A stretch of 64,000 nucleotides of DNA from a virus (lineage: Duplodnaviria; Heunggongvirae; Uroviricota; Caudoviricetes). The notes under the pieces are model-generated. The model did no database searches. It had not been told where the DNA came from and saw nothing but the letters and a program-made list of their open reading frames with translations. Positions within the stretch are counted from its first letter, which is position 1; every line of letters begins with the position of its first letter. Shown in pieces: positions 1 to 64,000 of this stretch. The position numbers were made by a program, and so were the translations under genes. The stretch lies in the IMG/VR virus record IMGVR_UViG_2645727901_000008. The stretch is one strand, 5' to 3'.

Positions 1-430
1 GCCGTAACGAGGTTTAAAGTCTTTGCACGTTTCCATCACTCGACTGCCGTCTGTGGCTGTTCGTTGCAGCGGGGGTGCCTCCCCCTGGGGATATCCCCGG
101 CCTTACCCCATTCTTTCAAGACACAATGCAAGGCCGCATCCGCATAGGTGCATTACCGCAACATTAAGGAGACTTAGGGCAAAAGGTAATCGCCACAAAA
201 AAAATCCCTATGCCTCCTTAATGTTGAGGATGTGCATTGATGATGATTCGATGCGGCGAGTCCCGTTACTCTCTGCCGGACCATCATCAATGAACATCTT
301 AAAAAGACCTTCCGTGGCTCAACATGTCTTGTCGTTTACTCCGTAAAGTGCTCTCTCTGAAACCACTTTACGCACTAAACCTGCTGAACTTTGGCTTGCT
401 CGGTGCCAAAGCGAGTCCCTGTATGTATGT

Positions 431-448
431 AATTTTCTAACACTTTAA
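431..448 (+). promoter_or_regulatory. C1-operator-like motif copy (aattttctaacactttaa)
   Basis: One of 9 intergenic copies of an asymmetric ~16-bp motif ATTTTCTAACA(C/T)AAA. Resembles the asymmetric P1 C1 operator class (shared TCTAA core); the assignment is inferred. Confidence 0.4.
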
Positions 449-586
449 TTTGTTATTTGCTGGTGGGCGAACAACAACCAATAAGTGACTATCAAGCCCA
501 GCAAGCGAAATGTGGCAACGCTCCACCAGCAAGGAAAATTCTAAGTTAAGTTACTCTCACAATCAATACGTTCGTTTAGTGAAATT

Positions 587-603
587 AGATTTCTAACATT
601 TTA
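587..603 (+). promoter_or_regulatory. C1-operator-like motif copy (agatttctaacatttta)
   Basis: Same motif family, read directly; no ORF >=60 aa follows it, so the target may be a small gene or RNA. Confidence 0.4.
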
Positions 604-1821
604 TTTCCCATAAAGATCTTCTACGCCCCCATTCTTCTTGTCCCATTCGTTAGCCCACACCCGGCAGGCATCAATAATTTCTTGACGACGGTCGCCCTGC
701 ATAAAGGGGATGCTTTCATGAAAACTACTTGGGATACAGGCCACGCTGAATACGGTATCAAACGCAGTCTGTTTGATAGCTTCCAACGTCTCTGGGCGCA
801 TTTTCAATTCATCGATCGGCGCATCCTTAGAGTCCATAATCCGGCGATGCAGGCGCGGGAAATCAGTCTCCAGGTACGCCATAATTTTATCTGCCAGGCA
901 TTCGTCTATATCGGTATTCCAGTCCGTTTCGAAGCCGGGCAGGCGATAGTAAAGCGGCGTTCCCCATACTGATGGGATCACATCCATCGTCAGCAGGCGG
1001 TTGGTTCTAATTTGTTGATGGTAATTAGCCGTCAACAGAGCTTCACCACGCTGACCAGTCTCCGCAACCAGACCATGCGGGTACTCATGGATATAGGCAA
1101 TAGCATCCACCCCGTCATACATGAGCGGGAATGTCTCTGGCCTTTGTCCCATACCACAAGCGCGGTTCAGATCATGACCAAGCTGTGAGCACTCTCGTTT
1201 CAGCGTTTCAATAATGTTCTGCGCTGTTGCTAACTTTTTACGCAGTGTGACGCCTTCGCCTTGATACTTAATGCATTGCTGATTCAGCTCTGTTAAACGC
1301 TCTTTTAGTTCCCGACGCTCTCTTTTCAGCGCACGGTTATCCTTCTCCGCAACATCCAGTCGTTTTGACAGACTGGCTGGATAGTCTTTTTTGTAACGAC
1401 TCAAATCGGCTTCTGCGGATTTGCGCAGTGTGTTTGCCTGTTCAAGACGCGCTTCCAGATTACCGATCTCACTACGCATATTCGCGGCAAATTGATTAAC
1501 AGCATTGCCAAGACTTTCAACTGTCGCTGATACGCCTGTGACTTGTGAAAAACGGATCAAGCCATCATTAACGGCTTGTTGATATCCCTCAAACTGATCC
1601 ACCAGCTTGTTGTAATCAACCGTCCCTTCCTCAAGTAGCTGGTTGATCTCCGCGACCAGGTTATCAGTAGTGGCAATGACGCTCTCATGTAACCGTCTGG
1701 ACAGGTCATCCCCCGGATTCCGCTTTTGAATAAGGGCGATCTGTGTCCGCAGCGTTTCAATCGCGGCTGAGATGATTTCCAGATTAGAAGTATCAGTTTG
1801 TTGACTCATTGCAGTTCCCAT
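601..1821 (-). CDS. hypothetical coiled-coil protein, operator-controlled
   Basis: ORF track 601..1893. The N-terminal half is heptad-like and K/E/L/Q-rich; no catalytic motif recognised. The track start lies upstream of a terminator hairpin (1892..1918) and an operator copy, so the in-frame ATG at 1821 (or 1809) is the likelier start. Confidence 0.5.
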   Translation of the reverse strand: MGTAMSQQTDTSNLEIISAAIETLRTQIALIQKRNPGDDLSRRLHESVIATTDNLVAEINQLLEEGTVDYNKLVDQFEGYQQAVNDGLIRFSQVTGVSATVESLGNAVNQFAANMRSEIGNLEARLEQANTLRKSAEADLSRYKKDYPASLSKRLDVAEKDNRALKRERRELKERLTELNQQCIKYQGEGVTLRKKLATAQNIIETLKRECSQLGHDLNRACGMGQRPETFPLMYDGVDAIAYIHEYPHGLVAETGQRGEALLTANYHQQIRTNRLLTMDVIPSVWGTPLYYRLPGFETDWNTDIDECLADKIMAYLETDFPRLHRRIMDSKDAPIDELKMRPETLEAIKQTAFDTVFSVACIPSSFHESIPFMQGDRRQEIIDACRVWANEWDKKNGGVEDLYGK

Positions 1822-1837
1822 TGTTTTTTGCAAGATT

Positions 1838-1855
1838 AGTTTTCTAACATATTTT
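1838..1855 (+). promoter_or_regulatory. C1-operator-like motif copy (agttttctaacatatttt)
   Basis: Motif copy 17 bp upstream of the proposed start of the 601..1821 gene. Confidence 0.45.
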
Positions 1856-1891
1856 ATTAGTATGAGAACAAGAGCGAAAGATGTGATAAAC

Positions 1892-1918
1892 AAAAAACCC
1901 GCTAATCGGCGGGTTTTT
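1892..1918. terminator. bidirectional intrinsic terminator
   Basis: Stem aacccgc/gcgggtt with a 6-nt loop, flanked by an A-run on one side and TTTTT on the other. Confidence 0.6.
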
Positions 1919-1924
1919 GAGCGG

Positions 1925-2239
1925 TTATTGTGTCATTGCCTGGTAGATAAAATACACGATGCATACCGGTACGATAGCCCATTGCAGCAATGAAAGCAGC
2001 CTCATGGCTGTCATGGGAGTAACTCCATCTACGTATTCCTTCTCTGACATTTTCCCTAACCAACTAACCGACAAAAGGGTCGAGTTCTCCCCCATTTCCA
2101 GCTCCCTGAGGGCTTCCCGGATTAAAGGCGCTGTTACCACCTTGCGGGCAGTGTTGAGCGTAATGCTCCGCGTCCTCCCGGCGTCATCGGCAAACGCCAG
2201 GTTCACATGATATTTTTTGCTCAATGTACAAACTCCCAA
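1925..2239 (-). CDS. hypothetical protein with C-terminal hydrophobic segment
   Basis: 104-aa ORF; the C-terminus LLSLLQWAIVPVCIVYFIY looks like a TM helix. Last gene of the VRR-NUC operon before the terminator. Confidence 0.4.
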   Translation of the reverse strand: MGVCTLSKKYHVNLAFADDAGRTRSITLNTARKVVTAPLIREALRELEMGENSTLLSVSWLGKMSEKEYVDGVTPMTAMRLLSLLQWAIVPVCIVYFIYQAMTQ

Positions 2240-2421
2240 TCATTGGCTTTCGCGCTTTCCGGGGTAATGCATACCTTGTCGCCGGTAACTATGTTTCGGG
2301 CTTCTAATGCCCCATCATCCATCTTTTTAAGCTCTATACAGAAAGAATGAGGCCATGAGCAGCGACGAGCAACAACGTTAGCACCAGCAGGGATAAGTTC
2401 AGCCACGTTAAGTAAACGCAA
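2221..2421 (-). CDS. hypothetical small protein
   Basis: 66-aa ORF between the VRR-NUC gene and the 104-aa gene; overlaps the next ORF as in a coupled operon. Confidence 0.35.
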   Translation of the reverse strand: MRLLNVAELIPAGANVVARRCSWPHSFCIELKKMDDGALEARNIVTGDKVCITPESAKANDWEFVH

Positions 2422-2435
2422 AACGATTTCTCCGT

Positions 2436-2882
2436 TTAATCAAGACAAACATATTCCGTGATAGCTTTTATGGCTTCATCGGCACTGCGCGCCTCAAAGC
2501 AGTAATAGCCTGCTTCCGTGAGGCGAGTCATCCAGACGAGCTGTTCGGGAGTCAGACGGTTTCTCCCGTGCTTCATCTCAATGCGCATTCCGTGATACCC
2601 ACCACGAGCAAGGTCAATAGAAAGGTCCGGATAGCCCTTCTTCTGACCTTCTGCCACCATCTTAATGGCTGTCCTTTTGCCTCTCAGGCCGCCGTTCGGT
2701 GTTGAGTGTGTGTGCTCATACACGTATCGCATGTTGCGATACAGCCAATCCAGAACGCGAACCTGTTCGTAATGTTCGTAATTCCGTTTTAATAAGTCAG
2801 GATTTCTTTCTAACTCTCTCAGTGCAGCAGCGTGCGGGGATATTTCAGAATACGCACTATGATGCCTGCGTCTTCGCATCAA
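2436..2882 (-). CDS. VRR-NUC domain nuclease-like protein
   Basis: Motif GYPDLSIDLARGGYHGMRIEMK fits the VRR-NUC / PD-(D/E)xK pattern (D...E.K). Operator copy sits directly upstream. Confidence 0.65.
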   Translation of the reverse strand: MMRRRRHHSAYSEISPHAAALRELERNPDLLKRNYEHYEQVRVLDWLYRNMRYVYEHTHSTPNGGLRGKRTAIKMVAEGQKKGYPDLSIDLARGGYHGMRIEMKHGRNRLTPEQLVWMTRLTEAGYYCFEARSADEAIKAITEYVCLD

Positions 2883-2896
2883 ATTTCTAACACAAA
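2879..2896 (+). promoter_or_regulatory. C1-operator-like motif copy (caaatttctaacacaaac)
   Basis: Motif overlaps the start codon region of the VRR-NUC gene. Confidence 0.45.
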
Positions 2897-3067
2897 CTTA
2901 CTGAATTCATGAACACGATAATAACAAGAGCGTTAGTTTTATCAAACCGAGGGGAATACTACTGAAGAGATAGGCGGATGCAACAGGTCGGACTTGTTTT
3001 TAGAGTAAATGGTGATGCGGGTCAACAAGCCGGGTAAATTGTATGTCATTTACCCAACTTGTTATTT

Positions 3068-3328
3068 TTAATGGTTTATTTTATCAGGTTCGTTAATTTC
3101 CGTAACCGCCTTGTCGATAGCAATCATCCATCCTTCATAGGATAAATCATCAACAAGTCCCACCAGCTTATCGTCAGTGTGCGGAAAATAAATCCATCCC
3201 CATTTCGAAGGGTTTCCTATATGCCGCAGGGTAAATACCCGCTTATAACGGTGGTATTCAAGGGCGTATCCCTTCCCTTGTGAGTACGCTTTTAAGTCGT
3301 CGATCGTAAACCTACGATTCTTCCGCAT
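3068..3328 (-). CDS. hypothetical small protein downstream of darB (P1 lxc/ulx region by synteny)
   Basis: 86-aa ORF, tightly packed after the preceding gene; no motif recognised. The P1 comparison is from memory only. Confidence 0.45.
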   Translation of the reverse strand: MRKNRRFTIDDLKAYSQGKGYALEYHRYKRVFTLRHIGNPSKWGWIYFPHTDDKLVGLVDDLSYEGWMIAIDKAVTEINEPDKINH

Positions 3329-3330
3329 GG

Positions 3331-3765
3331 CTACCCCACGATTCGATATTTCTCTATAGACTCGTCGTAACTTGTGTATACGTATGGCTCTGTATCATCA
3401 GCATAAGGCGCGACTTCCAGAGCATGAACGGGATTGTATACCGCGTCATTTTCCAGGCGATCGCTCGAATACAGATGCCCGGCTAAAACCGTAAGCGCCG
3501 GGCGACTCATTTTGTAGATTTCTGCCACATCACTATCTACAACTTGTCCAAATGATATGTCGCCACGCTCCAGCAATAACGTTTTAAGCGCAGGCCACCA
3601 CGGCCCATAAAGATGATAAAGCTGTGGATCTCTTTTCAGCCTTTCCGCCATGCCATCCAGATATGCATCCAGAAACGCCTCTTCACTCCTGCCATTGAGC
3701 GCCTGCGGCAAAATGTCCTCAAGGTAGGATTCCGTCGGTTTTACAGTGTCAATTAATGTCGTCAT
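3331..3765 (-). CDS. hypothetical protein co-transcribed with darB
   Basis: 144-aa ORF 36 bp downstream of darB on the same strand, with a short stem-loop (3770..3795) between them. Confidence 0.5.
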   Translation of the reverse strand: MTTLIDTVKPTESYLEDILPQALNGRSEEAFLDAYLDGMAERLKRDPQLYHLYGPWWPALKTLLLERGDISFGQVVDSDVAEIYKMSRPALTVLAGHLYSSDRLENDAVYNPVHALEVAPYADDTEPYVYTSYDESIEKYRIVG

Positions 3766-3801
3766 TCAAATTCGGCCCCGGTTGGGGCCGCTCCTTATCT
3801 G

Positions 3802-6800
3802 TTAGGCCGCATCGGCGATTATTTTACGCAATTCATCTACCGAGTAACGCGTAGATACCATCCATGCAGGACGGTCAAAGTTCACATCAGCAACCGGGTT
3901 TGCTTCAAAATTCCAGAAACGCCCGCCAATCTTCTTAATCGCGTCTTTGGCGTTCCGTATTGTCGAGGAACCAGGTTGGTCGGCAATGAGATAAACCGCA
4001 CCGACGTCCTCGCTGACACTCCACCAGCGCCCGCGAACACGCGCCTTAGCGCGAATCGGCTTATCATTAACCACAATGATATAGTCATCATTCGCCGCTT
4101 CATCAGCTCTGGCTTCAGCCACTGCCGCCTGCTCTTCTCTTTTGCTTTCAGCCTGTTCAAGCCTTTCCGCGATCTCTGATTCGGTGGCCCCGCCGTTTTT
4201 CAGCGATACATAGTCTTGCCACGTTGCTGATTTGAGCGCATCCGGCAACTCATTCACATAGTCACCGTCTTTCAACTCACGGGCGCGGCGGGTAGCCATT
4301 TCTACCAGGCGATTAACAGAAACAGCATCAGCAAAATCGTCCTTACTAATGTGTTTTTCATCAAATGCATTGATGACAGCCCCCACCTTAATCCACTGCG
4401 CTGCTGGCGAATCCAGAGGATTATCGGCCTGAACAATGGCTAATTTCGCTCCATCGACACCATTATTAGCCAGCTGCTCCAATGCCGACCAGCCATCGGC
4501 ATCGCTGAGTGATTTATATTGCTCAAACAATGCATCGCGCCAGGCCACCAGCGCAGCTCGTGTTTTCTCAATTTTCGCCGTAATTTTCGCGGCCTTCACC
4601 TGATTAAACATCCGTTCAATGTCATCAGTGTTGCTAAAGGCTTTCATCCTGCCCTGGAATAAACGGTATGCCACCACGGTCTTCCAGAAAGATTCCAGCC
4701 CTTCTCCGGACGGTTTACGGAACAGGCTAAGAATATCTTCAGAAGTAACTTTATTAAGTGAGCGACCGGACAAACCACGCCCTGCCATCCAGTTTTCAAA
4801 CTCCTGGGAAACATCATCCATCGTGGCCTGTGACCCCCATGCCTGCATTCCCTGGATGTAATCATATCCATACAATGCCTGGAGGAATCCCTCGCCGTCC
4901 ACGACATTCAGCGGGTTATCACTGGCTTGTATTTTTGCCACTTCACGCTTCAGCGCCTCATCGTTGCCATCAGGGTAAATCCACCGCTCAGGCGCTATAT
5001 CCGATGCTCGCCCGATTTTTTGACCTATTACGCCATCATAAGCCGATGACAGTGCAATCTGACCATCATCGGTGCGATAAGCCCAGTATTTAATAGCTGA
5101 ACCACCGCCCCATACTCTACTAGGCTTCCCGGCAGTGACATTCATTACCCCATTGCGAATAGCATCATAGAACTGATCGCGCGTAAGTGTTGTTGATAGC
5201 TGGTGGCATTGAACACCACGTGCAGCTGTTTCACGCGATTCTGCAACTCCCTCTTCAAAGGTTACCGATTCAATTATCAGGTTAAAGGGCAAAAATAATG
5301 CCGTCCCCGGAGAACGAGAGTAACGACTAGCCACATCCAGCCAGGATATGCGGCACGTACACCCGCCCCTTTCCGCATCAATGGCGGTAACACGAACAAT
5401 TGCTGTCGTATTGTGATTCTCATCGATGATCGCGCGATAATGGCTGCCCTTGTGCAACAAGATATTTTTCTCAGTGCGTACATACTCCTGTGGGTTCTGC
5501 AATACATCGGCATCAAGCTCCAGAACCCCGGCTTTAATCGCACGTTCCAGATCACCACGAGAACGTTTCATAACGGTGTCAGCGTCTTTAGCTCTGGTGA
5601 TCGCAAAGCGTAGCTCCCGCACACGTTTTCTGTAGTCTCGCAACTGTTCCAGAACATATTTCTGCCCGTTCCTGTTCGTCCCCGCTTTAATCAGGTCGTC
5701 AAGATTGCGCTGGTAATGCTCTACCTGCTCCATCGCGCTTTTCAGTTCTGTCTCCATCATGCCGATATCTTTCCCGGCAGCATTCGCCGCTTTCAGGTAG
5801 TTATCGAGAGCATTATTGGCTTCGCGTAGGGCTTTCAGTTTCAGACGTTCTTCACGCTCTTGCGCCTGACGACTCATGATTGCACGGCGTTCTTCCGGAT
5901 TTGCCGCCAGCATAATGGCGCGTTCATCTGCGTCATCCGCATCACCATTGGCGATCTCTGACATGTCGGAGGTCATCACCATATTGATCCAGTCCTTCTT
6001 ACGTTTCAGCGTATCCAGACGGAAGTCATCAAATGTGCCTTTGCCACAATAGTAGTGAACATTGACCTTTTCTTGTGGTGAGCCTACCCGAGCGCCGCGC
6101 CCATTACGTTGGTCGATACTGGCAGGAGTCCAGGGTAGTGTCAGATGGTGGATATCGGTTGTCCCGATGTGCAAGTTAATACCTACTTCAGCCTTCTTGT
6201 TACAGATTATGATGCGCGTGCGACCTTCGTTATAGTCGGCGGCAATACCTTCCATGCCCTCAAGGCCAGCATCATTTTTAGCTGAGAGATAATCCTCATA
6301 TTGGGCAAGTTTGCTGTAGTAGGTTTCCCATGCACCTTCTTTGTATTCACCGTTTTTATTTGGCGTAGGTTCAGTCGGCTTATTCACCTTCTTCAGCTTG
6401 ACGCCGCCAGCCTGGCTAACTGTCGTCGCATTGATAATGCCTATCTCCTGCTCCGGCATTTGCAGTGCACTGGCAATAATACGGCGCAGCTTCTGGTGCT
6501 GGGCTTTTTCATCAATGAAGACGATTTGTTTACCGTTCTTCAGACCTTCACGAAGGTTTTCGATCAGCGCGGCATACTTCGGCGGGATGGGGTGTGATAC
6601 CTGCTGCATATCAATACCGGCAGCCGCAATGGCCTTCAGTATTTCAGCTTCCAGTTCAATGCCAGCACGTATTTCAACATGCGACGGATGTTCGCTAAAG
6701 GTGGTCTTCACTACCTTGCTGGCACGCGTACTGACCAGCCCACCAGCGCCATCTTCTTCGGCCTCGTCTACATCATCTGCCACTTTACCGCCAGCTACTT

Positions 6801-9800
6801 TTGGCAGGGCATCAGCAATAGCTTTTACCTTGTCTGCAAGCTCAACGGGGAACTGGAATGTAATCGCACTGGCATACAGATCAGGATCTATAGCAACCTT
6901 ATCCATGTCGCGGATGATGGAGAAGATGAAATCATCCGGTTTTTCGTTTGTGATATGCCCGTTTTCATCGACCGTCAGCGCATCTTTACTACTTAACTCC
7001 TGTGCACGCTTACGAAGTTCTTCGTAAATGGCCTCTTGCTCTCCTGTCATCGGGATCTGCAAGGTATTCTCGACAATATCAGGGATTTTTACCGTCGCCC
7101 CGACGTCCGCAGCAGTCTTCAGAGTAGTCCAGCGATGGAAAATACCACGCAGACCATCCAGGTTCTGGAAGCCCACCAGTCCCTGCTTCTCTTCCACCTC
7201 ACCGGAAATTTTCTGAACCTGAACTGTGGCTGTTTTACCGAACACGCGAACGAAATCATCCGGCGTAACAATACCCATGCGCATCCACTCTTCCTGCGGA
7301 ATGACAGTAGACAGCATGTTGAAAGCATCAATCGGGCTGTTCACCAGCGGTGTTGCCGTCAGCATAACCACACCACGCCCGTTGTTGCGTTTCATCATGT
7401 ACGCAGCTTTTACAGCCATGTCGCGGGCCATTTTGGATACTGCCGGGTTAGGCAAATATGCCAGTTGCCCCGCTTCGCGCCCGGCGCTAAAGGAGTTGCG
7501 GTAGTTATGCCCTTCGTCGGCAATTACGCTATCGAAGTTCATATCCTCAAAGTACGGGATATTCTGCTTCTTCGTTGTACCGGTATTTGCGGCCTGGTCC
7601 TTAATCTTGTTCTTCTTCTGCGCGTCACGGTGTTTGCCAGATGCCAGGTCAAGACGCCCCATTTCCACAGCATTAAAGACCGCTTGCTGTGAGTTTTCCT
7701 CAATGGTTTCTTCTCGTAGCGGGATAGACGCGAATTGCTCTTTTGTCATGATGACCGTTCGCCAATTTGACGACGGGATCATGTTCATGCGCTGAACGAT
7801 AACGGCGCTGGCGGACTCTTTCACAACATTTCTGGTAAGAGCCTGCCCGTTACTGTCGAGGCGTGGTTCGCCATTTTCATCAAGCACCGGCGCGGTCAGA
7901 ATATTTCCGCTGTCATCACGAACTTCATCCAAACCGATAAACATCATATTGGCGAAGGCATCAGAACTGTAGAAACTCTGTGCCTCGTGATACCAGTTCT
8001 GATAAACCGCCTTCGGAACAACAATACACGTGCGTTTAGTGCGACCTGTTTCGAAGTTATACGCCTCAAGCGCAAGCGCGGTCGTGGTTTTACCCAGCCC
8101 GGTGCCAAATCCCATGATGCCGCGCCCATCTTCTGATAAGCGACGAACTTCTTCATTCTGATAAGTCAGAGGAATGCGCTTCCCACTAATCCCCTCCAGG
8201 CCAAGCGGTGCGTCAGAATGCGTAAACGGGATGAAGCCATTAAATGCGTCGTTATAGTCGCGGGCTATCTGATCAGCCTGCGGGTGAGTGCGTAACCAGT
8301 CGTTGAAGCTAATTTCCAGTTGAGCAATCTTATCCAGGTACTCGTTAGCGTTCTGCCCACGCGGTTTAATGCCGTTCAGGTAGTTTTCTAACTGGTTCAG
8401 GAAGCCGTCTTTATTGTTGGCCTTCTTGAACTCATTCCCGTTTTTGCCGTTTACGGTTCGTAGTTGATAGCCAGTAAATACCCCGTCCTTACCTTCGTAA
8501 TCGTCCGGAGATACCAGAATGCCGTCCTCAACCTTAAGGTCGGGTTCTGTATACTTAAACTCGTCATAGCCCTGCTCTGCCAGGAACTCTTTTATCAAGC
8601 GGCGATCCAGCCAGCGGGCGTTCAGATTAACGGTGACTTTATTTAGTGGCGTGAAAATGCGTTTCTCTTCGATTTTCGCCAACTGACGCTCAAAGTTCGC
8701 TTTCTGCTCACCTGTTGACGCATCACGCCAGCCCACCAGCAATGCTGTTTTGGTTGCAATATCGCCGCTGGTGGCGCGGTCCATCGGCAGCAGGCAGCCA
8801 TACCCATCAATAGCGATATCATCAAATTTCGCCAGGTATTCCAGAGCAGCATCGTCGTCTCCTGGCAGTTCGCCAGCAAACGCCTCACGAAAATCGTCCA
8901 GTGTGATTGGATTAAGTGCCACGTCACTGAAAAGGTGGGTTACAACTTGTTCCGGGCGTGTAAAGTCAATACCGGCAGCACCATCCGTTACATCAAGTCG
9001 TCCAGCAAGGAGGTCAGAAGCAGAGCCGTCCTGTTTCACGTTGCCAGTGAAAGTCATCCAGTTTTTAGCGCCAGCTTCAGCAATCCCATTCAGCTTAATC
9101 GCGTGCGGCGGACCATACTTCGCAATTTCGGCTTCCGCCAGGCGCGCGGCATCAGCAAGTACATCATCAACATTTTCCCCCAGATTACGCTTATCAAGCG
9201 CCTTGTTGATCAACTGCCCTATCAGTGCGCCGCGCATAACGCGTTCTCTGTCTTTTTCTCTCTGCTTGCCAGCAAAGCGAATCATTGCCGCTACTTCATC
9301 ACTGATAACCGATGGATAGTCGGACGCGATCGCCGATATCTGGTCCCATGACAACGCCAGAATGCCATTTGTTGACTGAAACGCGATCTGCAGATCACCA
9401 AACGTCGTAACACCATATCGATTTACATCAAGCGCGGAGGATTTGGTTGTCGCGTCCTTGACCCATTTCAGACCATCAAACTCATGCCAGATGCCGCCTA
9501 CAAGGCGTTTATCGCCCACTTTCGCGCCCTGCCATGCCTGAGTAGTTACGCCAAGCAAATCCCAATTAATGCGGCTTTCAAAGCGGCGCGATAGAGCGGT
9601 TTTCATCGACTCATTGGATACACGACCGTCCTTTTTCACCACCAGGGTATTGCGGAAGCTGGTACGCTCCATATCGCCGTAAACAAATCGCTTCCCTTCG
9701 GTTGTAAACCATTTTCCTTTGAGGAAGGTATCCCAAAGGACGTTTGCCGATTTGAGCGTTGCATCATCCGTGTCGGGGATCATCTCCAGGAAGGTTTCCG

Positions 9801-10641
9801 GGTGTTTACGCAATACCCATACGTCCACCACGGTATCTGTACCGGATTCGCTGAACGTACCAGAAGGCATACGATGTGCGCCCAAAAATTCCGCTTTACG
9901 GCTGACTTTATCGCGCAATTTTTTGTATTTCGTACCATCGGTCATGCCATTCGGCACCACCAATACAATTAGTCCACCAGGTTTAACCTTGTCGATCGTG
10001 CGCAACACAAAGTAATTGCCAACGTTCTTCTCGTTTGCATATGCCGGATCAAGCCCGGCAACGCCGGAACGCCCTTCACCAAACGGTACGTTACCAACAG
10101 CGTGGTCATACATTGCGTCTTTCGCCGCCAGCGCCTCAAACGCCCCGATATTCACATCGTCTTCCGGGTGCAAAAGCTGGTTTATTCGACCGGAAATCGG
10201 AGACAGTTCGGCGCTGGTCATTATCATGCCCTGCCGTTTTGTCTCCTGGAAAATACCTGTGCCCGCTGATGGTTCCAGTACGTGCCCACCATCAATACCG
10301 TAGTCAGCAAACAGATCCCATATACCTTCAGCCATAAACTGTGGCGTGTAGTATTCGTATTGGCTGCCCTCACCATCTGTCAGGCCGCCTTCACCGGTAT
10401 ACCCGGCAAGAATCTGACGTTGTTCGTCAGTTAATTTCGCCCCATCGAAGCCGGGCGGAAGGGAATTAAGAAGATTTACTGCGGCATTGTTTGCTGCCCG
10501 GCGTGTTTTCTGAATACTGACGCCATCGGCTTTCCTGACGCCAAAGGTCGCAACAGCACGTAATTTATGCAACCGACTAACAATTTCAATCAGTTCGCCT
10601 AAGCTGGAGGCTTCACTGATTGAATGAAGTAGTTTGTCCAA
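3802..10641 (-). CDS. darB: DarB-like antirestriction protein (N-terminal methyltransferase + helicase domains)
   Basis: 2279-aa ORF. SAM-binding-like VLEPSAGTGIF, Walker A GLGKTTTALA and DExH box VIADEGHNYRN are present. Size and architecture match P1 DarB (about 2255 aa, from memory). Start is TTG with SD gaggggg. Confidence 0.8.
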   Translation of the reverse strand: MDKLLHSISEASSLGELIEIVSRLHKLRAVATFGVRKADGVSIQKTRRAANNAAVNLLNSLPPGFDGAKLTDEQRQILAGYTGEGGLTDGEGSQYEYYTPQFMAEGIWDLFADYGIDGGHVLEPSAGTGIFQETKRQGMIMTSAELSPISGRINQLLHPEDDVNIGAFEALAAKDAMYDHAVGNVPFGEGRSGVAGLDPAYANEKNVGNYFVLRTIDKVKPGGLIVLVVPNGMTDGTKYKKLRDKVSRKAEFLGAHRMPSGTFSESGTDTVVDVWVLRKHPETFLEMIPDTDDATLKSANVLWDTFLKGKWFTTEGKRFVYGDMERTSFRNTLVVKKDGRVSNESMKTALSRRFESRINWDLLGVTTQAWQGAKVGDKRLVGGIWHEFDGLKWVKDATTKSSALDVNRYGVTTFGDLQIAFQSTNGILALSWDQISAIASDYPSVISDEVAAMIRFAGKQREKDRERVMRGALIGQLINKALDKRNLGENVDDVLADAARLAEAEIAKYGPPHAIKLNGIAEAGAKNWMTFTGNVKQDGSASDLLAGRLDVTDGAAGIDFTRPEQVVTHLFSDVALNPITLDDFREAFAGELPGDDDAALEYLAKFDDIAIDGYGCLLPMDRATSGDIATKTALLVGWRDASTGEQKANFERQLAKIEEKRIFTPLNKVTVNLNARWLDRRLIKEFLAEQGYDEFKYTEPDLKVEDGILVSPDDYEGKDGVFTGYQLRTVNGKNGNEFKKANNKDGFLNQLENYLNGIKPRGQNANEYLDKIAQLEISFNDWLRTHPQADQIARDYNDAFNGFIPFTHSDAPLGLEGISGKRIPLTYQNEEVRRLSEDGRGIMGFGTGLGKTTTALALEAYNFETGRTKRTCIVVPKAVYQNWYHEAQSFYSSDAFANMMFIGLDEVRDDSGNILTAPVLDENGEPRLDSNGQALTRNVVKESASAVIVQRMNMIPSSNWRTVIMTKEQFASIPLREETIEENSQQAVFNAVEMGRLDLASGKHRDAQKKNKIKDQAANTGTTKKQNIPYFEDMNFDSVIADEGHNYRNSFSAGREAGQLAYLPNPAVSKMARDMAVKAAYMMKRNNGRGVVMLTATPLVNSPIDAFNMLSTVIPQEEWMRMGIVTPDDFVRVFGKTATVQVQKISGEVEEKQGLVGFQNLDGLRGIFHRWTTLKTAADVGATVKIPDIVENTLQIPMTGEQEAIYEELRKRAQELSSKDALTVDENGHITNEKPDDFIFSIIRDMDKVAIDPDLYASAITFQFPVELADKVKAIADALPKVAGGKVADDVDEAEEDGAGGLVSTRASKVVKTTFSEHPSHVEIRAGIELEAEILKAIAAAGIDMQQVSHPIPPKYAALIENLREGLKNGKQIVFIDEKAQHQKLRRIIASALQMPEQEIGIINATTVSQAGGVKLKKVNKPTEPTPNKNGEYKEGAWETYYSKLAQYEDYLSAKNDAGLEGMEGIAADYNEGRTRIIICNKKAEVGINLHIGTTDIHHLTLPWTPASIDQRNGRGARVGSPQEKVNVHYYCGKGTFDDFRLDTLKRKKDWINMVMTSDMSEIANGDADDADERAIMLAANPEERRAIMSRQAQEREERLKLKALREANNALDNYLKAANAAGKDIGMMETELKSAMEQVEHYQRNLDDLIKAGTNRNGQKYVLEQLRDYRKRVRELRFAITRAKDADTVMKRSRGDLERAIKAGVLELDADVLQNPQEYVRTEKNILLHKGSHYRAIIDENHNTTAIVRVTAIDAERGGCTCRISWLDVASRYSRSPGTALFLPFNLIIESVTFEEGVAESRETAARGVQCHQLSTTLTRDQFYDAIRNGVMNVTAGKPSRVWGGGSAIKYWAYRTDDGQIALSSAYDGVIGQKIGRASDIAPERWIYPDGNDEALKREVAKIQASDNPLNVVDGEGFLQALYGYDYIQGMQAWGSQATMDDVSQEFENWMAGRGLSGRSLNKVTSEDILSLFRKPSGEGLESFWKTVVAYRLFQGRMKAFSNTDDIERMFNQVKAAKITAKIEKTRAALVAWRDALFEQYKSLSDADGWSALEQLANNGVDGAKLAIVQADNPLDSPAAQWIKVGAVINAFDEKHISKDDFADAVSVNRLVEMATRRARELKDGDYVNELPDALKSATWQDYVSLKNGGATESEIAERLEQAESKREEQAAVAEARADEAANDDYIIVVNDKPIRAKARVRGRWWSVSEDVGAVYLIADQPGSSTIRNAKDAIKKIGGRFWNFEANPVADVNFDRPAWMVSTRYSVDELRKIIADAA

Positions 10642-10736
10642 AGGATTTCCCCCTCTAAACCGTAAAAAATTCCGCTATGCGGTACGGTTGAGAGGGTATG
10701 GAGAATGTTATTTTCAGGGGGACGATACTACCGTCA

Positions 10737-10751
10737 AAATCACATACTCCC
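10737..10751 (+). promoter_or_regulatory. late-promoter-like motif (aaaatcacatactcc)
   Basis: Copy of the conserved motif (sense AAATCACAnACTG), 42-56 bp upstream of the CHAP gene ATG. Confidence 0.4.
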
Positions 10752-10792
10752 CATAGTTTGCCTACTTATTAACCCATGACCGGGAGAAAAAT

Positions 10793-11278
10793 ATGGCAAA
10801 CATTGAACCTCGCTGGCTAATTGAAGCCCGTAAGCACATTGGCCTGACTGAAATAAAAGGCGCTAAACACAACCCTGAAATCGTTCAGTTCTGGCGCGAC
10901 ATCAAGCGCGGCGGAATTAAAGACGATGAAACGCCGTGGTGCGCAGCATTTGTCGGTGCAATGCTGGAACGTGTAGGCATCCGCTCAACAAGATTTGAGT
11001 CGGCAAAATCCTATCTGGATTGGGGCGAGAAATTAGATACACCGGCATACGGATGTATCGTTGTATTTACCCGCGTAGGCGGTGGGCACGTAGGCTTCGT
11101 TGTCGGACGCCGTGCCAATGGCGATCTGCTTGTCCTGGGTGGGAACCAGGGGGATGCTGTTAATATTCGCGCATTCCCAACATCAAGAGTGTCTGGCTAT
11201 CGCTGGCCTGCTGGCGAACCACGCAATACCGCTCTGTTACCAGTCGGAGACGCAGCAACCTCAACTAATGAGGCATGA
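10793..11278 (+). CDS. CHAP/NlpC-P60-like peptidoglycan hydrolase (candidate endolysin)
   Basis: 161 aa with a Cys...His arrangement (TPWCAAFV ... GGGHVGFVV) typical of CHAP-like hydrolases. Good SD; late-type motif upstream. Confidence 0.55.
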   Translation: MANIEPRWLIEARKHIGLTEIKGAKHNPEIVQFWRDIKRGGIKDDETPWCAAFVGAMLERVGIRSTRFESAKSYLDWGEKLDTPAYGCIVVFTRVGGGHVGFVVGRRANGDLLVLGGNQGDAVNIRAFPTSRVSGYRWPAGEPRNTALLPVGDAATSTNEA

Positions 11279-11280
11279 AA

Positions 11281-11302
11281 AAAGCCCCGGCCAGGCCGGG
11301 GC
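11281..11302 (-). terminator. intrinsic terminator ending the immI-like operon
   Basis: Hairpin gccccgg/ccggggc; the U-run follows it only in the minus-strand orientation. Confidence 0.5.
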
Positions 11303-11310
11303 ATCACGCT

Positions 11311-11511
11311 TCAATTCACGATCCAATCATTACCGACTATATCAGCCGTCGATAAATCAACTTCCCGGATCTGGAGTCCATTAATACAAAACCATCCGGT
11401 AGTAGAGTAATTATCAGGCCAGGCCCATACACCAACACTCCATGCTTTACGGCGGCACACTTCAGCCTGTCCTTCCCTGATTTTTTTTACCGCCTGCATG
11501 ATGTCCATCAC
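11311..11511 (-). CDS. hypothetical small protein
   Basis: 66-aa ORF whose start overlaps the stop of the Rha-like gene; followed by the terminator. Confidence 0.3.
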   Translation of the reverse strand: MMDIMQAVKKIREGQAEVCRRKAWSVGVWAWPDNYSTTGWFCINGLQIREVDLSTADIVGNDWIVN

Positions 11512-12215
11512 TCACCTCCCCAACCGATCACCTGGAATTGCCCCATTTTGGGGTGATACCAGCGTTTTCCTCGGTGTTCAGCCTCCGACATCATCCGGTT
11601 AAAAGCATTCATGAAGGGAGATAAGGCCACGATGGAACGACGCGACAATACCCCCTCTGGAGTTAAAAACTCATGTGTATCGGTGGGGATCCGGTAAGCG
11701 TTAACCAGGTTGCGACATTTGGCTTCGGTCAGGCCGCATTTTGCCGCCAGCTGGCGGTAGCCAATGTAACCTTCCGGCATGTTGCCCTTCTTGATTTGCT
11801 CGACGGTTTCTACCACCTGGCTAACCTTTGACTCAACAACATGAAGCCGCTTTTGCTGCTGAACTGCATTTGCAGCCATTGCGGCGATCATCTCTATTTC
11901 GGTCAACGGCTGGCGTGCTTGTTCTTCCAGTTCGCGCCAGCGGTCCACCAGCCGGGCGGTGAATTCGGGAGAGAGCTGCGCGACGACGATAATGCTATCG
12001 CGCTTGCCTTGCTCGCCTTCGAAGACGTAAGCCTCAACACTACGTCGTAGTCCTAAGTTATTGATTTTTTCGAAAACCTCAATTTGAGGACGAACAATAA
12101 CGCCACCTTTGTCTAATGTCTCAATAGTGCGTTTCACATTGTCATGACGTTTTCCCACCAGCTCCGCGATCTCAATGCTGGTCATTGATGGCTTTTCGAG
12201 AATGCAGATATCCAT
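11508..12215 (-). CDS. Rha-family phage regulatory protein / antirepressor-like
   Basis: N-terminus MTSIEIAELVGKRHDNVKRTIETL matches the Rha/antirepressor N-terminal pattern. Sits in an operator - leader - small ORF - ant-like arrangement. Confidence 0.6.
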   Translation of the reverse strand: MDICILEKPSMTSIEIAELVGKRHDNVKRTIETLDKGGVIVRPQIEVFEKINNLGLRRSVEAYVFEGEQGKRDSIIVVAQLSPEFTARLVDRWRELEEQARQPLTEIEMIAAMAANAVQQQKRLHVVESKVSQVVETVEQIKKGNMPEGYIGYRQLAAKCGLTEAKCRNLVNAYRIPTDTHEFLTPEGVLSRRSIVALSPFMNAFNRMMSEAEHRGKRWYHPKMGQFQVIGWGGE

Positions 12216-12439
12216 CAGTGAGCCTCCGCAATGCCGGGATTGGTAATATTGCGATACCAGGGATTGGTGTTTGGTTGTGGGGAAGTGGAGAAACGACCAG
12301 TGAGAACGCCATACTGATCAGGGATCAGAGAACGGGCTTCTTTTTCAGTTGCGGCAATTGCGAAGTGATCGCAGTGTTTTTGCAGGGAGTGAAAACGCCA
12401 GATGAATTCTGGACGTGAGCAAGGATTGGCATTAACCAT
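12215..12439 (-). CDS. hypothetical small protein (icd-like position)
   Basis: 74-aa ORF whose stop overlaps the start of the Rha-like gene. The position resembles P1 icd upstream of ant; no sequence motif supports this. Confidence 0.3.
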   Translation of the reverse strand: MVNANPCSRPEFIWRFHSLQKHCDHFAIAATEKEARSLIPDQYGVLTGRFSTSPQPNTNPWYRNITNPGIAEAH

Positions 12440-12787
12440 AGTTACGGCCTCACTAACAGGTTTAACAACCTGCTACCCGCTGCTAAACAGGTGGCAGGAC
12501 GTGACGGGGTTAGCAGACTGGCGTTAGTGAAACCAGCAGGCCGAAGCCTCCCCATCACGCCCCACCATAATTTGGGCGTAACGCGGTTTTACGGACACAA
12601 AAATACCGCAATATCGGATATCTGCGGTTGTCCGCACTAACATTCAGGCTGCTAAACCCGGTCGCAGAATTTGCTACGACGACATGAATATAAGCCTGAA
12701 AACATGGAAGATCAACTAAAAATTTCAGCAATAGATGACTTCAGTCGATGATGCAGATCATACATTCCGATTTAGAAACGGCAAATT

Positions 12788-12805
12788 AATTTTCTAACAC
12801 AAAAT
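12788..12805 (+). promoter_or_regulatory. C1-operator-like motif copy (aattttctaacacaaaat)
   Basis: Motif at the head of the about 350-bp leader preceding the small ORF and Rha-like gene. Confidence 0.45.
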
Positions 12806-12853
12806 GTCGAGCGAGCATTTTCCGATCATTGGGATGTTTTGTAGACGCACAGG

Positions 12854-13816
12854 TCACCCCCTAAAGCCAGCCGGGATTGACCAATCCTCACGGTCAAATT
12901 CAGACCGATAGCCACGCTGTTTCATCAGGTCAAAGGCTTCACCAATGGTTGCACACCCCTGGGAGCCAGAATAATCCATTGAGAAATCCAGGGCACTGGA
13001 TTGTTTAGGCTTATTCACTGCGGTAGCGGCACTACGTATCCATGCAAATTTTTTTGCCAGCTTTTCAGCGGTACGATACAGAGCCTGCCGTTTTGTGTGC
13101 CCCTCGTCTGAACGACGCTTTGCAGCTCTCGCTTTTGCCGCCGCCAGGCAGTGGTTGGTCTGTTCTTCCCTGATTACTGTTTTTTTATCCAGCACCCCGT
13201 TATCCGTTTGAGAACTATCTGCTGGTGAAGCCTTTGGCTGAACCGCGCATGATCTTTCTCTTCTTTTGGCTATAGAGTGACTCTTATTTTCTATTGGCTG
13301 TTCATTTTGAACATGGGGGGACTTGTTCAATTTGAACAGGGGGTTCCCAGTTTCAAAAAAATAACGAACCTTTGAAATCAACTGCTTAACCAGTTTTGTG
13401 GCGTTGGCAAATTTGATGCCCTGCTTACCCCCTATCTCCATTGCTACATGAATGAAGTGGAGAAATTGTGTCGTAAACCGATATACGTTACACACCTGGG
13501 CATTGTTATTCGCTACCTGATGTTGCTTAACAAGCATTCCGCACTTCGTCGCTTCAGCAAATGCCCGGCGTACAGTAGAAATACTGCGTCCTGTAATCTC
13601 GGACATATCAGCATATGAGCGACGGATCATGTATTCATCGGTAGACCCTGCCAGGTTGGCGAACTCGGCAATAATGGCGCTATGTGAAGGGGAAAGAAGA
13701 CCGCTATGACGAGCAAAAAAACTCAACTGATGACCTTTGATTTTTTTGTGGTATTCAGTGTTGTTTTTATACTCAGAAGTGTTGAAAGTTACTGAAACTG
13801 AATTTAAAATATTCAT
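12854..13816 (-). CDS. HTH DNA-binding protein (RepL-like or regulator)
   Basis: 320 aa with a helix-turn-helix-like segment MSEITGRSISTVRRAFAEATKCGMLVKQ and a basic C-terminal half; function not resolved. Confidence 0.5.
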   Translation of the reverse strand: MNILNSVSVTFNTSEYKNNTEYHKKIKGHQLSFFARHSGLLSPSHSAIIAEFANLAGSTDEYMIRRSYADMSEITGRSISTVRRAFAEATKCGMLVKQHQVANNNAQVCNVYRFTTQFLHFIHVAMEIGGKQGIKFANATKLVKQLISKVRYFFETGNPLFKLNKSPHVQNEQPIENKSHSIAKRRERSCAVQPKASPADSSQTDNGVLDKKTVIREEQTNHCLAAAKARAAKRRSDEGHTKRQALYRTAEKLAKKFAWIRSAATAVNKPKQSSALDFSMDYSGSQGCATIGEAFDLMKQRGYRSEFDREDWSIPAGFRG

Positions 13817-13876
13817 CAGATAGTTCCGTGCAAAAATCTATCTACCGTATAAATCTATGCCAGTGGATTTATACAC

Positions 13877-13911
13877 CAAAAAGCCGCTTCTCAGCGGCTT
13901 TTGCTTTTTTT
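13877..13911. terminator. bidirectional intrinsic terminator
   Basis: Hairpin aagccgc-ttctca-gcggctt followed by ttgcttttttt, with an A-run upstream. Confidence 0.6.
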
Positions 13912-13985
13912 GGCAGTCGCTACCGGAGCAGTGACCGCGATCCTACTCAATCACATCGGACAGGATCAACAGTGTATATAAATAC

Positions 13986-14005
13986 ACTATGTTAGAAATT
14001 TAATT
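13986..14005 (-). promoter_or_regulatory. C1-operator-like motif copy (reverse orientation)
   Basis: Reverse complement reads aaatttctaacatagt; adjacent to the palindrome agtgta-tataaa-tacact. Confidence 0.4.
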
Positions 14006-14016
14006 TCATGCAGCGG

Positions 14017-15015
14017 TTATCCCCGTCGCGAAACGAAGAGTAATGGGGTAGTATTTTTGCTCTCCTTCGGCGATAACTCCGGCTCTTTCTTGCCTGATAT
14101 CGGCAAGCCATAAGTCGCATTTGCCCCCAGAGATTCAAGCATCGCAGCCACTATGCGAGCATCATCTTCAGACTGCATACGGCAGAGCGCCCGACGCTGT
14201 TCTGCGCTGATAAAAACAGGCAGCTCCTGGATAGCATCACGCAAAATCCTACGGCATTTCTTCGCATCTTCGCCCTGGCTTTCCATCATTGCGGCCTGGT
14301 TGCGTAATTCGTCGCGAAGTTGCATATTTTCCACTTCAAGGAGCATCAATTCTGACTCAAGGGCTTCACGCTGTGCTGACTCGAAAATAGCCTGCTGATT
14401 CTTCATTGCTGAAAAGTGGTGAACAAGATCCGTAGCCGCGTTATCGGTAAAACCTTGTTCGATAAGTGCCGCATGAATAGCCGCGTCGCGCTCTTCTGCT
14501 GATTCCAGCATCAGACTTTTCTTGTCGAGGCTGATATAGTTAGGCACAGTTACGTAATCAAAGCCGTGGAAAGACTTTACCAGGGATACCGATGAATCTG
14601 GACCAGATGTAGCCCACGACCAACCACCAGCACCAGAGTTAATCATGCCCTGAACAATACGCCCGGTGTCTGTATCCAGTATTTCCTGCGTATGAGTAAC
14701 AATGCCGTTGTCGTCAATCGAAATGTCGATAGTCCTGTTTGACGGCACGTTCTCCAATACAACAGGCTTCCCATCTACCATCACAACAGAGACTTCCGGC
14801 AAGTTCAGGCTTTTCGTTTTGTTATAGTGCATCGCCCGGCGACCATGACCGTAATAACCATACATCTCACCCAGCGCGATACGCTCTTTTGTTTCTGGCG
14901 AGTTGAATGTGTCTCGTACCGACTGAATGACGTAATTTCGGTTGTTCTGCGGTGTGTGTTTGCGGATTTTCTCTACCAGGGAGAAGCGATCCGTAACAGT
15001 ATTCAGTGATTGCAT
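14017..15015 (-). CDS. putative head morphogenesis protein (prohead protease/scaffold-like)
   Basis: 332 aa with a C-terminal coiled-coil segment, immediately downstream of the putative portal gene. Assignment by position and composition only. Confidence 0.4.
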   Translation of the reverse strand: MQSLNTVTDRFSLVEKIRKHTPQNNRNYVIQSVRDTFNSPETKERIALGEMYGYYGHGRRAMHYNKTKSLNLPEVSVVMVDGKPVVLENVPSNRTIDISIDDNGIVTHTQEILDTDTGRIVQGMINSGAGGWSWATSGPDSSVSLVKSFHGFDYVTVPNYISLDKKSLMLESAEERDAAIHAALIEQGFTDNAATDLVHHFSAMKNQQAIFESAQREALESELMLLEVENMQLRDELRNQAAMMESQGEDAKKCRRILRDAIQELPVFISAEQRRALCRMQSEDDARIVAAMLESLGANATYGLPISGKKEPELSPKESKNTTPLLFVSRRG

Positions 15016-15028
15016 TATTTCCCTCCGG

Positions 15029-16711
15029 TTAATTGCTCATCACAAATTTTGCAAAGTTTATTAACTGTTCTGGCGTCCAGTTTTCCGGATCGTCACCGGA
15101 CGACAACGGCGCGGATTCGTACATACCATGCTCGTTGTTTTGCTCTGATTCATTCGCCTTAAACTCTTTGATCATGGTGTTGAGAGTGTCATCGTCGATG
15201 TGCAACTGCTCAGTGAACAGATAACGCATAAACGCGTCGCTACCAGCCAGTTTCGGGTTGTTCTGGATCTGGTCCATAATTTGGGAGATGACAGCAACAA
15301 AGTTGGCGCGTGCATCCAGTTCTCGGTTTTCCTCTTCCTGGATAGCAGTGTTCATTGAGTTGAATTGCACGTCATAAGGGCGGTTTGTTTCGGTGTAAAC
15401 CTTGCCGTATTTATAAGCGAGGTGAATGTCCAGAAGCCGATAAATAGTTCGCTGGGCGGCCTGTCTGATCCAGTTCGCACGCAATGCAGCCTGGATAGCA
15501 GTTTGCTGCCAGCCGCCTTCTCCAAGCCCTCCGCTCATCTGATCAGCCCAGCCAAGCATTGTTGCGTCAATGCCGAGGCTTGCAGCAAGCTGCCGGAGGT
15601 GAAACATAACGTCTTCGATACCACTGATATCTGCGGGTATGGATTGCGTATCAATGGTGATGCCGTTCTTCCCGTCTCCCATAACAGGTATCAGATGGTT
15701 AAGCACAGTCGGAATAGCGTTGGCATTAATCGACCTTTGCGCCACCAGGTCACTATGACGCTTCAATGCCTGGCTGACGCCACGCGTATAGTTCGCCGCA
15801 TTAACCGGGTCCAGTGTGTTCGTCGTAAGAGCAATCAGGCGGTCAATTTTGGCTGCATTATTTCGCGTTGATTTCAGCGCGGCGAGCGAAGCACATAAAT
15901 TAAGGTAAGGTTCATAGCTGTATTCCAGGAATGAAGTTCCGTAATTCTGCGTCTCCATTAACGGCTTATCAGCCTGATCACTTAACAGTGAATACCCTTT
16001 TGTACCGTAGCTAACCGGAATAACCTTATGCTGCGGCGTCCAATACGGGTTTTTCATGGAAACAAGATTCCACGGTTCGGTTATTACCCTGCGCAAACTA
16101 TGCGTATCCAGAATGTAATCACCACTAAAACCGACCAGCTGGCTACCGCGATAAAATTCCTGGACGAAGTGTGGAAGAGTGTAATAACTGGATTCAATGC
16201 CAGTTATCCCTCTGCCCTGTTCAGCATAAGGTCGGACATAAGACACCCCAAAGATCGCCATAATCATGGCCCATGAAGGAAGTCCGTCATTAATCATTGC
16301 CCCCAAATCAGCTGTTAACTCTTCACACCTACTTACCGCCTCGGCATCGGAACCATCTTTTGGCGAAAGCATGAATGCCAGCCCGGTTTTCTTTGAAGGC
16401 GCAAGCGCATGTGCAATATGAATGTTTAAAGCCGTTGAGATAGTCGGGCTTTTAGCCATCGTTTCCAGGATGTTGTACTTTTGCAGGCGCTCGCCGGGCA
16501 GTTCAGCGGATAAAGAAATTGAATCTGCTGCACTCGTCATGCCATCGCTGTTGCTACCCAGGATGCCTGGACGTAAAGCGGACAGGCCGGAACGAGCAAC
16601 GACACTATGCCCGCTCGTAAAAACGACCGGATCGGCGGGCGTAACATCACCACCGTTGAAGGCTTTCTTCAATGCCGACAGAAAGCCTTTGTTTTTGTCT
16701 TTCGTTGCCAT
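15029..16711 (-). CDS. putative portal protein
   Basis: 560 aa, first gene of an operon with a late-type motif upstream. Size and position fit a myovirus portal; no diagnostic motif. Confidence 0.45.
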   Translation of the reverse strand: MATKDKNKGFLSALKKAFNGGDVTPADPVVFTSGHSVVARSGLSALRPGILGSNSDGMTSAADSISLSAELPGERLQKYNILETMAKSPTISTALNIHIAHALAPSKKTGLAFMLSPKDGSDAEAVSRCEELTADLGAMINDGLPSWAMIMAIFGVSYVRPYAEQGRGITGIESSYYTLPHFVQEFYRGSQLVGFSGDYILDTHSLRRVITEPWNLVSMKNPYWTPQHKVIPVSYGTKGYSLLSDQADKPLMETQNYGTSFLEYSYEPYLNLCASLAALKSTRNNAAKIDRLIALTTNTLDPVNAANYTRGVSQALKRHSDLVAQRSINANAIPTVLNHLIPVMGDGKNGITIDTQSIPADISGIEDVMFHLRQLAASLGIDATMLGWADQMSGGLGEGGWQQTAIQAALRANWIRQAAQRTIYRLLDIHLAYKYGKVYTETNRPYDVQFNSMNTAIQEEENRELDARANFVAVISQIMDQIQNNPKLAGSDAFMRYLFTEQLHIDDDTLNTMIKEFKANESEQNNEHGMYESAPLSSGDDPENWTPEQLINFAKFVMSN

Positions 16712-16751
16712 GAATCACCGCGAATTGTTTCCAGTTTCGCGGCAGCATAAT

Positions 16752-16765
16752 CAGTATGTGATTTG
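16752..16765 (-). promoter_or_regulatory. late-promoter-like motif (cagtatgtgatttg)
   Basis: Motif 41-55 bp upstream of the portal-like gene start. Confidence 0.4.
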
Positions 16766-16795
16766 ATAGGAGAGTTTTATTGGTGCTGTTAATGA

Positions 16796-17128
16796 TTACT
16801 TACACGCTTCCCTGCCCACATAGTCAGCGATGGAACCACTTACAATCCCCCCCATTTTGGGATCAGGTTTTGAATTTTTCATCTGTTCAAGCGTCTCCCC
16901 AGAACCAAGATACTTCACTTCATTTGTCATGCAATTATATATTCTCTTCGAATATGCTGTCCCAGATGGGCCTTCCCTTTTTGTAATGATAGTTTTATAT
17001 TCACCTTCACGACCAATATCCAGCACTGTATAAGTAGCTTTTGGATCAGAAGGGATTTTTATCTTATAGGGCGCAGCACAAACTGATGCAGAAGCTAATA
17101 AAGCACAAACCAGGATTATATTTCTCAT
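16796..17128 (-). CDS. secreted small protein (signal peptide), cargo
   Basis: 110 aa; N-terminus MRNIILVCALLASASVCA is a signal peptide with an AxA-type cleavage site. Lies in an AT-rich islet. Confidence 0.5.
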   Translation of the reverse strand: MRNIILVCALLASASVCAAPYKIKIPSDPKATYTVLDIGREGEYKTIITKREGPSGTAYSKRIYNCMTNEVKYLGSGETLEQMKNSKPDPKMGGIVSGSIADYVGREACK

Positions 17129-17172
17129 AACTATACTCCATGTTATAAATTATCAAAGCTAAGTAAGTAAAA

Positions 17173-17730
17173 CTAATCTGGATCAACAATAAGTTGTGAA
17201 ACCTTCGCTGCAAGTCTTATATAGCGTTCAGCTTCATTTCTGGTGATTTCAAAATCCAGAAAGTGCGCGGCTTCATTTCTTAGCGAGCGAAGCCGTTTTA
17301 ACAGCAAAGCAGCGGAATCTTCAAGTTTTCCTTCTTGAATCAACCAGTCAATGAATAGTTCTGGATTCCGTTTCGGCTTTAACCCTCCCTGTATAAAACC
17401 AGAGCGCCCGGCAGCCTCCTCTACCATCAACCATGACTCCATAATAGCAGCTCTAGGTGAAAAATCAGCAATTCTCTCTAATTGTGCGATTTTATTTATA
17501 TATTCAGAGTTATTATTACCATTGTTAATATTTTTATTCCCAACTGATGCATCTGTTGCTAATACTTCTGCTGCGGTTAGTCCCGCATTAAACTCAGCTT
17601 CAGCTGCTCCAATCTTGAATCTACTCAGACGTACTATTAACTCCTTAATATCAACCCCATACTTATTAACAAACCACACAAACACCAATGGCCATGCAAG
17701 AGCTGAAACCAAATCTGTAAATGATGACAT
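17173..17730 (-). CDS. membrane-anchored HEPN-like protein (Rx4H motif), cargo
   Basis: 185 aa; N-terminal hydrophobic helix SALAWPLVFVWFV and C-terminal LRSLRNEAAHF (R-x4-H, HEPN-type). AT-rich, with no late motif upstream. Confidence 0.5.
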   Translation of the reverse strand: MSSFTDLVSALAWPLVFVWFVNKYGVDIKELIVRLSRFKIGAAEAEFNAGLTAAEVLATDASVGNKNINNGNNNSEYINKIAQLERIADFSPRAAIMESWLMVEEAAGRSGFIQGGLKPKRNPELFIDWLIQEGKLEDSAALLLKRLRSLRNEAAHFLDFEITRNEAERYIRLAAKVSQLIVDPD

Positions 17731-17855
17731 CGGTTATCCTCATTCATTATATTCTCAGCTAGTTTACATATTATTAAACAGGAACAAAAATGAATTATGC
17801 GCCCATCTTCAGATATGTTATGAACGCACAGAAAGAGCATTAAGTTACATTGATG

Positions 17856-19232
17856 TTACCCAACAGAGGTTGACTCAAACATAGAAAAAATTAACCCTTT
17901 ACCTTCGCCAAACTCAGTCTCAATTTCATCAGAAACGGCAGATAAAATGCTACGCAGATCGACATCTCCGCCGCCGAACATATCGCCTAACGCTTGTTGT
18001 TGGTGAATAAGTTCATCGTTAATTTTTTGCGCCAGTTTCTTGAAAGCGGCCCCCATTCGCTTAGCGCTTCGGTTGTTGGCAACAATAAACAGAGCAAGCG
18101 CTTCTGCTTCCGGAGTGCTATCTCCAAACAATCCACGCTGTGCGATCACCTCTTCTACTGCCTGACCGTTATCTTTTGCTTCACGAACAAGGTTAATTGC
18201 TTCCTGGAGTGCTGCTATCGCCTGTGTATCCAGGCCATTAACCTGCTCTATACCGTCCACTAAGCCTGTTACTGCGTCATGGTGAGCGTCGCCAGACAGC
18301 GACTGCATTTGCGCAAAATCGCTGGCTGCCGTATTTAATGCGGTCAGGATATTACGCATTTCCGGATCTGGCTCTTCCGACACTAGCCGAACAAGCCTTT
18401 CATCCTTGTACGCTTTGGCAAAAATTGCATTCTGGATGCGATCGATAAGCTGTTTCGTGGGACGCCCATCGGCAGTAAGCAAGCCTGCCGTCGCTGTATC
18501 GCCAATTTCGCGCAAAAACGCACGAATAAACGCATCATTGGACCGCGCCAGCAGATTTCCATCATCTGAAGGATTAAATAGCGCCATGACGCTCTCAGTG
18601 AGAAATTGCGCATCCGCATACGCTTTTTCACTTGCTGCCATCTCTTGCAGATCGCTAATGTTTGAATCGCGGGCAAATTGAGCGCGGTCTACATCTGTGA
18701 GTCTTTCTCGCACTAGTACGGGCATAGACATTTGCGAAATTTCGTCAGGATTCAGACCAAACTCTTTCGCATGGTCGATCAGGTACTGGCGATACTCATC
18801 CGCCTGTCCTTGCTCATAGGCACGCCAGATACCCATACTCCTTCCGTTGCCGGATTCAACAACGTTGTCCGGACCAACTATCGGCGCTCCGTGGCTGCTC
18901 ATACCGGAATCCGTTAATTGTGCCGGGCGTAAATTGGAGGCAATACGGTTAACCTGGAGTTTGCTGGATAGCCGGGTACGATCTCGTGGTTGGAGTTCTT
19001 CCGGGAAGGCCGGGTTAATCATACCGTCAAGGTTGTTCGAAATGATCAGACTGCTGGCATCAACGACCTTAAAAGCCGTCTTTACCTCTGCACCTTTGCT
19101 GGTGACTACGTAGCTACTTCGCCCCAGGCGTGTTTCTTTCCTCTCTAATGAAGAAACCAGAGCAATGACGCTGTTAATATCTGCGGCCTCGGAAAGCGCA
19201 GAAGTAACTGATTTGTTCAAAATACACTCCAA
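17856..19232 (-). CDS. hypothetical virion-associated protein (Dar-operon neighbourhood)
   Basis: 458-aa acidic protein with its own late-type motif upstream; position suggests a head internal protein. Confidence 0.45.
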   Translation of the reverse strand: MECILNKSVTSALSEAADINSVIALVSSLERKETRLGRSSYVVTSKGAEVKTAFKVVDASSLIISNNLDGMINPAFPEELQPRDRTRLSSKLQVNRIASNLRPAQLTDSGMSSHGAPIVGPDNVVESGNGRSMGIWRAYEQGQADEYRQYLIDHAKEFGLNPDEISQMSMPVLVRERLTDVDRAQFARDSNISDLQEMAASEKAYADAQFLTESVMALFNPSDDGNLLARSNDAFIRAFLREIGDTATAGLLTADGRPTKQLIDRIQNAIFAKAYKDERLVRLVSEEPDPEMRNILTALNTAASDFAQMQSLSGDAHHDAVTGLVDGIEQVNGLDTQAIAALQEAINLVREAKDNGQAVEEVIAQRGLFGDSTPEAEALALFIVANNRSAKRMGAAFKKLAQKINDELIHQQQALGDMFGGGDVDLRSILSAVSDEIETEFGEGKGLIFSMFESTSVG

Positions 19233-19260
19233 CTATAGAGAAAGCTGTGAGTGTAAAAAG

Positions 19261-19271
19261 AGTGTGATTTA
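19261..19271 (-). promoter_or_regulatory. late-promoter-like motif (agtgtgattta)
   Basis: Core GTGATTT 29-39 bp upstream of the 458-aa gene start. Confidence 0.35.
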
Positions 19272-19314
19272 TGTGAGAACAGAGAAGTGAAAGGGGCATT
19301 TCGCCCCCTTTTGA

Positions 19315-19683
19315 TTACCCGGCATAACCGTTGGCTTTCACCCAGCTTATGGTCTGTTCTTTAGCCTGCTCCAACGTAAGGAACTCGCCAACATAGTTTG
19401 AGATCCCACGCAGCGCATCAATAAATTCCATTTGTGTGGACTTTGTGAACACACCGCCCAGGAAGTCAGTCACTATCTTAGGGACTTCATCTACAACAGG
19501 ATCAGTCTGTTGTTGCGGTTCCGCTGCCGGTTGCGCGGCAGTCCCCAGGCCCAATTTCAGCATCACATCAACAATCTGCTTACCAATGGTGACGCGTTGC
19601 AATACTGGCGCAGTTTTCTGCGCCTGCATTAGATCTGATAGCTCTTTACCTAATTTCAGGCGGTCTAAAACAGAGATGGTCAT
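19315..19683 (-). CDS. hypothetical protein
   Basis: 122-aa ORF whose start overlaps the stop of the 654-aa gene. Confidence 0.45.
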   Translation of the reverse strand: MTISVLDRLKLGKELSDLMQAQKTAPVLQRVTIGKQIVDVMLKLGLGTAAQPAAEPQQQTDPVVDEVPKIVTDFLGGVFTKSTQMEFIDALRGISNYVGEFLTLEQAKEQTISWVKANGYAG

Positions 19684-21614
19684 TAAGCACCTCCCTGCTG
19701 AATTTCAGCCAGAATGTTGATCAGGTAGTCAACTGCTGCACCCACAGTGGCTTCGTTCTCGTCGTATCGACCTGCACTGATTAGAGCATTTGCTGCTTCC
19801 TGTACATGATCAAGTTCAGTACTGATGACCGTCAGATCGCGGGGTGTAAACTGCTCCGGAACGGATTTCAGGTACTCCAGCGCTTTATCTGCCTCCTGAT
19901 CAGCTTCACTTGCTGATTCACCAGCTTCTTCTGGCTCCGGCTCCTGTTCTGTTGCTGGTTGTGGTTGTGATTCCGGATCAACCACATGCTCTGTTTTTAC
20001 TTCGATTGAATGATTTTGAAGGGCGTTATACACGTCCATAATGAAAAGGTTCTCCCCATCACCAAGTGGATACGCCACGTTTGGAAACGCTTTGCGGAAA
20101 AGAATTTTCACTTGCGCCTTGAATGTTTTCAGGTCACTGCCAAACAGGTCTACATAGCCATCAATATGTTTCGACATGCTGGACACAACCAATTGGCCTG
20201 CAAAATCTTTCAGCTCATCTTCATCAGGAAGATAGAGCAACTCGTACTGGCTGACTTCTTCATCTGTCAGTTTACGGTCATACGTAATGATACCGTGACG
20301 AGCATATTCGTAATACTGATCAGCCTGGTCAGGACGATCAATCACGGCTTTATTTCCATCCGGCACAGCACCAACACCAGCCGGGCGAGATTGAAGTGCA
20401 TAGTGGTATTTACCTACATCCTGGCTCTCTTGTTGTGATACTGGGTTCGTCTCGGGGTCTGTCTGTGGTGGTTCGGAGTCTTCCTGCTGGCCTGGTAACA
20501 CATCAACTTTATATTTATCTGCGTTATGCTCTCGGTAGGCTTTAAGTAATTTGGTTGCAGCATCTGCCAAACTGCCTCCTTTGACAGCACTGGCATCAAT
20601 ACTGAATTTACCTTCAGGTGCTACTATCGTAACGAAATTGTCACTGCCGGACGTGACATAATTAACTTCAGCGCCATTATCCAGCACTGTTTTTCCGTCA
20701 ATGGCAAGATTATGTTTTACATGTCGCAGCTGGTCACTAAACGCTCGCTCTTTCGTTTTTTCACCTTTAGCAGACAACAATTTATCGCGTTTTGCTTGTA
20801 ATTCCTCGTTGATGGCTTTCTGGGCATCAAGTTTTTTTTGCATCTCCGTAAGAGCAGCACGCTTTTCAGTCAGCCCACGTTGCGCAACTTCCACCTGATC
20901 AATCATTATTGACCGTTCTTCTGCCAGTTTATCTGCTTCATTGAGATAACTCTCAATATCTGCCTTCATTTTGTCCTGGCGCTCTTTTGCTTTCTTAAAT
21001 TTTTCGCTGTTACGCTCAATCAAATTAGATAGCGCCTGGCATACCTGGCTTAAAGAAACATCTCTCCCACCAATCGGGGCGACAACGTGAGTTACGTTAC
21101 GTTTATTAAGTAAAAACTGAAATGCAACAAGCTCGTCGTTACTCTTTATTTTTGCCCCGTCAGATGTTGGAGAGTGGAAAATTATGCTTGTACTCTGCCC
21201 GTCAGTAAGCGGTATCTGCGCGGTCAAAACAGGGATATTAGCTACCCGACGTACACGACCGATAATCGCACCACCAATACAATTACGTCCATTTTCATCG
21301 GCCCCGGCTTCATCAGTCCCTGCCATAATATTCGTACCATTCAGGCCACGATTCAGCGCACGGACGAAAGCTCGCATTGTTTGAGCTAACCGAATTCTGG
21401 TTGTAGTTATGGACTCAAACATAGCTTCGTCAGACACAACCAGAATTTCATTGCCCATATAGGCAAGCTCAATATCTTCTAAGGTCGCCGCCTCAAAAAT
21501 CAGGTCATCTTCGCTTAATTCTTCTGAAGACCAGCGACTTGGCATATAGCCGGGGATCGTATCAGCAAAAGTAGACTGAATATTAATTCGTAAAGGATTG
21601 TTAATCATGCTCAT
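19683..21614 (-). CDS. large acidic virion protein, DarA-like by size and position
   Basis: About 640 aa from ATG 21614; long coiled-coil and acidic segments; sits after the holin pair as darA does in P1 (from memory). No diagnostic motif. Confidence 0.4.
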   Translation of the reverse strand: MSMINNPLRINIQSTFADTIPGYMPSRWSSEELSEDDLIFEAATLEDIELAYMGNEILVVSDEAMFESITTTRIRLAQTMRAFVRALNRGLNGTNIMAGTDEAGADENGRNCIGGAIIGRVRRVANIPVLTAQIPLTDGQSTSIIFHSPTSDGAKIKSNDELVAFQFLLNKRNVTHVVAPIGGRDVSLSQVCQALSNLIERNSEKFKKAKERQDKMKADIESYLNEADKLAEERSIMIDQVEVAQRGLTEKRAALTEMQKKLDAQKAINEELQAKRDKLLSAKGEKTKERAFSDQLRHVKHNLAIDGKTVLDNGAEVNYVTSGSDNFVTIVAPEGKFSIDASAVKGGSLADAATKLLKAYREHNADKYKVDVLPGQQEDSEPPQTDPETNPVSQQESQDVGKYHYALQSRPAGVGAVPDGNKAVIDRPDQADQYYEYARHGIITYDRKLTDEEVSQYELLYLPDEDELKDFAGQLVVSSMSKHIDGYVDLFGSDLKTFKAQVKILFRKAFPNVAYPLGDGENLFIMDVYNALQNHSIEVKTEHVVDPESQPQPATEQEPEPEEAGESASEADQEADKALEYLKSVPEQFTPRDLTVISTELDHVQEAANALISAGRYDENEATVGAAVDYLINILAEIQQGGA

Positions 21615-22221
21615 CCTCCAGGCGCGCGATTTCTTCTTTAAGAGCACGTGTCTTAGCTACTTCCTGAGACAAGGCAGCTTTAACGTTACCCGTATCTTGC
21701 ATTACTTTGTCTGACTTGCTCTGGAGTTTAGACAGTTTGTCGTTAGCATTAGCGATATCTTCACGGAGTGCATCACGTGATTCTTTCGCTTCAGCTAATT
21801 TCTGAGCGTTAGATTTAACTCCCTGCCGCTTCTTATTTCCGTCATCAATATTTTTTGCTGCACGAGCAAGTTTTCGAGCTAATGACTTCTGGAAAGAAGT
21901 TGCTCCGCGATTAAATAAAGCCGCAAGAGATTGCCCCAAAGCCGACATTGTTTTTACTGGCTTGAACGGTACTGTTTTACCATTCAGTTTGATCCCAGAT
22001 ATATCACCGGTATCGTTAACCTGAACTTCCATTGTCTGTTCATCAATACCAATAAGGGTAAACGTGCGCGTCATGATCCCATCTTTCTTCCTGCCATTAC
22101 TTGCAGGGATCACCCTCGCTATCTTGTAACCACCTTTGCTGATTTCTTTGACGAGTTTTGCCAGCCCCTTTTCGTTTAACTCATCATAATTAAGAAGAAC
22201 ATAATTATTCTTATTTGACAT
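21601..22221 (-). CDS. hypothetical lysine-rich protein
   Basis: About 206 aa from ATG 22221, K/A-rich with a coiled-coil C-terminus; overlaps both neighbouring genes. Confidence 0.45.
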   Translation of the reverse strand: MSNKNNYVLLNYDELNEKGLAKLVKEISKGGYKIARVIPASNGRKKDGIMTRTFTLIGIDEQTMEVQVNDTGDISGIKLNGKTVPFKPVKTMSALGQSLAALFNRGATSFQKSLARKLARAAKNIDDGNKKRQGVKSNAQKLAEAKESRDALREDIANANDKLSKLQSKSDKVMQDTGNVKAALSQEVAKTRALKEEIARLEDEHD

Positions 22222-22657
22222 CCCAGTCTCCTTCACGCTTTTCGATCGTAAACTGGCGCTCTATGCAGTCATTGATAGGGAAAATGCGATAAAGCGGATT
22301 CAGTCGACAGTTACCGTTAGTCAATGTGACTTTCAGATCCCACTTCGTTGGCTCAAGATATTTCGTATCGATGAGCAAATACTCTTCTCTCTCACCGCGT
22401 TTTGAGGCGTCAACTGGTCGCGTTTTCCCTGAAATAACCACAGATGGATTTTTCAGGTCTTGCAACCAATATTCGATTTGAGCATTGCTGACCCAGCTTC
22501 GCTTAACACGTAGCGAAACAGGAAATGCTATAGCGGATTCTTTCACTACAGCGTCACCAATACTCAAAATCTCAACACTCTTGCGACGAAAAATGAAACG
22601 GTCAATGATGGCAACAAATGCCATGATAAAAATGAAATAATTTCCAAAGTTACCCAT
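22211..22657 (-). CDS. membrane protein, antiholin-like (LydB position)
   Basis: 148 aa with N-terminal TM helix YFIFIMAFVAIIDRFIF; second gene of the late operon after a holin-like gene. Confidence 0.4.
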   Translation of the reverse strand: MGNFGNYFIFIMAFVAIIDRFIFRRKSVEILSIGDAVVKESAIAFPVSLRVKRSWVSNAQIEYWLQDLKNPSVVISGKTRPVDASKRGEREEYLLIDTKYLEPTKWDLKVTLTNGNCRLNPLYRIFPINDCIERQFTIEKREGDWDVK

Positions 22658-22983
22658 TATTTCTCTCCACCTTTTCCCCCATTCGCTATTACGCTTAAGA
22701 GATTCAAGACGTTACTAGCTCTGGACTTCAAGCCCTGTAAAATTTCACTACCGTTGTTACTGGCAATCAGAACAACGCAGAAAATGATACCTTCAGGCCA
22801 TTCTTGGCTAACCGCCACCCCATACCCCGCAAGCCCGGCTGTTACCGCAGTAAACAATTCACTCGCAAGATTGAGCAGGGACGCAGAAATGCGCCCGTCT
22901 CTAACTCCGAGAAGGAATACGCCGGTTCCACTTAGTAGGGATGTTATGACTACTACAGCCAGATTTTCATAATCTGCAAACAT
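22657..22983 (-). CDS. holin-like membrane protein (LydA position)
   Basis: 108 aa with two or three hydrophobic helices; SD ggagggg; first gene after a late-type motif. Confidence 0.45.
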   Translation of the reverse strand: MFADYENLAVVVITSLLSGTGVFLLGVRDGRISASLLNLASELFTAVTAGLAGYGVAVSQEWPEGIIFCVVLIASNNGSEILQGLKSRASNVLNLLSVIANGGKGGEK

Positions 22984-23023
22984 ACCCCTCCAGAAATAAC
23001 ATCTAATGCGCCACTAACTTAGT

Positions 23024-23038
23024 CAGTTTGTTATTTCC
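23024..23038 (-). promoter_or_regulatory. late-promoter-like motif (cagtttgttatttcc)
   Basis: 14 of 15 identical to the copies at 28729 and 60401; 41-55 bp upstream of the holin-like gene. Confidence 0.45.
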
Positions 23039-23061
23039 TTACAGGACATCTTCTAGAATCT

Positions 23062-23084
23062 CCCCCCTTAACATACAAGGGGGG
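23062..23084 (+). promoter_or_regulatory. stem-loop sequestering the cin Shine-Dalgarno
   Basis: Perfect 8-bp stem cccccctt/aagggggg with a 7-nt loop; the 3' arm is the G-rich SD 4 nt before the cin ATG at 23089. Confidence 0.45.
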
Positions 23085-23088
23085 ACAT

Positions 23089-23649
23089 ATGCTTATTGGA
23101 TACATTCGCGTATCAACTAATGACCAAAACACCGCTTTACAACGAAACGCCCTTGAAAGCGCAGGATGTGAGCTAATTTTTGAGGATAAGGCGAGCGGCA
23201 AAAAGGCTGAACGCCCAGGGTTAAAAAAGGTTCTGCGTATTCTTTCCAGAGGTGACACCCTGGTCGTATGGAAGTTAGATCGTCTTGGGCGCAGCATGCG
23301 TCACTTGGTTGTGCTGGTGGAAGAGCTGCGTGACAGAGGCATTAACTTCCGGAGTCTCACTGACTCCATCGACACCAGTACACCAATGGGGCGCTTTTTC
23401 TTTCACGTAATGGGGGCGCTGGCAGAAATGGAACGTGAGCTTATCATTGAACGTACACGCGCTGGACTTGATGCAGCTCGCGCAGAAGGTCGTATAGGTG
23501 GGCGTCGGCCTAAATACCAAGAAGAAACATGGCAGCAAATGCGGCGATTGCTGGAGAAGGGCATCCCTCGTAAGCAAGTTGCAATCATCTATGATGTGGC
23601 TGTTTCCACGCTTTATAAGAAGTTTCCGGCATCATCATTTCAATCCTAA
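23089..23649 (+). CDS. cin: serine DNA invertase (Cin/Gin/Pin/Hin family)
   Basis: 186 aa; MLIGYIRVSTNDQNT ... VVWKLDRLGRSM ... FFFHVMGALAEMERELIIERT is near-identical in pattern to P1 Cin and e14 Pin as recalled; lies next to the invertible segment. Confidence 0.92.
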   Translation: MLIGYIRVSTNDQNTALQRNALESAGCELIFEDKASGKKAERPGLKKVLRILSRGDTLVVWKLDRLGRSMRHLVVLVEELRDRGINFRSLTDSIDTSTPMGRFFFHVMGALAEMERELIIERTRAGLDAARAEGRIGGRRPKYQEETWQQMRRLLEKGIPRKQVAIIYDVAVSTLYKKFPASSFQS

Positions 23650-23666
23650 ACCTTGGTTTAAGAGAA
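23641..23666. other. cix-like crossover site (left)
   Basis: 26-bp site caatcctaaaccttggtttaagagaa matches 19 of 26 positions of the hix/gix consensus as recalled; straddles the outer edge of the left inverted repeat. Confidence 0.6.
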
Positions 23667-23834
23667 CTCGGTACCAGCGGTGAAAAGATCCCCCTGTTGA
23701 GTACGGCTAACACATGGAGTGCGCGCCAGACTTTCAACGGCGGGATCACCGGGGCGCTGACAGGGAACGCCGACACCGCGACGAAATTGAAAACAGCTCG
23801 AACAATCAACGGGGTGGGATTTGATGGTTCTAAA
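23650..23834 (+). repeat. left 185-bp inverted repeat of the invertible segment
   Basis: Reverse complement of 26839..27023, identical by direct reading. Confidence 0.85.
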
Positions 23835-24761
23835 GATATTACACTGACTCCTGAAAATCTTGGCTTGACGGATATCGTGTCTCAAGCTGGTAACGCCGTT
23901 CAGCGTTCCGGCGATAAAATGACCGGAGAACTGAAAATTGGTACGGTGAATGCGCTTCGGATATTTGATGAAGCATTCGGTCTTATTTTCCGTCGTTCAG
24001 AAGATTTTCTTCATTTCATTCCGACGGCTGAAGGACAAGGCGAAAACGGTGATATCGGCCCATTAAGGCCATTCGCTATAAATCTGAGAACAGGTGCTAT
24101 ATCTGTCAGCCACGGGGCCAAAATTGAAGGAGGTCTAGCTATTGGTGCTACTGATAACGCACTGGGTGAAAACTCCATTGTTCTGGGAGATAACGACACC
24201 GGATTTAGGCAAGATGGAGATGGTATTATTAGCTTCTATTCAAATGGTTCGCGCATCGGACATATTGATGGGTTAGGATTATATCTTTATAAAGATATTG
24301 AATCTAATGGCAGCAATTTTAGATTAAAAAGTAATTACCGCCACCACATTACATTCGCCAACGAAGACGGAAGTATTCGTATGTTTTTGTGGAAAGATAA
24401 CGGTGGTGATGGTGTTCATATTAATAACGGTTCAGATGGTGGTGGTGACTTCATCTTTAAAAGGGATGGCGGTTTCACTCTGGGAAGTGGTGCGCAAGTC
24501 GCGTCTAGTGGCGATATTTATGGTTCAGTGTGGGAAAACAACTGGTTAAGCACATGGCTGCATAATCATGTCGTTCGGGATATTCGTCTTGGCAGCATTG
24601 AACATAAAAACGTATGGCGCGACTACGGCTTTGGCGATGCGTCAGGTTATGTTTTAACAGCCGCAATTAACAGCAATGCGGATGATATTGTCGACACTGT
24701 TGCCAGAAGGCCAATTCAGAAATTGATTGGGGGAATATGGTACAACGTGGGGAGTGTTTAA
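23650..24761 (+). CDS. alternative tail-fibre C-terminal segment (Sv'), silent in this orientation
   Basis: In-frame coding starts at the repeat edge with no own start; shares [22 protein letters not shown]... with the expressed fibre and ends in the fibre-tip motif [16 protein letters not shown]. Confidence 0.75.
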
Positions 24762-24762
24762 G

Positions 24763-25290
24763 ATGATGCACCTGAAAAATATTAAGGCCGGGAATCCGAA
24801 AACACCGGAACAATACCAGCTAACTAAAAAAGCGGGCGTGGTATGGCTCTTTTGCGAAGATGGCAAGAACTGGTATGAGGAACAAAAGAATTTTCAGCCA
24901 GACACCATAAAAATTGCTTACGATGAGAACAACATCATCGTTGCTGTCAGTAAAGACGTTTCAACTATTAATCCTGAAGGGCTAAGCATAGTTGAAGTTC
25001 CTGATATTACGGCAAATCGTCGCGCAGACAATAACGGAAAATGGATGTTTCTGGATGGTAAAGTAGTAAAGAGGGAATATACAGAACAGGAACTGCAACA
25101 ACAGGCCGAATCACAAAAGGCCGCGTTACTTTCCGAAGCAGAAAGCGTTATTCAGCCACTGGAACGCGCCGTCAGGCTGAATATGGCGACGGATGAGGAA
25201 CGCGCACGACTGGAGTCATGGGAACGCTACAGTGTTCTGGTCAGCCGTGTGGATACGGCAAATCCTGAATGGCCACAAAAGCCTGAATAA
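24763..25290 (+). CDS. tail-fibre assembly protein (U'), alternative copy
   Basis: [23 protein letters not shown]... parallels the minus-strand assembly gene; start overlaps the Sv' stop. Confidence 0.8.
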
Positions 25291-25298
25291 AAATTAAG

Positions 25299-25318
25299 GC
25301 CCGATATCGGGCCTTGTC
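25299..25318. terminator. bidirectional terminator between convergent assembly genes
   Basis: Palindrome aaggcccgatatcgggcctt flanked by A/T runs. Confidence 0.6.
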
Positions 25319-25852
25319 TCATTCAGGTTGTTCGGGAAACGTTACTGGCAGGCAGGAGGTGTCTGTGGATTCGACTTTCTGCGCATAGAGCATCCACTCT
25401 GTTAATTTTTGTTTATTCTCGTCGGAAATGATGCCCAGCCGTAGCTGTGAGTCCCATAGCTGGGTTTTATCCCTGACGAGCTGTAGCAGGCTTTGCTTTT
25501 CATTTTCCGCCTGCTGCCTCTGCTCTTCCTCGGTATAAGTTCGCTTTACCACTACGCCATCTTTGAACATCCATTTACCAGAAATATCAGCCCGGCGATT
25601 TGCTGTAATATCAGGAACCTCAACGACGCTTGCGCCTTCTGGATTAATTGCTGAAACATCCTTTTCAATACAAATAATAACGCCGTTGTGGTCATAGACC
25701 ATTTTCAACGTATCAGACTGGAAATTCTTTTGTTCCTCATACCAGTTTTTTCCATCCTCTGTATAAAGCCATTTGATGTTAAATTGTTTCGTTAGCTGGT
25801 ATTGCTCTTTTGTTTTAGGGTTGCCCGCTGTAATATTTTTTAAGTGCATCAT
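25319..25852 (-). CDS. tail-fibre assembly protein (U), expressed copy
   Basis: 177 aa, MMHLKNITAGNPKTKEQYQLTKQ...; directly downstream of the fibre gene. Confidence 0.85.
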   Translation of the reverse strand: MMHLKNITAGNPKTKEQYQLTKQFNIKWLYTEDGKNWYEEQKNFQSDTLKMVYDHNGVIICIEKDVSAINPEGASVVEVPDITANRRADISGKWMFKDGVVVKRTYTEEEQRQQAENEKQSLLQLVRDKTQLWDSQLRLGIISDENKQKLTEWMLYAQKVESTDTSCLPVTFPEQPE

Positions 25853-25854
25853 AA

Positions 25855-28239
25855 TTAAATGCTCCCCGCGTTATACCACGTCCCATTAATACAATACTGA
25901 ATTGGCCTTGCCTGTGTTGTATCAATTAATTCATCACGGTTTCCATTAACTGAACCCGTAACGACATAACCTGACCTGTCAGACCAGCCGGGACCATTCC
26001 ATGTCTGAACAGATGACAGACCGCCCAGGCGAATACCTGTAATAAACCTTGAGTTACATTCTGCCTGTGTATATGCACCAACATCCCCCGCAGAGGGTTT
26101 GCGGGTTGTGGTGTAAAACTCTGACCAGTTAGCTTCAAAGCCATAACCATCACGCGCTGAACGATAAAAGATACCGCCGTTCTTATAATTCACGCGGAAC
26201 TGTACAGCAGGGCAACTCCCCGCATTCATATTAAAGTGGAGGATTAATGTCGATGCACCACTGATATCTGCATCATAAACGCCGCTATTCCAGTTCCAGC
26301 CAACAGCTTTATCATGTGCAACCCTGCTTCCTGTTTGCCCTAAAGCAAATGCAGGCTGCTGGTTTTTCGTATTGTAGTCTCTTCGCCAGCCAGGAGCATA
26401 AGCATCACCATGATTAATATAAGTGAATTGAGCGTTAGTGATTCCGCCGCCGCTGGACGTACTCGGAGTAGTAACGCGTATGGTCATTGCGCCGCGAGTG
26501 CCAATAACTTCCACCACAGCACCTGCAAGACAAATATTTCCGCAACCTGTATCTGTAATGACCTTATTATTTGCATAAGCCCATGAGCCTTTGCACATCC
26601 AGTAAGGATGGTTAAATGCCCCCTGACTCTCCAGCCACGAAATAAATTGCGCAGTTGTCCAGATCTGACTATCGCCACCAATATCCACCCATGCGCTATA
26701 TGCGCGGCAGGCACCAATATTTTTGGTGAAGGTATCTTTTCCCGGAATATCTGCGCCGTTCTGGTTTTTCTGTAATGCTCCTGCGGCTAATTCTACGGTT
26801 TGTTCAAGATTTAAATCTTCCGCCGTTAGCTCAATGTTTTTAGAACCATCAAATCCCACCCCGTTGATTGTTCGAGCTGTTTTCAATTTCGTCGCGGTGT
26901 CGGCGTTCCCTGTCAGCGCCCCGGTGATCCCGCCGTTGAAAGTCTGGCGCGCACTCCATGTGTTAGCCGTACTCAACAGGGGGATCTTTTCACCGCTGGT
27001 ACCGAGTTCTCTTAAACCAAGGTATTGGATAACGGCCAGTGTGCTTGTTTTAGCCAGAATATCGCGACCGACTGACGTTAAATCAGTCTGCGCTACCGTA
27101 TCCTTATCAATGAAATAAGGCAGTTTGTTTGCACCAGTCGCAAGACCAGCAAGCGCGGTTAAAGTTGCATCCAGAGGCTGTTTGCCTGCCAGCGCATTTG
27201 TCATTGTTGTCGCAAAGTTCGGGTCATTGCCCAGTGCTGCTGCAAGCTCATTCAGGGTATCAAGAGCTTCAGGTGATGAGCCGATCAATGCAGAGATAGC
27301 AGCTCTTACATAAGCGGTCGTAGCAATCTGCGTGTTATTCGTACCCTGTGCAGCGGTAGGCGCAGTAGGTATTCCCGTTAATGCAGGGCTTGCTAAAGGC
27401 GCTTTGAGAGCCAGGGCATTGTTGATAGTTGTGCTGAAATTCGGGTCGTTATTGATCGCAGCCGCTATTTCTTTCAGCGTGTCCATCGTTCCCGGAGCAC
27501 CATTGATAAGCGCATTTATAGCAGCATAGACAAAGGCCGCATTTGCGATCTGTGTGTTGTTTGTACCGGGTTCAGGTGTTGGCGAAGTCGGCGTACCTGA
27601 CAGATGCGGACTATCGAGCGGAGCTTTTGTATCAACCAAATCATGGAGAGTTTTGACAGCCAGAGGTGTAGCCGCTTTTCTTTCTTCTGTACTGCTTATT
27701 TCATTAGAGAATTCGACACCAACAGCACGGTTAACTCGGTATTTAAGCACAATCATTTCTTTAGTCACAGCCGTTGCGCCGCTAGGCACGATAACTCGAC
27801 ATAATTCAATTTGATTCTGCCCAATAGTATTGTCCGTACGCACGTAAATTCTTGCAGCGCTGACAGAAGATGCGCTATCTACCTGTGTCGTTTTTACACC
27901 ATGTTCAAAATTGGCTTCCAGCACAATAATGTTGGTAGCCCCAGCCTTTACCGAGACAGTCACATCTTCTATTTGCTGAACGGATATCTGAACATTATTT
28001 ACATCTACTGAAGCAGCCCCTTTACCTTCTGAGTTTTCAGAAGTTATACGGACGCTCAACCCTGTGCCGGGAACTGGTTCAAATCCACAGTAAAAGCCAG
28101 GCAAAACAATATTTTTAAGTTTTCTGTTAAGAGCCGAACTACTATAGAGTTCGAAATATTGAACATCAGCAAGCAACGGCTGTGAGACACCAGAGGATAG
28201 TGTCATTATGTTGTTCGTTTTATCAGCCCCCATAATCAA
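25855..28239 (-). CDS. tail fibre protein (constant part + current variable part)
   Basis: 794 aa with repeated PALTGIPTAPTAAQGTNNTQIATTAYV-type fibre motifs and C-terminal tip ARPIQYCINGTWYNAGSI. The 3' third (25855..26838) lies inside the invertible segment. Confidence 0.9.
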   Translation of the reverse strand: MIMGADKTNNIMTLSSGVSQPLLADVQYFELYSSSALNRKLKNIVLPGFYCGFEPVPGTGLSVRITSENSEGKGAASVDVNNVQISVQQIEDVTVSVKAGATNIIVLEANFEHGVKTTQVDSASSVSAARIYVRTDNTIGQNQIELCRVIVPSGATAVTKEMIVLKYRVNRAVGVEFSNEISSTEERKAATPLAVKTLHDLVDTKAPLDSPHLSGTPTSPTPEPGTNNTQIANAAFVYAAINALINGAPGTMDTLKEIAAAINNDPNFSTTINNALALKAPLASPALTGIPTAPTAAQGTNNTQIATTAYVRAAISALIGSSPEALDTLNELAAALGNDPNFATTMTNALAGKQPLDATLTALAGLATGANKLPYFIDKDTVAQTDLTSVGRDILAKTSTLAVIQYLGLRELGTSGEKIPLLSTANTWSARQTFNGGITGALTGNADTATKLKTARTINGVGFDGSKNIELTAEDLNLEQTVELAAGALQKNQNGADIPGKDTFTKNIGACRAYSAWVDIGGDSQIWTTAQFISWLESQGAFNHPYWMCKGSWAYANNKVITDTGCGNICLAGAVVEVIGTRGAMTIRVTTPSTSSGGGITNAQFTYINHGDAYAPGWRRDYNTKNQQPAFALGQTGSRVAHDKAVGWNWNSGVYDADISGASTLILHFNMNAGSCPAVQFRVNYKNGGIFYRSARDGYGFEANWSEFYTTTRKPSAGDVGAYTQAECNSRFITGIRLGGLSSVQTWNGPGWSDRSGYVVTGSVNGNRDELIDTTQARPIQYCINGTWYNAGSI
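26839..27023 (-). repeat. right 185-bp inverted repeat of the invertible segment
   Basis: Identical to the reverse complement of 23650..23834; encodes residues about 406-467 of the fibre. Confidence 0.85.
27009..27034. other. cix-like crossover site (right)
   Basis: ttctcttaaaccaaggtattggataa matches 21 of 26 positions of the hixL consensus as recalled. Confidence 0.6.
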
Positions 28240-28682
28240 CCCTCAACTTGCTCGATTGTCATGAGAATACTGTAACGTTTACCTTTATAGAGGGTATCTT
28301 GCTGGGTGCAAAGCACACCAAAAGCCTGTTCCTCAGCATCAACAAGCACAAGCGTGTTAAAGTCGTAAGGCGTGTTATCCGGCATTCTTTCTTGAGGGAA
28401 GGCTGCATTGATAGTGATAATCCCATCCACACTGGACAATATCAGATCGGACACTGCAAACTGTTGAGCATCACTCAATTTAAAATCGAGTGGAATGTCA
28501 GCTATATTCCAGCCTCCTGCACCATTAGCAGTTACCAGACTAGATTTGCACCAATACGCCTTAGAGATAACAAAACGCGCACCTTTGCCGATCGCCGACT
28601 CAGCGCGGCGTGAATAATAGTAGGAAAGCAATTGCGCCTTATACAGGCGGTTACCATCTCTTGCCTTTAAATTTTCAGCCAT
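28236..28682 (-). CDS. tail protein upstream of the fibre gene (P1 R-like position)
   Basis: 148-aa ORF whose stop overlaps the fibre start; late-type motif upstream. Confidence 0.45.
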   Translation of the reverse strand: MAENLKARDGNRLYKAQLLSYYYSRRAESAIGKGARFVISKAYWCKSSLVTANGAGGWNIADIPLDFKLSDAQQFAVSDLILSSVDGIITINAAFPQERMPDNTPYDFNTLVLVDAEEQAFGVLCTQQDTLYKGKRYSILMTIEQVEG

Positions 28683-28728
28683 ACGAACATAGCCCCTTCA
28701 TAAGCAATGAACCAAAGGAGAGTATGCT

Positions 28729-28743
28729 CAGTTTGTGATTTCC
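28729..28743 (-). promoter_or_regulatory. late-promoter-like motif (cagtttgtgatttcc)
   Basis: 15-mer identical to 60401..60415; 47 bp upstream of the R-like gene start, with a -10-like CATACT 2 bp downstream in sense orientation. Confidence 0.5.
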
Positions 28744-28776
28744 GTTGTTCTTCCCCCAAATGCGGGGGAAGAATTA

Positions 28777-29622
28777 TTAAACAGGTTGAAGGTGGTAATC
28801 CAAAGGCCACGCATCGAGTGGGGTTACATCAAGATGTAATTGCTTTTCTGCCGTTCGGTTCGGTATGGCGTTAAGAGAAATATTGTCTACCTGGCAGGAG
28901 GTATCACTACGGGATAGCATATCAGCCATACTCTCAGTAACATAAACACCTTCAATTACCGAAACATCCGTAGACAAGCAATTTAGTATTTCTGCCACTT
29001 CAGGGAATACAGCACTAAGCCGAAACGAGACGCCATCAAAAACAATATGCAATGGCAACAAAGGGGCTATTACTGTTTCGAAGTCAGATAACAATTTCTG
29101 CACAGCGGCTTCTTTATCCTGCTCTCCATATGAGCGATATAGCTTGTTCTGATCAACAACGACCAGCCCCCTTGATGTCAGGAAGAACTCACCGAATTGA
29201 GCCTGTGCCGTAGGTATTTCTATTTCGGTCGCAAAATATGAACCATAGGGGTGTTTTTCTATATTTACAGGTGCATATAGCGGTTCCCAACTAACAGGAA
29301 TACAACCGAATTCACGCCAGAATGTCTGCTCAATAGGCAAGATAGTGCCTTTAAAGTGCACTTCATCTAAACGTTGCGCCAGCAGCATTGGCCTACGGGC
29401 CTTATCTTTTTCAGTGATAACGAAAAAACGCCCGTATTCAGCAATGCGGGCATCCATATCCTCACTGTCCATAGTGAAGAAGGATTTTCTGTTACTTATT
29501 CTTGTTAATATTGGTTCTACTGCCTCATTCCAGACATCTTGCAAAGCGTCTATAAAGGCACTCCAGAGATGGGAATCCTGTTTTACTTTAGTTAATCGTT
29601 CCTTAAGCCAATTATCTTTCAT
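28777..29622 (-). CDS. baseplate/tail protein (gpI-like position)
   Basis: 281 aa, last in a W-J-I gene order typical of P2/Mu baseplate modules. Position-based. Confidence 0.4.
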   Translation of the reverse strand: MKDNWLKERLTKVKQDSHLWSAFIDALQDVWNEAVEPILTRISNRKSFFTMDSEDMDARIAEYGRFFVITEKDKARRPMLLAQRLDEVHFKGTILPIEQTFWREFGCIPVSWEPLYAPVNIEKHPYGSYFATEIEIPTAQAQFGEFFLTSRGLVVVDQNKLYRSYGEQDKEAAVQKLLSDFETVIAPLLPLHIVFDGVSFRLSAVFPEVAEILNCLSTDVSVIEGVYVTESMADMLSRSDTSCQVDNISLNAIPNRTAEKQLHLDVTPLDAWPLDYHLQPV

Positions 29623-29632
29623 GCTAACCTCA

Positions 29633-31063
29633 TTACGGGTAAGAAATGCTGAACGTTGAAGATTTCACGTCAAGATAAATGAAGTCATTAAAGTAAACAG
29701 CATCTTTCATATTTTGTATTGTTATGTCGTAAGACAGAAACATGTCCAGAGACTCTATTACTCGCCAAATATCTTTAACTTTTACCTGTGCATAACATTG
29801 CTGGGAATCATCATCACTCTGTAGTAATAAACTGAATGATGACGAATCACGGCCAAAATTATCTTCCAACGCTGCTTTAATAGCATTTTGAGCATCGTCT
29901 ATCAGAACATTTTTACGTGCAATACCTATAAAATTTATAGTAAATGGCTGTTCATTTGTATCTACATACTCGAACCGCTTGTTCAACTCATTTGGAACAT
30001 TCTCTAGAGCTTTCAGTATTTCTGATTTTAGCTGAGCCTGGCTTACACCCGGCTTATGTCCGCAAAAGAAAATTTTGTTGATGTTTCGAACGTCAAACCC
30101 AGTTATTTTCTCTTGTAACGCTTCGCCCCAAACGTTCAACCATGAAGTTCCATGAACAACATTCTGAATGAATTGGCGATAATCACCGCCCCATATCACT
30201 TGTTCATCGTATGCAACATAATACTGAGCACGATTTCGAGTTTCTTCTGTAGTTTCCATACCACTACCACCGGTAATGATCGAATCTGTTTTAAACTCTA
30301 GTGACTCCACATATTGAGCGATATTTCCAGCCGGTTCTAACTTTTGTCCTTCAGCCAAAGTATAGTCGCCAAGGCTAGCCATAACATCGATTCGAACCTG
30401 ACAGCCTGCTGGAGGCATCATACCCATAGAACCATCACCAAACTTGACTCCAAGTTGTTCTGTAGGTTTATATGCCAATGAATAGTGCTTACTCTTGTCT
30501 CTGGACATTCTAAATAATGGGTTATATGTCCATTTTTCTTCTACGCCATCTGTAATAATATAAACATCCAGGCTAGAGACTTCTTTTGTTAACTCTCTGG
30601 AAAGCAACAATGTCAGAAATAAAGTTTCCTTCTCAATATCAAATGTAACGCTAACAGCTTCATGCTGTTTAGTTTCTACGCCAGAAACAGTTCCTCCAGC
30701 AGGAATTACAACACTGTTAATAATTGCCAAAGGTGTTTGGTCATTGGCAAGCAATTCAGCCCCGGCTGGCAACGTAATATCCCGATCAGTTTTATTGGTT
30801 ATAGACGTTGTTCCGTATGAAGCACTAACAAATCGCCCTACGTAGCTACGGTCTTCAGCAACCGCTAAAATACTTGAGCGGCGCGTAGCCGTTGAAATAA
30901 GTCCCTCAGTGAGGCCGCGGCTTGCAAATGTACGGGCAATATAAATAAGCTGTGATCCGAATATAGCGTGCATCTGCACAAACTGACTATTTACAAATCG
31001 TGACCACCATGTGTTTTCATTTAACTTGGCATTAAATTTGTCCAGTAATTCTGTAATCGTCAC
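29633..31063 (-). CDS. baseplate J-like protein
   Basis: 476 aa following a gp25/W-like gene; size and order as in Mu gp47 / P2 gpJ. Confidence 0.45.
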   Translation of the reverse strand: MTITELLDKFNAKLNENTWWSRFVNSQFVQMHAIFGSQLIYIARTFASRGLTEGLISTATRRSSILAVAEDRSYVGRFVSASYGTTSITNKTDRDITLPAGAELLANDQTPLAIINSVVIPAGGTVSGVETKQHEAVSVTFDIEKETLFLTLLLSRELTKEVSSLDVYIITDGVEEKWTYNPLFRMSRDKSKHYSLAYKPTEQLGVKFGDGSMGMMPPAGCQVRIDVMASLGDYTLAEGQKLEPAGNIAQYVESLEFKTDSIITGGSGMETTEETRNRAQYYVAYDEQVIWGGDYRQFIQNVVHGTSWLNVWGEALQEKITGFDVRNINKIFFCGHKPGVSQAQLKSEILKALENVPNELNKRFEYVDTNEQPFTINFIGIARKNVLIDDAQNAIKAALEDNFGRDSSSFSLLLQSDDDSQQCYAQVKVKDIWRVIESLDMFLSYDITIQNMKDAVYFNDFIYLDVKSSTFSISYP

Positions 31064-31434
31064 GCGCCCACCCCACTTGATTTCTGCATAACAATATCCA
31101 TGCTCCCACCTTTCGCATAAAAACTAATTAATAAAGAATCTTCAGAAATTGATGTGCAACGAATCCCCTGCACATCCAAACCTGGCAAGTCTTGTCGTAG
31201 TTTTTTCATCATTCTCCCTTCAATAGCCACTTCAACTATGTGCGAAGTTTCAGAGCCGAATGGTTCATGCTTAAATTCTTCCATTGGATTCCCCCAAGAG
31301 GGTAAACCATAAACACTCCCTTCAGGGGTTCGTAGCCACTCGTCAAGTCGGGCCATCCATGCTGCGGTACTTCCTTCTGCAATAATGACACCGCTCTCAT
31401 TCGTTTGAAGTCTTGCGTCTATTTCATAAAGCAT
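31060..31434 (-). CDS. baseplate wedge protein (gp25/W-like)
   Basis: 124 aa, overlaps the J-like gene; size and sequence flavour of GPW/gp25-type subunits. Confidence 0.45.
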   Translation of the reverse strand: MLYEIDARLQTNESGVIIAEGSTAAWMARLDEWLRTPEGSVYGLPSWGNPMEEFKHEPFGSETSHIVEVAIEGRMMKKLRQDLPGLDVQGIRCTSISEDSLLISFYAKGGSMDIVMQKSSGVGA

Positions 31435-31439
31435 CTGTA

Positions 31440-34400
31440 TTAATCCTCAAGCAGAGCATCCAGCGACGGGTCATTAATAGTTGTGCTAGCACGTGGTCGC
31501 GGTTGCGGCTGCGATGTTTTGACAACCTTATCCGGATCGCCTTTTGTATTGTTCTTGTTCACATTCAGAAGATCGTTCAGGATAGAGCAGATGTTATCCA
31601 GCGCCTTCAACATAGCAGGATCGTTATTTATAGTGTCAGTAGTTAATGGTTGTCTTATTCCGCTTCGTGCGAGATCTGTTACAGTAGGAAGCTGTGGTGG
31701 CAAAGCAAGAAAAGGTTCTTGCACGGCTGACGCAGAGCCAAATATGGCATTATTGGCTTCGTTTGATATACCTCTAATGCTATCTGCGGTTTGTTGAATA
31801 CCATTATTCAGCCAACTACCGGCGCTCTTGGTAAGCGGGCTAATAGCCCTGGCAATTGTTGAGTTCTGCCCAGTAGCCTGATAAACCAAATCATTAACAA
31901 TACCTGTGCCATCTACCCCACCAATAAGTTGTGAAACGTTATCGCCAATTGCAGGTAACACAGCAGAGCTAATACGTTTCAGACCTGTTAATGACGAGTC
32001 AAACAAAGAGCCAAGCACCCCCTTATCTTCACCATCAATTACCTTGTATCCATTGTCATAAACTGGAATCCCCCTTGAGTTTACAGAGATTTTTTCACTC
32101 TCACTTGCCGAAGAAACACCGGAGAGAAGATCCACTGAAGGCATATCGCGTTCAGCTTTTGGTCTTTTTTGTAAAGCGTCTCTTATATCAGTTACCTGGC
32201 TTGCTTTTTGAAATCCAAAAGATTTACCGGTTAAGCTGGATATCTTTTCAGTAAGAGCCTGATCCATTCCTTTCGCTTTTTCGGAAAGCGAAGATATGGA
32301 ACCAAACGAAGTCGCCGACGCAAAATCCTTAATCAGGCCAAGGTTTGTACCAGCAAGGCTGGTAGCCGCACCTCCAAATAAATTACCTACCCCGCTGTCA
32401 TTTATAGCGATTAATCTCTCAAGCAGACTTGATGGCGAGCCAGTATTAACATCAACAATCTCTGGATTAATCGGTTGCGATTGATTGCCTGTTTTTTGTG
32501 GCTTTTTGACTGCCTGGGCATGTTGTGCAACCTCAATTGGCTGTTGTGTTGCTGTCGGAACGGCATTCAAAACTGGTTGAGCTGGAGATTTTCCATTAGC
32601 ATATTTTACCTTGCGACCAACACTATATTGCGAATCGCGGGCAATTAGCTGACCACCATTTTCTTTCTGAATTTTATTAATCCGCGCCAATGTTTCGTCA
32701 GAGAATTGTCCCTCCCATCGACCAGTGTTAGTGTTAAATGCTCCAAGTGCATTCTTAATGAACTCATTATTAACTGCCGGATTTCCGCCTTCTTTCGTCG
32801 CAATTGCACGAACTAATTGCGTCATAACCTCTGGGTTGCTGACATCTATTTTTTCATTAGGCGATACACCAAGATATTTACTGACGTTATCAATATATTG
32901 GTTAGTATTGTTCTCATTTGGCGGTGCCCATTTTGAAATGATGCTGGATACCGTCTGTAACTTCTGATATCCCGCTGCAGCACTGGTGCCGTTGTAATAG
33001 CTGGAAACCTGGTTTGCCAGTGCCCTGATCCCTTCTTCAGGTGTGTTAAATCGCGCAAAACGTTGTTCACCCTTTGCATTTGGCGATTCCAGCGTCGCCC
33101 CTTCCTGGTTGGCAAAAACAAGATTACCGAGATTATTATTTCGGTAATTGCGGTTTTTAGCGTTGCTGCCGCCAATATTCAGATCCGCTGCAATGGTGTT
33201 GTTGGCAGGTGCACTAAATTCAGTTGGAGAAGTATACCCGTGCTCACCAACTCCATCCTCGCCATTACGCCCACCTTGTAATTGTTCACCTAGAGAATGA
33301 ATCGCATCGACAGTTTTTTTGGTGCCGTCTTCAACAGCTTTTTTTACTTGTTTCGTGTTTTCGTCAGTGGATAAAAATGTATCCTTAAGGCTACCAAAAA
33401 CAGATTTGGTGATATCTACCGCGCCGTTAACACCACGAGCAATATCTCCGGTATCAAAATTCTGAAGTTTTTCACCTGCTCTTTCAAATCCTAGCGCAGA
33501 AATTCCTTTCCCTATCAAGTTCGTTGCGCCCGACACCAAGCCACCCATATCGAGCACATTAGCTGTTGCGTAAGCCGTTTTTTGCTGTTCGGATACAGCA
33601 TCATCGTCACTTAAACCAAAGGCTGCCTTTTGCGCCTCTGTATCTGTGTAACCATCTATGGCGTCATATCCAGCCATTGCCAGCGAACCGATGATAGGGA
33701 CCGCTCTTGCCGCTGTGGATGCTGCTGATTTAACACCTATTTTTGCTGCACTTTTGAGGGCTACAGATTCAGTTTTTTTCTTTGCAATGACTTCGCCGGT
33801 TTTAATGGTGGCATCTTCAGCCACAACACCAGCTGACTTCACGGCCTTAGCAGTATTTTTTGTTTCCTTTGCAATCCCCTTTGATGTATCGCTGATAGTG
33901 CTTACATCTTTGGGTTTGCTGATCTTATTTTTAACTACTTTTGCTGCTCCGACACCAGTGCCAGCCGCAGCGCTACCGGCAGCAACTTTTTCGCCAGCGG
34001 AGAGTGCTTTTTTCCCAAGATTGCGGCCTTTCCTTTTCGATTTGTTCCGTTTATTTTTTCCCGTCTGATCACCAATATTGATTTTATTTCTTCTGCTTGC
34101 TCGATTTTTCCAGAGATCACTTAAGCCGAACTTATTTCCAGAAGACACTGATTTCCGAAGCTTAACTATCTCGTCAGAAACATTTTCCAGACCATCAATT
34201 ATTTTGTTGTCATTGGTCTGAAGGATTTTGGTTTGCTCTTCTACTGCTTGTGCGGATTTTGTCTCAACAGCGTTATTGAATGCTTTTGCAGATGTTGCTT
34301 TTTGAGAATTCACCGCCGCCGGATAAGTAATTACTGGTGATATCGCTTTCGAGGTTGATGTTTCTTTTTTCCCCTTTTCTACCAATTCTTTAAGAGATTC

Positions 34401-35222
34401 TGCTTTACCTGTGATCTCTTTAGTTATGTCGTACATGCCACGAGCCGCCATCCATAACGGCCCACCAGCACCGACACCAGCTGCATTTGTTAAAGACTCT
34501 TCACTGGAAGACTGATTGCCATCTACCCCCATAATGGAACCTAGCTTTCTGAGAAAGCCAGCTTGTAATTTTGCGTCGGCTTTACGTGCGTTCTGCAATT
34601 CTTTTTTTCTGGCTACATCCTCATTGCTTTTTTGGGATACAAAACGTCCATTACTATCCCGCAGCGGGCCTTTTAGACTTTGGGGGGATTGTGGTTCAAG
34701 AGGGGCTGAATTAGCAGCTACCGGTATAAAACCGTCCGATTTTCGGATGGTCTGACGTGATTGCACGGAGCGAACACTTTCTTGTGTGTTCGTTGCAACG
34801 ATAGAGCGGTCCACGGTTTGGTTTATCGGTGCCCTTTCCTTTTTAGCAGGGAGACGTTTTTTATATGGGTTAGTTTGGACATCTCTAACGCTATCAGATG
34901 TACTTTGCTCGTAGTCTTTACGCCTGCGTGATAGTCTGTTGCTAACTCTGCCTTGCCTTTCGTCCTGTTGAGTTATGGTGCTTGCCCCAGAAAGAATGGC
35001 GTCTTTTACCTCAGCAAGAGCTTTAAGTTCGTTTGTGCTCGCCTCCTGAATAGCGTCAATTATTGCGATACGGTTTTTATTCTCTTTCAAAATAACCTCT
35101 CTTTTACCAGCGCGATCAACGTTTCCCGGCTTGAGCTTTGTATTTTTCTTCCAGGGCTTTTGACATATGGAGTGCTCGCCATTGCGGTAATTGTTCAACG
35201 TCGCTAACGGGCTGATATCCAT
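31440..35222 (-). CDS. tail tape-measure / injection protein (Sit-like)
   Basis: 1260 aa, K/A/G/S-rich with long low-complexity stretches and no Cys-rich motifs; immediately upstream of the baseplate genes. Confidence 0.55.
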   Translation of the reverse strand: MDISPLATLNNYRNGEHSICQKPWKKNTKLKPGNVDRAGKREVILKENKNRIAIIDAIQEASTNELKALAEVKDAILSGASTITQQDERQGRVSNRLSRRRKDYEQSTSDSVRDVQTNPYKKRLPAKKERAPINQTVDRSIVATNTQESVRSVQSRQTIRKSDGFIPVAANSAPLEPQSPQSLKGPLRDSNGRFVSQKSNEDVARKKELQNARKADAKLQAGFLRKLGSIMGVDGNQSSSEESLTNAAGVGAGGPLWMAARGMYDITKEITGKAESLKELVEKGKKETSTSKAISPVITYPAAVNSQKATSAKAFNNAVETKSAQAVEEQTKILQTNDNKIIDGLENVSDEIVKLRKSVSSGNKFGLSDLWKNRASRRNKINIGDQTGKNKRNKSKRKGRNLGKKALSAGEKVAAGSAAAGTGVGAAKVVKNKISKPKDVSTISDTSKGIAKETKNTAKAVKSAGVVAEDATIKTGEVIAKKKTESVALKSAAKIGVKSAASTAARAVPIIGSLAMAGYDAIDGYTDTEAQKAAFGLSDDDAVSEQQKTAYATANVLDMGGLVSGATNLIGKGISALGFERAGEKLQNFDTGDIARGVNGAVDITKSVFGSLKDTFLSTDENTKQVKKAVEDGTKKTVDAIHSLGEQLQGGRNGEDGVGEHGYTSPTEFSAPANNTIAADLNIGGSNAKNRNYRNNNLGNLVFANQEGATLESPNAKGEQRFARFNTPEEGIRALANQVSSYYNGTSAAAGYQKLQTVSSIISKWAPPNENNTNQYIDNVSKYLGVSPNEKIDVSNPEVMTQLVRAIATKEGGNPAVNNEFIKNALGAFNTNTGRWEGQFSDETLARINKIQKENGGQLIARDSQYSVGRKVKYANGKSPAQPVLNAVPTATQQPIEVAQHAQAVKKPQKTGNQSQPINPEIVDVNTGSPSSLLERLIAINDSGVGNLFGGAATSLAGTNLGLIKDFASATSFGSISSLSEKAKGMDQALTEKISSLTGKSFGFQKASQVTDIRDALQKRPKAERDMPSVDLLSGVSSASESEKISVNSRGIPVYDNGYKVIDGEDKGVLGSLFDSSLTGLKRISSAVLPAIGDNVSQLIGGVDGTGIVNDLVYQATGQNSTIARAISPLTKSAGSWLNNGIQQTADSIRGISNEANNAIFGSASAVQEPFLALPPQLPTVTDLARSGIRQPLTTDTINNDPAMLKALDNICSILNDLLNVNKNNTKGDPDKVVKTSQPQPRPRASTTINDPSLDALLED

Positions 35223-35236
35223 ATAGAGTCAGGTTG

Positions 35237-36058
35237 TTAATAATGGTTAGCCATCCATTCAGATCTAATTGATGGGATAAACTCTCTATTGAGAAAGGGG
35301 ACGTACAGTGTGGTTGTCACATCTGCACCCTCCTTAGCGTTTTTGCAATGTTGCGGAGGCAGGATCAGTCGGCTTGTGCCTCTCTCAATAGACATTTTCA
35401 GGCCGTGGCGTAGGTCTTTTTGCATAAGCTGTATGCGAGCCACAAGCGGTGTAAACTCGGTTTCAAGCGCCATGCTTTCAATGATGTCGAAGCGTCGGTT
35501 AGCTGCTTGAGTGAAGTCTTCCGGATCGTCGTCCAGTGCTGTGCATAAAGCGAGTTCTGCAATGCGCATACGGGCCACGCCTGCACTGTATTCAGGGCTT
35601 TTCATATCAGGAAGTGACGCACGCATACGTTCAAGGAGTTCCGCGCCTTTCCCGGTTAATGGTTTAAGTATCCAGTCAGTTGGTACGCCGTTTACCGGTA
35701 CGTTGGTTTTTACGTAAGGCGGTACAGTGAGTATCTCTACTGTTTGAGCCAGATCGCTCAGGTTTATATCGGCGTGATGCGTATTACCGCAGTGACTGCA
35801 CTCATAGGAGTAGGTCATTACTGCATCGGGGCGCGAATTAACAAATATCCACCAAAGAGCAGTTCTGCGATCCTGAACTGTCCAGTTAGCACTGTCGTTA
35901 ATTTCACCATCCTGCATAGAGTTAAGGTACTCTGTAGTAGTTGCCTCATCTTCTGCCGGGTTCAGGTCAGAATATTTCAGCGCATCCTTCACGGTAGGGG
36001 CGTGGAACTGAATTTCTGTCTCAGGACGGGAAGGCAATGGGAATTTTGGAATGTTCAA
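35237..36058 (-). CDS. tail morphogenesis protein (hypothetical)
   Basis: 273-aa ORF leading the operon that includes the tape-measure gene; late-type motif upstream. Confidence 0.5.
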   Translation of the reverse strand: MNIPKFPLPSRPETEIQFHAPTVKDALKYSDLNPAEDEATTTEYLNSMQDGEINDSANWTVQDRRTALWWIFVNSRPDAVMTYSYECSHCGNTHHADINLSDLAQTVEILTVPPYVKTNVPVNGVPTDWILKPLTGKGAELLERMRASLPDMKSPEYSAGVARMRIAELALCTALDDDPEDFTQAANRRFDIIESMALETEFTPLVARIQLMQKDLRHGLKMSIERGTSRLILPPQHCKNAKEGADVTTTLYVPFLNREFIPSIRSEWMANHY

Positions 36059-36105
36059 TTATTCCTCCGAAAAGCAGGTATCTGTTCATTTTCCAGAGGA
36101 TAGGG

Positions 36106-36119
36106 AGTGTGTGATTTGC
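36106..36119 (-). promoter_or_regulatory. late-promoter-like motif (agtgtgtgatttgc)
   Basis: Core TGTGATTT 48-61 bp upstream of the 273-aa gene. Confidence 0.4.
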
Positions 36120-36163
36120 GATGGGGATTGAATGAAGATCTTTGCTAGTCGAGAAGCGATTAT

Positions 36164-36422
36164 TGAGGGTGATTTTTACACCTTAAGTGACGCTACTCAC
36201 ATATCCACAGAGTATTTTTATAAACCTTTTTCCATTTTTAATCCTTTTTAGATCCTTTTTAGGCGTCGCTGGAGCCAGTAGTGGCGCGGGCTGTAGAGGA
36301 GGCTGGTGTAAGATTTGCCCTCAATTAAATACGATCGGTGTAAGATTCGCCCTCAAAAGGTGTAAGATTTGCCCTCAAAAGGTGTAGTAATTGCCCTCAA
36401 AGTGATGTAAAAATTGCCCTCA
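36164..36422 (+). other. plasmid origin region (oriV): inverted iteron, DnaA box, AT-rich tract, five direct iterons
   Basis: Inverted iteron 36164..36182; DnaA-box-like aTATCCACA at 36201..36209; AT-rich 36211..36262 with repeated cctttttag; five iterons on a 21-22 bp period. Confidence 0.7.
36305..36422 (+). repeat. five direct iterons (GGTGTAAGATTTGCCCTCAA)
   Basis: Copies start at 36305, 36337, 36359, 36381 and 36402. Confidence 0.85.
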
Positions 36423-36446
36423 CCATTCGAAGGAACACACAGGGTT

Positions 36447-37202
36447 ATGAACAGAGCGGAATTAACAGCAAAAGCCGTCAGCCTGATTGAGTCAGCGACA
36501 CCTATTAGTCGTAGTTTGGCACAAGCCAATGAGATCACGGAGGCTGCTTATCACCTGACTCGCGACCAAAAGCGACTGTTGTTTATTGTGGTGGGAAGAC
36601 TTCGCTATGCTTCTAAGGATGGCGTTCTTGGTTCAGGTGCCTGTGAGTTGACGGTCAACGAATATGCAGAGATGTATAATTTGCCCTCTGCTGAAGCCAG
36701 CAAGGATATTCGTAAGGCCATTTCAGGGCTTAGCGAGAAGAAAGTTACGATATATAACCCTGATGAATCGACCGAATCAGAAGACAGTTATGAGTCTTAT
36801 CCTTGGATGATTAAGGATGCCTATTCACCACGGCGCGGGACTTACATTATTCATCTTAATCCATATCTCATGCCGTTTTTTACTCTGCTTGATAAGAGAT
36901 TCACGAGGCTGAATTTTACCGAAGTATCTCGCCTTACAAATCCTTATTCTATGCGGCTTTATGAGTCCTTATGCCAGTACAGGAAGGATGATGGAAGCGG
37001 CTTTGCCATACTTGGCGTCGAATGGATGCGGGAGCGTTATGGGTTACCAAAAAGCTATCAGCGGTATGCCGAATTTAAGAGAAGTTTTTTAACGAAGGCT
37101 GTAGCAGAGATTGAAAAAAATACAAAAATGAAAATAGTCTTCTCAGAGGTGACGGAAGGCGGAAAAGTTACCAGGATAAAATTTACCTATCAGCAGTCTT
37201 AA
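36447..37202 (+). CDS. repA: iteron-binding replication initiator RepA (Rep_3 / RepE-like)
   Basis: Starts MNRAELTAKAV...; the pattern EVSRLTNPYSMRLYESLCQYR...ERYGLPKSYQRYAEFKRSFLTKAVAEIEKNT is typical of Rep_3 initiators; flanked by iteron arrays. Confidence 0.85.
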   Translation: MNRAELTAKAVSLIESATPISRSLAQANEITEAAYHLTRDQKRLLFIVVGRLRYASKDGVLGSGACELTVNEYAEMYNLPSAEASKDIRKAISGLSEKKVTIYNPDESTESEDSYESYPWMIKDAYSPRRGTYIIHLNPYLMPFFTLLDKRFTRLNFTEVSRLTNPYSMRLYESLCQYRKDDGSGFAILGVEWMRERYGLPKSYQRYAEFKRSFLTKAVAEIEKNTKMKIVFSEVTEGGKVTRIKFTYQQS

Positions 37203-37531
37203 GGGCAATTTTTACACCCTTCTCAAGGTGTAGAATTTGCCCTTAACGATCGGCAATTGAGGGCAATTTTTACATCTTAATTGCATGTATCTTGTTATTA
37301 GCAAGTTGTGTTTTTATATAACGTATTGATATGTAAGGATTATGTAAAAATCACCCTCAACCAATATCGTGCGTATCGTGCATTCTTATTGCGCTTTTTT
37401 ATTATCATTCACTGTGTTAACTGATTGATATTATTGAAATGTGTAAAGAATGCCTTCATTACAGATGAATTGATGATGTAAAAAATGCCCTCAAAATTGC
37501 GCTACCTTCCCTACCCGCTATCGTTGAGGGC
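37201..37531. repeat. downstream iteron cluster in mixed orientation (copy-control-like)
   Basis: Iteron-like copies at 37201 (rc), 37228, 37257 (rc), 37339, 37471 and 37524 (rc, partial), with an AT-rich tract between. Confidence 0.7.
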
Positions 37532-37583
37532 GTGGGTGCTGACGGGAAATGAGCAACCCTCCAGCACACATAATTAAAGCGCT

Positions 37584-38291
37584 TCAGAATTTAATCACTC
37601 CACTCACAGCTCCCTTTAACGCACTTGTAGCCATGCCTGCGGCACCGTTGACCAAAGCAGAAACACCTGAGCCTGCGGATGTGTATTTCTGGAAAGTGAT
37701 TGGGTATGACAAGAACTCTGACACCTGATCACGTGAGCGAGTGATTTCCCCAAGTTGTGTAGGAAATACGCGCATTTCTTCTTCCAGTTCTTTTCCGCCG
37801 TCCTGAGTCACCCGGTAGACACGGATTTTCATCAGATATTCAGGAGGAAGGTTTATTGTTCCATCAGGGTTTGTTACACGAGAACGACGCTCTTTGAACC
37901 AGTCCATGATCTTGCCATCTTCGGTATCCCTCACGGTCATAGTGACCGGTCCGGCGCTAACATAGGTTGGCTTGCTGAATTCTACGCTGCCGATCACCTT
38001 GCTTTCTGTCTCAATGTTTCCACTGCTGTAGGTGATATCCTTCACGAACATATCGAAGCCGTTCAGGCCATCCACTTCAACGGTCCACTGCCACCCCTGG
38101 GCGTAACGGATACGCATAGCGGCAGCAACAATATTTTTCCCGTAGGCAATATCGCTACTGTAATTCCCGCTTACCCCGCCGCCTGATATGGCTTTATCAA
38201 GAATGTCGCTAATGAGGTTGCTGGTGAATGATTTCGTGTTAAATGACAATGCGGTGGTCAACGTTCTACCAACGCTGCTGAAAATACTCAC
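37584..38291 (-). CDS. tail/baseplate structural protein (hypothetical)
   Basis: 235-aa ORF in the contiguous late operon running from the capsid gene. Confidence 0.45.
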   Translation of the reverse strand: MSIFSSVGRTLTTALSFNTKSFTSNLISDILDKAISGGGVSGNYSSDIAYGKNIVAAAMRIRYAQGWQWTVEVDGLNGFDMFVKDITYSSGNIETESKVIGSVEFSKPTYVSAGPVTMTVRDTEDGKIMDWFKERRSRVTNPDGTINLPPEYLMKIRVYRVTQDGGKELEEEMRVFPTQLGEITRSRDQVSEFLSYPITFQKYTSAGSGVSALVNGAAGMATSALKGAVSGVIKF

Positions 38292-38306
38292 TCTGCGCCT
38301 CCAGCG

Positions 38307-38897
38307 TTAAAAAATGGTAGCCCCCGGAATAATGGCCCGGTTTGAGGACATTTTTTCCTCTATCTCCTGCACTCGGGCATATAGCGTGGCTTCATCGGGC
38401 AGATCGGAGTAGTCAAATTTCCCGTCGATGGACGCTCTACGCTGCCGGGCGACATTTCTGACATTGATAAGCGCCTCCAGATATTCCTCCAGCATTCCAA
38501 TGATTGCAGGAGGCACTTGCCATTCATCCAGCTTTCTGTCGCGTAGATTAACCAGATAGAGCATCCGAAAAGGCCAGCGTTCTGAACCTGTTAGCTCTAA
38601 TTCAATAAAGCCGGATAATTCATCCGAATAGACCAACAGGCCATTGTTGTCGGTAACATGAACCAGAGAGAGATAATCTTCTGGCAATGGAATTGCAGTA
38701 CCACCAGCTTTTTCAAGTTTTAACGTTTTCACTACCCCTGCCCTGTCCTGATACGTGGTCAGAGCTTTGATCAGGAAGGCTTTCAGCGTTTCTTCTTCAC
38801 GCACAAGCAGTGGATTAAATCGTGCTTTAACGCTTTCTAATAATTCGGTTGGTGTCATCGTGCCTACAACTCCAAAACAAAGATGTTCCCGCCACAA
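38307..38897 (-). CDS. tail structural protein (hypothetical)
   Basis: 196-aa ORF, tightly packed in the late operon. Confidence 0.45.
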   Translation of the reverse strand: MWREHLCFGVVGTMTPTELLESVKARFNPLLVREEETLKAFLIKALTTYQDRAGVVKTLKLEKAGGTAIPLPEDYLSLVHVTDNNGLLVYSDELSGFIELELTGSERWPFRMLYLVNLRDRKLDEWQVPPAIIGMLEEYLEALINVRNVARQRRASIDGKFDYSDLPDEATLYARVQEIEEKMSSNRAIIPGATIF

Positions 38898-38912
38898 GGG
38901 CGGGAGCGGGGA

Positions 38913-39404
38913 TTATTCTGCCCAGTTGTAAACAATACGCAGAGAAGGTTTAACAACAGCCGTTACGTCTTCGGAAGAGAAGTCCACGGCGTCGGAATAC
39001 ACTTTGCAGTGAGAATATGTGCGGATCAGACCTTTATGGTTACCGCTATTCGATTCAGCCGCCGCCTGTAAGGTAATTTCCAGATATTCTTTTCCGTATA
39101 CCATCTGTTTTACAGCGGCGAGAACTGCGCCTTCGATAGTTTCCGCGCATGTGACCTGAAATTCACCAGAGTTGCGTAATGGTCCGTGCTGGTTGAATTT
39201 CATGCCACCAGGGGCGTAATCCTCCACATCTTCACGTGTCATTTCTGGTAACTGAGCTGTACGAACTAGTACAGACAGATGTTCGTAACCCTTAATGGTC
39301 ATCCAATATTCAGAACCAATAAGTTTTTCGCCTGCAGCCAGGTTTTTATTAAACCGGGATTTTAGAAAGGCCATATCGGCTTTTGTATTTGCAAAACCGG
39401 ACAT
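38913..39404 (-). CDS. putative tail tube protein
   Basis: 163 aa, downstream of the sheath gene as in contractile-tail modules. Position and size only. Confidence 0.4.
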   Translation of the reverse strand: MSGFANTKADMAFLKSRFNKNLAAGEKLIGSEYWMTIKGYEHLSVLVRTAQLPEMTREDVEDYAPGGMKFNQHGPLRNSGEFQVTCAETIEGAVLAAVKQMVYGKEYLEITLQAAAESNSGNHKGLIRTYSHCKVYSDAVDFSSEDVTAVVKPSLRIVYNWAE

Positions 39405-39412
39405 AAATACTC

Positions 39413-40003
39413 CTACACAAAAACAGATGAGATATTGCTACGGTTGATCGATGTGTTACCGCTGCATTGCAGGGTTACCGTGTTATGAGTGAAATAGCCT
39501 TCCGGTGTGCGCGGGGCGTCCAGTTGGTAACTCACGCTTTTGATAACAACGTCGGTAAGGGCTATGTTCCTACCTATGTTTAACGTTACTGTCTCCGGGC
39601 GACGACCGAATGGCGCTACATTGTTCAGTTCCGGCGATTCCATCTTCAGCAATGCTGTAATGGCTGCGTTCACTTCAAGTTGCGCATTCACTGTCGCCAT
39701 GAAATCAATTACCAGATTAAATTCAGGCGGTTGCTGACCTTCCCAAACAAGCATTGAGTTGAAGAGGGTTTTTGTTGTTACGCCGGTTGCGGTCTGAAGC
39801 GTATCTGCAAGAGAGCCAGCCGCAGCGCTAATACCGCCAAGCAAACCTCCTACTGACTGGTTTTCAAATGGTGATTGCCACATTGATGACAGTTCTGCGG
39901 TAGATCCTTCACCGATATAACCGACGACCATATCCTCTGAAGAGAGGATATAAACCTTCATTAACGGACTTATTCCGTCAGGCATTATCGCGCCGCAAAT
40001 CAA
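39413..40003 (-). CDS. tail structural protein (hypothetical)
   Basis: 196-aa ORF in the late operon. Confidence 0.45.
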   Translation of the reverse strand: MICGAIMPDGISPLMKVYILSSEDMVVGYIGEGSTAELSSMWQSPFENQSVGGLLGGISAAAGSLADTLQTATGVTTKTLFNSMLVWEGQQPPEFNLVIDFMATVNAQLEVNAAITALLKMESPELNNVAPFGRRPETVTLNIGRNIALTDVVIKSVSYQLDAPRTPEGYFTHNTVTLQCSGNTSINRSNISSVFV

Positions 40004-40052
40004 ACGCTATTTCTCCCAGGTAGAGGCCACCTTTGCAGGCGGCCTGTGTCAC

Positions 40053-40793
40053 TTACAAACCGCGTTTTTTGCGAATGCGCATTGATTTTTTGCGGTTAAT
40101 ATTCGCTACGGATGTATGTGCTTTGCGGCGTGCTTTTTTCAGCGCCTGTTTTTGCAATGACGTCATGCGGCGAGGACGCGGGCGTTTACGGATGATGGTA
40201 ACCTTGCCATCACGAACCACTTTTTTACGTACCGCTTCCAGCATTGCGCTATCACCACCAGCAACGGTGTAAATGGCAATAGCTGTTTCCATCATGTCGG
40301 TGTCGCTTTCGGAAAGAGCGTCATAAACACGTTCGGCAGCTGAGTCATCTTCATCGTCGATCATTTCGGTTACATCGTCCTGATCAGCGCCAAGCGCAAC
40401 AGCTGCATCAGCAAGAGCTGCGAGAGCATCGTTATAAGCATCGATTTGCTCATCGGTGAAATCGGTGTCTTCATCGATATCAGCCAGGCCAGCCATAGTG
40501 ATTGCTAATGCATCAAATGAGTCAGCCTCCGGATCACCATCTTCAACCCAACCAGCAAGCATGGAAGCTGCCAGGCTACGCATATCACCTTGTGCACGGG
40601 ATTCAACCGCTTCCATCATCGCGGTTTCAATGTCGTCTTTGGGCTTTGGTTGAGTGTCCTTTCCTTTCTGTCCTGCGCTTTCCAGCATGGCGTTATCATT
40701 ATTGTCCTGCGTGGATTTATCACCGCTTTCAAAGCAGCCAGAACCGAAAATCGCACGCATAAAAGGATCAGCAGTATAATTTTTCATATTCAA
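40053..40793 (-). CDS. acidic protein with a basic C-terminal tail
   Basis: 246 aa; D/E-rich body and a K/R-rich last ~50 residues (…IIRKRPRPRRMTSLQKQALKKARRKAH…), suggesting a DNA- or RNA-binding tail. Confidence 0.45.
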   Translation of the reverse strand: MNMKNYTADPFMRAIFGSGCFESGDKSTQDNNDNAMLESAGQKGKDTQPKPKDDIETAMMEAVESRAQGDMRSLAASMLAGWVEDGDPEADSFDALAITMAGLADIDEDTDFTDEQIDAYNDALAALADAAVALGADQDDVTEMIDDEDDSAAERVYDALSESDTDMMETAIAIYTVAGGDSAMLEAVRKKVVRDGKVTIIRKRPRPRRMTSLQKQALKKARRKAHTSVANINRKKSMRIRKKRGL

Positions 40794-40832
40794 ACCTCTC
40801 TCCCCCGCATCATTTAGCGGGGGGGTTATAAA

Positions 40833-42491
40833 TCAGCGCATCAGAATTGGCTTACCGACGATTCGGCGAGCTGTACCGGTCGGACAAACAGACCAGGACA
40901 CTTCCCACAGATCGATGTCCTTTTGGACAACCTGAACAACATATGGATCTTCGCCCTGGGACTTGTCACGTGGAGTAACCAGCGCACCGGCTGCAACGTA
41001 ACGGTCAAGCAATTCAGTCATTGCTTTCATTAGCGTTTCTTTAGTAATGCCATCTGGTTCATGCTTAATTGTCTGAGCAACTTCATAGAAATTGCGGGCA
41101 ATAGCATTCATCAGAGACGAAACGTGCTGGAATCGCAGGTAGTTGTTTTTACTGAAAGTAGTTAAAGAGTCGTCGATGTAGACAGAACCATCAGCAGCAA
41201 CAGAAACTGGATTAATGCGCGCAAGAACGAACGCTTCACGATCAACTGCACCGATATTTGGAATTCGGGCAATGTTCTGTCGATCAATAATCGCGCGTGA
41301 TATACCTGCCGGTGCGTAATGCCAACCACCAACATCCGGTACCAGCGCCACTCCTTTTGCCTTCGCTACGAATGCGTCGCAGCTAATGCCATAGACGACA
41401 TTCATTCCAGTGAAAGTATCTCGGCAGGAGAGTGGGAAGTAGTAACGGCTTGGTTGATGTGAGCCGCCAAAACTATGGCTTTTCGCTTCTGAAATAGCGT
41501 TTTCAGGTGTCTGGTTGCCCTTCAGGTCATAGAACATGTCTACGCGAACATCTTCAGCCAGCTTTTTGATTGCGGCTAAGGCGGATGCGTCATAACAGCC
41601 AAGTGACAGCAATGCGGTGTAATTAACCTCTGAAGCTTCGAGAACCTTTAATGCTTCCAGATAGTCTGCAGCGTTAATTTCGGACAGATTTCCATCAGTA
41701 CCACCTTCAAAAGCTACATCCTCAAAAATGAGTTGAGCAGCGGATGCTTCTGCATTATCTGCCAGTACGGCACCAATGCGAGAGGACTGGCTTTCAAGCA
41801 GTGTCGGAATCCATGCTGGTTGGCCCATGTCGTTGGTGCCTTCTGGATTGAAAGACACTTGGTGACTTTCCAGCACCTCAATGGACCCATCGGTTTGTTT
41901 TTCTTTCAGCGTCAGCGTAAAGAGTTCGCTTTCTTCATCATCGCGAGTTAGTGATAACGTGCGATTTTGAGATGCATCACCATCTTTGATGAAGAATAAT
42001 GCCTTCTCTCCACTTTTAATCTGGGGCGTCTCTTTGGGTGTGAAGGTCACTGATTGAGTCGTTGCAGTTGAAGCAACACCAACGCTTAATGTGTCACCTG
42101 GATTTACTGTGGTTTCAGTAGGTTCAACGGAAAGTTCTTTGCTCGCCTTTGCCGCTTTTGCTTTGCCCACAACGGAAACAGAAATACCCGGCACCTTCAT
42201 GTCTTTAGCGCAAACTCGAACGACATATCCAGAGCCGCCTTTTACTGCACGCTCCACGTGGCGATATGGTTCAAATGCCGCGCCCTGGCGAGGGTGAATC
42301 GGTGAACCTAATACGCTTTGATAAGTCGTATCGTCAACTTTCAGTACCTTACCCGGTGCGCCACGACGCGATATTACAAGCCCAGCAAAGACGGATGCGC
42401 CACCGCTGGTATTGGTGAGGGTAGCGTCAGCATTTACTGACATTACAGCAACGCCAGCTGCCTGCCCTACCGAAAAACTAATCTTATTCAT
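40833..42491 (-). CDS. tail sheath protein
   Basis: 552 aa; size and C-terminal region consistent with contractile sheath proteins; adjacent to the capsid gene as P1 genes 22/23 are (from memory). Confidence 0.6.
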   Translation of the reverse strand: MNKISFSVGQAAGVAVMSVNADATLTNTSGGASVFAGLVISRRGAPGKVLKVDDTTYQSVLGSPIHPRQGAAFEPYRHVERAVKGGSGYVVRVCAKDMKVPGISVSVVGKAKAAKASKELSVEPTETTVNPGDTLSVGVASTATTQSVTFTPKETPQIKSGEKALFFIKDGDASQNRTLSLTRDDEESELFTLTLKEKQTDGSIEVLESHQVSFNPEGTNDMGQPAWIPTLLESQSSRIGAVLADNAEASAAQLIFEDVAFEGGTDGNLSEINAADYLEALKVLEASEVNYTALLSLGCYDASALAAIKKLAEDVRVDMFYDLKGNQTPENAISEAKSHSFGGSHQPSRYYFPLSCRDTFTGMNVVYGISCDAFVAKAKGVALVPDVGGWHYAPAGISRAIIDRQNIARIPNIGAVDREAFVLARINPVSVAADGSVYIDDSLTTFSKNNYLRFQHVSSLMNAIARNFYEVAQTIKHEPDGITKETLMKAMTELLDRYVAAGALVTPRDKSQGEDPYVVQVVQKDIDLWEVSWSVCPTGTARRIVGKPILMR

Positions 42492-42558
42492 GCTGGTTCT
42501 TATCCTCTAAAGCGAGAGAACGAGGCAAGGCTACCCACGGTTAATGGGCAGCCTCTGA

Positions 42559-42837
42559 TCAGGATTGGCTTACCGTGAAGTTATCGCCTACGGTTACTTC
42601 TTTCGTAGTTGGTTCAACACTGACGGTGCTTACGCTTTTATGTGCCTCCCTAACAGTGACTGTGCACTGTGCGGTTTTATTGCCGTCATTTGTTTTGATT
42701 GTCAGCACTGCCTGCCCGGCCTTAAGAGCGGTACATGTAGTGCCATCAACCCGGACAATATCAGGGTGATCTGACTCAACAGTGAAAGATTTGTCTGTTG
42801 CGTCAGATGGCGTGATAGTTACTTGAATGTTTGCCAT
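42559..42837 (-). CDS. Ig-like domain protein (possible decoration protein)
   Basis: 92 aa, Thr/Val-rich beta-strand pattern typical of bacterial Ig-like domains; SD aggag. Confidence 0.5.
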   Translation of the reverse strand: MANIQVTITPSDATDKSFTVESDHPDIVRVDGTTCTALKAGQAVLTIKTNDGNKTAQCTVTVREAHKSVSTVSVEPTTKEVTVGDNFTVSQS

Positions 42838-42983
42838 TTTTTCTCCTGAACGCCCCTTAATCAGGGGCGTGTTTTTGCCTTACTTCTGCTTTGTTTTTTT
42901 CTGTGCCTTTGAAGTGTTCGCGGCGATAGTTTCACCTTCATCTACGTCAAGTGACGTTGGTGATACCGACACGTTCGCCACCA

Positions 42984-44681
42984 TCACTTTTTTTCGTTAA
43001 CCTTGCCTGTCAGCATGTCGATAGCACCTTCTTTGGCACGAGTCAGACGCAGGCGGGTGAAGTAGTTTTCACCGTTGCGAGGATGTACTTCGTTGATGGC
43101 ACTGCCCCAGAGAGTGGTACGGTTAACGAGAGACGGATTGGTTTCGTGAACGTAAGGGATTGCTGGGACTGCATCACCAGCAATCAGACCGGCTTTACCA
43201 ATGCCTTCGCCACGCCCATAGAAGAAGATGTCATCCAGCCCGAAGTCATATCCCTGTGCCTGGAATTGCTCACAGACAGGTTGCGGCACTTCGTAAATAC
43301 GAATCGTGCCAAACAGGGTGCCGATGTACTGTACATACGGCGACTGAACGTAACCTGGTGCGATCTGGAAGTGCTGTGGAGGCAGAGAGCGCAGGAAGTT
43401 CGCGGCGTCACCACCAGCAAAGCCGCCACGAATACCCGTTGTCAGGGTACGATTTGCCATTTCTTGAGACAGAGCGTTTACTACGTGACGCAGGAGGCCG
43501 ACCCAGGACTCATAGTTTTGAGCTTCCGGCAGAGCCACATCAAATTCACGACCATAAACGGTATGGAATACCAGGGTGCGCAGACGCATGATGTCGGTTT
43601 CATGGGAGATCCAGTTACGCATCGCGGAGAACTGAAGTGCCGCTAATTCAAGGCCGTGCTCACGGCTTAAATCGGATGCGGACATTACCGTGTGTTCGGA
43701 AGCAATTACGTACTGGGACGGACGAACTTCGTACTTACGCATAGCCTGGTTGATCACCGGAATCAGGCTTGGATTGCGCTCGATGTTAATTTCGACCTGA
43801 ACAGCAATTTCAGTCCCTTCTGCTGGCGCTTGAGTGAAGGTAATGTCGATGACACCAGTGTCATAGGCAACTTTGGCAGTCGCTGAGAAAGCATTACCTT
43901 TGCTGTCTTTAGCATTGAAATAAAGGTTGCCATCGCCGTCGTCAACTTTGGACGGTTTGCGGTTGATCAGCAGTTTGTTATAACCAGCGCGAAGCGGGCA
44001 GGATTGTCCCTCAAAATTTTGGATGTCGAACTGGAAGGTTTTGGTGCTGCCATCCCCTTTAGTGGAAAGGGTATACAGGCGCTTCATTTGAGAATAAACA
44101 CCAGCTGACTGCATATTCAGTTCGTCACCTTGTTTGAAGGTGCCGAATTTTGTGCCTGCTACGTTGACCAGTTCATAAATATTTGACTCGTCACGATCAC
44201 AAGGAACAAAAGTACAGGCATCACTGGTAGCAGCGCCCAGAGAGGCAGGCAGAATTAGAGCAGCATATTGAGCAACTTTCATTACGCCGTCAGAGCTACG
44301 CATTGATTGCGCGACAGACTCAAACATTGCCTTACCCGTGCCTTCATGGGTATCACTGGCACATTCAGTCATCAGGCGTTCAAGAGCCATGTGTGCGTTC
44401 GCCAGGATGTCACTTGCCGGGTAATGACCATGTTGACGTTTATACTCATGCAGAGACATAGCCCACCCACCAGTGATCTGACGAGCGACCTCTGGATTTA
44501 CGCCTTCAAACATAGGCACTTTCTGGATTGCTTTATCCAGGTTTTCCATCATTACTGCCTGGTCAGCAATCATGTTGCCTGCTGCATCGGTGGTCGGATC
44601 GACGGTCATAGCCATGACGCTTGCCGCCCGATTCATAATCTCGCGCTCGCGATCACGAGCTGGCTGAATGTTTTTATTCAC
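42984..44681 (-). CDS. putative major capsid protein
   Basis: 565 aa, first gene after a late-type motif and followed by a stem-loop and the sheath gene. Confidence 0.55.
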   Translation of the reverse strand: MNKNIQPARDREREIMNRAASVMAMTVDPTTDAAGNMIADQAVMMENLDKAIQKVPMFEGVNPEVARQITGGWAMSLHEYKRQHGHYPASDILANAHMALERLMTECASDTHEGTGKAMFESVAQSMRSSDGVMKVAQYAALILPASLGAATSDACTFVPCDRDESNIYELVNVAGTKFGTFKQGDELNMQSAGVYSQMKRLYTLSTKGDGSTKTFQFDIQNFEGQSCPLRAGYNKLLINRKPSKVDDGDGNLYFNAKDSKGNAFSATAKVAYDTGVIDITFTQAPAEGTEIAVQVEINIERNPSLIPVINQAMRKYEVRPSQYVIASEHTVMSASDLSREHGLELAALQFSAMRNWISHETDIMRLRTLVFHTVYGREFDVALPEAQNYESWVGLLRHVVNALSQEMANRTLTTGIRGGFAGGDAANFLRSLPPQHFQIAPGYVQSPYVQYIGTLFGTIRIYEVPQPVCEQFQAQGYDFGLDDIFFYGRGEGIGKAGLIAGDAVPAIPYVHETNPSLVNRTTLWGSAINEVHPRNGENYFTRLRLTRAKEGAIDMLTGKVNEKK

Positions 44682-44739
44682 GGTTAAGCCCTAAATTCGG
44701 GCGCGGCGTGAAGGTTCTTTTGACGGGCTAACAATACCT

Positions 44740-44753
44740 ACTTTGTGATTTAG
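44740..44753 (-). promoter_or_regulatory. late-promoter-like motif (actttgtgatttag)
   Basis: Core TTTGTGATTT 59-72 bp upstream of the capsid gene start. Confidence 0.4.
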
Positions 44754-44812
44754 TCAATAGGTTTAGTAAAATAAAATCTATTAACACTCATGTTGTTATG
44801 TGGTTTAATTTT

Positions 44813-44830
44813 AGTTTTCTAACACAAATC
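44813..44830 (+). promoter_or_regulatory. C1-operator-like motif copy (agttttctaacacaaatc)
   Basis: Motif 10 bp upstream of the ATG at 44840 of a plus-strand gene pair. Confidence 0.45.
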
Positions 44831-44839
44831 ATTAGAGTT

Positions 44840-45232
44840 ATGGCGTATCGAATCTTTGTTTCGTATAAAAATGGCGCTAAGAGCCACTCTCTGAACACAA
44901 CAAGTCGCTTTCTTGTTGAGGCGCAGTTGGCATCAATTCTTGCCGAAAGTGAGATACTCTCGCTCGCTGAACGGATCGTTATCCAGTTTTCTGGTAGAGA
45001 TATACTCAATGTCCCCGCCCTCACCCCGGCCTCCGAAGTTATGGAATCAATTAAATGGCCTGTATGCGGATGTCCTGCCAGGGTTGAAGAGCCGGTAACA
45101 GCAACGCTCTACATGCCGAAAGCAGTAAGAGATTGGCTTGCTATGGTTGGTAATGGGAAAGTCAGTGCTGGACTTCGCAAGTTAATTGAAATGGCAGATA
45201 TTCCTGAGTTAAAAAACGCATGGCGACAATGA
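44840..45232 (+). CDS. hypothetical protein (operator-controlled early gene)
   Basis: 130 aa from ATG 44840 (the track start at 44798 is an alternative codon inside the operator region). Confidence 0.45.
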   Translation: MAYRIFVSYKNGAKSHSLNTTSRFLVEAQLASILAESEILSLAERIVIQFSGRDILNVPALTPASEVMESIKWPVCGCPARVEEPVTATLYMPKAVRDWLAMVGNGKVSAGLRKLIEMADIPELKNAWRQ

Positions 45233-45248
45233 GTAAACAAGGGACAAA

Positions 45249-45707
45249 ATGAGCCACGTTAACCCATCAAAAACACAATATCGCTTAATGCTGGCGATCG
45301 CGTCAGCTATACCAACCAGCCTGAATCCCCCGGCAGGCTATCCCGCTGTTGTTGATGATTGTTTTCAGTATTACGGAGAAGACATCCTGAGCCAGTCCAA
45401 AGCGCTCAAGCAGTTATGTAAGGCAGGTATTCTTCACTGTATCGGAGATCCGGACGATTTTGTTGTTATGCTGGCGGATCGTGACTCTTTTCTACTGTCC
45501 TGGAAAGCCGGTGCGCGCGAAGCACGTTTGGGGAATGGTATTGGTTACATAGACTATAGTGATTGTCCGCTGGCATTTGCTGGTGGATATATGCATTGGC
45601 ATGAGCGAAATAGAGGCCGTCAGCGTCAGTATCGCTTGAGTGACTTTAACGTCTGTCACGGTTTCGAAGAAGCTGACAGCCAGGACATCTGGCTTCAGGA
45701 GCCTTGA
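45249..45707 (+). CDS. hypothetical protein
   Basis: 152-aa ORF with SD aaggga, 16 bp after the previous gene. Confidence 0.45.
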   Translation: MSHVNPSKTQYRLMLAIASAIPTSLNPPAGYPAVVDDCFQYYGEDILSQSKALKQLCKAGILHCIGDPDDFVVMLADRDSFLLSWKAGAREARLGNGIGYIDYSDCPLAFAGGYMHWHERNRGRQRQYRLSDFNVCHGFEEADSQDIWLQEP

Positions 45708-46027
45708 TCCCCCTTCCCTTCCCAAATCTCCCTGTTTCTTTGGTTATTCAGTGCGTTTCGTTGGTTGCATTCGTCGATCGTGCTGAATAACTGTTCAGCG
45801 TATGTCGGATACTTGTTTAACAGCACTGGCGTGTCCTCTGGCACTAAACAAGGGGAGTAATCAATCAGATTTGCCTGCGGCTTGCTGGTGGCTTCTACGG
45901 TAATTTTCACTGGCACGCTGGTTGATGGCTTTTGCCCGTTCCCGCTGCATCCTGATAACGTCATCAGGCACACGCACATCGTTAATCCCAGCACGGCGTA
46001 ACGCATTTTCAAGGCGAGTGATTTCAT
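45695..46027 (-). CDS. o-spanin (Rz1-like outer-membrane lipoprotein)
   Basis: Lipobox LMTLSGCS after a hydrophobic signal, Pro-rich mature part; start lies inside the Rz-like gene in another frame. Confidence 0.55.
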   Translation of the reverse strand: MKSLALKMRYAVLGLTMCVCLMTLSGCSGNGQKPSTSVPVKITVEATSKPQANLIDYSPCLVPEDTPVLLNKYPTYAEQLFSTIDECNQRNALNNQRNREIWEGKGDQGS

Positions 46028-46334
46028 TCTGGCTTTCCTCTCGTTGTTTGATTAGGTTGGCATTCAGTTCTGCTGTTTTGCGCTGGTACTCCTTTTCCAG
46101 TGCTTTAATTCTTTCGTTTTCGGTCAGCATGGCTGAGCGAGCGTTCTCACTTAACTGTAATGCGGTAGAAAGCGTGTTGTTCGTGCTTTCCAGTTGTGAT
46201 TTTGAGTCTTCAAGCGATCGGACATACCTGATGTGTTCGATAACTGCCGTCGTTGTTCGGTAAATTCCAGAAATGGCTAAAAGCGCAATTACAATCAAAA
46301 TTATCTTTTTCAAAACCATCCTCTCCAGGTTCAT
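45861..46334 (-). CDS. i-spanin (Rz-like)
   Basis: 157 aa; N-terminal TM KKIILIVIALLAISGIY followed by a long coiled coil. Confidence 0.65.
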   Translation of the reverse strand: MNLERMVLKKIILIVIALLAISGIYRTTTAVIEHIRYVRSLEDSKSQLESTNNTLSTALQLSENARSAMLTENERIKALEKEYQRKTAELNANLIKQREESQNEITRLENALRRAGINDVRVPDDVIRMQRERAKAINQRASENYRRSHQQAAGKSD

Positions 46335-46389
46335 TTTTGGTGTTAAACATGTACCAATTTACATCCTTTTGTGTGCCTAAGTGGTGTTT

Positions 46390-47196
46390 CTATGGTTCCT
46401 TTTTGGTGTTCTTTTGGAGCGCATCGATAACGCCTTGTGGCATGATTAAACTGATTGCCGGACTCATTACTGCATCATCCAGTAGAGAACCAGTTAACGT
46501 GATGGCGACAGCGTTCTCTAAACCTCTGGTTGCCTGAGTGGTTGACGTTTTAATGCGACCTGTAAGGGCTACGACACCCTCACTTGCTGAGTTAATTTCG
46601 GAGAGTAAAACTTCGGCGGCTGTCACTGCTTCCCGTAAAGCATCAATTTCATCCTGAGTAATGACTGGAGCCTGAGCGCCCCCAGCACCACCCTGTCCAC
46701 CATTGCTTTCACCACCACCAGCACTTCCGGTAGCTTCAATTTTTGCGTTAATGGCGTTCATGGCGGTTTTCAGAGCATCAAGTTTTAGCGCCGTCAATGC
46801 GTCCGTCAGAGATTGCGGAATGGAAACATTCCCCATTCCCTCAACAAGGGCGAAAGCAGGTATGGGGGTCAGCTCGTTACCTTTTGCGTAGCATTCCCAG
46901 CCAATCTTCATCTGTAACAGCTCTGATGGTTTGGTGTATGGGGAAAGAGAATCAGCCAGTAATGAAGACGCTTTGCTGGCCTCATTGAGCTGTTCAGAAA
47001 AGCCAAGCAATTGAGTAGTCCAGGCCGAAACAGAATCAGGATAGGTTTTATCGGCGTGAACTATTCCCTGTATGGCGCTGGCGAGCGATGAGGCTTTTAC
47101 AGAAGCTGCCCGGCTTATGGTTATAGATTCTGGTGTAGAGATACCGGCATCTGACAGAATTTTGAAGGCTTTAACTTCACCTATTGAATCAAGCAT
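46390..47196 (-). CDS. hypothetical protein downstream of the PAAR gene
   Basis: About 268 aa from ATG 47196, which overlaps the PAAR stop by 1 nt; Ala/Ser/Gly-rich middle region. Confidence 0.45.
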   Translation of the reverse strand: MLDSIGEVKAFKILSDAGISTPESITISRAASVKASSLASAIQGIVHADKTYPDSVSAWTTQLLGFSEQLNEASKASSLLADSLSPYTKPSELLQMKIGWECYAKGNELTPIPAFALVEGMGNVSIPQSLTDALTALKLDALKTAMNAINAKIEATGSAGGGESNGGQGGAGGAQAPVITQDEIDALREAVTAAEVLLSEINSASEGVVALTGRIKTSTTQATRGLENAVAITLTGSLLDDAVMSPAISLIMPQGVIDALQKNTKKEP

Positions 47197-47480
47197 TATG
47201 CAACCTGAAAAATATCCTCGCCGTTGGCGATAACAGAACCACAAGAAAGCGGATCGCCTACACAGACAACTCCCTTTCCACCTATCGAAAACCATACTCG
47301 CGTCGATACAGCTGCCCCTGGATGTGCACTGTTACCGTCAGTGTGACTGGGAAACATGGCACCATCTACAACAACTGGCTTACCGTTAACGGTGAACCAG
47401 GGAACGGTTTCAGCTACCAGTCGCGGCGGAAATCCTCCGTGACCAGAACAAAGGGTGTCGCTGGTGGCTATTGCGCTCAT
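47196..47480 (-). CDS. PAAR-like spike-tip protein
   Basis: 94 aa with Cys/His/Gly pattern (…LCSGHGG…NGKPVVVDGAMFPSH…GDPLSCGS…) as in PAAR proteins. Confidence 0.6.
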   Translation of the reverse strand: MSAIATSDTLCSGHGGFPPRLVAETVPWFTVNGKPVVVDGAMFPSHTDGNSAHPGAAVSTRVWFSIGGKGVVCVGDPLSCGSVIANGEDIFQVA

Positions 47481-47513
47481 TCTTCACCTCCTGGTTATCC
47501 TCCTATTGTCATC

Positions 47514-47528
47514 ACTTTGTTATTTCGT
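47514..47528 (-). promoter_or_regulatory. late-promoter-like motif (cactttgttatttcg)
   Basis: Motif 34-48 bp upstream of the PAAR gene start. Confidence 0.4.
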
Positions 47529-47559
47529 CATTCAAACGGAGAGTTAAATTTCGGAATAT

Positions 47560-47735
47560 TTTTGTATTCTCAATTCGTTCTCAAATAAATCTCACTGTCA
47601 GACCATCATTCGGTGGGTGATTAAGATATTCTCAAAATAAACTCAACAATCGCTCTTTTTATCTCGTTTGGTGTGGATTTTTGGGTGCTTCTCTTTTAAA
47701 ATTACATTTTGGTTCTCAAATGTGTCTCAGAAGTG
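47560..47735 (+). repeat. parC-like centromere repeats upstream of parM
   Basis: Repeated TTCTCAA(A/T) elements at about 47567, 47578, 47629 and 47714. Confidence 0.5.
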
Positions 47736-47745
47736 GAGCAAGAAG

Positions 47746-48702
47746 ATGCGCATTTTTATCGATGATGGTTCAACCAATATCAAAATGCTGTGGGAGCACG
47801 ACGGGGAAACTCGCACTCACATCAGCCCTAACAGCTTTAAGCGCGGATGGTCAGCAACATTTGGTGCTGGCAAGCCATTTAACTATGTCATTGACGACGA
47901 AAAGTATTCGTATGATTTGATCTCGCCAGATGTTCTGCCGACGAATAACGTGGAATGGCAATACAGCCCGCTTAACGTCCTGGCTGTTCACCATGCCCTG
48001 CTGACAAGTGGCATTGAGCCGCAGGAAGTAGAAATTGTGGTTACGCTGCCACTGGCGGAGTTTTACGACGACGACGCGCAATACAATCTCGATAACATCG
48101 AGCGCAAGAAAGCCAGCCTTATGCGCCCCGTCACGCTGAATAAAGGCAATGTATTCACGATTAAGAAAGTTACGGTACGCCCGGAGTCTATTCCGGCAGG
48201 AATTGGTCTGTGCGACAATCTGAACCCTGCCCACTCTGTTCTTATCGTCGATTTGGGTGGAACTACCCTTGATGTTTCAATGGTCGCCGGGCAAATGACG
48301 GCAGTTTCCCGTGTTTTTGGCGATTCGAATCTTGGTGTATCACTGGTCACCAGGGAAGTAAGGCAAGCACTTGCCAGAGCCAATACCGAAACGTCAAATT
48401 ACAATGTCGATCAGCTCATTATTAACCGCCACGATGAAGATTATCTGAACGACAATATCAATGACCCATCAGCGGTTGGTGATGTGAAAAAGGCCATTGC
48501 CGCAAGCATTGACCGTCTGCGTACCCGCGTTCTTGATGTGATTGGCGACTTTAAAGGATATACGCATGTCATGGTGATCGGTGGTGGCGCACCGCTGGTG
48601 GCAGATGCAATTCGCGAGCAAGTTAATATTCGTGATGACCGTTTCTTCGTGGCGGATGACCCGCAACTTGCTCTTGTTCATGGCCTGAAAGCAATCGGTT
48701 AA
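47746..48702 (+). CDS. parM: plasmid segregation actin-like ATPase ParM
   Basis: MRIFIDDGSTNIK…ISPNSFKR…DLGGTTLD…GYTHVMVIGGGA is highly similar to R1 ParM as recalled. Confidence 0.9.
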   Translation: MRIFIDDGSTNIKMLWEHDGETRTHISPNSFKRGWSATFGAGKPFNYVIDDEKYSYDLISPDVLPTNNVEWQYSPLNVLAVHHALLTSGIEPQEVEIVVTLPLAEFYDDDAQYNLDNIERKKASLMRPVTLNKGNVFTIKKVTVRPESIPAGIGLCDNLNPAHSVLIVDLGGTTLDVSMVAGQMTAVSRVFGDSNLGVSLVTREVRQALARANTETSNYNVDQLIINRHDEDYLNDNINDPSAVGDVKKAIAASIDRLRTRVLDVIGDFKGYTHVMVIGGGAPLVADAIREQVNIRDDRFFVADDPQLALVHGLKAIG

Positions 48703-48709
48703 CGAGGTA

Positions 48710-49054
48710 ATGTCCATGTCTCAGGAACGTAAGAAAGTGATGATTTATCTTCGCCCAGAGGCTTATGCCAATGAAAAGGCGGCGAGCGAGAAGATAAAAA
48801 AACATAGCGATATGGCAAGAACCGCATTGTTGGCAGGGCTTGCGCTGGGAGAAGTCGATAGCAGGCTTCCAGGATTACTGGCTTCCCTGCTGACCGAAGA
48901 CAATAACCCGGAGCTGATCCGAAAAATGCTGGCATCCTTCCTGGAACTACCAGCTGCGGTTGAGGAGCGCCCTGCCTCCATTGAGCCAGTGAAGGAGCAA
49001 GTTGTTGCCAAAAGCGCGTCGGCGCGTAATCTTGCTGATTCTCTACCTGATTGA
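48710..49054 (+). CDS. parR: ParR-like centromere-binding adaptor
   Basis: 114-aa ORF 7 bp after parM, matching the R1 parMR order; followed by a terminator. Confidence 0.55.
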   Translation: MSMSQERKKVMIYLRPEAYANEKAASEKIKKHSDMARTALLAGLALGEVDSRLPGLLASLLTEDNNPELIRKMLASFLELPAAVEERPASIEPVKEQVVAKSASARNLADSLPD

Positions 49055-49073
49055 TGGTCAAAACTCTATTTTA

Positions 49074-49097
49074 AGGCTGCAAATTGCAGCCTTTTTT
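49074..49097 (+). terminator. intrinsic terminator after parR
   Basis: Hairpin ggctgc-aaatt-gcagcc followed by ttttttg. Confidence 0.6.
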
Positions 49098-49098
49098 G

Positions 49099-49320
49099 TT
49101 CCTTTTTGGTGTTAAAATGGCATCAAAGCGACACCAAATGGGAGTCGTTAATGTACTGGTGCATACTTGGTGCTAATTTAGTGCTATTCAGGCGCAAAAC
49201 GTGTACCAGTATCCATCGGATTTGATGTTATACTTCCGGCATTAAGAATGGTGCTATTGCTGTACCGTTGATGTGTAAATGTGGTGCTGTTTTAGTGTAA
49301 AAATAGAGCCAAAATAAAGC
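49099..49320 (+). repeat. centromere-like repeat region upstream of parA
   Basis: Dense (T)GGTGC(T) and GTACCAG-type repeats, including acttggtgctaatttagtgctatt, aatggtgctattgctgtacc and tgtggtgctgttttagtg. Confidence 0.5.
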
Positions 49321-49326
49321 CGAGGT

Positions 49327-49974
49327 ATGGACATGATTATCCTGGTAGCAAGTCAAAAGGGAGGCTGTGGCAAGTCAACCACCAGCGTCAATATTTGTGC
49401 CGAGCTGGCCCGAAAAAACAAAGATGTCGTCTTGATTGATGCTGATAAGCAGGGAACGGCAGCTCGATGGGCGTCAGACCGTAATTCGTCCGAAGTGACA
49501 CCAGTTATTCATTGCGTCCAGAAGTTTGGAAATATTCGAGAAACTCTGCTCGATCTTAACAATCGATATGAATACGTGGTTGTTGATACCGCAGGTCGTG
49601 ATAGTAAAGAGATGCGCACAGGTATAACGGCGGCGGATATTCTATTGGTTCCATTCAGGCCGTCTCAGCCAGATTTGGACACGCTGGCACACTTTGTTGA
49701 GGTGTTTGAAGAGGCTTTGGATCTGATGCCTAATCCCAATATTAAGGCGTGCGCAGTCTTAACTATGGCCCCGTCAAATCCGGTTGTGAATGAAGCAAAT
49801 GAGGCCAAAGAGTATCTGGCAGAATATCCGCAACTGAAATTGCTGAAAACCATTATTCGCGATCGCAAGGTTTACCGCGACTGCATGGCTGAAGGAAAGG
49901 GTGTTGTTGAGATGGATAACGGTAAGGCGAAAGGTGAAATTCAGATGTTAGTTAAGGAGTTGCTAAGTGATTAA
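49327..49974 (+). CDS. parA: small ParA/ParF-type partition ATPase
   Basis: Deviant Walker A (KGGCGKST) in VASQKGGCGKSTTSVN and a VVDTAGRD segment; 215 aa. Confidence 0.8.
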   Translation: MDMIILVASQKGGCGKSTTSVNICAELARKNKDVVLIDADKQGTAARWASDRNSSEVTPVIHCVQKFGNIRETLLDLNNRYEYVVVDTAGRDSKEMRTGITAADILLVPFRPSQPDLDTLAHFVEVFEEALDLMPNPNIKACAVLTMAPSNPVVNEANEAKEYLAEYPQLKLLKTIIRDRKVYRDCMAEGKGVVEMDNGKAKGEIQMLVKELLSD

Positions 49975-50251
49975 ACGTCGAGAACCAGCTAAAGCGCCTA
50001 AGGCTACTGATCCGGAACTTGAGCGAAGAATTGAAGAGTTCGCCAGCAAAGCGGATTTAATCCCGGATGAAATTACAACGGGGAAGGTGCTTGATAAAGA
50101 TGCGCCGCGCGACTTTAAATCCATACGCGTGAGCTTTAATGAATATGAGTACGGGGTGCTCGATGCGTTAAGCAAAAAGCTTAACCGCAGCAAATTGAAC
50201 CTGATTCGACATGCCATCCTCATGCTTGCTGAGTCAGAGGATGCTAAATGA
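49967..50251 (+). CDS. ParG-like small centromere-binding protein
   Basis: 94-aa ORF overlapping the parA stop; C-terminus IRVSFNEYEYGVLDALSKKLNRSKLNLIRHAI is compatible with a ribbon-helix-helix fold. Confidence 0.55.
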   Translation: MIKRREPAKAPKATDPELERRIEEFASKADLIPDEITTGKVLDKDAPRDFKSIRVSFNEYEYGVLDALSKKLNRSKLNLIRHAILMLAESEDAK

Positions 50252-50370
50252 TACCGATTTGATGCCTTATTGGCGTCTATCGTGTACCAGTGCAATAATG
50301 TGTCAAAGTGGTGCCATAATGGTGTTAATATACAGCCATATTGATATCAAATTGACACTGTATCGGCATC

Positions 50371-50396
50371 AAAAAGCCCCAGGCGGGGCTTTTTCT
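50371..50396. terminator. bidirectional intrinsic terminator
   Basis: aaaaagcccc-aggc-ggggctttttc between the parA/G locus and the convergent dam gene. Confidence 0.65.
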
Positions 50397-51300
50397 ATTT
50401 GAGCGTTGCAATGATATCGTTAGCGACTATTCGCGTGGATGCTTTGCATGACACGGACCGTCTGGCTGGCATGTGGTACAGCTTAAAACCGTTTCTTTCG
50501 TACAATTCGCGAATTTTTGGCGCGCCACTGTTTGTTATTACTATCTTTGCACCGCGCTGGTGGGCCGCCACCAACAGTGATACAAGCCGTTTTTGTTCAT
50601 CGAAAAGGAAGCTATTTCCTGAATAGCTGGTAAATCCCTCTGTATCTGGCAGCGGCTCATACGGCGGGTCACAAAAAATCACATCGTCTTTACCAGCCGC
50701 CTCGATGACACCAGCAAAGTCACCTGATACAAAGGAAGTGTTTTTGAGTACGTCATCAGCCAAAAATGCCTTCATCTCTGCATGTGGGAAGTAGGGCGCT
50801 TTGTATTTGCCATACCCCACGTTGAACTCGCCATTTTGGTTGTACCGCGTTACGCCATTAAAACAGTGACGATTAAGGTACAAAAATGCGGCAGCATGAT
50901 GTAGTTGGTCATACTTTCCTCTGTTAAATGCCTCACGCACTTCGAGGTAAGCGTCAGCGTTGTTGTAATTTTTGAAAAAACTATATGACAGCGTGACGAG
51001 CGAATGTCCTTCTCGCTGCAATGTCTGATAGAAGTTAATCAGGTCACCGTTAATATCATTAAGCAGGTTGTGGCGAAATCCTGCATTCGTAAATACGGAA
51101 CCGCCACCAACGAATGGTTCTATTAACCGCTTACCGTGTGGTAGATGCTCAAGCACTGTAGGCAATTCTGAGAATTTACCACCTACCCATTTGAATATCG
51201 GACGCTCATATTCATCCGGAGTCCGAATGGTGCGCATATAGCTAATTTCAGCCATCGTATCCTGTTTTTCTATGGCTATGCTTGCTATAGATTTACTCAT
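50395..51300 (-). CDS. dam: DNA adenine methyltransferase (Dam family)
   Basis: KWVGGK…EPFVGGGSVF…FLYLNRHCFNG…FCDPPYEP matches Dam motifs; ATG 51300 has SD aaggggg. Confidence 0.85.
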   Translation of the reverse strand: MSKSIASIAIEKQDTMAEISYMRTIRTPDEYERPIFKWVGGKFSELPTVLEHLPHGKRLIEPFVGGGSVFTNAGFRHNLLNDINGDLINFYQTLQREGHSLVTLSYSFFKNYNNADAYLEVREAFNRGKYDQLHHAAAFLYLNRHCFNGVTRYNQNGEFNVGYGKYKAPYFPHAEMKAFLADDVLKNTSFVSGDFAGVIEAAGKDDVIFCDPPYEPLPDTEGFTSYSGNSFLFDEQKRLVSLLVAAHQRGAKIVITNSGAPKIRELYERNGFKLYHMPARRSVSCKASTRIVANDIIATLK

Positions 51301-51913
51301 AGAGCACCCCCTTATTCGCTTCGAAAACTGCCTTTGCGAATCCATGTGGAGTAGCACTTCGAAAATTAGCCCTGTCAGGCCCTGGTGGCGCGGCATGGAT
51401 TCTGTTATCTGGCTTGCCTAATGATTCGTCCATTAGGGCATCAGGCATGACAAAGCCCTGGCCGCTCCAGAGGCATGTTTTTTTTGTGTAGTTATCTTCC
51501 TGACAATATGCAGTGAAGAAGTAAGGGTGAAAGATGTGATCTGGCTTACGCCAGAATGTCGATATTTTGCTGACCGGATTTTCAATCATGTACGGACAAC
51601 CGATCATCTTTGCAATGTCATAACACTGCCAGACAACCTGCATTGCTTTGAACTGGAAAACCGGATCTTTATTAGCCTTGTCCGAAAACCAGCGCGCGCC
51701 GGAAACAGCCAGGTCAGTACACGGTGGGAACCCGGCCAGAAACACGATGCGCTGCAAATTCTTACGGAGAAAAGCGTATACTTCATCGCTATCGATGATC
51801 GCACTAATACGCGTCAGAACGGCACCTGATTGCATCCGCTCGTCACTGGTCGATAAGTGCTGTGGATCGACGATAGCGGCATCGACACCGTATTCCAGCC
51901 AGGGGGCAACCAT
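51293..51913 (-). CDS. C5-cytosine-methyltransferase-like protein lacking an evident motif I
   Basis: Motif IV-like FLAGFPPCTDLAVSG and motif VI-like CPYMIENP are present. The track start at 52045 would overlap rdgC by about 88 nt; ATG 51913 has a strong SD (acggggg). No FxGxG seen in either version. Confidence 0.45.
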   Translation of the reverse strand: MVAPWLEYGVDAAIVDPQHLSTSDERMQSGAVLTRISAIIDSDEVYAFLRKNLQRIVFLAGFPPCTDLAVSGARWFSDKANKDPVFQFKAMQVVWQCYDIAKMIGCPYMIENPVSKISTFWRKPDHIFHPYFFTAYCQEDNYTKKTCLWSGQGFVMPDALMDESLGKPDNRIHAAPPGPDRANFRSATPHGFAKAVFEANKGVLYE

Positions 51914-51956
51914 TGCCCCCGTAAAATCACAAAGACTCACAACAAGCTGTCGGTTA

Positions 51957-52862
51957 TTATCGTTCTGCTTCACCGCCAATGGCCTCCACCAGCGCGTTAA
52001 ACAGTGCAGATAATTCGCCCGTAAAGAGCACGAAATCAGCATCAAATCGTTGTGCTACATCCTCCCGGTCGATATCGTCGTTCTGGTCATAGAGATCATC
52101 ACAGAATGTCAGGGCTTTGATACTCATATCATCGTTGACTCTGAACGACGCACGGTCCATCCAGTTAATTGCAACGGTCGTAGCTACTTTCCCCGCCTCA
52201 ATGTGAGACATAATCTCGTCGGACTGTAGATCAACTTTGTTGCAGCGAACGGCACCACCATTATCGAGCAGACCCTTTAATGTGGCGTCTTCACCTGCTG
52301 TAAATCCGGCAGGGAAGCCGCTTTTAAACCACTCGGTCATTGTAATTTCCAGCGGTTCGCGTGGTGTGAATGGAATGACAGGCAGGCTGCCGAGCGACTT
52401 TCGCAATAAAGCCAGCTGGTCCTCTGCCTTTTTGGCGCTGCTTGCCTCAACGAATACCAGATGGTTGCTGCGGTCGATCAGGATTTTGGCGAGTGATTTT
52501 CTCGTGAACGCGCGAGGCAAAAGTGAATGCAGGACTTCATCTTTAAGACTGTCTCTTTCCGTTTTCTTCAGCTTGCGGGCTTGCTCTTCTTCGAGTTTCA
52601 GGACTTTTTTCTGCAACTCTTCCTTGAGCACCTGCGAGGGGAGAATTTTTTCTTCTCGCTTATGCTGTATTAGCAGAAAACCCTGGTATTCATGGGTGAG
52701 GTTGTCACCAAGAACAGGTGTCCAACCGACTTTAGCTGTGTCCTGAGAACCGCAAGGAGTAAACACGAATTTGCTAAGAGCATCGGATACTTCTGCGGCA
52801 CTCCAGTTAACTTCACGTGAAAGACGATAGATGAAGATGTTTTTGAAAGCGACTGATCTCAT
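51957..52862 (-). CDS. rdgC: recombination-associated protein RdgC (P1 HrdC-like)
   Basis: …VYRLSR…FTPCGSQD…EEKILPS…[22 protein letters not shown]…[13 protein letters not shown]… is collinear with E. coli RdgC as recalled. Confidence 0.9.
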
Positions 52863-52871
52863 GTTTCACCA

Positions 52872-52910
52872 ATTGTGTTAGAAAATTCTATTCAATTATC
52901 TAACACAATT
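52872..52910. promoter_or_regulatory. palindromic pair of C1-operator-like motifs
   Basis: ccaattgtgttagaaaatt…aattatctaacacaattgg: two motif copies in inverted orientation directly upstream of the rdgC start. Confidence 0.5.
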
Positions 52911-52921
52911 GGATGTGTTTT

Positions 52922-53575
52922 CTATCCCTTCTTGAAATCAAAGTTGCTTGCGATGGCCTGGAAGGTGCCTCCAGCCTTGAAATCAATATTTTCGTCGGCT
53001 GTCACAGTAATGTTTTTGCCATTAACGCTGATGTTATCGGCTGATTTGACGTTAACACTCCCTCCCGCATTCACTACTACATCAGCCGGACCAATGATGT
53101 ATATCTGCCCTGATTCATTCATTCCAATCCTTGAGCCTGCTGCCGTATTCGCTATTTCATATCCACCGCCAGCCGTTCGCACTTCGAGCACATTGTTGCG
53201 GTGAATCACGAAATCTTTTGTCGCCGAAAATTGCGGGCGGGGAGGCGCTCCGTCTACTTCTGGTGGCGTCCAGCCGCTACCATTGCCTGACGCCTCCGGC
53301 GCGACGTTTGGTACTCCTCCAGGCGCATCCTGAGCTGCGCCAACTATCATTGGGCGTCTGGTATCAATTCGACCATTAACATCCAGATAAGGAAACTCTA
53401 CCCATACCAGGTCGCCTTTTACTGTAGGTACAAACGCGTTACCTATGGGTAACAGGTATTCTGCCCAGGGTAGATCGTCATCAGGAACGCCATTCCAGTC
53501 TGGTAAAACACGGACCTGAGCACGCATAAGCCCTGCCGGGTGCACAGTTCCAACAATTTGCGCTCTACGCTTCAT
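52922..53575 (-). CDS. baseplate spike/hub protein (gpV-like)
   Basis: The N-terminus resembles the gpV-type baseplate spike domain, followed by a repetitive beta-helix-like C-terminus (…VVNAGGSVNVKSADNISVNGKNITV…). Confidence 0.45.
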   Translation of the reverse strand: MKRRAQIVGTVHPAGLMRAQVRVLPDWNGVPDDDLPWAEYLLPIGNAFVPTVKGDLVWVEFPYLDVNGRIDTRRPMIVGAAQDAPGGVPNVAPEASGNGSGWTPPEVDGAPPRPQFSATKDFVIHRNNVLEVRTAGGGYEIANTAAGSRIGMNESGQIYIIGPADVVVNAGGSVNVKSADNISVNGKNITVTADENIDFKAGGTFQAIASNFDFKKG

Positions 53576-54552
53576 TTGTTCGGCACTCCTAATATCATTC
53601 GTGTTGTGTAGCCTACGCGGTCTTCAAAGTGCGCAACATTTTTTACTATCAGCTTGCGGGGCATTGATTCATCAATGCGGTTTTCCTGGTCATAGCGGTA
53701 TACGATAATCTCTATTACCATTCCCGGTTTTATATCCGGATTGCCTGCGACTTCTATATCCATTTTGGGGACGAGAGACAGCTGCATATTGCGAAGAGTT
53801 TCCATATCAGAATCGGATATATAACGCACTGGGAGTGAGCTATCGCCATATTCGACGTAGCCATCGGTCATGGAATACCCAACAAAACGATATTGATTCT
53901 TTGCTGTTGTCGCATGTTCCTGTTGGAGTAGGCGCATTTTGGACAAAGTGTATTCTGCTTTAGGGTTATTCCCCTCGTAGGTAAATGATGGCGTTTGCTT
54001 CATCAGATCAGCCAGGGTGTAAAAGTTAAATTCCCCACGGCATACCCAACATAATGCACCTTTGTCTCGCGCTATCTGCGAGAGCATTTTTGACGGTTTG
54101 TCACCGGCATTCAGATGATATGTAACTGCGCGTTTTAGCACGCTGCTGGTAATTTTAAGCTTGCCGGAATATGCCTTGAATATAGCGTCTGGTGTTTTGT
54201 TGGTATGTAAATTTGTGCGCGGGGAGGGGATCTTAAACCTGCGCACGTCTTCACTGACAGCAATAACGGTAACAACATCACCAGCCAGCATTGCAGACGT
54301 AACAAAGAAGTCTGTTTTAAAAGTGCCTGCATTACCGTTTGGATCGCCCATTTCAGCCACCAGCGATGCACCGTATTTGGCTTTCCAGTCATCAATTACG
54401 GTGCCGGTAGCGTCATGAATTTCCAGTTTTAGCAAAGGGGCTTTGAGGCTGGTTTTTTCTACATATACTGCGGTAAAAATCCAGTCTCGTGGCACTTTGT
54501 TATCGTTAATGAGCACTGACTGTAGAAAATATTGTTGTAACTCCTGGGCCAC
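53572..54552 (-). CDS. putative baseplate hub protein (gpD-like), hypothetical
   Basis: 326-aa ORF immediately upstream of and overlapping the gpV-like gene. Position-based. Confidence 0.35.
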   Translation of the reverse strand: MAQELQQYFLQSVLINDNKVPRDWIFTAVYVEKTSLKAPLLKLEIHDATGTVIDDWKAKYGASLVAEMGDPNGNAGTFKTDFFVTSAMLAGDVVTVIAVSEDVRRFKIPSPRTNLHTNKTPDAIFKAYSGKLKITSSVLKRAVTYHLNAGDKPSKMLSQIARDKGALCWVCRGEFNFYTLADLMKQTPSFTYEGNNPKAEYTLSKMRLLQQEHATTAKNQYRFVGYSMTDGYVEYGDSSLPVRYISDSDMETLRNMQLSLVPKMDIEVAGNPDIKPGMVIEIIVYRYDQENRIDESMPRKLIVKNVAHFEDRVGYTTRMILGVPNK

Positions 54553-54555
54553 TTA

Positions 54556-55323
54556 TCACCCCATAGATATCGAGGTTTCGGTAATAATACGTTTTGCGTC
54601 CAACTCCCATGCTGTGATCACGTCTGCAATCACACTTATCGGCGCTTGTGTGGCATAAATACGCTCTTCTCCAATTGGTGCCGAAACATCCGTAAATCCG
54701 ACTTCTTTGGCATCCTGTATCGAGCAAATCAGCGGGACCGGGACACGAACAAGGTGAGTGGTTGCTTCAAATTGTGTACCTGTCATCAGGCGAAGCCGTG
54801 CGCCCAGCGAATTACACATCAGACTCATGGTCGCTTTATCAGTTGACATTAACGTAACGTCATACGTCAGAATGGCCTGGGTGTATTCCAGTTCTGCTAA
54901 AGGCATTCCGGTATCCGGTTCGCAAAAACTGGCTACTTTTTTGCGGTCAATCTGCTGATCATCGTTGATATAATTGATATCCATAGTGCGTGAGATATTG
55001 ACCAGGGGGAGAGCATCCCGGTTAATGTTCTGGTTTTCAGGTTTTCTCCCTTGCCCGGCATTTGCGCGACGAACTGCTTTAAGAAACTCGATCGCATTGT
55101 CGAAACGGGCCACATAGACACGCTCTGCTGGTGGACGATTCAGGAATGACGCAAAGCGTTTTTCTTCCGGCGCGGGGGCCACCAGTAAGATATCAGAAAA
55201 GATATTGCTGATTAGCGTAGCAAACGCGTTATCCACGTTTTCAAAGCCCGTGGTCTGGAATTTCCCTGTGCGTGAGGTTTGCCATTCACCTGTTCGCGCC
55301 AGGAGGGTTTTATTTGAAGTCAT
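54556..55323 (-). CDS. hypothetical structural protein
   Basis: 255-aa ORF in the same late operon. Confidence 0.4.
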   Translation of the reverse strand: MTSNKTLLARTGEWQTSRTGKFQTTGFENVDNAFATLISNIFSDILLVAPAPEEKRFASFLNRPPAERVYVARFDNAIEFLKAVRRANAGQGRKPENQNINRDALPLVNISRTMDINYINDDQQIDRKKVASFCEPDTGMPLAELEYTQAILTYDVTLMSTDKATMSLMCNSLGARLRLMTGTQFEATTHLVRVPVPLICSIQDAKEVGFTDVSAPIGEERIYATQAPISVIADVITAWELDAKRIITETSISMG

Positions 55324-56111
55324 TCGATCACTCCGTTTTGAGTCGTATCAAAATTCCTGGCAGGTATGCAGTAGTAAAGCGAACCAACATGCTGTGTGCC
55401 GTAGCTAAAAATACGGTGCACGTACCACCAGCGGCGGGCTACGCCGTTTACCATCTCTTCATTCCATTCAAGAATTGATCCGACGGGGACGTTATTTGCT
55501 GCAATACGCAGAATCAGAACATCATCGGTTAAGCCATCCTGCTCACCGTCTGCGTCAATCGCATGGAAAGAGTCACGCCCGTCCGGGTTATCCAGCACAT
55601 AAACGATTTCAGGTTCCTGGTAAGTCAGTTCGCGCTGGTTGTTATCCAGTTCAGTGAATGACTCTTCTCCTGTTTCGTCGCTGACTACCCCATATGTGCC
55701 AACATCTGGTCGATATAAGAGAGCCTGAAACGCGTCTGGGCTGGATTCAATAATCAGCATCCAGTCTGCGCGGATTTGGTCGTTAAAGGCTTTATGCCCG
55801 TTATAGCGTGCTTTTAGCTGTGGAGTTGGTTCTCTGCCAGCCAGGGAAGGTGGAAGTATGGCTATATCTGATTCGGCAGCATCCGGAGTAAGGCCAGCGT
55901 TGCTATCAGCAAAATTATCATGGCTATCAGCTTTGGCGGCGGGTTGCTCTTCCAGAATGCTGAATGAATCCGAACCGGTATTGCCATGTTCCGGCGCGCC
56001 TCCTGCATTCGCTTCAATCGGCGCTGGCGTTTCTCTCTGCGTGCTGTCATGTTCTGACTCATTACTTGCCAGGTTTGCATCGTCAGCAAACCATTCGTCA
56101 AAACGGCCCAT
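55320..56111 (-). CDS. hypothetical acidic protein
   Basis: Track ORF 55320..56153; ATG 56111 (MGRFDEW…) has SD gagg at good spacing and sits 52-62 bp from the late-type motif. Confidence 0.4.
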   Translation of the reverse strand: MGRFDEWFADDANLASNESEHDSTQRETPAPIEANAGGAPEHGNTGSDSFSILEEQPAAKADSHDNFADSNAGLTPDAAESDIAILPPSLAGREPTPQLKARYNGHKAFNDQIRADWMLIIESSPDAFQALLYRPDVGTYGVVSDETGEESFTELDNNQRELTYQEPEIVYVLDNPDGRDSFHAIDADGEQDGLTDDVLILRIAANNVPVGSILEWNEEMVNGVARRWWYVHRIFSYGTQHVGSLYYCIPARNFDTTQNGVIE

Positions 56112-56162
56112 AAGCATCCTCAAAGGTCGATTTATCAGGTATCGAGGGTGCATTGTCTGGAG

Positions 56163-56173
56163 ATTGTGATTTC
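56163..56173 (-). promoter_or_regulatory. late-promoter-like motif (attgtgatttc)
   Basis: Core TTGTGATTTC upstream of the 55320..56111 operon. Confidence 0.35.
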
Positions 56174-56181
56174 AATTCATA

Positions 56182-56226
56182 TCCCAACATGGGACTAAAG
56201 TGCTTTACATTGTCCCATATTGGGAC
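56182..56226 (+). promoter_or_regulatory. two palindromic operators in the higBA promoter
   Basis: TCCCA-ACA-TGGGA (56182..56194) and GTCCCA-TAT-TGGGAC (56212..56226), with a -10-like TATACT at 56231..56236. Confidence 0.5.
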
Positions 56227-56256
56227 TACTATACTTTCAGAGAGAAGGAATCTGTG

Positions 56257-56559
56257 ATGAAAATAATTTCGGTAAAAACACTAAGGGATTTCTGGGCGAA
56301 GAATCCCGATGCAGAACAGCCATTAAAGGCATGGGTTGATGAAGCAACAAAGGCTGACTGGAAAAATCCGGCTGAGATCAAAGAACAGTACCGGACAGCC
56401 AGCATCCTTAAAAACAGGCGCGTGGTGTTCAATATTAAGGGAAATGATTACAGGTTAATTGTCGCAATTGCTTATCAGCGAGGATGGATGTTCGTTAAGT
56501 TTATTGGAACACATAAGGAATACGATGCCATTGAAGCGGATACAATAGAACTGGAGTAA
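56257..56559 (+). CDS. higB: HigB toxin (RelE/ParE superfamily)
   Basis: MKIISVKTLRDFWAKNPDAEQ…VVFNIKGNDYRLIVAIAYQRGWMFVKFIGTHKEYD; the THKEYD motif and fold pattern match E. coli HigB as recalled; SD gaagga. Confidence 0.85.
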   Translation: MKIISVKTLRDFWAKNPDAEQPLKAWVDEATKADWKNPAEIKEQYRTASILKNRRVVFNIKGNDYRLIVAIAYQRGWMFVKFIGTHKEYDAIEADTIELE

Positions 56560-56562
56560 ATC

Positions 56563-56922
56563 ATGAACATTAAACCTATCCGTACAGAACAAGATTATGA
56601 GGCCGCACTGCGTGCGGTCGAACCGATGTTCGATAACGAACCGGAAATGAACACACCGGAAGGCGATTTCTTTGAAGTAATGTGCCTGCTCATTGAAGAG
56701 TACGAGAAAAAGCATTACCCAATTGAGCCACCATCACCTATTGAAGCCATTAAATTCCGTATGGAACAGCAAGGGCTGACCGTGAAGGATCTGGAACCGG
56801 CGATTGGTAAGTCAAATCGAGTTTACGAAGTGCTTAATGGGACACGAAATTTGACGTTACCTATGATTCGTCGTTTACATGCCCAGTTTGGTATTCCACT
56901 GGAAAGTCTGGTTGGTGTTTAA
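56563..56922 (+). CDS. higA: HigA antitoxin (HTH)
   Basis: 119 aa, 3 bp after higB; C-terminal HTH-like segment LTVKDLEPAIGKSNRVYEVLNG. Confidence 0.8.
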   Translation: MNIKPIRTEQDYEAALRAVEPMFDNEPEMNTPEGDFFEVMCLLIEEYEKKHYPIEPPSPIEAIKFRMEQQGLTVKDLEPAIGKSNRVYEVLNGTRNLTLPMIRRLHAQFGIPLESLVGV

Positions 56923-56984
56923 GTTTGGCGGTCTGGAGGACCGCTTTTTATCTAAAATAAAAATTAGAAGGTTTGATAGCTTGT

Positions 56985-57722
56985 ATGGGCAAAAATTCAT
57001 CAACAGAAAACACATCTACAATTGACTCAATCAAGGGCACAATGGATGAAGCCATAAAAGATAAATTATTTAATAAATTATTTGCATATGTGGTGGTTTC
57101 ATTTTTTGTCGTTAATTGGCAAGAAATACTAATTTTGTTTAAATCTAAATATGATATATACACAACACTGTCTATAGTATGGGTAGGGGATAAATATCAA
57201 ATCCCTTATTTTGGAACCTTCATTGTATCTCCGTTTTTAGCTCACTTTGTGATGCCGTTTATATATGGCACTATTGCGTCCATAGTGATGCCTTATATTA
57301 CTATGCGTATATCAAAACTCACTGGTAGAAATTATGCGCAAATAAGATACATTGACCATGAATTTGACTCAGAAGAGAAAGCAAGAGTAAAGGCGTTGCT
57401 GAGAAACCTAAAGAAAAAAGAGGAAGAGCTTTTAAAATTAGAGGAACAAATAGAAGGTCAACAAAAAATACTGAATACAATCGAAGAAAAGAAGAGAGAG
57501 ATTGAGAGTGCCAGAGTGGCTCTGTATCACGGTATAAAAGTAATTGTTGATATATATAAAGCAAAAGATAAAAGGATTTCCACCAAAGAAGATTTTGCCG
57601 ATTTATTAAAAGCAATTGAAGAAAGTGATTTTTATAAAGACACTGGGTTGTGGGGTATTAATAAATTAATAGATGACGTGGAGACAATATATGAGTCTCA
57701 ATCGACATCAAAGGACAAGTAA
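56985..57722 (+). CDS. membrane protein with C-terminal coiled coil (cargo)
   Basis: Very AT-rich; hydrophobic helices FAYVVVSFFVVNW and FIVSPFLAHFVMPFIYGTIASIVMPYI, then a K/E-rich coiled coil. Start codon uncertain. Confidence 0.5.
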   Translation: MGKNSSTENTSTIDSIKGTMDEAIKDKLFNKLFAYVVVSFFVVNWQEILILFKSKYDIYTTLSIVWVGDKYQIPYFGTFIVSPFLAHFVMPFIYGTIASIVMPYITMRISKLTGRNYAQIRYIDHEFDSEEKARVKALLRNLKKKEEELLKLEEQIEGQQKILNTIEEKKREIESARVALYHGIKVIVDIYKAKDKRISTKEDFADLLKAIEESDFYKDTGLWGINKLIDDVETIYESQSTSKDK

Positions 57723-57726
57723 TATA

Positions 57727-57752
57727 AAAGGCGGGATAACCGCCTTTGTTGT
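57727..57752. terminator. bidirectional intrinsic terminator
   Basis: aaaggcgg-gataa-ccgccttt between convergent genes. Confidence 0.55.
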
Positions 57753-57755
57753 AAA

Positions 57756-58952
57756 TTAAGAACCTTTCTTCACATACTCCATGAACATTTTTTCAGCTTG
57801 TGCAGGTGGTGTTCCTGCCATGACCAGCGCATCAATGAACGCCTGCTTCTTCAGTGCGAACTGATCGGCCAGGCGTTGCTGAAGCTCCTTGTTTTTCTGT
57901 TTCTCACGTTGCAACGCCGCTTCTTTTGCTGCCGCCCGTTTTTTCTGTGCGTCTGACAACTTTCTGGCCTTGGTCAGTTGGTCACGTAGCTTGTCAATCT
58001 TGCCGTTGTCCTTTGCCAGTTTTGTGCTTAAAGCGGCCTGGCGCTTCTGATAGAGCCTCCATTCGCGCTTGGCAGCGTCAACGTTTGTTTTACTGTTGCG
58101 ATTGCGATTAAACTCCCTCTCGTCTTCTTTTGAGAAGTGTTTGGTTGTACGGCGGCGATCGTCACCAAATGCAATTTGCGTTGCGGCCTTTTGTAACGCA
58201 CGAGCAATACTCATTTGCCAACTAGCGGACTGTAACCGCGTCATTGAGTGGATCACGTGTTTACAGGCGACGCCTTGTAGCTTAGGGTTACGAACTTTTG
58301 GATAGGCGTATTCTTTTGGCGGGGCCAGGGCAAAGTTACCCGCAGTAGCGATGTAACGATACCAGTATTGATGACGACCACAGTCACAATCGAAAGACAC
58401 CCGCCCGGCGCACAGTGATTTAGTGATTTTCAGAGCTGATTTATCGTCTTCTGCGATGTCATCGACCATCTGATCCCATTCTTCAAAGCGTATCCGGACG
58501 ATATGGTGCTGGTGGACGGATATATCCGATGCTTCTACGCGGATATGAATCACGTTGTGGCGAAGAGATACGGGTGTAGCTCTTTTGATACCAGATCCGT
58601 CATCCACGGCGTTATTTGCACGCTTAATATCGATTGCCTGGCTGGATGCCACCAGCTGGGCGTATGTGATGCCAGCCGTCTTGCTGTCATATTTTTCGCG
58701 TGTTTTACTCCGTAGCTTTTCGAAACCTTTCAGGTCGTCTCGCGTGAAGAACGTGCCGCCTTTTTTCTTCCCTAACTTGAGAATATCTTCGGCGGATTTG
58801 TTCCTCAGTCTACCTGGCGTCAGCGTCCGGTGAGCTTGTCGGCGCTTACGGGTTTGTTCTTTCCTGATAAGGTCGAATAAACGCGTGAAGTCCTTAGAGG
58901 ACAGGCCGTCAGTGATATAGCGCCCGTCCTGGTTTTTCAGGAAATCAGGCAT
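57756..58952 (-). CDS. Cys/His-motif protein with lysine-rich coiled-coil C-terminus
   Basis: 398 aa with FDCDCGRH…CKHVIH, a possible zinc-binding motif, and a K/A/Q-rich coiled coil; start overlaps the upstream gene by 8 nt. Confidence 0.5.
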   Translation of the reverse strand: MPDFLKNQDGRYITDGLSSKDFTRLFDLIRKEQTRKRRQAHRTLTPGRLRNKSAEDILKLGKKKGGTFFTRDDLKGFEKLRSKTREKYDSKTAGITYAQLVASSQAIDIKRANNAVDDGSGIKRATPVSLRHNVIHIRVEASDISVHQHHIVRIRFEEWDQMVDDIAEDDKSALKITKSLCAGRVSFDCDCGRHQYWYRYIATAGNFALAPPKEYAYPKVRNPKLQGVACKHVIHSMTRLQSASWQMSIARALQKAATQIAFGDDRRRTTKHFSKEDEREFNRNRNSKTNVDAAKREWRLYQKRQAALSTKLAKDNGKIDKLRDQLTKARKLSDAQKKRAAAKEAALQREKQKNKELQQRLADQFALKKQAFIDALVMAGTPPAQAEKMFMEYVKKGS

Positions 58953-59274
58953 TTTCTATCTCCGGTTCCGCGCTCGCGTAATCACGGATCTTGTTCCTCA
59001 GCCATGCCACATCAGGAAGAGTTAACGTGGTCCCGGCGGGCATTTCTTCCATTTCTGACTCATGGCCCACCAGCACCCGGAATACCCAGCGCAAATCTGC
59101 ATTGCCATACGCCCTGTAGGCTGCAAGGTCTGAACGATATACTTCATCAATCTTTATCGTGTACTGGAAATTATCAGAGTGATACTCCGATACCCGCTTA
59201 ATCATTTCCTGGTGAAACAGCGCACGAAAAATATCGTCTTCAATGTACCTATCGTCGAGTCTGCTATAGCCCAT
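58945..59274 (-). CDS. hypothetical protein
   Basis: 109-aa ORF translationally coupled to the 398-aa gene. Confidence 0.45.
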   Translation of the reverse strand: MGYSRLDDRYIEDDIFRALFHQEMIKRVSEYHSDNFQYTIKIDEVYRSDLAAYRAYGNADLRWVFRVLVGHESEMEEMPAGTTLTLPDVAWLRNKIRDYASAEPEIENA

Positions 59275-59467
59275 AACAAAGCCTCTCAGTCATAACATGG
59301 GGGAAACTGTATGCAGGGTGTGAAATGCGAGAAACAGACAGGCCACCAGTTCAGGGGGATGTGGTTCATAAATCCCCTCACTGGTGACAAGTGACTTTCA
59401 TTAATCTTTATGCGGGGGCCAGCTTCATTTGCTGGCATTAGATTAAAAATTAAACGGAGTGAATGAC

Positions 59468-59601
59468 ATGGATGTTATTCTAGAATTGTTAAAGCTTATT
59501 GATCTGTTTATGAACGCCTCATTGACCACTCAAATACTGGCGTCAATATTTTTGTTACTCTTCTACCTGGTATTGAGGGAGTTAACAAAGCTACTAATGT
59601 G
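59468..59601 (+). CDS. unannotated small hydrophobic peptide (44 aa)
   Basis: Below the ORF-track cutoff. ATG 59468 with SD ggag; encodes MDVILELLKLIDLFMNASLTTQILASIFLLLFYLVLRELTKLLM, one predicted TM helix; the stop abuts a convergent gene. Confidence 0.3.
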
Positions 59602-59602
59602 A

Positions 59603-60256
59603 TCAAAGTATCACGGTATCTTCATCAACTTCTTTCCCAGCCAGTGACTTTGGCTGGGAGGTGCCTGCTTTAACTTTTTCATGCCCAATAATGGAAAGGA
59701 ACGAAGCGAGTATGCCTGTTTTTTGCTCTTTCTCGACTGTACCGGTCATCTGCTCTACATAATCTGCACTGGCAACGTTGTGGTATACGGTCGCGTAGCA
59801 ACACAGGATCATCAGAATATGCTCCGGCCTGATATCCTGCCAGTTCACCCTGTAGACTTCTTCTCCGTTACCGTTGTATTCGGTATCAACGATAGAGTCG
59901 GGGATTTCGAAAGCACCTTTGTTATTTTGCGGCAGGGATAATAGTTTCTGGAGTTTTAACTCTCTGTATCTTTCCATCCCGACGATGATTGCTGCTCTTC
60001 CATCGGCATGACGGGTCTTGAGAGTCACCTGACTTGCTCCGGTGCCAGCGGAGATCGTTGGCGTAATTTCGTCTACCAGTACCTTAAATTTGCTTTTCCG
60101 CAGGGCTGCTATAGCTGGAGGAATTTTTTGCTTTTGCTCCAATGCTGACGCGGGAAGGGGTTTTACTTCGTTAATAATGAGAGCACCGTCTTTCAGTATT
60201 GCAGTGAGCATTTGAGGCTTGCTGGTGGTCAGGCTGAATATTGCGATCTTTTCCAT
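59603..60256 (-). CDS. hypothetical protein
   Basis: About 218 aa from ATG 60256 (MEKIAIF…) with strong SD ggaggaagg; a 15-mer late-type motif lies 145 bp upstream. Confidence 0.5.
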   Translation of the reverse strand: MEKIAIFSLTTSKPQMLTAILKDGALIINEVKPLPASALEQKQKIPPAIAALRKSKFKVLVDEITPTISAGTGASQVTLKTRHADGRAAIIVGMERYRELKLQKLLSLPQNNKGAFEIPDSIVDTEYNGNGEEVYRVNWQDIRPEHILMILCCYATVYHNVASADYVEQMTGTVEKEQKTGILASFLSIIGHEKVKAGTSQPKSLAGKEVDEDTVIL

Positions 60257-60400
60257 TGTCCTTCCTCCACGGATGACGGATACAAAAAAAGGCCGCACAT
60301 GGCGGCCTGCTTTGGCGTTATGACTCCCTACCGCGCTTCGGCTGAAAGTTAATCGTCAAAAGAACCTTCAACGGGAGCCGTTAGCGCGATGGATTATGTG

Positions 60401-60415
60401 CAGTTTGTGATTTCC
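60401..60415 (-). promoter_or_regulatory. late-promoter-like motif (cagtttgtgatttcc)
   Basis: Identical 15-mer to 28729..28743; CATAAT follows 4 bp downstream in sense orientation. Confidence 0.45.
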
Positions 60416-60524
60416 AAAATAGTGTCAACCACTTTTTGTGGATTTTATTTTTTGACCGAAATTTGGCCTAAATCATGTTGATGTAGTTAATTGTTTTTAT
60501 AACATAAAACTTCATTTTGTTTAC

Positions 60525-61148
60525 ATGAAGGATGGTGTAGTGAAGTTAAGGGTTTTAGGGGCCGCGCTCGCGGCTATGTTGGGATGCGTATCTGCTAATA
60601 CTGCCAATGCAACTGCGTTACCTGCACAATTCAGGGCAGGGCAGCAGGTTATGAATAATGCTGGTGGGGATCATTCACAAGCGGCCATTATGGACTTTTG
60701 CAAGAGGGAGGGCATTCCATTACGGCCTGTTGGAACTCAGTTTATTGGTAAAACTGACTTTTGCGTTTTTGCATATACAGCATATCTGACGGACAAAGCT
60801 ATAACAAAAACAGGTTATTCAACCAAAGATACTCTTTCCAGATTAAGTCAGGGATGGCAGCAATTCGAAGTGTATCGCCAGCAAGGATTAGGTGAGTTAT
60901 TGCAACCACTTTTTATGCTTGCGTTGGTGCCCGAGGGGCAGCAATTTTTGGTTAAAAAGGGAATGCTTCGCCAAAGTGATATTGCCGGGTTCGATAGCAT
61001 GATGGCTTATGAGCGCAAACTAACCGAGCAGCGAAATAAAAAACCATCTGCTTCATGTGTGCAAAGTAAAACAGCAGAATACAGTGCAGTAGCCGGGCCT
61101 TTAGCCAAACAAATGGCAGAGCAATGGTGTAAAAAATACGGGCAATAA
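60525..61148 (+). CDS. secreted/periplasmic protein (signal peptide)
   Basis: Signal peptide KLRVLGAALAAMLGCVSANTANA; likely GTG start at 60540 with SD aagga; possible lipobox MLGC. Confidence 0.5.
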   Translation: MKDGVVKLRVLGAALAAMLGCVSANTANATALPAQFRAGQQVMNNAGGDHSQAAIMDFCKREGIPLRPVGTQFIGKTDFCVFAYTAYLTDKAITKTGYSTKDTLSRLSQGWQQFEVYRQQGLGELLQPLFMLALVPEGQQFLVKKGMLRQSDIAGFDSMMAYERKLTEQRNKKPSASCVQSKTAEYSAVAGPLAKQMAEQWCKKYGQ

Positions 61149-61168
61149 GTTACGCAGCGGAGGCAGAA

Positions 61169-61561
61169 TTGAAAAGATTGACTATTGCTTTACTGGCGTC
61201 TTTCCCTTTGATCGCGAGCGCCGGAAATTTACAAGTTAAGTGCGGTCGGTTTGATATAAAAATCTATCCAGATGCCATATTTCTGAATGGGAATAAGGTT
61301 GATAACGTACACCGAAAAACTAAATCTGACGTAATGAGCTATGTGTTCCAGGAGTATGCGGAGATGGGGGGAACTTACACGCTGTACTCGCTGGATGTTC
61401 CTTCTCGCGGTGATATGACATTATCCCATCAATGGCAGAACGCCGATGGCGAAGCTCTGCGCGAAGTTAAAACAGAAAAATGCGGCACTTTCCATTCTTT
61501 TAAAGGGAAAGTGCCAAATGTTAAATCTGTGCTTGAAAAACAGCGCGCAGGTGATTTTTAA
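61169..61561 (+). CDS. secreted small protein (signal peptide)
   Basis: MKRLTIALLASFPLIASA signal peptide; 130 aa; followed by a terminator. Confidence 0.5.
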   Translation: MKRLTIALLASFPLIASAGNLQVKCGRFDIKIYPDAIFLNGNKVDNVHRKTKSDVMSYVFQEYAEMGGTYTLYSLDVPSRGDMTLSHQWQNADGEALREVKTEKCGTFHSFKGKVPNVKSVLEKQRAGDF

Positions 61562-61583
61562 ACTGCGTTAGCACTTTGAACAT

Positions 61584-61628
61584 GGCGACAACACATCTTG
61601 GTGGCTGCGTTGTCGCTGTATGTTTTTA
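61584..61628 (+). terminator. intrinsic terminator
   Basis: Stem ggcgacaac/gttgtcgc followed by tgtatgtttttat. Confidence 0.55.
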
Positions 61629-61649
61629 TAATATAAAGCATTAAAGTTT

Positions 61650-62279
61650 TCATTTTTGTCGGATCTTTTCCAGCATATTTAATTCATTATCACTTTCTGC
61701 TGCTGAGACGGTTGGCCTCACATTTCCGAAATATTTCCTGTGAGACTCATGACTTATGTATTCACCGACAGTTTCATTCTTGAATATACGAATTTGACAT
61801 ATGCGAGATCCAACAATAAGTTCTACAGGGCTATTCCCATGATTAAATAACTCTAAAGATATACAGCCTCTGTACCCTGGTTGTATCATGGTATTTAATG
61901 AAAGACCAAGCCTTGTATAGCTGCTTCTGGACAATACATCAGCGTAGCAATCTGGTGGCAAACAAACATATTCTAATGTTGTTGCCAGTACCACTTGATT
62001 CGGGTAAACAATGAATCTATCCCCAAGATCTCTCCTTGTTTCCTGGAAAAATGTTCTGATTGGTTGATGAGTATCATTGTTTTTTGATGGAATTAACTCT
62101 ATTGACGGCTTCCTTGTCATAATAGACACTAAAAAATCGTAACCAAGTCTAAGGTCTATGGTGAAGTTCCCAATTTGGTTTTTATTTAGAAGAGGTTCAA
62201 TGAACAACGACTCAGGTTCTTCTGATTCATAATATTGCAGCAATTCAGCTTTGCTTAGGAGATTCATTGTGCACTCCAT
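61650..62279 (-). CDS. dCTP deaminase family (Dcd / dUTPase-fold) protein
   Basis: IDLRLGYDF…LSRSSYTRLGLSL…IQPGYRGCISLELFNHGNSPVELIVGSRICQIRIF is collinear with E. coli Dcd motifs as recalled, including the S/R and E catalytic positions. Last gene of a coupled operon; AT-rich. Confidence 0.75.
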   Translation of the reverse strand: MECTMNLLSKAELLQYYESEEPESLFIEPLLNKNQIGNFTIDLRLGYDFLVSIMTRKPSIELIPSKNNDTHQPIRTFFQETRRDLGDRFIVYPNQVVLATTLEYVCLPPDCYADVLSRSSYTRLGLSLNTMIQPGYRGCISLELFNHGNSPVELIVGSRICQIRIFKNETVGEYISHESHRKYFGNVRPTVSAAESDNELNMLEKIRQK

Positions 62280-63337
62280 TTTTCAAGAATCATTACGTTT
62301 CGAATCGATTTTTCAACCAAATCATTTATAGTTTTTTCTATGGCTTCTTGTGACAACCCAGACCATATACCCGTAGGTTTTTCCCATTCAGAGCATAAGT
62401 ACTGCCAGCTGCTGTTAATAAAAGCATGCATTTCATTGTGGTCGCGAATAACAAAAGGACGCACATTATCAAAAGCTGATTTCACATCAAGCAAAGGTGT
62501 CGGCAATGTCAAACAAGGAGAAATAATCTGCCCACCATTATGTAAGGCTGATATCACAGCATTGAACATGCCAACAACTGGATTTTCCACTTTGTTCAAA
62601 AAGTCGCTTACAATTTTAACTCTATCTTCTGTGGATGGGTGAGTATAGCTTGCAGGATGAGAGCCAGCTAATTTGTATAAGAAATCTACCCCACTTTTTC
62701 CAATAAATTGGGCACTAAATAGATCTGCAAAATATTCTCTGCAATGATTTATCCAAATAACATCAGGTAGATTACTCCATTCTGGTCCAGGAAGTGTGCC
62801 TTTGTCCTTGGAACGATAGTTAAGACAGGCAAGCTCAGAAATACCTTTGCTAATATCAACGAAATGTCCCAATTCGTGATATAAAGGTATAGAGCATAAT
62901 GGTCGTCTTCTGTACATTTCAGGTAATGAAATCTGAATTAATTCGACATCGAATTTGACATTTAAAACTTCGTCAAATAAAGAATACAAATTCTTGTTTA
63001 CAGACTTAAAATAAAACCCATGCATATCTGGAGATAGGGCTGTGGTTATAAGTGTTTTTTCACTTATCCATTTTTTACAGGCATCATTTAAGCAATAGAC
63101 AATCTCGTAGGGAATTTTCTTTGTAGTACTGCCAGTGAAAAAATTAACTGCATCGGTGATAAAAAAAGTACAATCCGCAATTATTTTATCAGCAACATTC
63201 ACATGGTTTTCATAGAGCTTATCCACCGCTTCTTGTAGAACAGCAAGATATTCATGCATGTCTTTAGAAAAATAGGGAGATTCTGATATCTCCCTTAGCT
63301 TATTTCGAACTAATGTAAGTTGTGTAAATGCAAGCAT
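62264..63337 (-). CDS. HExxH zinc-metallopeptidase-like protein (ImmA/IrrE-like core)
   Basis: 357 aa with LYHELGHFVD and a downstream HCREYFADLF element resembling the ImmA/IrrE E..A..FA motif; start and stop overlap the neighbouring genes. Confidence 0.6.
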   Translation of the reverse strand: MLAFTQLTLVRNKLREISESPYFSKDMHEYLAVLQEAVDKLYENHVNVADKIIADCTFFITDAVNFFTGSTTKKIPYEIVYCLNDACKKWISEKTLITTALSPDMHGFYFKSVNKNLYSLFDEVLNVKFDVELIQISLPEMYRRRPLCSIPLYHELGHFVDISKGISELACLNYRSKDKGTLPGPEWSNLPDVIWINHCREYFADLFSAQFIGKSGVDFLYKLAGSHPASYTHPSTEDRVKIVSDFLNKVENPVVGMFNAVISALHNGGQIISPCLTLPTPLLDVKSAFDNVRPFVIRDHNEMHAFINSSWQYLCSEWEKPTGIWSGLSQEAIEKTINDLVEKSIRNVMILEKWSAQ

Positions 63338-63642
63338 TAAATGTACTCTAATACATTCCGGGCCATTACGGGTTCTAACATATCTTCGCTAGTTACTTTG
63401 GTTAGCACCTGGGCGAGCGCCTTAGTGTGGCGTATCTCTACCGCGAGCGAGATGGACTCTCTGTGAGAAGGAATCTGTAATTGATCACCTTTATCTACAC
63501 TTAAGTTTGAGGCTTCTCTGATCACCTCATAAACCCGTAACTTTAACTGCTGTGACACTTCTTGTTGAGATGCTATAAGCTGAAGTACAGTCTTGATCAA
63601 CTTCAAAGAATCAGAAGCTTGCTGAGGAACCGCATAGAGCAT
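63337..63642 (-). CDS. small protein, first gene of the peptidase-Dcd operon
   Basis: 101 aa with strong SD aaggagg; its stop overlaps the peptidase ATG by 1 nt; no motif recognised. Confidence 0.5.
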   Translation of the reverse strand: MLYAVPQQASDSLKLIKTVLQLIASQQEVSQQLKLRVYEVIREASNLSVDKGDQLQIPSHRESISLAVEIRHTKALAQVLTKVTSEDMLEPVMARNVLEYI

Positions 63643-63779
63643 AACCCCTCCTTTCCCTTATCTATAACCGCTTTCTTTTTTCTGTGTATGTTAAAAGTAG
63701 AAGCGGTTTTTACCTTTTGTAATATATATAGTGTCTAAAACTAACTTTGGCACTATATATGGCATGATATCTATGTTTT

Positions 63780-63821
63780 AAAGACACAAAAGCTCTGTTA
63801 AAACAGAGCTTTTGTGTCTTT
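63780..63821. repeat. 42-bp perfect palindrome upstream of the peptidase-Dcd operon
   Basis: aaagacacaaaagctctgtt-aa-aacagagcttttgtgtcttt with 20-bp arms, flanked by T/A runs; terminator or operator. Confidence 0.6.
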
Positions 63822-64000
63822 AACTTGATCATTTTCTCGCTGAAGTGTATGTCAGGCTTAGCTCATAATCAAGTTGCTTCCAAGCTAAAAATGAGCTAGC
63901 TCCCTGAAACACTAAGAGCGGGGTGTTTCATTTATTAGCGTTGGGCCTGACGGTGTGTAGGTGAATTTTAGCTCATTACTCGATAACGACGGGGAATGGA

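Follow-up and report, generated by a model that had tools for sequence, protein, structure and literature searches.

Tandem type II and type Ib partition cassettes as a probable native double locus of phage D6-like plasmid-prophages

Introduction

In the type II locus parMRC of plasmid R1, the centromere parC contains ten 11-bp iterons flanking the promoter, and the parH site of TP228 is built of ACTC tetramer boxes. Double loci combining type II and type I systems are well known on plasmids, including pB171, R27 and pINV (PMC13245405). The E. coli virulence plasmid pB171 carries par1, a type II ParM/ParR system, and par2, a type Ib ParA/ParB system with the sites parC1 and parC2 (Ebersbach & Gerdes 2001; Ringgaard et al. 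2007; as cited in PMC4270457 and PMC13245405); both parC1+ and parC2+ are present in the plasmid constructs of PMC4270457. Two functional partition systems are likewise present on R27 (Par1, Par2) and on Shigella pINV, for which condition-dependent or redundant contributions have been proposed (PMC13245405). In the present study, a pair of adjacent partition loci was analysed in a stretch of viral DNA of 64,000 nucleotides, hereafter the window. The source element is a phage D6-like plasmid-prophage, belonging to the D6 branch of the P1-like phages and not to P1 proper.

Results

Positions 47567-50394 of the window comprise two complete partition cassettes, both on the + strand. Cassette 1 (type II) consists, in order, of 11-bp TCTCA iterons, the genes for ParM and ParR/StbB, and a terminator, and cassette 2 (type Ib) of TGGTRY arrays, the gene for a 213-aa ParA, the overlapping gene for a 94-aa RHH protein, a second TGGTRY array and a bidirectional terminator. 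The original prediction had placed two partition systems of different types side by side, and this was borne out as type II ParMRC next to type Ib ParA/RHH, with all four genes found as placed. The gene identities, folds, repeat arrays, conservation, purifying selection and occurrence of cassette 2 alone on other replicons come directly from the present analysis.

First, the type II cassette begins with a parC-like centromere/operator (47567..47735, +), in which 11-bp iterons with a TCTCA core form three clusters upstream of parM, at 47567-47599 (three copies), 47629-47650 (two copies, the second reading ACTCA) and 47713-47734 (two copies). These approximately seven iterons, in 11-bp phase, are locally significant, and their role as the ParR binding site is putative. 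Four of the six matches to TCTCA-N6-TCTCA (at most one mismatch) in the 64 kb lie within 47568-47729, including all three exact ones, and the two matches in the rest of the 64 kb have one mismatch each. This concentration of TCTCA iterons in 47567-47735 agrees with the parC-like repeats predicted upstream of ParM/ParR. Between iteron clusters 2 and 3 there may be a weak sigma-70-like promoter (TTGGGT-16-TACATT, 47681-47708); this candidate was read from the sequence and is absent from the output of the consensus promoter scan. The parM gene (stbA; 47746-48702, +), with the ribosome-binding site GGAG 7 nt 5' of the ATG, encodes an actin-like segregation ATPase of 318 aa, matching Pfam StbA_N (1.7e-69, 233 bits) and the ParM C-terminal domain (6.6e-55, 186 bits), both over the cut-offs, and, in the PDB search, the R1 ParM structures 1MWK and 4A62 over the full length (E about 1e-111). 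Beginning 13 nt after parM, the parR gene (stbB; 48716-49054, +) encodes a centromere-binding adaptor of 112 aa that matches Pfam PF10784 Plasmid_stab_B (3.5e-11, 43.2 bits, cut-off 25 bits) and PHROG 8671 partition protein (8.6e-60). Its sole PDB match is 2JD3 (E 1.6e-6), deposited as 'StbB protein', which we take to be the structure of pB171 ParR. The parMR operon ends in an intrinsic terminator (49073-49099, +), a 9-bp stem followed by a T run (-13.5 kcal/mol, z -4.2), which is kept in all alleles examined.

Second, the parA gene of the type Ib cassette (49333-49974, +), with the ribosome-binding site GAGG 7 nt upstream, was assigned from Pfam, NCBIfam and PDB matches to the small Walker-type (type Ib) partition ATPases. 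The product is 213 aa long, within the range of type Ib proteins (~200-220 aa without an N-terminal HTH domain), and the deviant Walker A motif KGGCGKST can be read directly in its sequence. The Pfam matches are AAA_31, MipZ, CbiA and VirC1, and the best PDB match, over the full length, is ParF of TP228 (4DZZ, 1.3e-17). NCBIfam ParA_partition (NF041546) was the best family by far at 161.9 bits (1.4e-47), which is under its 180-bit cut-off. No P1 or P7 record was found among the listed phage matches to ParA (E up to 1e-8).

Third, the next gene (49967-50251, +) has a GTG start that overlaps the parA stop by 8 nt, suggesting translational coupling, and its 94-aa product is predicted from fold and gene order to be the type Ib centromere-binding protein, with a ParG/ParB-like architecture. 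The protein contains an N-terminal helix (residues 16-29), a strand (about 51-58) and two further helices (59-72 and 76-91), and its N-terminal 43 residues are variable. An early AF2 model from 11 near-identical sequences reached a pLDDT of 60.6, with merely suggestive Foldseek matches, and this rose to 88 because of a 72-sequence alignment obtained by exhaustive HMMER search (125 family representatives, i.e. approximately 125 representative clusters). The top Foldseek matches in the PDB were nearly all RHH proteins, including CopA, TacA1, ParG (1P94), CopG and Arc, with an rmsd of 1.1-1.6 A over ~42 residues, probability of 0.97-0.99 and TM (target) of 0.7-0.85; the E-values (0.16-1) are weak because the RHH domain has only ~45 residues. 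Relatives of the protein match Pfam RHH_1, NikA-like, RHH_7 and TraY. The protein itself matched no Pfam-A family at E up to 0.1 and nothing useful in NCBIfam, phmmer against the PDB did not retrieve ParG, a PDB profile search with the 72-sequence alignment gave sub-threshold RHH matches (HP0222 and CopG, E about 0.07-0.12), and a word-indexed homology search returned close relatives only. The family corresponds to PHROG 9169 ('unknown function') and is 'hypothetical' in every record examined. Three distant family members were looked up, and in each the RHH gene overlaps the ORF before it, this ORF being a complete ParA of ~210 aa in two and a truncated, unclassified one on a short contig in the third, and an AAA/ParA-type ATPase gene adjoins the RHH gene in every plasmid match among those listed. 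The locus had been called ParA/ParG-type, a description that holds for the architecture and the RHH fold but not at the sequence level, where neither a ParG-family nor a Pfam match was obtained.

Repeat arrays flank the type Ib operon. The putative upstream centromere/operator array, parC1-like (49107..49298), is made of TGGTRY hexamers in both orientations, often 11 bp apart, at 49107, 49131(-), 49157, 49168, 49179 (TAGTGC), 49203(-), 49249, 49262 (-, CGGTAC), 49282 and 49292 (TAGTGT). Exact TGGTRY hexamers (n=7) within 49107-49287 form the densest 250-bp stretch of the window, where the background is 2.3 per kb (density estimate, Poisson P about 2e-6 per stretch), and 12 hexamer pairs in 11-bp phase were observed vs 2.7 expected, a number reached in none of 100 shuffles. 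Among these hexamers we infer a promoter with a conserved extended -10 (TGnTATACT, 49226-49234). The promoters of both cassettes are weak or were missed by the consensus scan, and this counts against the explanation favoured below. The putative downstream array, parC2-like (50284..50340), contains GTACCA(-) at 50284, TGGTGC at 50309 and TGGTGT at 50320 together with degenerate copies, giving three TGGTRY in 50284-50325, and its 41 nt at 50298-50338 are 76% identical to 49271-49311 of the upstream array. Repeats upstream of the ParA locus had been predicted and are present at 49107-49298, but the arrays lie on both sides of the operon and not upstream alone.

The motif itself emerged from 6-mer enrichment across five alleles, in whose flanks TGGTGC, TGGTAC and GGTACC are enriched 20-72x by 6-mer count; a first repeat guess, WGTGYW-N5-WGTGYW, had no match, and looser GGTRC-type patterns were weakly enriched. 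The hexamers are kept where the surrounding DNA is just 50-63% identical to D6. Four D6-like alleles that have diverged deeply (D6, Shigella, L010 and L011) have TGGTRY on both flanks, as has a distant family member (L005, 44% identical), which also carries perfect TTGGTACCGTA repeats at the position matching the upstream array; an Aeromonas relative (L015) has TGGTRY upstream and lacks the downstream array. A possible third hexamer cluster of uncertain membership (46347..46420; GTACCA(-), TGGTGT, TGGTTC, TGGTGT and TGGAGC in 11-bp phase) lies ~1.2 kb upstream of the parM iterons, over the 3' end of an upfB-like gene; it is conserved in D6 (L001 3983-4021), and TTTACATCCTTTT is common to it and the region downstream of D6 orf61. 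Cassette 2 is closed by an intrinsic terminator (50371-50394) that folds on both strands, with a T run after each (-15.0 kcal/mol on + and -15.6 kcal/mol on -), and that is therefore common to parA-RHH (+) and the convergent dam methylase gene (50395-51396, -). The consensus terminator scan missed it. Each locus thus has a terminator of its own, at 49073-49099 and 50371-50394, as the original prediction stated.

The arrangement was then compared with relatives. Phage D6 (MF356679; annotation of Gilcrease & Casjens 2018) has all four genes, as orf58-61, in identical order at the corresponding position between upfC and dmt, orf60 being labelled 'possible ParA' and orf61 'hypothetical'; D6 differs in having glnS between orf61 and dmt, which the window lacks there. 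Amino acid identity to D6 is 99.4% for ParM (orf58), 99.1% for ParR (orf59), 93.4% for ParA (orf60) and 78% for the 94-aa protein. No P1-type large ParA/ParB, and no other par system, was found in the whole D6 genome. Both cassettes are present in about 120 of 123 D6-like plasmids, and all four genes have dN/dS values of 0.02-0.13, indicating strong purifying selection. The pairing had been thought unusual for a P1-like element; because D6 carries orf58-61 without a P1-type ParA/ParB and about 120 of 123 plasmids carry both cassettes, this view does not hold, and the double locus is the norm of the D6 branch. A comparison with relatives had been suggested for deciding which locus is ancestral, and by this comparison the presence of two loci is itself ancestral.

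The two cassettes differ in their divergence. Up to the end of parR the DNA is 97-100% identical to D6, and precisely there the identity drops to 50-90%; dS is 0.06-0.10 for parM and parR and >1 for the type Ib cassette. This drop and these dS values argue for cassette exchange at the type Ib locus, which is, on comparison of the alleles, a hypervariable island in a 97-100% identical backbone, a modestly new point. The idea of modular acquisition is accordingly to be recast: the two loci are ancestral and not newly gained, but the type Ib cassette has clearly been exchanged. A Salmonella record (MK356558), which looks riddled with frameshifts, was left out.

Discussion

Several lines of evidence bear on what the double locus is. 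Since D6 has the same four genes without a P1-type ParA/ParB, since about 120 of 123 relatives carry both cassettes and since the genes are under purifying selection, the locus appears from this comparative evidence to be the native partition apparatus of the D6-like lineage and not an oddity. Three other explanations were considered. The ParA/RHH pair could be a regulatory or copy-control module, or a ParA-like positioner of other cargo, leaving ParMR as the sole true partition system. The RHH fold is indeed common to CopG, antitoxins and NikA, the gene has been labelled 'cop' by homology, with 'cop, parA, stbB and parM' listed together (PMC6799933), ParA falls under the NCBIfam equivalog cut-off and PHROG 9169 has no assigned function. 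However, type Ib systems are defined by just this layout, a ParA-RHH operon whose reading frames overlap and which has short repeats on either side. The alignment of ParA with TP228 ParF covers the full length, the identity of ParA to the pB171-type ParA is 43%, and no toxin gene adjoins the pair. In addition, the stretches inspected beside repA of Aeromonas pS68-1 and of an Arsenophonus plasmid contain no partition-like cassette besides cassette 2, further par genes being absent from the stretch examined on Aeromonas plasmids, and cassette 2 occurs without a ParM gene on Serratia pELP1.10. This explanation is therefore regarded as improbable.

Alternatively, one of the two systems might be a redundant, decaying remnant, with the lineage relying on a single one. 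In the closest relative, pCUVET20-PYO4.3 (L002), parM is split by a frameshift which, if real, suggests that the plasmid need not disappear at once when ParMR is lost, and on some double-par plasmids the two systems contribute very unequally, as discussed for R27 and SCP1 (PMC13245405). Nevertheless, a sequencing error could account for this single frameshift, none of the four ORFs is disrupted in the window, D6, Shigella and other alleles, dN/dS remains at 0.02-0.13 even across dS >1, and both cassettes are kept in about 120 plasmids, so that we give this reading similarly little credence. Least probable is a recent gain by this element of a second, foreign module beside its own, which the sharp identity drop at the parR/parA boundary, the deeper synonymous divergence of cassette 2 and the presence of its family on unrelated plasmids might suggest, but all alleles of the lineage, that of the type phage D6 among them, have a homologous ParA/RHH cassette at this position, the item that moved is an allele of the resident cassette and not a new system, and D6 has no P1-type ParA/ParB to be added to.

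Herein, we propose that the native double locus comprises two independent tandem cassettes that jointly keep a low-copy prophage plasmid in both daughter cells, an explanation that we consider highly probable. For its operation we infer DNA binding, promoter activity, filament and gradient mechanics and a contribution to stability, as follows. Cassette 1 would work in the manner of R1 and pB171 par1, with ParR binding to the 11-bp TCTCA iterons that precede parM, and the resulting complex would cap and stabilise ParM actin-like filaments, pushing sister plasmids apart; iterons on either side of the promoter would also permit autorepression of parMR by ParR. Dimers of the 94-aa RHH protein would coat the TGGTRY arrays flanking the type Ib operon, and ATP hydrolysis by nucleoid-bound ParA would be stimulated by the N-terminal tail of the RHH protein. 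A ParA gradient would then position the plasmid, and RHH binding around the extended -10 promoter would autoregulate the operon. The literature searched, which did not include the D6 genome paper, yielded no functional evidence on the two cassettes of D6-like elements. This result counts against the proposal, as do the missing sequence match and weak Foldseek E-values of the 94-aa protein, the NCBIfam score of ParA and the split parM of pCUVET20-PYO4.3.

A more speculative extension, which we hold only tentatively and think rather doubtful, is that ParMR might be a near-invariant core motor, whereas the type Ib island (ParA, RHH tail and both arrays) would be swapped, its alleles acting as partition-incompatibility or exclusion determinants among related prophage plasmids that compete for one host. 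The third cluster at 46347-46420 might then also be used, bracketing the double locus, with cross-regulation of parMR as in pB171.

These results do not overturn the current understanding of plasmid segregation. They do indicate that the D6-like phage-plasmids, which are widespread in E. coli, Shigella and Salmonella, carry a pB171-like pair in place of P1 ParAB. Moreover, a hypothetical family (PHROG 9169) gains a predicted function and a candidate motif, TGGTRY in 11-bp phase on both flanks, and the type Ib cassette, which varies while the rest of the backbone is clonal, offers a lead on partition incompatibility among related plasmid-prophages.

Among the known systems, the type II cassette resembles R1 parMRC in having iterons with an 11-bp period, located upstream of parM and bracketing a likely promoter, and it differs in having about seven iterons (3+2+2) with a TCTCA core and a ParR of the StbB/pB171 kind. 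The type Ib cassette resembles TP228 ParF/ParG in combining a small ParA with a tail-and-RHH partner. Among the top fold matches, ParG (1P94) is the one that aligns over nearly the whole 94-aa protein (74 columns, N-terminal tail included); this resemblance is one of fold only, with no sequence-level match to TP228 ParG from the 94-aa protein, and the arrays on both flanks, with TGGTRY at 11-bp phase, are unlike TP228 parH. With R27 and pINV the locus shares the presence of two partition systems on one low-copy replicon, although those systems belong to other protein families and layouts and reside on plasmids, not phage-plasmids.

The closest likeness is to pB171, with which the comparison was made through the IncF plasmids L007 and L008 carrying the same locus; where they align, the ParR of L007 and the 2JD3 chain agree at every residue. 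In both cases, type II and type Ib cassettes are adjacent, parA is overlapped by the gene for its partner, a small RHH protein of ~90 aa, and short repeats lie on both sides of the type Ib operon, as do parC1 and parC2. Three of the four proteins are homologous to those of the pB171-type locus (L007), a double locus that has been characterised by experiment on pB171, with identities of 43% for ParM, 32% for ParR (E 3e-11) and 43% for ParA, whereas the RHH protein has no detectable similarity to the pB171-type ParB (BLASTP E 0.12; hhalign probability 1.4%). The repeats also differ, being TGGTRY in the window and TCACAT-like hexamers in the pB171 type, as does the host replicon, a phage-plasmid here and a conjugative IncF plasmid there. 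Furthermore, the cassettes of the window are in tandem and co-oriented, divided by a terminator and with separate sets of repeats, whereas those of L007 and L008 diverge from a single parC1 control region. Taken together, gene content and layout mark the double locus of the D6-like lineage as a tandemly arranged relative of the double par locus of pB171, and the pairing as such as largely ordinary.

Gene content and repeats of the two cassettes

Four genes, all on the + strand, occupy 47.5-50.4 kb of the window, and the original prediction that two partition systems of different types stand here side by side proved real, its annotation of both being essentially right. The first, a type II cassette, encodes a ParM/StbA actin-like ATPase (47746-48702, +; Pfam StbA_N 1.7e-69, ParM C-terminal domain 6.6e-55), with which the crystal structures of R1 ParM align end to end (E about 1e-111), and a ParR/StbB adaptor (48716-49054, +; PF10784, 3.5e-11). 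The sole PDB match of this ParR is 2JD3 (1.6e-6), deposited as 'StbB protein', which we take to be the structure of pB171 ParR. TCTCA iterons with an 11-bp period lie 5' of parM in three clusters (47568/47579/47590, 47630/47641 and 47714/47725), and this stretch holds four of the six TCTCA-N6-TCTCA matches present across the 64 kb, among them the three without a mismatch. A weak promoter candidate read from the sequence (TTGGGT-16-TACATT, 47681-47708), absent from the list of a promoter scan of the window, lies between iteron clusters 2 and 3; a parM promoter at this position would resemble the layout of R1 parC, where iterons are found on both sides of the promoter. A strong intrinsic terminator follows 3' of parR (49073-49099, +). 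The homologue of P1 upfC, encoding a small PAAR-domain protein (47196-47480, minus strand), is divergent from the iteron region; the 265-bp intergenic region must accommodate both its promoter and parC.

Between parR and the second cassette, 278 bp are non-coding. The parA gene (49333-49974, +) encodes a Walker-type ParA of 213 aa with the deviant Walker A motif KGGCGKST, for which ParF of TP228 is the best solved relative (1.3e-17, full length) and the NCBIfam 'ParA family partition ATPase' by far the best family (161.9 bits, cut-off 180). The 94-aa ORF that overlaps the parA stop codon by 8 nt (49967-50251, +) matched no Pfam or NCBIfam family as a single query. A word-indexed search with this protein returned close relatives only; with these aligned as the query, an exhaustive search by HMMER yielded 125 representative clusters of proteins of 60-130 aa, individual members of which matched the Pfam ribbon-helix-helix (RHH) families NikA-like, RHH_1, RHH_7, TacA1 and TraY. 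The AlphaFold model is confident (pLDDT 88, 72-sequence alignment), with an N-terminal helix (16-29), a poorly ordered linker, an extended segment and helices 59-72 and 76-91. In Foldseek searches against the PDB, RHH proteins filled nearly the whole top (CopA, TacA1, ParG 1P94, CopG, Arc, ParD and NikA; rmsd 1.1-1.6 Å over ~42 residues, probability up to 0.99), with weak E-values (at least 0.16), as the small size of the domain leads one to expect. The RHH gene overlaps the end of the upstream ORF in all three distant members looked up (38-44% identical); this ORF is a complete ParA of ~210 aa in two of them, and truncated and of no assigned class in the third, a 646-bp contig. An AAA/ParA-type ATPase gene adjoins the RHH gene in all plasmid matches listed. 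Across alleles, the RHH domain (residues 44-94) is almost invariant and the N-terminal tail is variable. A small ParA with a putative centromere-binding RHH protein that carries an N-terminal tail, as modelled here, is the type Ib architecture; thus, 'ParG-type' is correct as an architectural description (RHH fold, tail and parA partner), although not as membership of the ParG sequence family.

The repeat unit beside this operon is TGGTRY, found on both strands and frequently at a spacing of 11 bp. In 49107-49287, seven exact copies form the densest 250-bp stretch of the window (background 2.3 per kb), and three further copies lie at 50284-50325, 3' of the RHH gene. The phased pair TGGTRY-N5-TGGTRY (at most 1 mismatch) gave 12 matches versus 2.7 expected, a count reached in 0 of 100 shuffles, and half of the 12 fall in the two type Ib flanks. 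We regard the comparison across alleles as stronger evidence than these within-window statistics. Four diverged alleles were compared, from phage D6, from a plasmid of Shigella dysenteriae and from two of E. coli; despite flank identities to the window of just 50-63%, their flanks are packed with the same hexamers, TGGTGC, TGGTAC and GGTACC being 20-72 times enriched. The ParA-RHH operon of a metagenomic family member with just 44% identity is preceded by perfect TTGGTACCGTA repeats and followed by TTGGTACCGTG repeats, and an Aeromonas relative has the hexamers upstream only. Since hexamers lie both upstream and downstream, putative centromere/operator arrays flank the type Ib operon on both sides. 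This is the layout of pB171 par2, for which constructs have been described with parA-parB placed between parC1 and parC2 (PMC4270457). A conserved TGnTATACT (49226-49234) amid the upstream hexamers is likely an extended -10 promoter. A bidirectional terminator hairpin (50371-50394; about -15 kcal/mol on each strand) is followed by T runs both ways and would thus also terminate the convergent dam methylase gene; each locus has its own repeats and terminator, as originally predicted.

A third 11-bp-phased TGGTRY-like cluster (GTACCA, TGGTGT, TGGTTC, TGGTGT, TGGAGC; 46347-46420) lies 1.2 kb 5' of the parM iterons and overlaps the 3' end of an upfB-like gene. D6 conserves this cluster (3983-4021), which has TTTACATCCTTTT in common with the region downstream of D6 orf61; the cluster may provide the RHH protein with a further binding site, or be a remnant.

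Distribution in the D6-like lineage

The expectation that such a pairing is unusual for a P1-like element was not supported. Escherichia phage D6 (MF356679), 96.7% identical to the region as far as the end of parR, has all four genes at the corresponding position between its homologues of P1 upfC and dmt; their annotations read StbA, StbB, 'possible ParA partitioning function' and, for the fourth gene, hypothetical. The region is matched by 123 plasmids of 76-97 kb, and an 89-kb E. coli plasmid is 99.4% identical throughout. The first cassette, the second cassette and the RHH protein, used as queries, returned the same genera and nearly equal record counts, indicating that both cassettes are present on about 120 of the 123 D6-like plasmids. 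The premise that P1-like elements rely on a large ParA with ParB is true of P1 itself but not of the D6 branch; no P1-type ParA/ParB was found in the rest of the D6 genome, where a Rep_3-type replication gene lies about 10 kb from the par genes. The dN/dS values of 0.02-0.13 for all four genes (pairwise Nei-Gojobori) indicate that both cassettes are maintained by selection. The D6 branch of P1-like phages relies on the double locus for partition. The D6 genome paper may already have discussed both systems.

In the closest relative of the window, pCUVET20-PYO4.3 (NZ_CP115379.1; 99.4% identical), parM is split into two frames near codon 49 (4348-5300), either a pseudogene or a sequencing error, and this split may explain why the plasmid table has no parM gene for it. 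The 169-kb Salmonella sp. record pSa1423-160k (NZ_MK356558.1) has two matching places with the par genes in many small ORFs, and looks like an error-rich assembly or a cointegrate/dimer of a D6-like element. A glutaminyl-tRNA synthetase gene (glnS) lies between the RHH and dam methylase genes in D6 (7865-9834) and most relatives, whereas in the window (50252-50394), its closest relatives and the S. dysenteriae plasmids it is absent and the RHH gene is followed by the bidirectional terminator. Beyond lie a Dam-type adenine methylase ORF (50395-51396, minus strand), a second ORF overlapping it (51293-52045, minus strand), whose D6 counterpart is annotated as a putative cytosine methylase, and, third in the row, an RdgC-family gene (51957-52862). 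Unlike the dmt of P1, which is a fusion gene, the methylase activities appear to be divided among separate genes.

Allele exchange in the type Ib cassette

Modular acquisition had also been proposed, and this idea survives in part. First, ParA-RHH stands without an accompanying ParMR on a conjugative Serratia plasmid, on Aeromonas salmonicida plasmids (adjoining repA) and on an Arsenophonus plasmid, and is thus a self-contained module. Second, the window and D6 are 97-100% identical for at least 4 kb upstream of a break exactly at the end of parR and about 96% identical again downstream; between these, parA itself retains 75-91% and the RHH gene 66-79%, and the region 5' of parA drops to 50-63%. 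The corresponding dS values are 0.10 for parM, 0.06 for parR and 1.25 for parA, with saturation in the RHH gene. Third, a Shigella allele (CP026821.1) is another mosaic (dS 0.19 for parA, 0.40 for parM, 0.85 for parR and 1.04 for the RHH gene), indicating that recombination breakpoints also lie between parA and its partner gene. The window RHH allele is in the minority, with 9 plasmids at 95-99% versus 102 of the D6 type at 60-80%. Taken together, the identity break, dS values and mosaics indicate that type Ib alleles are old and have been shuffled between otherwise near-identical backbones: alleles have been exchanged, but this element did not newly gain the cassette itself.

The ParA protein of the Shigella allele is 100% identical to that of the window, and its RHH gene and parR are deeply diverged. 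On the 96-kb Arsenophonus apicola plasmid paApi_AU1, the cassette (3983-4857) lies amid phage tail/baseplate genes, suggesting another phage-plasmid that uses ParA-RHH alone.

Proposed mechanism

Herein, we propose that ParR, once on the TCTCA iterons, would both nucleate and cap filaments of ParM, by which plasmid copies would be pushed apart; the action of a ParR-iteron complex on ParM filaments is established for R1 and pB171 par1. Arrays of RHH dimers on the hexamers at both flanks would form the second partition complex, in which the N-terminal tail would stimulate nucleoid-bound ParA-ATP. Candidate residues for contact with ParA are R5 and F25 (nearly invariant) and R20/R21 (lineage-invariant). 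ParR and the RHH protein, both putative DNA binders, probably autoregulate their own operons. The type Ib system would in this way equiposition the plasmid, an outcome shown for pB171 par2 (PMC4270457). Two options for why both systems are kept are obvious: redundancy, given a prophage present in one or two copies, or performance that depends on conditions, which has been proposed for R27 and pINV (PMC13245405).

Comparison with known double partition loci

Double partition loci of this kind are known, and the D6 lineage conserves a version of its own; only the putative, uncharacterised RHH centromere-binding family and the hypervariable type Ib cassette are modestly new. In tblastn searches with the window ParA, thousands of plasmid homologues were observed, among them IncF plasmids where parM-parR and the genes for a 214-aa ParA and a 91-aa protein are transcribed divergently. 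The ParR of this IncF locus is identical to the 2JD3 chain over the aligned stretch, identifying it as the pB171-type double par locus. The window proteins are 43% (ParM), 32% (ParR) and 43% (ParA) identical to their counterparts, whereas pairwise sequence and profile comparison detected no similarity between the two small RHH proteins, and the repeats are TCACAT-like in the pB171 type versus TGGTRY in the window. Two functional partition systems are also documented in R27 and Shigella pINV (PMC13245405). By sequence comparison, the D6-type locus is a relative of the pB171 double locus, with which it has in common two motor families and a two-flank centromere layout (putative in the D6 type), but from which it differs in its tandem arrangement, its separate control regions, and its putative centromere-binding protein and centromere.

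Follow-up and report, generated by a model that had tools for sequence, protein, structure and literature searches.

A compact Dcm-like cytosine methyltransferase gene in a putative C1-controlled rdgC-dam operon of a D6-like phage-plasmid

Here, we describe a three-gene operon in a 64,000-nucleotide stretch of viral DNA (the window), which very probably is an early rdgC and DNA-modification operon under control of the C1 repressor, the counterpart of Odmt(Op68)-Pdmt-uhr-hrdC-dmt in phage P1, with a functional compact C5 enzyme encoded by its middle gene. The initial annotation had read an rdgC, C5-methyltransferase-like and dam operon here; the three open reading frames stand, on the minus strand, at the positions it gave, and the evidence below supports a single repressor-controlled unit. 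The genes overlap, follow a palindrome and are closed by a terminator hairpin:

50371..50394, both strands, predicted intrinsic terminator, bidirectional, with hairpin A5-GCCCC-AGGC-GGGGC-T5 immediately next to the dam stop codon
50395..51300, minus strand, dam, GATC-type (Dam family) N6-adenine methyltransferase, 301 aa (PF02086, 1.5e-55; TIGR00571, 9.4e-74; D6_63)
51293..51973, minus strand, putative compact Dcm-like C5-cytosine methyltransferase, 226 aa, GTG start
51957..52862, minus strand, rdgC, P1 hrdC homologue, 301 aa (Pfam RdgC, 5.1e-103; NCBIfam RdgC; D6_65, "similar to P1 gene hrdC")
52872..52888, plus strand, predicted operator O2 ATTGTGTTAGAAAATTC, inverted relative to O1, between the -10 hexamer and the rdgC ribosome-binding site, conserved in relatives
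52893..52909, minus strand, predicted P1-C1-type operator O1 ATTGTGTTAGATAATTG, 17 bp, left palindrome arm, overlapping the -10 and the spacer of the promoter
52895..52900, minus strand, -10-like hexamer GATAAT inside O1 (consensus scan, 18-nt spacer), invariant in relatives
52919..52924, minus strand, -35-like hexamer TAGAAA of a predicted sigma-70 promoter (consensus scan)

The operon and its relatives

By sequence, the window is a D6-like member of the P1 family of phage-plasmids: it shares 94.7% DNA identity with phage D6, of which it matches coordinates 8491-72288, and up to 99.9% with E. coli plasmids, NZ_AP027678 showing this identity across the 2.7-kb operon region. Our statements on D6 (MF356679, annotated by Gilcrease and Casjens) and P1 are based on the GenBank annotations of these genomes. 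D6 carries the identical gene trio, with the same order and overlaps, as orf65-orf64-orf63, annotated as an RdgC-family protein, a putative DNA-cytosine methylase and an adenine methylase, and the middle gene is thus already on record there as a putative cytosine methylase. The C5 proteins of the two elements are 99.2% identical and the Dam proteins 95%. The D6 palindrome lies upstream as in the window, with one base altered in each arm. In contrast to the window, D6 has a glutaminyl-tRNA synthetase gene directly downstream of dam.

The C5 gene starts at a GTG preceded by GGAGG 9 nt upstream and shares 17 nt with the end of rdgC, and its stop overlaps the dam ATG by 8 nt (ATGAGTAA). Both overlaps are kept in 17 of the 22 relatives from IMG/VR; four more (L025-L028) keep the overlap with rdgC and have a different junction before dam. 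A longer reading of the C5 gene from a TTG (250 aa) was rejected, as the GTG with its GGAGG is conserved and one relative (L024) has a stop codon immediately upstream of the GTG. At the other end of the operon, the terminator hairpin folds as RNA at -15.9 kcal/mol (z = -2.1) and is absent from the output of the consensus scanner.

The palindrome over the promoter

The palindrome consists of two 19-nt arms (52869-52887 and 52894-52912) that are 95% complementary and lie 6 nt apart. The right arm runs into the GGTGA Shine-Dalgarno sequence, with GG as its last two bases, 4 nt ahead of the rdgC ATG, in agreement with the initial annotation, which had seen two inverted operator copies overlapping the rdgC ribosome-binding site. 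On sequence comparison, we read the arms as two P1-type 17-bp C1 operators placed tail to tail over the promoter, with a 4-bp gap between O1 and O2. O1 shares its 17-bp frame with the P1 operator ATTGCTCTAATAAATTT, and O2 is identical to this operator and to P1 Obana at 11 of 17 positions. The differences at the remaining 6 of 17 positions are consistent with a different immunity specificity.

Conservation and recurrence point the same way. Across the 22 IMG/VR relatives the operator cores in both arms, including that of O1, are invariant and the spacer between the arms is variable, and GATAG(A/C)AAA around the -35 hexamer is kept in 11 distinct relatives. The 13-mer core TTGTGTTAGAWAA occurs exactly four times in the window; allowing up to two mismatches gives 10 occurrences where 4.1 are expected, a count of 10 being reached in none of 100 shuffles. 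Further operator-like sites lie at 12789-12805 and 44814-44830. In D6, such sites are found upstream of lpa (4626), icd/anti-repressor (21266), ref (76636) and rdgC, which we take to be the loci that C1 regulates in P1. The P1 annotation itself records C1 operators for dmt and ban. In D6, c1 occupies 227-1264, which places the gene outside the window.

Two arrangements in P1 are comparable. The bivalent C1 operator Obanab (Op72ab) likewise consists of two inverted 17-bp C1 operators, tail to tail over a promoter, but its copies overlap, whereas those in the window are 4 bp apart. In the dmt operon, the C1 operator Odmt/Op68 and the promoter Pdmt are annotated upstream of uhr-hrdC-dmt. The neighbourhood logic is shared: a C1 operator overlies the promoter, and the cytosine-type and Dam methylase functions come after an RdgC homologue. 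In contrast to the window, however, P1 has one monovalent operator, uhr as an additional gene and one fusion protein of 754 aa.

Could the palindrome instead act mainly as an RNA hairpin? Such a structure might stop or stabilise transcripts reading through from the upstream late tail and baseplate genes, or mask the rdgC ribosome-binding site, and it could coexist with an operator function. The minus-strand RNA can form a hairpin of 18 bp (-22.7 kcal/mol, z = -5.3), located 10 nt past the baseplate gene's stop (52922) and taking in the two leading G of the Shine-Dalgarno sequence. Moreover, the outer arm positions vary symmetrically among relatives (CAATTG, CATTTG, AACTG), and L011 has a double G-to-A/C-to-T change. 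Symmetric changes are, however, equally expected if the half-sites track the specificity of their cognate repressor, and L012, L019 and L027 carry one-sided changes. No U-run follows the hairpin, each arm alone fits the asymmetric 17-bp frame of the P1 C1 operator, and single copies stand upstream of other C1-type regulated genes, where a hairpin is impossible. We therefore regard a primarily RNA-based role as unlikely, and prefer the reading as a paired operator.

The middle protein and its family

Is the middle gene a working enzyme? The initial annotation had noted motifs IV and VI of C5-methyltransferases, and both are present in the 226-aa form: FPPC at residues 82-85 with the catalytic Cys at C85, and ENP at residues 131-133 with the catalytic Glu at E131. 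Lys164 and Lys165 are also present, and RSATP stands in for GNAVP. The fold of the protein is that of a class I Rossmann methyltransferase and comes closest to the solved C5 enzymes. The annotation had further reported the lack of an FxGxG motif. This holds in the literal sense, as a search for F.G.G over the longest reading (250 aa, with the 226-aa form inside it) gives no match, but it overlooked CDFTG, which directly follows the first beta strand (residues 10-14 in the structure model) in the place of motif I. CDFTG aligns with LFDGSG of the enzyme of phage KarlJaspers and of the experimentally studied relatives, and belongs to a family-wide putative form of motif I, L[C/F/Y]Dx[T/S]G, of which the window has LCDFTG. 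Alignment, the check that the annotation had proposed for motif I, hence yields a conserved and positionally equivalent motif, although a non-canonical one: where in canonical C5 enzymes a Phe stacks on the SAM adenine the window protein has Cys, and the first Gly of the canonical GxG is Phe.

The sequence match to PHROG 757, a family of compact phage "Dcm-like" methyltransferases, is full-length, covering residues 25-248 of the 250-aa reading at E 3.1e-78, and places the middle gene in this family. The family is large, comprising 1608 clusters at 50% identity, at least 7,926 matches at 90% clustering and 1572 phage records. C85, E131 and K164 are invariant across 64 diverse relatives, in which conservation reaches at least 90% at D16, D36, R205, S206, T208 and P209, and ENP is found in 138 of 152 aligned sequences (150 representatives, the window protein and the KarlJaspers protein). 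The C5 gene evolves at a dN/dS of 0.07-0.12, comparable to dam (0.10) and similar to rdgC. Homologues in prophages have no adjacent restriction gene, which indicates orphan status.

KarlJaspers (Drexlerviridae) provides the link to experiment. Its Dcm-like enzyme, bas06_0055, matches PHROG 757 at 6.2e-86 and is 37% identical to the window protein over the full length (E 1e-41); the two agree in size class (236 versus 226 aa), in the catalytic Cys, Glu and Lys-Lys and in the RSxTP motif. A near-identical orthologue, K42 Dcm, increased 5mC on the msDNA of retron Ec86 (Eco1) and triggered this retron, whereas the C82A/E128A/K175A/K176A mutant had no such effect (bioRxiv 10.1101/2023.08.16.553469). 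These four residues correspond to C85, E131, K164 and K165 in the window protein. The two proteins differ in motif I (LFDGSG versus LCDFTG) and in genomic context, the KarlJaspers gene not adjoining dam. The loop between motifs VIII and X is also unrelated in sequence, so that the target site may differ, and neither activity level nor target site is transferable from KarlJaspers. The CCWGG specificity claimed for K42 Dcm is based on analogy and an indirect msDNA mutant assay (bioRxiv 10.1101/2023.08.16.553469). In the window, CCWGG shows no depletion in the site-frequency analysis (152 observed against 129 +/- 12 expected), which gives no clue to the target.

The protein is remote from classical C5 enzymes. 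YTKKTCLW and RSATP are only about 35 residues (171-205) apart, in the stretch where larger enzymes carry the target-recognition domain, and no sizeable domain of this kind was found between motifs VIII and IX of the 226-aa protein. No Pfam model (E <= 0.1) or NCBIfam model matches it; PF00145 gives no match above threshold, and even the studied relatives score only E 0.15-0.27. Searches of PDB sequences, using either the protein itself or a profile built from 45 sequences, returned unrelated proteins at best (E 0.44-0.74). Identity to the catalytic domain of DNMT3A/DNMT3B, to M.HhaI, to the prophage protein 3g7u and to CmoX (8yf3) is 8-15%. Compared with DNMT3A/DNMT3B and the bacterial C5 enzymes, the window protein thus lacks a PF00145 match and a sizeable target-recognition domain, and its motifs I and X are variant.

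These features might be taken to mean that the gene is a degenerate or repurposed relic, a possibility raised in the initial annotation. Such a relic would have lost SAM binding along with FxGxG and would act without catalysis, perhaps by binding DNA or as an accessory subunit of Dam or RdgC. The replaced aromatic residue and first Gly of motif I and the silence of Pfam and NCBIfam fit such a view, as does the coupling of the C5 gene to dam, which in D6-like elements is always tight; on one 2-kb Logan metagenomic contig from SRR32529081, a C5 part of 65% identity is even joined to Dam in a single predicted protein of 563 aa. The invariant catalytic residues, however, form the pattern expected of an enzyme and not of a relic, and the low dN/dS of the gene, its many relatives and the reported 5mC formation by the 37%-identical relative do not agree with decay. 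Most homologues have neither dam nor rdgC nearby. Finally, C, F and Y alternate at one position of motif I throughout the family, beside the studied FDGSG type; the departure from FxGxG is a family-wide variant. A relic is thus very unlikely. A large, conserved family with its own putative version of the cofactor-binding motif makes the middle gene ordinary rather than broken, and we favor a functional member of the phage "Dcm-like" family, which would use SAM and make 5mC.

Likewise very unlikely is the idea that the clade of this enzyme, with Cys for the stacking Phe, no first Gly in motif I and a minimal recognition loop, differs in kind from classical C5 methyltransferases in its cofactor pocket or DNA specificity; it may then use another alkyl donor, methylate cytosines almost regardless of sequence or depend on the Dam translated together with it. 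Since the pocket (CDxTG in motif I, RSATP in motif X) departs from canonical C5 methyltransferases, one can also conceive of transfer of a non-methyl group or use of another cofactor, such as the carboxy-SAM (Cx-SAM) that E. coli supplies and that the phage enzyme CmoX uses, its carboxymethyl transfer depending on one basic residue close to the cofactor (PMC12783734), and an Arg does begin motif X in the family while the K42 study assayed 5mC only (bioRxiv 10.1101/2023.08.16.553469); this is most improbable, however, as CmoX candidates are defined by SPPC and R350 and usually adjoin cmoA and a ligase (PMC12783734), whereas the window protein has FPPC, its operon contains neither gene, and K42 Dcm gave a 5mC signal.

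The cytosine-methylase slot in P1 and D6-like elements

The fusion of C5 and Dam domains in P1 Dmt, mentioned in the initial annotation, is borne out by a PF00145 C5 domain from residue 8 and a PF02086 Dam domain at residues 493-725. The window Dam is 66.9% identical to the C-terminal half of Dmt over residues 23-300 and matches PHROG 116 at positions 510-777. The annotation was right that the window has separate genes, in different frames with the 8-nt overlap, but the C5 gene is not the C5 half of Dmt. That it might be a split-off domain was rejected: BLASTP of the middle protein against Dmt gives E = 2.9, the PHROG assignments differ (757 for the middle gene, 116/363 for the N-terminal half of Dmt), and PF00145, canonical in Dmt, is found in Dmt alone, with no detectable sequence similarity between the two C5 proteins. 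A profile-profile comparison of the 64-sequence alignment with the N-terminal half of Dmt gave no significant match, at a probability of 0.2%, a single-sequence template being too weak for this comparison. The same run paired PC with PC and ENP with ENV. A frameshift fusing the C5 and dam frames, which the annotation had proposed to look for in relatives, occurs in none of the 22 D6-like loci, where the frames are separate as in the window. On a separate 1-kb contig (P0004) the RdgC tail appears fused to the C5 protein, probably an artefact of gene calling. From these sequence comparisons, the cytosine methylases of P1 and D6-like elements represent a non-orthologous replacement in the same operon slot.

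How might the operon work? In the plasmid-prophage state, two C1 molecules would bind both 17-bp operators, O1 covering the -10 region and O2 the first ~18 bases downstream of the predicted transcription start, up to the ribosome-binding site, and so keep the promoter off. Upon infection or induction, the operon would be read as one message and its three overlapping genes translated in a coupled way. The products would be a RecA modulator of the RdgC type, a small C5-cytosine methyltransferase of the orphan kind and an adenine methyltransferase of the Dam type. Both methylases would then modify replicating phage DNA, Dam presumably at GATC by homology to P1 Dmt/Dam, and the small enzyme by making 5-methylcytosine, probably protecting against restriction.

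The operon itself holds little new biology, being the D6 version of the long-known P1 early operon, and a member of the C5 family has already been studied as the trigger of retron Ec86. If the activity of the Cys-motif clade were different after all, a large family without a Pfam or NCBIfam model would be hiding a new DNA-modification activity. As PHROG 757 is invisible to both collections, its members carry the RefSeq label "hypothetical protein" in about 100 phage-plasmids of E. coli, Salmonella and Shigella, and a profile for the compact Dcm-like family would improve annotation. The P1/D6 operon slot, filled by unrelated cytosine-methylase modules, offers a clean case of non-orthologous replacement. 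Lastly, since relatives of the C5 protein trigger retron Eco1, repression of this gene by C1 may, by analogy, be important for the viability of lysogens in retron-bearing hosts.

The rdgC–C5–dam transcription unit

As the initial annotation described, rdgC, a C5-methyltransferase-like gene and dam form an operon behind an inverted repeat. All three genes lie on the minus strand.

Features of the operon, from upstream repeat to terminator
52869-52887 and 52894-52912: inverted repeat, arms 19 nt each, 95% complementary
Minus strand, overlapped by O1: sigma-70-like promoter, TAGAAA-(18 nt)-GATAAT, predicted by consensus scan
52909-52893, minus: predicted operator O1, ATTGTGTTAGATAATTG, spanning the promoter spacer and -10
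52872-52888, plus (opposite to O1): predicted operator O2, ATTGTGTTAGAAAATTC, between the -10 and the GGTGA ribosome-binding site
52862-51957, minus: rdgC (Pfam RdgC, 5e-103)
51973-51293, minus: middle gene, read from GTG 51973, 226 aa, as D6_64; GGAGG 9 nt upstream
51300-50395, minus: dam, start ATG 51300, 301 aa, as D6_63 (D12 methyltransferase family, 1.5e-55; TIGR00571, 9e-74)
50371-50394: terminator hairpin A5-GCCCC-AGGC-GGGGC-T5, adjoining the dam stop codon

The middle gene overlaps rdgC by 17 nt, as read from the sequence, and its stop codon overlaps the dam start by 8 nt (ATGAGTAA). Its GTG start and 226-codon length are kept in 22 D6-like IMG/VR loci, 17 of which also retain the ATGAGTAA junction. 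Because of these overlaps, the conserved starts and junctions and the terminal hairpin, the three genes constitute one transcription unit with coupled translation. The GTG at 51973 is most likely the start of the middle gene; a longer reading of 250 aa is ruled out by a relative, L024, that has a stop codon immediately 5' of it.

The finding holds up but is ordinary: both the operon type and the phage lineage are already known. Over 2.7 kb the region shares 94.7% identity with phage D6 (Escherichia; a P1-family plasmid prophage) and as much as 99.9% with plasmids of E. coli, and it is present in 119 plasmid records (Escherichia, Salmonella and Shigella). In local alignment the window corresponds to D6 coordinates 8491-72288. 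The middle gene is likewise already known: D6 orf64 is annotated as a 'putative DNA-cytosine methylase', between orf65, a 'recombination associated protein of RdgC family, similar to P1 hrdC', and orf63, a 'site-specific DNA-adenine methylase, similar to C-term half of P1 dmt only', and one family member has been studied experimentally. In D6 a glutaminyl-tRNA synthetase gene, orf62, lies between a ParA-like pair and dam (D6 59654-61627), whereas it is absent from the window (50250-50387), where the convergent genes use the terminator at 50371-50394 jointly. A tail-fibre segment (24707-26898) is inverted relative to D6 at 87% identity, consistent with a Cin-invertible C segment in the opposite state, or with a variant. 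Intervals 56172-57764, whose D6 counterpart holds RelE/HigA toxin-antitoxin modules, and 60582-64000 have little or no D6 match.

The triad occurs only in D6-like elements (loci L008-L030, including the divergent L029, with identities of 48/64/45%). Neither rdgC nor dam adjoins the C5 gene in the remaining 57 viral loci. Two bacterial copies are part of prophages, close to replication or lysis genes, and neither has a restriction enzyme in its vicinity. Given this neighbour content, the window enzyme is an orphan phage methyltransferase.

Active site and motif I of the middle protein

The middle protein belongs to PHROG 757 (3e-78), but no Pfam or NCBIfam model matches its ORF, and none covers its family, which leaves an annotation gap. 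At least 7,926 proteins in a 90%-clustered collection match it, the family comprises 1608 clusters at 50% identity, and 1572 phage records hold matches, for the most part phages of Escherichia and Klebsiella, with annotations that frequently read Dcm-like or C5 methylase. Among 120 listed matches, none has a Pfam domain except the fusion-like P0004. In one matching protein, P0264 (532 aa), a Mu Gp48-like baseplate protein is joined to the C-terminal ~80 residues of a C5-family member, probably through chimeric gene calling or as the remnant of a gene.

Motifs IV (FPPC) and VI (ENP) are present and a literal FxGxG is absent, as first noted; the pattern F.G.G has no match in the longest reading (250 aa), and hence none in the 226-aa form it contains. 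Across 150 cluster representatives motif I takes the form L[C/F/Y]Dx[T/S]G, and the supposed loss is therefore a family-wide variant, of which the canonical-looking LFDGSG is only one form; in the window's clade the aromatic position is taken by Cys and the first glycine is gone, a Cys/Phe motif I that would still have to bind SAM. The same survey found FPPCT in 88 representatives, ENP in 138, and RSxTP as motif X. Close relatives share invariant LCDxTG..PW, VDPQH, FPPCT, ENP, DNYTKKTCLW, PDxRIH and RSATPxGF, and among 64 diverse members (33-50% identity) C85, E131, P133, K164, T166 and W169 are invariant and D16, D36, R205, S206, T208 and P209 at least 90% conserved. The active site is conserved and of C5-methyltransferase type.

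In an AlphaFold2 model (45-sequence input, mean pLDDT 86.9, pTM 0.86), beta strand 1 (residues 10-14) leads directly into CDFTG and strand 2 (31-35) terminates at conserved Asp36, a predicted layout that is the one expected for a SAM-binding half. A Foldseek search of the PDB was uninformative. The gene is not degenerate, which the initial annotation had considered possible: against relatives at 82-92% protein identity its dN/dS is 0.07-0.12, similar to dam (0.10), with rdgC at 0.05-0.10.

The protein is almost without a recognition domain. The loop between motif VIII and the PDNRIH segment is presumed to recognise DNA, and comparison of family members suggests that specificity varies there. 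An insertion of ~28 residues (…EYGRMIPK…) occurs at this place in L029 (3953-4762), P0009 and P0121.

The studied relative and P1 Dmt

The 711-bp 'Dcm-like C5 cytosine methyltransferase' gene bas06_0055 of phage KarlJaspers (MZ501090) encodes a protein 37% identical to the window protein over its full length (E 1e-41), in the same PHROG. A preprint examined phage K42 (95.4% genome identity to KarlJaspers): retron Ec86 escape mutants all map to its 711-bp dcm gene, Dcm expression increased 5mC on msDNA by LC-MS, and a C82A/E128A/K175A/K176A mutant was inactive (10.1101/2023.08.16.553469). In pairwise alignment the mutated residues fall on C85, E131, K164 and K165 of the window protein. For K42 Dcm, CCWGG has been claimed as the target on the basis of analogy with host Dcm and an indirect msDNA mutant assay (10.1101/2023.08.16.553469), and the KarlJaspers enzyme differs from the window protein in its motif VIII-motif X loop, which is unrelated in sequence; for both reasons we do not carry CCWGG over. 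Across the window, CCWGG occurs no less often than a second-order Markov model predicts (152 observed vs 129 +/- 12 expected). GATC (210 vs 283 +/- 17) and GGCC (135 vs 220 +/- 15) are clearly depleted under the same model, the former notable in an element with a Dam of its own.

Could the enzyme use another cofactor? One close structural match is CmoX, which naturally transfers a carboxymethyl group to cytosine, but CmoX candidates are recognised by SPPC together with a particular Arg and usually adjoin cmoA and a ligase (PMC12783734), none of which fits the window protein, and the studied relative gave 5mC, so that this alternative has a low probability.

P1 Dmt does carry a C5 and a Dam domain in one protein, as the initial annotation stated (PF00145 from residue 8; PF02086 at residues 493-725), and its annotation states that it methylates GATC 'and perhaps' C5 cytosine. 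Its C-terminal half is 66.9% identical to the window Dam, whereas no similarity between its N-terminal half and the window C5 protein could be detected (BLASTP E = 2.9; hhalign with the family not significant; different PHROGs). P1 and D6 therefore hold unrelated cytosine-methylase modules in the same slot. A frameshift fusing the C5 and dam frames, which had been envisaged, occurs in none of the 22 close relatives. A 563-aa protein on a 2057-base metagenomic Logan contig (SRR32529081; L090, 218-1909) joins a PHROG-757-type C5 part, 65% identical to the window protein, through a ~60-residue in-frame linker to a D12 Dam domain, resembling the Dmt architecture but with a C5 module unrelated to that of Dmt; on a single short contig, this C5-Dam fusion is only suggestive.

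A probable bivalent operator and its possible role

A conserved bivalent operator lies over the predicted operon promoter. O1 and O2, both 17 bp, stand tail to tail across a 4-bp gap, and we interpret the palindrome as a C1-type operator, bivalent and with the immunity specificity of D6, to which C1, the repressor of P1-type phages, would bind. This reading draws on several observations. O2 is identical to P1 Obana (ATTGCTCTAATAAATTT; Odmt/Op68 is ATTGCTCTAATAAATAT) at 11/17 positions in the same frame, and P1 likewise has a bivalent inverted operator, Obanab, and its annotation directly gives a C1 operator at dmt and ban. The core TTGTGTTAGAWAA has four exact copies in the window and, at up to two mismatches, 10 against 4.1 expected. 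Operator-like sites in D6 lie upstream of lpa, the icd/anti-repressor pair, ref and rdgC, the gene classes under C1 control in P1. The arms TGTTAGATAATT and TTTTCTAACA stay constant in 11 distinct relatives, as does the -35-like GATAG(A/C)AAA, with the central 8 bp free to vary.

The palindrome could instead, or additionally, act as an RNA hairpin in read-through transcripts from the baseplate gene ending at 52922, for which its folding energy speaks (-22.7 kcal/mol, z = -5.3). However, no U-run follows it, single operator copies occur at other sites, and some relatives carry one-sided changes; symmetric changes at outer arm positions are compatible with operator and hairpin alike.

The c1 gene lies outside the window. 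Further operator-like sites with an exact TTGTGTTAGAAAA core (12789-12805 and 44814-44830, minus strand) and a weaker one (2882-2898, minus) are candidates for the remaining C1 regulon; window sites match D6 21266 (between repL and the icd/anti-repressor pair) and D6 54207 (between the major capsid gene and orf52).

With the palindrome as a C1-type operator, C1 would repress the operon in the plasmid-prophage state, and induction or infection would yield an RdgC-type RecA modulator together with two methylases that would modify phage DNA during replication. Dam, by homology, would act at GATC and the small C5 enzyme would make 5mC, most plausibly as restriction protection. We speculate that repressing the cytosine methylase in lysogens may spare the host genome methylation and may leave methylation-sensing defences such as retron Eco1 untriggered.

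Follow-up and report, generated by a model that had tools for sequence, protein, structure and literature searches.

The window, by which we refer to the whole 64-kb stretch of DNA that was analysed, matched phage D6 with 95% identity; the part that aligned made up three-quarters of a 4-kb query. The closest plasmids, found in E. coli and Salmonella and typed as non-mobilizable, were 94–99% identical to the full 4-kb query. Based on these matches, the window is, judging from its sequence, a D6-like, P1-related phage-plasmid. D6-like phage-plasmids have been described as occurring widely, though at low frequency, in E. coli, Shigella and Salmonella, and as being almost devoid of complete defence systems of a recognised type (preprint 10.1101/2025.09.12.675607). 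The minus-strand genes that flank the locus studied here are homologues of the P1 tail/baseplate genes 7, 25 and 26. According to the annotation of P1, genes 25 and 7 abut with 3 nt between them and belong to a single late operon under LP26. Members of the D6 lineage have this late tail operon broken up between genes 7 and 25 by a cargo slot on the plus strand. The gene of interest, hereafter gene X, lies inside this gap and runs antisense to the tail operon (Table 1). The allele group to which the X of the window belongs was found on plasmids only, in 29 of 5426 complete E. coli genomes, with no chromosomal occurrence.

Table 1. Features in and around the cargo slot, with positions in the window
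Feature	Position	Strand	Basis and remarks
P1 tail gene 7 homologue	55320..56153	-	phrog_1906 and D6 annotation; left edge of the slot
higB, RelE-fold toxin, separate cassette	56257..56559	+	Pfam PF09907 HigB_toxin 3e-34; PADLOC PD-Lambda-2_A, PDLC03979, 1e-41
higA, 119-aa HTH antitoxin, separate cassette	56563..56922	+	Pfam HTH_3; without peptidase domain
Terminator-like hairpin of higBA, left boundary of the X cassette	56927..56945	+	-12 kcal/mol, z -2.5; followed by TTTTTAT
AGAAGG, possible Shine-Dalgarno	56966..56971	+	read from the sequence; 13 nt 5' of the X ATG
Gene X, accessory membrane protein (predicted) with helical stalk, phrog_8191 family	56985..57722	+	ORF, 245 aa
X hydrophobic helix 1, residues 31-53, kink at superfamily-invariant N44-W45	57075..57143	+	hydropathy, AF2
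X predicted periplasmic loop, residues 54-82	57144..57230	+	AF2; family charge
X hydrophobic helix 2, residues 83-108, conserved P91, G95, P103	57231..57308	+	hydropathy, AF2, conservation
X K/E-rich stalk, residues 109-193, predicted cytoplasmic, continues helix 2	57309..57563	+	AF2
X C-terminal three-helix domain, residues 201-244	57585..57716	+	AF2
Bidirectional terminator hairpin, right boundary of the X cassette	57727..57747	.	between X and the convergent gene 25 homologue
P1 tail gene 25 homologue	57756..58952	-	phrog_1722 and D6/P1 annotation; right edge of the slot

Gene X is an intact reading frame that opens with the ATG at 56985 and closes with the TAA at 57722. Residues 1–245 of its product aligned with positions 1–241 of the 242 positions in the PHROGs profile phrog_8191 (E 1.5e-112). 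As this match is full-length and the N-termini of the homologues agree, we took the ATG at 56985 as the start codon. An antisense ORF within X (57319–57615) was regarded as a by-product of K/E-rich coding and discarded. The GC content of X is 0.324 (GC3 0.297), while that of the window averages 0.464 (standard deviation 0.037 in 738-nt windows) and that of the flanking tail genes is 0.50. X is in fact the stretch of 738 nt with the lowest GC content anywhere in the 64 kb, and the initial annotation, which had been made from the sequence alone and had pointed to a deviating composition, was correct in this respect. It had also described X as bounded by higBA on one side and a bidirectional terminator on the other, and this held as well; the upstream genes are a PF09907/HTH_3 pair, and the downstream hairpin is stable on both strands, with -15.4 kcal/mol on the plus strand (z -4.9) and -11.7 kcal/mol on the minus strand (z -3.4). 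A counterpart of this hairpin was present 3' of X in a relative from soil (locus L042). The hairpin between higA and X had been overlooked.

Concerning the expression of X, a promoter scan of the 40 nt that extend from the higA terminator to the start codon gave no promoter-like site. By eye, a TAAAAT is seen upstream of X at 56953–56958, without a -35 element. The AGAAGG motif listed in Table 1 was also found in locus L012, and taking into account its long spacing to the ATG, we consider it a weak candidate for a Shine-Dalgarno sequence. Transcription of X may need read-through of the higBA hairpin, and expression in the lysogen is assumed in what follows.

The primary structure of X was then examined. 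Hydropathy indicated hydrophobic segments at residues about 32–52 and 73–107, and residues 126–185 contain 14 Lys or Arg and 14 Asp or Glu residues among 60. Structure and topology prediction had been proposed as a check in the initial annotation. AlphaFold2 (AF2) was of little use when given 14 close sequences (pLDDT 65), and the model obtained with an alignment of 61 sequences reached a mean pLDDT of 86.4. In the latter, the first hydrophobic segment consists of two helices (31–43 and 45–53) that meet at a kink, where Asn44 is present in all 61 family members and Trp45 in 57 of the 61. The loop that follows includes a short helix (58–67), and its length differs across the family. A single uninterrupted, K/E-rich helix of about 110 residues (83–193), predicted with a pLDDT above 90, comprises both the second hydrophobic segment and the stalk. 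Pro103 (61/61), Pro91 (60/61), Gly95 (50/61) and Ser54 (more than 90%) are conserved, and the C-terminal region contains a family motif, Tyr191 followed by Asp203-Phe204, made up of invariant alignment columns. The C-terminal domain gave a sub-threshold similarity to DUF6947 (17.5 bits, cut-off 27).

The mean charge over the 61 members, counted for the positive-inside rule, is +0.8 in the N-terminal flank, -0.75 in the loop and +1.3 in the C-terminal flank. As these charges run in-out-in, the stalk and the C-terminal domain were placed in the cytoplasm, and we infer that X is an inner-membrane protein with two membrane helices and both termini in the cytoplasm. The initial annotation had predicted two hydrophobic helices and a long K/E-rich coiled coil. 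The two hydrophobic helices and the long helix were recovered. On the other hand, the heptad periodicity is modest, with hydrophobic residues at 13 of 20 a/d positions, a value matched by 191 of 5000 shuffled sequences, and a coiled-coil stalk should accordingly be regarded as plausible, not proven.

An exhaustive profile search extended the family to 79 cluster representatives (at 50% identity) with E values of 1e-3 or lower, 26 of them at 1e-10 or lower. Nearly all full-length matches are 190–370 aa in length, and the 61 members that were aligned have one layout in common: a basic residue, a helix with Asn-Trp, Ser-Lys, a helix with the pattern P...G...P, a long helix and a small C-terminal domain. 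These members map to five PHROGs (phrog_8191, phrog_13369, phrog_4780, phrog_35327 and phrog_22645), each matched by between 30 and 60 of the 61, with phrog_8191 matched by 60. As all five are annotated as 'unknown function', this membership names the family but not its role. Searches of Pfam, NCBIfam and PADLOC with X and its 61 relatives yielded coiled-coil noise only (LmuB, JetC, ZapB and similar), apart from the sub-threshold DUF6947 match, and X itself had no match in PADLOC at E values up to 1. A profile of the membrane domain likewise retrieved none of the PDB chain sequences at E values up to 1. No superinfection-exclusion, Abi or defence family related to X was found in Pfam, NCBIfam, PADLOC or PHROGs, and fold searches with the X model gave nothing significant and no informative structural neighbour. 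Literature look-ups with accession numbers and PHROG identifiers turned up no publication. Homologue searches with a wide or a membrane-domain alignment gave close or truncated relatives only; the genomic contexts of remote members described below come from pattern scans that located 1 locus in genome contigs, 5 in metagenomes and 31 in viral contigs.

We compared the slot of the window with that of D6. Genes 7, 25 and 26 are 98, 98 and 100% identical, respectively, whereas X is 38% identical over its whole length, 52% in the membrane half and 26% in the half with the stalk and the C-terminal domain. At least six classes of X alleles are found in one backbone, with 100, 94, 79, 67, 63 and 36–38% identity to the allele of the window; the backbones that carry them are 97–100% identical, the alleles 36–100%. 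The stalk is the part that differs most between alleles, identity being 21–32% in the C-terminal half of the protein and 52–53% in the N-terminal half. We also found that the alleles are mosaics of segments. Two alleles that are otherwise 35% identical have first 45 residues that are 87–100% identical; residues 46–120 of the window X are 87–100% identical to those of an allele with different ends; and the last 250 nt of the window X are 92–100% identical to the allele of the 79% class.

The dS of X between alleles is 0.57–0.69, that of gene 25 is 0.04–0.06, and the dN/dS of X is 0.2–0.27, a range that holds over dS values up to 1.2. Comparisons against the alleles revealed no gene-wide positive selection on X. 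Rapid evolution in situ and gene-wide positive selection were both rejected, as dN/dS is about 0.2 and dS at least ten times that of the flanks, and these same values indicate that old X alleles are swapped by recombination and are under purifying selection. In terms of composition, X has a GC content of 0.28–0.35 and its flanks of 0.49–0.52 in 32 loci, and every X allele and remote homologue lies 9–26 GC points below its own flanks. The family has thus been AT-rich for long, which in enterobacteria suggests that X may be silenced by H-NS. The AT-rich DNA, together with copies that are frameshifted or split by an insertion sequence (loci L020 and L014), might lead one to regard X as non-functional, either a gene in decay or an ORF that arose by chance. 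This is extremely unlikely, since it conflicts with a dN/dS of 0.2–0.27 sustained over such synonymous divergence, with an architecture kept across 79 clusters in which Asn44 and Pro103 are invariant, and with the confidence of the AF2 model.

Comparison of the locus across related phage-plasmids, another check put forward in the initial annotation, covered 38 loci and revealed that X is an accessory gene whose presence does not depend on higBA. X is a plus-strand gene adjoining gene 25 in all 38 except for one arrangement, in which a YjaZ-like gene follows X. The genes upstream of X vary; they are HigB-HigA119, RelE-HigA112-HigA119, another HigB-HigA pair (Klebsiella-type), UmuDC (5' of X in Klebsiella grimontii) or nothing at all. 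Behind RelE-HigA112, HigA119 may be intact, cut to 66 aa or frameshifted, and X is intact there. One X allele, of the 79% class, was found behind two different modules, HigB-HigA119 in locus L017 and RelE-HigA112-HigA119 in locus L012. Conversely, some plasmids carry HigB-HigA119 without X, and an empty site was identified in the complete D6-like plasmid NZ_CP135715 (locus L010). The empty site has one hybrid hairpin, GGCGGTC-tgtat-GACCGCC, followed by TTTGTTGT; the left arm of the first hairpin of the window is here fused to the sequence 3' of the second. A tblastn search with 61 family members against the 93-kb NZ_CP135715 found no copy of the X family anywhere on this plasmid. X is also absent from the gene 25 / gene 7 junction of P1, and at least 7 of the best 40 slot matches are only 3.2 kb long, indicating that X has been lost in some D6-like plasmids.

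In D6-like elements that are further removed and come from soil and rhizosphere metagenomes, genes 7, 25 and 26 are 57, 73 and 69% identical, respectively, to those of the window. These elements retain the order gene 7 / X / gene 25 and have no toxin-antitoxin genes in it; their remote X homologues are also AT-rich and are followed by a hairpin. Taking into account that X occurs without toxin-antitoxin genes in these distant relatives and that the upstream modules vary, X seems to have occupied the slot for a long time, and the modules now found between gene 7 and X, whether toxin-antitoxin or umuDC, look like more recent acquisitions. An empty site in relatives, a terminator of its own and a foreign base composition are all found for X, and it is firmly supported that X is a functional accessory gene complete in itself. 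It can be classed as a 'moron', and it is oriented like the lysogeny-type cargo around it.

The absence of X from P1 and NZ_CP135715, its antisense orientation, its foreign composition and alleles that vary far more than the backbone agree with X being accessory cargo and not a core or structural gene, as do remote homologues that adjoin defence-type genes. Most of these observations also bear on the possibility that X is an accessory of morphogenesis or lysis, such as a membrane anchor for the tail or baseplate or a spanin- or holin-like factor. Such a role could be imagined because the place of X between tail/baseplate genes is kept even in the distant D6-like elements, because a membrane anchor with a long helix resembles an i-spanin, and because one of the 61 members weakly matches phrog_312, an Rz-like spanin (8e-5). 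We consider it very unlikely. In addition to being antisense to the late operon and absent from P1 and from a complete D6-like plasmid, X is hypervariable, while the candidate partners that were examined, genes 7, 25 and 26, are 97–100% identical, and homologues of X also occur outside tail modules. Unlike an Rz-like i-spanin, X is not near lysis genes, an o-spanin ORF is absent from the window, and prediction puts the stalk on the cytoplasmic side.

We also considered whether X might be the third component of a HigB-HigA-X system similar to PD-lambda-2, which depends for defence on a HigB-like protein, a HigA-like protein and a third gene together (Vassallo et al. 2022, PMC9519451). The neighbouring HigB matches component A (PD-Lambda-2_A), HigA aligns with the N-terminal portion of PD-Lambda-2_B (7e-43), and a third gene lies downstream in both cases. 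A deeply diverged trio of HigB (26% identity), HigA (29%) and X (42%) was moreover found on large Klebsiella IncFIB plasmids, which at first sight favours a functional unit. This trio was, however, rejected as an independent association, since its 1,731 bp are a piece of a Klebsiella-type phage-plasmid slot (95% identity) that begins inside gene 7, thereby including the 5' end of this gene, and stops at the X stop codon. On these IncFIB plasmids X is frequently split by IS903B, and it is therefore readily dispensable. Unlike PD-Lambda-2_B, HigA consists of 119 aa that cover profile positions 1–119 of 402 and does not have the C-terminal ImmA/IrrE peptidase, and X, which has no PADLOC match, does not resemble component C, which is P4-antitoxin-like. 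A terminator-like hairpin separates higA from X, higBA is found without X and X without toxin-antitoxin genes at the same slot, X is intact beside truncated or frameshifted HigA119, and one X allele is found behind different modules. The tripartite arrangement thus seems highly improbable, and the patterns of presence, absence and shuffling led us to reject an obligate partnership of X with HigBA. The two form separate cassettes, and the link between them that the initial annotation had implied is one of position only.

The genomic contexts of remote homologues were then inspected. In a lambdoid Klebsiella prophage, the homologue is a single gene on the opposite strand between the replication and nin genes. 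It is again single and on the opposite strand in an epsilon15-like phage, amid minus-strand genes that separate the tail genes from the terminase genes, and in P2-like prophages it stands at the end, after gpD and ogr. Further homologues adjoin a SIR2/ThsA-like gene and integrases, or a Ser/Thr kinase (mad6 / PD-T4-6-like) and an integrase, and others lie 3' of two AbiTii genes, 3' of an OLD/Gabija-like ATPase and a C5 methyltransferase, or 3' of an HNH effector-like gene. These defence-type neighbours were recognised by PADLOC and are given as a plain listing of loci. In an Enterobacter chromosome (locus L015), the homologue is alone amid housekeeping genes, and in locus L039 it is in an island with an H-NS-like gene.

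X may be a membrane protein of lysogenic conversion or fitness, acting in envelope or stress adaptation, in competition or immunity, or in the plasmid lifestyle, and not in phage defence. The solitary Enterobacter homologue and the one accompanied by an H-NS-like gene agree with this, as does the lack of defence homology in PADLOC searches with the 61 relatives, and the evidence itself reaches as far as an accessory, membrane-bound X that is maintained by selection. On the other hand, old alleles of mosaic build within backbones that hardly differ, and a place next to defence-type genes in several instances, are features more often expected of conflict genes, and we regard a pure fitness role as rather unlikely, though well worth keeping in mind. 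The reading that we tentatively prefer is that X, as a single protein, shields the lysogen from other phages, and a role in superinfection exclusion or abortive infection, as raised in the initial annotation, is plausible, if still short of probable. The ready loss of X, its frequent splitting by IS903B, the failure to find a promoter of its own, the lack of defence homology and of an informative structural neighbour, and the lack of gene-wide positive selection are points against a defence role.

Supposing that X is a defence factor, its action can be outlined from the predicted topology. The variable stalk and C-terminal domain, placed in the cytoplasm, would recognise an infection cue, and the conserved membrane domain would then compromise either the membrane itself or some step of infection that is bound to it. 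As the variable part is predicted to be cytoplasmic, a sensor-effector mechanism is favoured over a block of DNA entry, and abortive infection is probably a better description of X than classical exclusion of incoming DNA.

X marks a conserved cargo slot inside the tail operon of D6-like elements and represents an uncharacterised superfamily with five PHROGs and at least 79 clusters. If X is a defence or exclusion factor, it would represent a new family of single-gene systems whose specificity segments can be exchanged, and would provide a simple system in which to study the sensing of infection by a membrane protein. Otherwise, X would still be the longest-standing occupant of a recombination hotspot in which toxin-antitoxin modules have repeatedly been captured. 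X is a concrete and testable candidate in elements that have been reported to be without recognised defences (preprint 10.1101/2025.09.12.675607).

Concerning known membrane proteins, the helix order predicted for X recalls that of NaK, channels of the KcsA/MthK type and bacterial Nav channels with a C-terminal coiled coil. Like these pore-loop channels, X is predicted to have an outer helix, a short re-entrant-like helix, a loop, an inner helix with Gly/Pro hinges and a long cytoplasmic helix. In a Foldseek search of the PDB, 28 of the 32 weak matches were two-helix pore-loop cation channels, and all 32 matches were non-significant (E 0.76–10, TM-score up to 0.32). Unlike the channels, the X family does not have a conserved filter motif (T-V-G-Y/D-G), and its loop varies in length; a 'WVGD' is limited to the closest clade, and Gly68 is present in 8 of the 61 members. 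We therefore treat the likeness as a lead only. It nevertheless raises the idea, which we consider improbable, that the X family might be a new phage-borne membrane channel, a one-protein switch for abortive infection gated by the variable stalk and C-terminal domain upon infection. The two helices and the re-entrant element would then form an oligomeric pore assembled through the long cytoplasmic stalk, and X would be convergent with, or distantly related to, the pore-loop cation channels.

Among prophage morons, Imm of T4, SieA of P22, gp15 of HK97 and RexB of lambda bring about superinfection exclusion or abortive infection. Unlike these proteins, with which it has no sequence or profile similarity, X is larger and carries an 85-residue stalk and a C-terminal domain that are predicted to be cytoplasmic. 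It resembles them in being a single small protein of a temperate element, predicted to reside in the inner membrane, in being set off from its surroundings by strand, terminator and base composition, and in a presence that varies among close relatives.

The two hairpins that flank the AT-rich membrane-protein gene (X) have GGCGG...CCGCC cores in common. At the corresponding X-less site of L010, a D6-like plasmid (NZ_CP135715), we found exactly one hairpin, which is a hybrid. These findings are consistent with gain or loss of X through terminator-terminator recombination. When window 56257-56922 was compared with the related loci L001, L012, L023 and L005, HigA119, the 119-residue antitoxin, was seen to be an orphan in D6 as well as in many relatives, where it follows a RelE-HigA112 pair and, depending on the relative, is intact, shortened to 66 residues or frameshifted. 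This position and variable integrity suggest that the cognate HigB has been replaced, and that the antitoxin is now decaying or has been retained as an anti-addiction gene.

Large Klebsiella IncFIB plasmids (L013 and L014) carry a 1.7-kb piece of a phage-plasmid cargo slot. It begins with the 5' part of gene 7 and also contains the promoter region, in which GTTCACATAaTGTAAACGG motifs are repeated, together with higB, higA and X. On these plasmids X is often split by IS903B. The piece is an example of gene flow from phage-plasmid to plasmid.

X and gene 25 are separated by a YjaZ-family gene in one allele class, and the slot is therefore able to hold cargo on either side of X. Some D6-like relatives harbour extra toxin-antitoxin-like pairs in the gap that comes next, between the gene 26 and mat homologues, consisting of HTH proteins with HigB-like PF05015 or Gp49 proteins, and in the soil relative L042 this gap contains a low-GC ORF of 273 residues, of unknown family. 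The gap may be a second cargo slot.

Locations of the features
Feature	Sequence	Coordinates	Strand	Remarks
X-flanking hairpins	window	56927-56945; 57727-57747
Hybrid hairpin	L010	2126-2150
Slot piece	L013	4968-6692
YjaZ-family gene (PF27200)	L005	5823-6311		162 aa; one allele class
Toxin-antitoxin-like pairs	L005/L009	8157-8728		gene 26-mat gap
Toxin-antitoxin-like pairs	L008	8157-9081		gene 26-mat gap
Two neighbouring ORFs	window	60525-61561	+	207 + 130 aa; signal-peptide-like N-termini
Three-ORF operon	window	61650-63642	-	second AT-rich patch

The operon in the second AT-rich patch encodes, in order, proteins of 101, 357 and 209 residues. The second has a metalloprotease-like HELGH motif, and the third is dCTP-deaminase-like (PF22769, 1.3e-30). 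None of the three matched PADLOC v2. The operon may represent defence cargo of the nucleotide-depletion type. As for the two neighbouring ORFs, neither had a match in Pfam or PADLOC; the pair occupies the position at which the D6 annotation places a simB-like superimmunity gene.

Follow-up and report, generated by a model that had tools for sequence, protein, structure and literature searches.

The window, meaning the whole 64,000-nucleotide stretch of viral DNA analysed here, comes from a D6-like phage-plasmid of the P1 family; its segment 58900–60400 shares 98.7% identity with Escherichia phage D6 and 80–99% with 119 plasmids from Escherichia, Salmonella, and Shigella. Within this segment, a 328-bp gap separates two minus-strand late genes, mat and gene 26 (the latter followed by gene 25), and the gap holds a plus-strand open reading frame (ORF) of 44 codons, MDVILELLKLIDLFMNASLTTQILASIFLLLFYLVLRELTKLLM, which runs from an ATG at 59468 to a TGA at 59600–59602 (Table 1). 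A sequence-only reading of this DNA had described the ORF as it is, except that its end, placed at 59601, is off by one and belongs at 59602. The Shine–Dalgarno sequence that it reported was recovered as the GGAG 8 nt 5' of the ATG; in the haplotype alignment, this element is not conserved in two other allele classes and is lost in the L027–L030 allele. The abutment of the ORF on the convergent gene was also confirmed, as the stop codons of the ORF and mat directly touch. Because they touch and no terminator lies between them, the two transcripts must overlap, as had been supposed, and no intrinsic terminator is predicted downstream of mat. The ORF cannot generally be called unannotated, since it corresponds to orf77 of phage D6 (YP_009914754, “hypothetical protein”; 95.5% identity). 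The family is PHROG 38362 (phrog_38362 match with E = 3e-28 over residues 1–44) and is named in a few NCBI records. PGAP usually does not call this 44-codon ORF, and in the PLSDB gene tables, which are incomplete, the plasmids shown have no listed gene at its position. A neighbouring D6 annotation, the 27-aa orf76 (window 59311–59394, plus strand), overlaps a 52-bp stretch where other relatives carry higBA instead; no family matches this annotation, which probably does not represent a gene.

Table 1. Features of the mat–26 region of the window, late-promoter sites, and contents of the corresponding gap in related contigs
Feature	Position	Strand	Remarks
Gene 26, baseplate wedge	58945..59274	-	Left neighbour of the gap
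Whole cassette: promoter, leader, and ORF	59387..59602	+	About 215 bp, AT-rich
P1-type Lpa-dependent late promoter motif (predicted)	59387..59407	+	Match to annotated P1 late promoters
Predicted 5' leader	59414..59467	+	Stem-loop 59418-59436 (GCCAGC / TTCATTT / GCTGGC); GGAG 59456-59459
44-aa ORF (D6 orf77 homologue), stop included	59468..59602	+	Coding evidence, hydropathy, AF2
mat, maturation control protein	59603..60256	-	Convergent with the ORF; stop 59603-59605
D6-type late promoter of mat, AAATCACAAACT-GCA-CATAAT	60393..60413	-	26.3 bits
D6-type sites	28741(-), 16764(-), 60413(-), 36117(-), 10737(+), 19270(-), 23036(-), 10713(-), 56172(-), 44751(-)		
D6-type site in P1	L041:27072-27092 = NC_005856 31571-31591	-	
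mat–26 gap, L030/L018/L024	Cargo spans L030:3927-4561, L018:3332-3966, L024:3928-4562		higBA-like pair (114 + 97 aa) left of the cassette
mat–26 gap, L026	Cargo span L026:3760-4406		RelE/ParE-like pair with HTH protein; no cassette
mat–26 gap, L025	Cargo span L025:3835-5108		IS element directly 5' of the ATG of the small ORF
mat–26 gap, L032 (Mat 78% identical)			Only 62 bp with canonical terminator; no cassette

An open frame of 44 codons is unremarkable by itself in DNA of 36% GC, and the status of the ORF as a gene rests on its evolutionary signal, not on the length of the frame. Relatives were collected through Mat, giving 32 related IMG/VR contigs plus D6; a scan of the genome contigs with Mat identified only 3 loci. 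The frame is intact in all 31 carriers, and the region is missing altogether in two relatives. Parsimony reconstruction over the 13 ORF haplotypes yields 24 synonymous and 14 non-synonymous events and not a single stop, the substitutions being distributed 7:5:26 over the three codon positions. At a neutral synonymous fraction of 0.23–0.31, this synonymous excess has a binomial p of 1e-7 to 4e-5, while the other two frames of the same alignment, with 3–4 synonymous events and several stops, show no such excess. Pairwise Nei–Gojobori omega (dN/dS) values of the ORF range from 0.04 to 0.23. A second allele (L018 and L024; proteins P0031–P0037) differs from the window at 40 of the first 81 nt (codons 1–27; 49% divergence), and it nevertheless contains no indel and keeps the same frame, the 44-codon length counted from the corresponding ATG, and the amphipathic/helix pattern. 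Members of the family are found on roughly 250 contigs in the protein databases, of which only a handful carry frameshifted or truncated versions, the rare disrupted copies being interrupted by a frameshift or an IS insertion. At least about 100 sequenced plasmids from Escherichia, Salmonella, and Shigella carry the gene. Judged by these substitution patterns, the 44-codon ORF is a real, conserved, and selected coding sequence for a small membrane peptide. The second allele can also be read as 63 aa from an in-frame upstream ATG (L018:3059–3250 and L024:3655–3846, both minus strand), and this ATG falls on the start site predicted for the late promoter, possibly giving a leaderless mRNA; one of its variants, P0036, has lost the internal ATG through M20K.

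The product is, according to hydropathy and structure prediction, a helix–kink–helix inner-membrane peptide of 44 aa with a GRAVY of 1.43. Hydropathy places an amphipathic stretch at residues 1–16 and a membrane-spanning core at residues 18–36, and the AlphaFold2 model (pLDDT 94.7) comprises a helix over residues 2–16, a break at A17–S18, and a second helix over residues 19–43. The peptide had been pictured as hydrophobic and single-helical with a basic patch at its end. Its hydrophobic membrane character stands, while two helices are predicted in place of one, and the end carries only R37 and K41 beside E38, for a net charge of +1. No match for the peptide was found in Pfam (E ≤ 1), NCBIfam (E ≤ 10), or PADLOC, and two word-indexed searches and one exhaustive profile search of 1.84e9 representatives recovered nothing beyond its own family. 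As regards a possible holin or pinholin role, the peptide is small, with one transmembrane (TM) core and an amphipathic helix, and its late-type promoter is of the foreign type; the gene sits between mat and 26, away from the D6 lysis genes, and has no Pfam match. Homology to P1 PmgL, which occupies the equivalent position divergent from gene 26, was considered and rejected, as PmgL is hydrophilic and Cys-rich.

The region upstream of the ORF contains a motif composed of AC, a -22 box AAGTGACTT (59389–59397), a TCAT spacer, and a -10 element TAATCT (59402–59407). The motif lies 60 nt before the ATG, leaving a leader whose length is within the P1 range, and the promoter predicts a transcription start at ~59414. 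The reference set for this motif was the GenBank annotation NC_005856, which defines 11 P1 late promoters with -22 regions; in each, a 9-bp “-22 region” is separated by four bases from a -10 element, and AC mostly stands in front. The 9-bp repeat of the P1 late promoters is the binding site of Lpa (PMC10695390). LPmat reads AAGTGACTT-cagt-CAGAAT, LP23 reads AAGTGACTT-tcaa-TAAAAT (full site ACAAGTGACTTTCAATAAAAT), and LPpac reads ATGTGACTT-tcgt-TACCCT (full site ACATGTGACTTTCGTTACCCT). The window box fits the P1-type 9-bp consensus AAGTNACTT and is identical to the boxes of LPmat and LP23, and it is followed by a 4-nt spacer and a TAnnnT -10 element, with no -35-like hexamer. The palindromic 9-bp -22 box, the spacer, TAnnnT, and AC are thereby shared with the Lpa-dependent late promoters of P1 (LPmat, LP23, LPpac, LPs, LPlyz, and others), so that the predicted element is a full match to a P1-type late promoter. 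Its -10 element, TAATCT, is weak-looking; that of P1 LPlyz is TATCCT.

With a position weight matrix (PWM) built from ten P1 late promoters, the window site scores 19.3–19.4 bits, whereas the runner-up reaches 12.4 bits when the window is scanned and 13.7 bits when the complete D6 genome is; it is the sole P1-type site in the whole 91-kb D6 genome. A score of 19.4 bits was reached anywhere in 7 of 300 shuffled D6 genomes, a genome-wide chance of about 2%, and the weight of the predicted promoter comes from its position and conservation, not from this chance level alone. Positions 59388–59413 are invariant in 22 haplotypes, compared with 45 variable positions out of 186 in the leader and ORF (Fisher p = 0.0017). 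Every ORF-bearing relative has the motif, even those with the diverged allele, in which the sequence departs immediately past the -10 element; L026 and L032 lack it. Minor variants occur in L023, which differs at the first flanking base, and in L024, whose -10 element is TAAACT; the exact motif is found in IMG/VR on D6-like contigs only. The stem of the predicted leader is kept in all window-type haplotypes but that of L030, and the diverged L018/L024 allele has a different stem (CCAGCTC/GAGCTGG) in the same place. Neither a consensus scan nor a PWM scan detected a sigma-70 promoter 5' of the ORF. Within the region, the strongest sigma-70-like candidate, TTGACC-17-AATATT at 59522–59550 on the plus strand, lies inside the ORF and points into mat antisense; it is not conserved in the diverged allele. 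A de novo search for 9-bp inverted repeats recovered terminators only. From its late-promoter motif, which the sequence-only reading had not noted, the gene is predicted to be activator-dependent rather than antisense-controlled.

The late operons of the D6 lineage are preceded by a different element. A D6-type late box, AAATCACAnACT-N3-(T/C)AnnnT, scoring 17.6–28.2 bits, lies 40–160 nt upstream of 10–11 late operons, namely 5' of R, prt, mat, pmgB, the lysozyme gene, ddrB, lydA, darB, gene 7, and gene 23 (major capsid), and some of these sites were not used in defining the motif. The D6-type motif is apparently the consensus for late promoters in the D6 lineage and is distinct from the AAGTGACTT box of P1. 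The ORF promoter agrees with the D6-type box at 4 of 11 positions, and the best plus-strand score in the gap is 2.9 bits. The one Lpa homologue of D6 shares 31% identity with P1 Lpa, and tblastn found neither a second Lpa gene nor a P1-type lpa in D6. Compared with the late promoters of P1, the window site thus sits in a genome that uses another late box, lacks a P1-type lpa, and has an Lpa of only 31% identity. Given this identity and the different late boxes, the 44-aa gene therefore lies behind the sole P1-type late promoter of a D6-type genome. The two boxes have a loose AA(G/A)T(C/G)AC core in common, offset by 2 bp; the P1-type box may be read by D6 Lpa as well, or it may be left over from an earlier recombination event with a P1-like phage. 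Two further elements were noted on the minus strand. A weak D6-type promoter-like site (59306–59326, 8.7 bits) precedes gene 26, which may have a weak promoter of its own. Between the mat promoter and the mat start codon, in the mat leader, lies a strong terminator-like hairpin (60290–60308, AGGCCGC...GCGGCCT followed by T7), with a second site at 60369–60383, and the hairpin suggests possible attenuation or antitermination control of mat.

A mirror image of this arrangement is found in P1. The sole D6-type motif in the P1 genome, AAATCACAAAGT-ACA-TACCGT, lies 39 nt upstream of lydC, and its score was reached by 0 of 300 shuffles. The same 21-mer occurs on 28 P1-like IMG/VR contigs, in 23 of which it is followed by a LydC-like ORF. 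LydC has been described as holin-like and lethal when cloned; its gene is monocistronic and not driven by a P1 late promoter, and it is only accessory for the lysis of P1 itself, which has several redundant small holin-like proteins (PMC9025707). Among the holin-like proteins LydC, LydA, and LydD of P1, LydC resembles orf77 in being a small membrane protein whose monocistronic gene does not stand behind the late-promoter type of the resident phage. The two proteins differ in other respects: LydC has 93 aa and two predicted TM helices, whereas orf77 has 44 aa, one TM core, and an amphipathic helix; there is no sequence similarity between them; and orf77 is not located beside an endolysin gene.

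The promoter, leader, and ORF form a cassette that is inserted exactly at the mat stop codon within the mat–26 gap. Its left breakpoint, ~59387, is marked by L030, in which a higBA-like pair lies to its left, and its right edge is the mat stop; the GC content is 0.36, against 0.47–0.53 in the flanks. In related contigs, the same gap holds toxin–antitoxin pairs or an IS element (Table 1), and the comparison indicates that the mat–26 gap is a cargo hot spot of D6-like phage-plasmids, in which the cassette travels with its own predicted promoter. No terminator belonging to the cassette was found. The cassette resembles phage morons in its insertion polymorphism between mat and 26, low GC content, opposite orientation, and alternation with other cargo (toxin–antitoxin modules and IS), whereas it lacks a terminator and has a promoter that belongs to the late-activator class instead of being constitutive. 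The 9-mer AGTGACTTT occurs at both 59390 and 59643, and was considered as a target-site duplication; this was rejected, since the left copy represents the Lpa box and the right one falls within the conserved coding part of mat. The right copy, an exact repeat of the Lpa-box core at 59643–59651 on the plus strand, is about 40 nt past the stop of the small ORF, has no -10 element after it, and is situated in the loop of a 10-bp hairpin (~59633–59660) at the 3' end of mat.

These features are tentatively interpreted, at somewhat less than an even chance of being right, as those of an activator-dependent membrane peptide that would be triggered by a P1-type Lpa and cause exclusion or premature lysis. 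The gene would be silent in the plasmid prophage because no sigma-70 promoter is present. In a cell that harbours the D6-like element, entry of a P1-like phage into late transcription would supply the P1-type Lpa that switches the gene on, and the peptide would then perturb or depolarise the inner membrane. Lysis by P1 relies on a SAR endolysin and holins, which fire upon depolarisation; depolarisation sets the SAR endolysin free, and a competing phage can be eliminated by premature lysis (PMC9025707). Premature lysis or another late block would be the expected result, by which the rival would be excluded. During the lytic cycle of the element itself, mat transcripts that continue beyond the mat stop would be antisense to the cassette and counteract its expression; the strength of this read-through is uncertain, given the mat leader hairpin and the possible promoter of gene 26. 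The wider proposal of a reciprocal “late-activator trap”, in which orf77 behind a P1-type box in D6-like elements and lydC behind a D6-type box in P1-like elements would each respond to the activator of the rival with premature lysis, is put forward as a rather doubtful extension.

The main rival of this interpretation is that orf77 is an ordinary late gene of D6, in which D6 Lpa, alone or with a host factor, activates the P1-type box to produce an accessory lysis-timing, holin/antiholin-like, or morphogenesis protein. The late-promoter architecture, the late-gene neighbours, the redundancy of small holin-like proteins in P1 (PMC9025707), and the short core common to both boxes, which makes cross-recognition conceivable, are all consistent with it. 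The other 10–11 late promoters use a different, well-conserved 12-mer, with which the site shares only 4 of 11 positions, and the Lpa proteins are only 31% identical. The position antisense downstream of mat, with no terminator, is awkward for co-expression with mat, and orf77 is dispensable because it is absent from some relatives (L026 and L032). An ordinary late gene is hence regarded as somewhat unlikely, and the remaining alternatives are weaker. A moron expressed in lysogeny from a weak or non-sigma-70 promoter, encoding an inner-membrane factor for, e.g., superinfection exclusion or a membrane-protein regulator, would account for the presence or absence of the cassette between the same two conserved late genes (it is missing from L032 and L026), its deviant, low GC content, its orientation opposite to the flanking late genes, and the toxin–antitoxin cargo at the same site in sister plasmids. 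This explanation is improbable, as two scans found no sigma-70-like promoter upstream, the only conserved upstream element is the late-promoter motif, and the own terminator expected beside the own promoter was not found.

The resemblance to type I toxins and small membrane regulators noted in the sequence-only reading holds as far as a small hydrophobic membrane peptide is concerned, and fails on antisense sRNA signals and toxin-family matches, neither of which was found. Like Hok, TisB, ZorO, DinQ, Ldr, and Fst, the peptide is small, has a hydrophobic helix, and could plausibly act on membranes, and its N-terminal ELLKLIDLF resembles the leucine-rich amphipathic helices of TisB and ZorO; it differs from these toxins in the C-terminal location of its TM segment and in its control, which apparently lies with a transcription activator. 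In a type I system, an antisense RNA would restrain the membrane toxin; this could be a dedicated sRNA or a 3' extension of mat mRNA. [quoted passage not shown] The search for an antisense RNA found no minus-strand promoter above background and no terminator, leaving the dedicated sRNA without a promoter/terminator pair, and no Rfam antitoxin family at E ≤ 5 was accepted, the only matches being noise at E ≥ 0.6; an sRNA lacking consensus signals might still be present. A TAGAAT at 59477–59482 on the minus strand was rejected as an antisense promoter, as it lacks a -35 element and is destroyed in the D6 allele; a long hairpin that would sequester the Shine–Dalgarno sequence is predicted for the window allele and is not reproduced in D6 or other alleles. 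No toxin family in Pfam or NCBIfam matches, and the predicted activator-dependent promoter removes the need for an antitoxin, rendering a type I toxin–antitoxin pair very improbable. The idea that there is no gene at all, the open frame being incidental and the conservation due to promoter, processing, or structural signals in the mat–26 spacer, could draw on the abundance of 44-codon open frames in AT-rich DNA, the usual omission of the ORF by PGAP, and the non-conserved Shine–Dalgarno sequence; it is barely credible in view of the strong frame-specific synonymous excess with 0 stops, the negative controls in the other frames, and the persistence of frame and length in the second allele despite 49% nucleotide divergence.

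Triggering of the peptide by a P1-type Lpa would have parallels in the transactivation between P2 Ogr and P4 delta and in the engineered phage-triggered suicide cassettes of lactococci, in which the promoter of one element likewise answers the late activator of another. Those systems represent satellite parasitism or are man-made, whereas here a membrane peptide is proposed in a full-size competitor phage-plasmid. Late-promoter-driven small membrane proteins and cross-activation between phages are known themes; what is new is the predicted foreign-type promoter arrangement, and this foreign-type late promoter, together with the reciprocal arrangement in P1, is the most interesting feature of the gene. 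A prophage may sense a competitor via the late activator of the competitor itself and answer with a membrane peptide. If true, this would represent a new sensing principle for phage–phage exclusion and abortive infection and, in its reciprocal form, a transcription-factor-sensing inter-phage defence, and it would explain why lydC is lethal when cloned yet nearly dispensable for P1 lysis. The analysis also makes a well-supported small-protein gene of a neglected “hypothetical” ORF that annotation pipelines usually pass over and, as a by-product, defines a candidate late-promoter consensus of the D6 lineage. Beyond mat, a variable region of the window replaces the simB-like gene of D6 and encodes a dCTP deaminase-like protein of 209 aa (61650–62279, minus strand; TIGR02274, E = 1e-32), which has no PADLOC match and resembles nucleotide-depletion defence genes.
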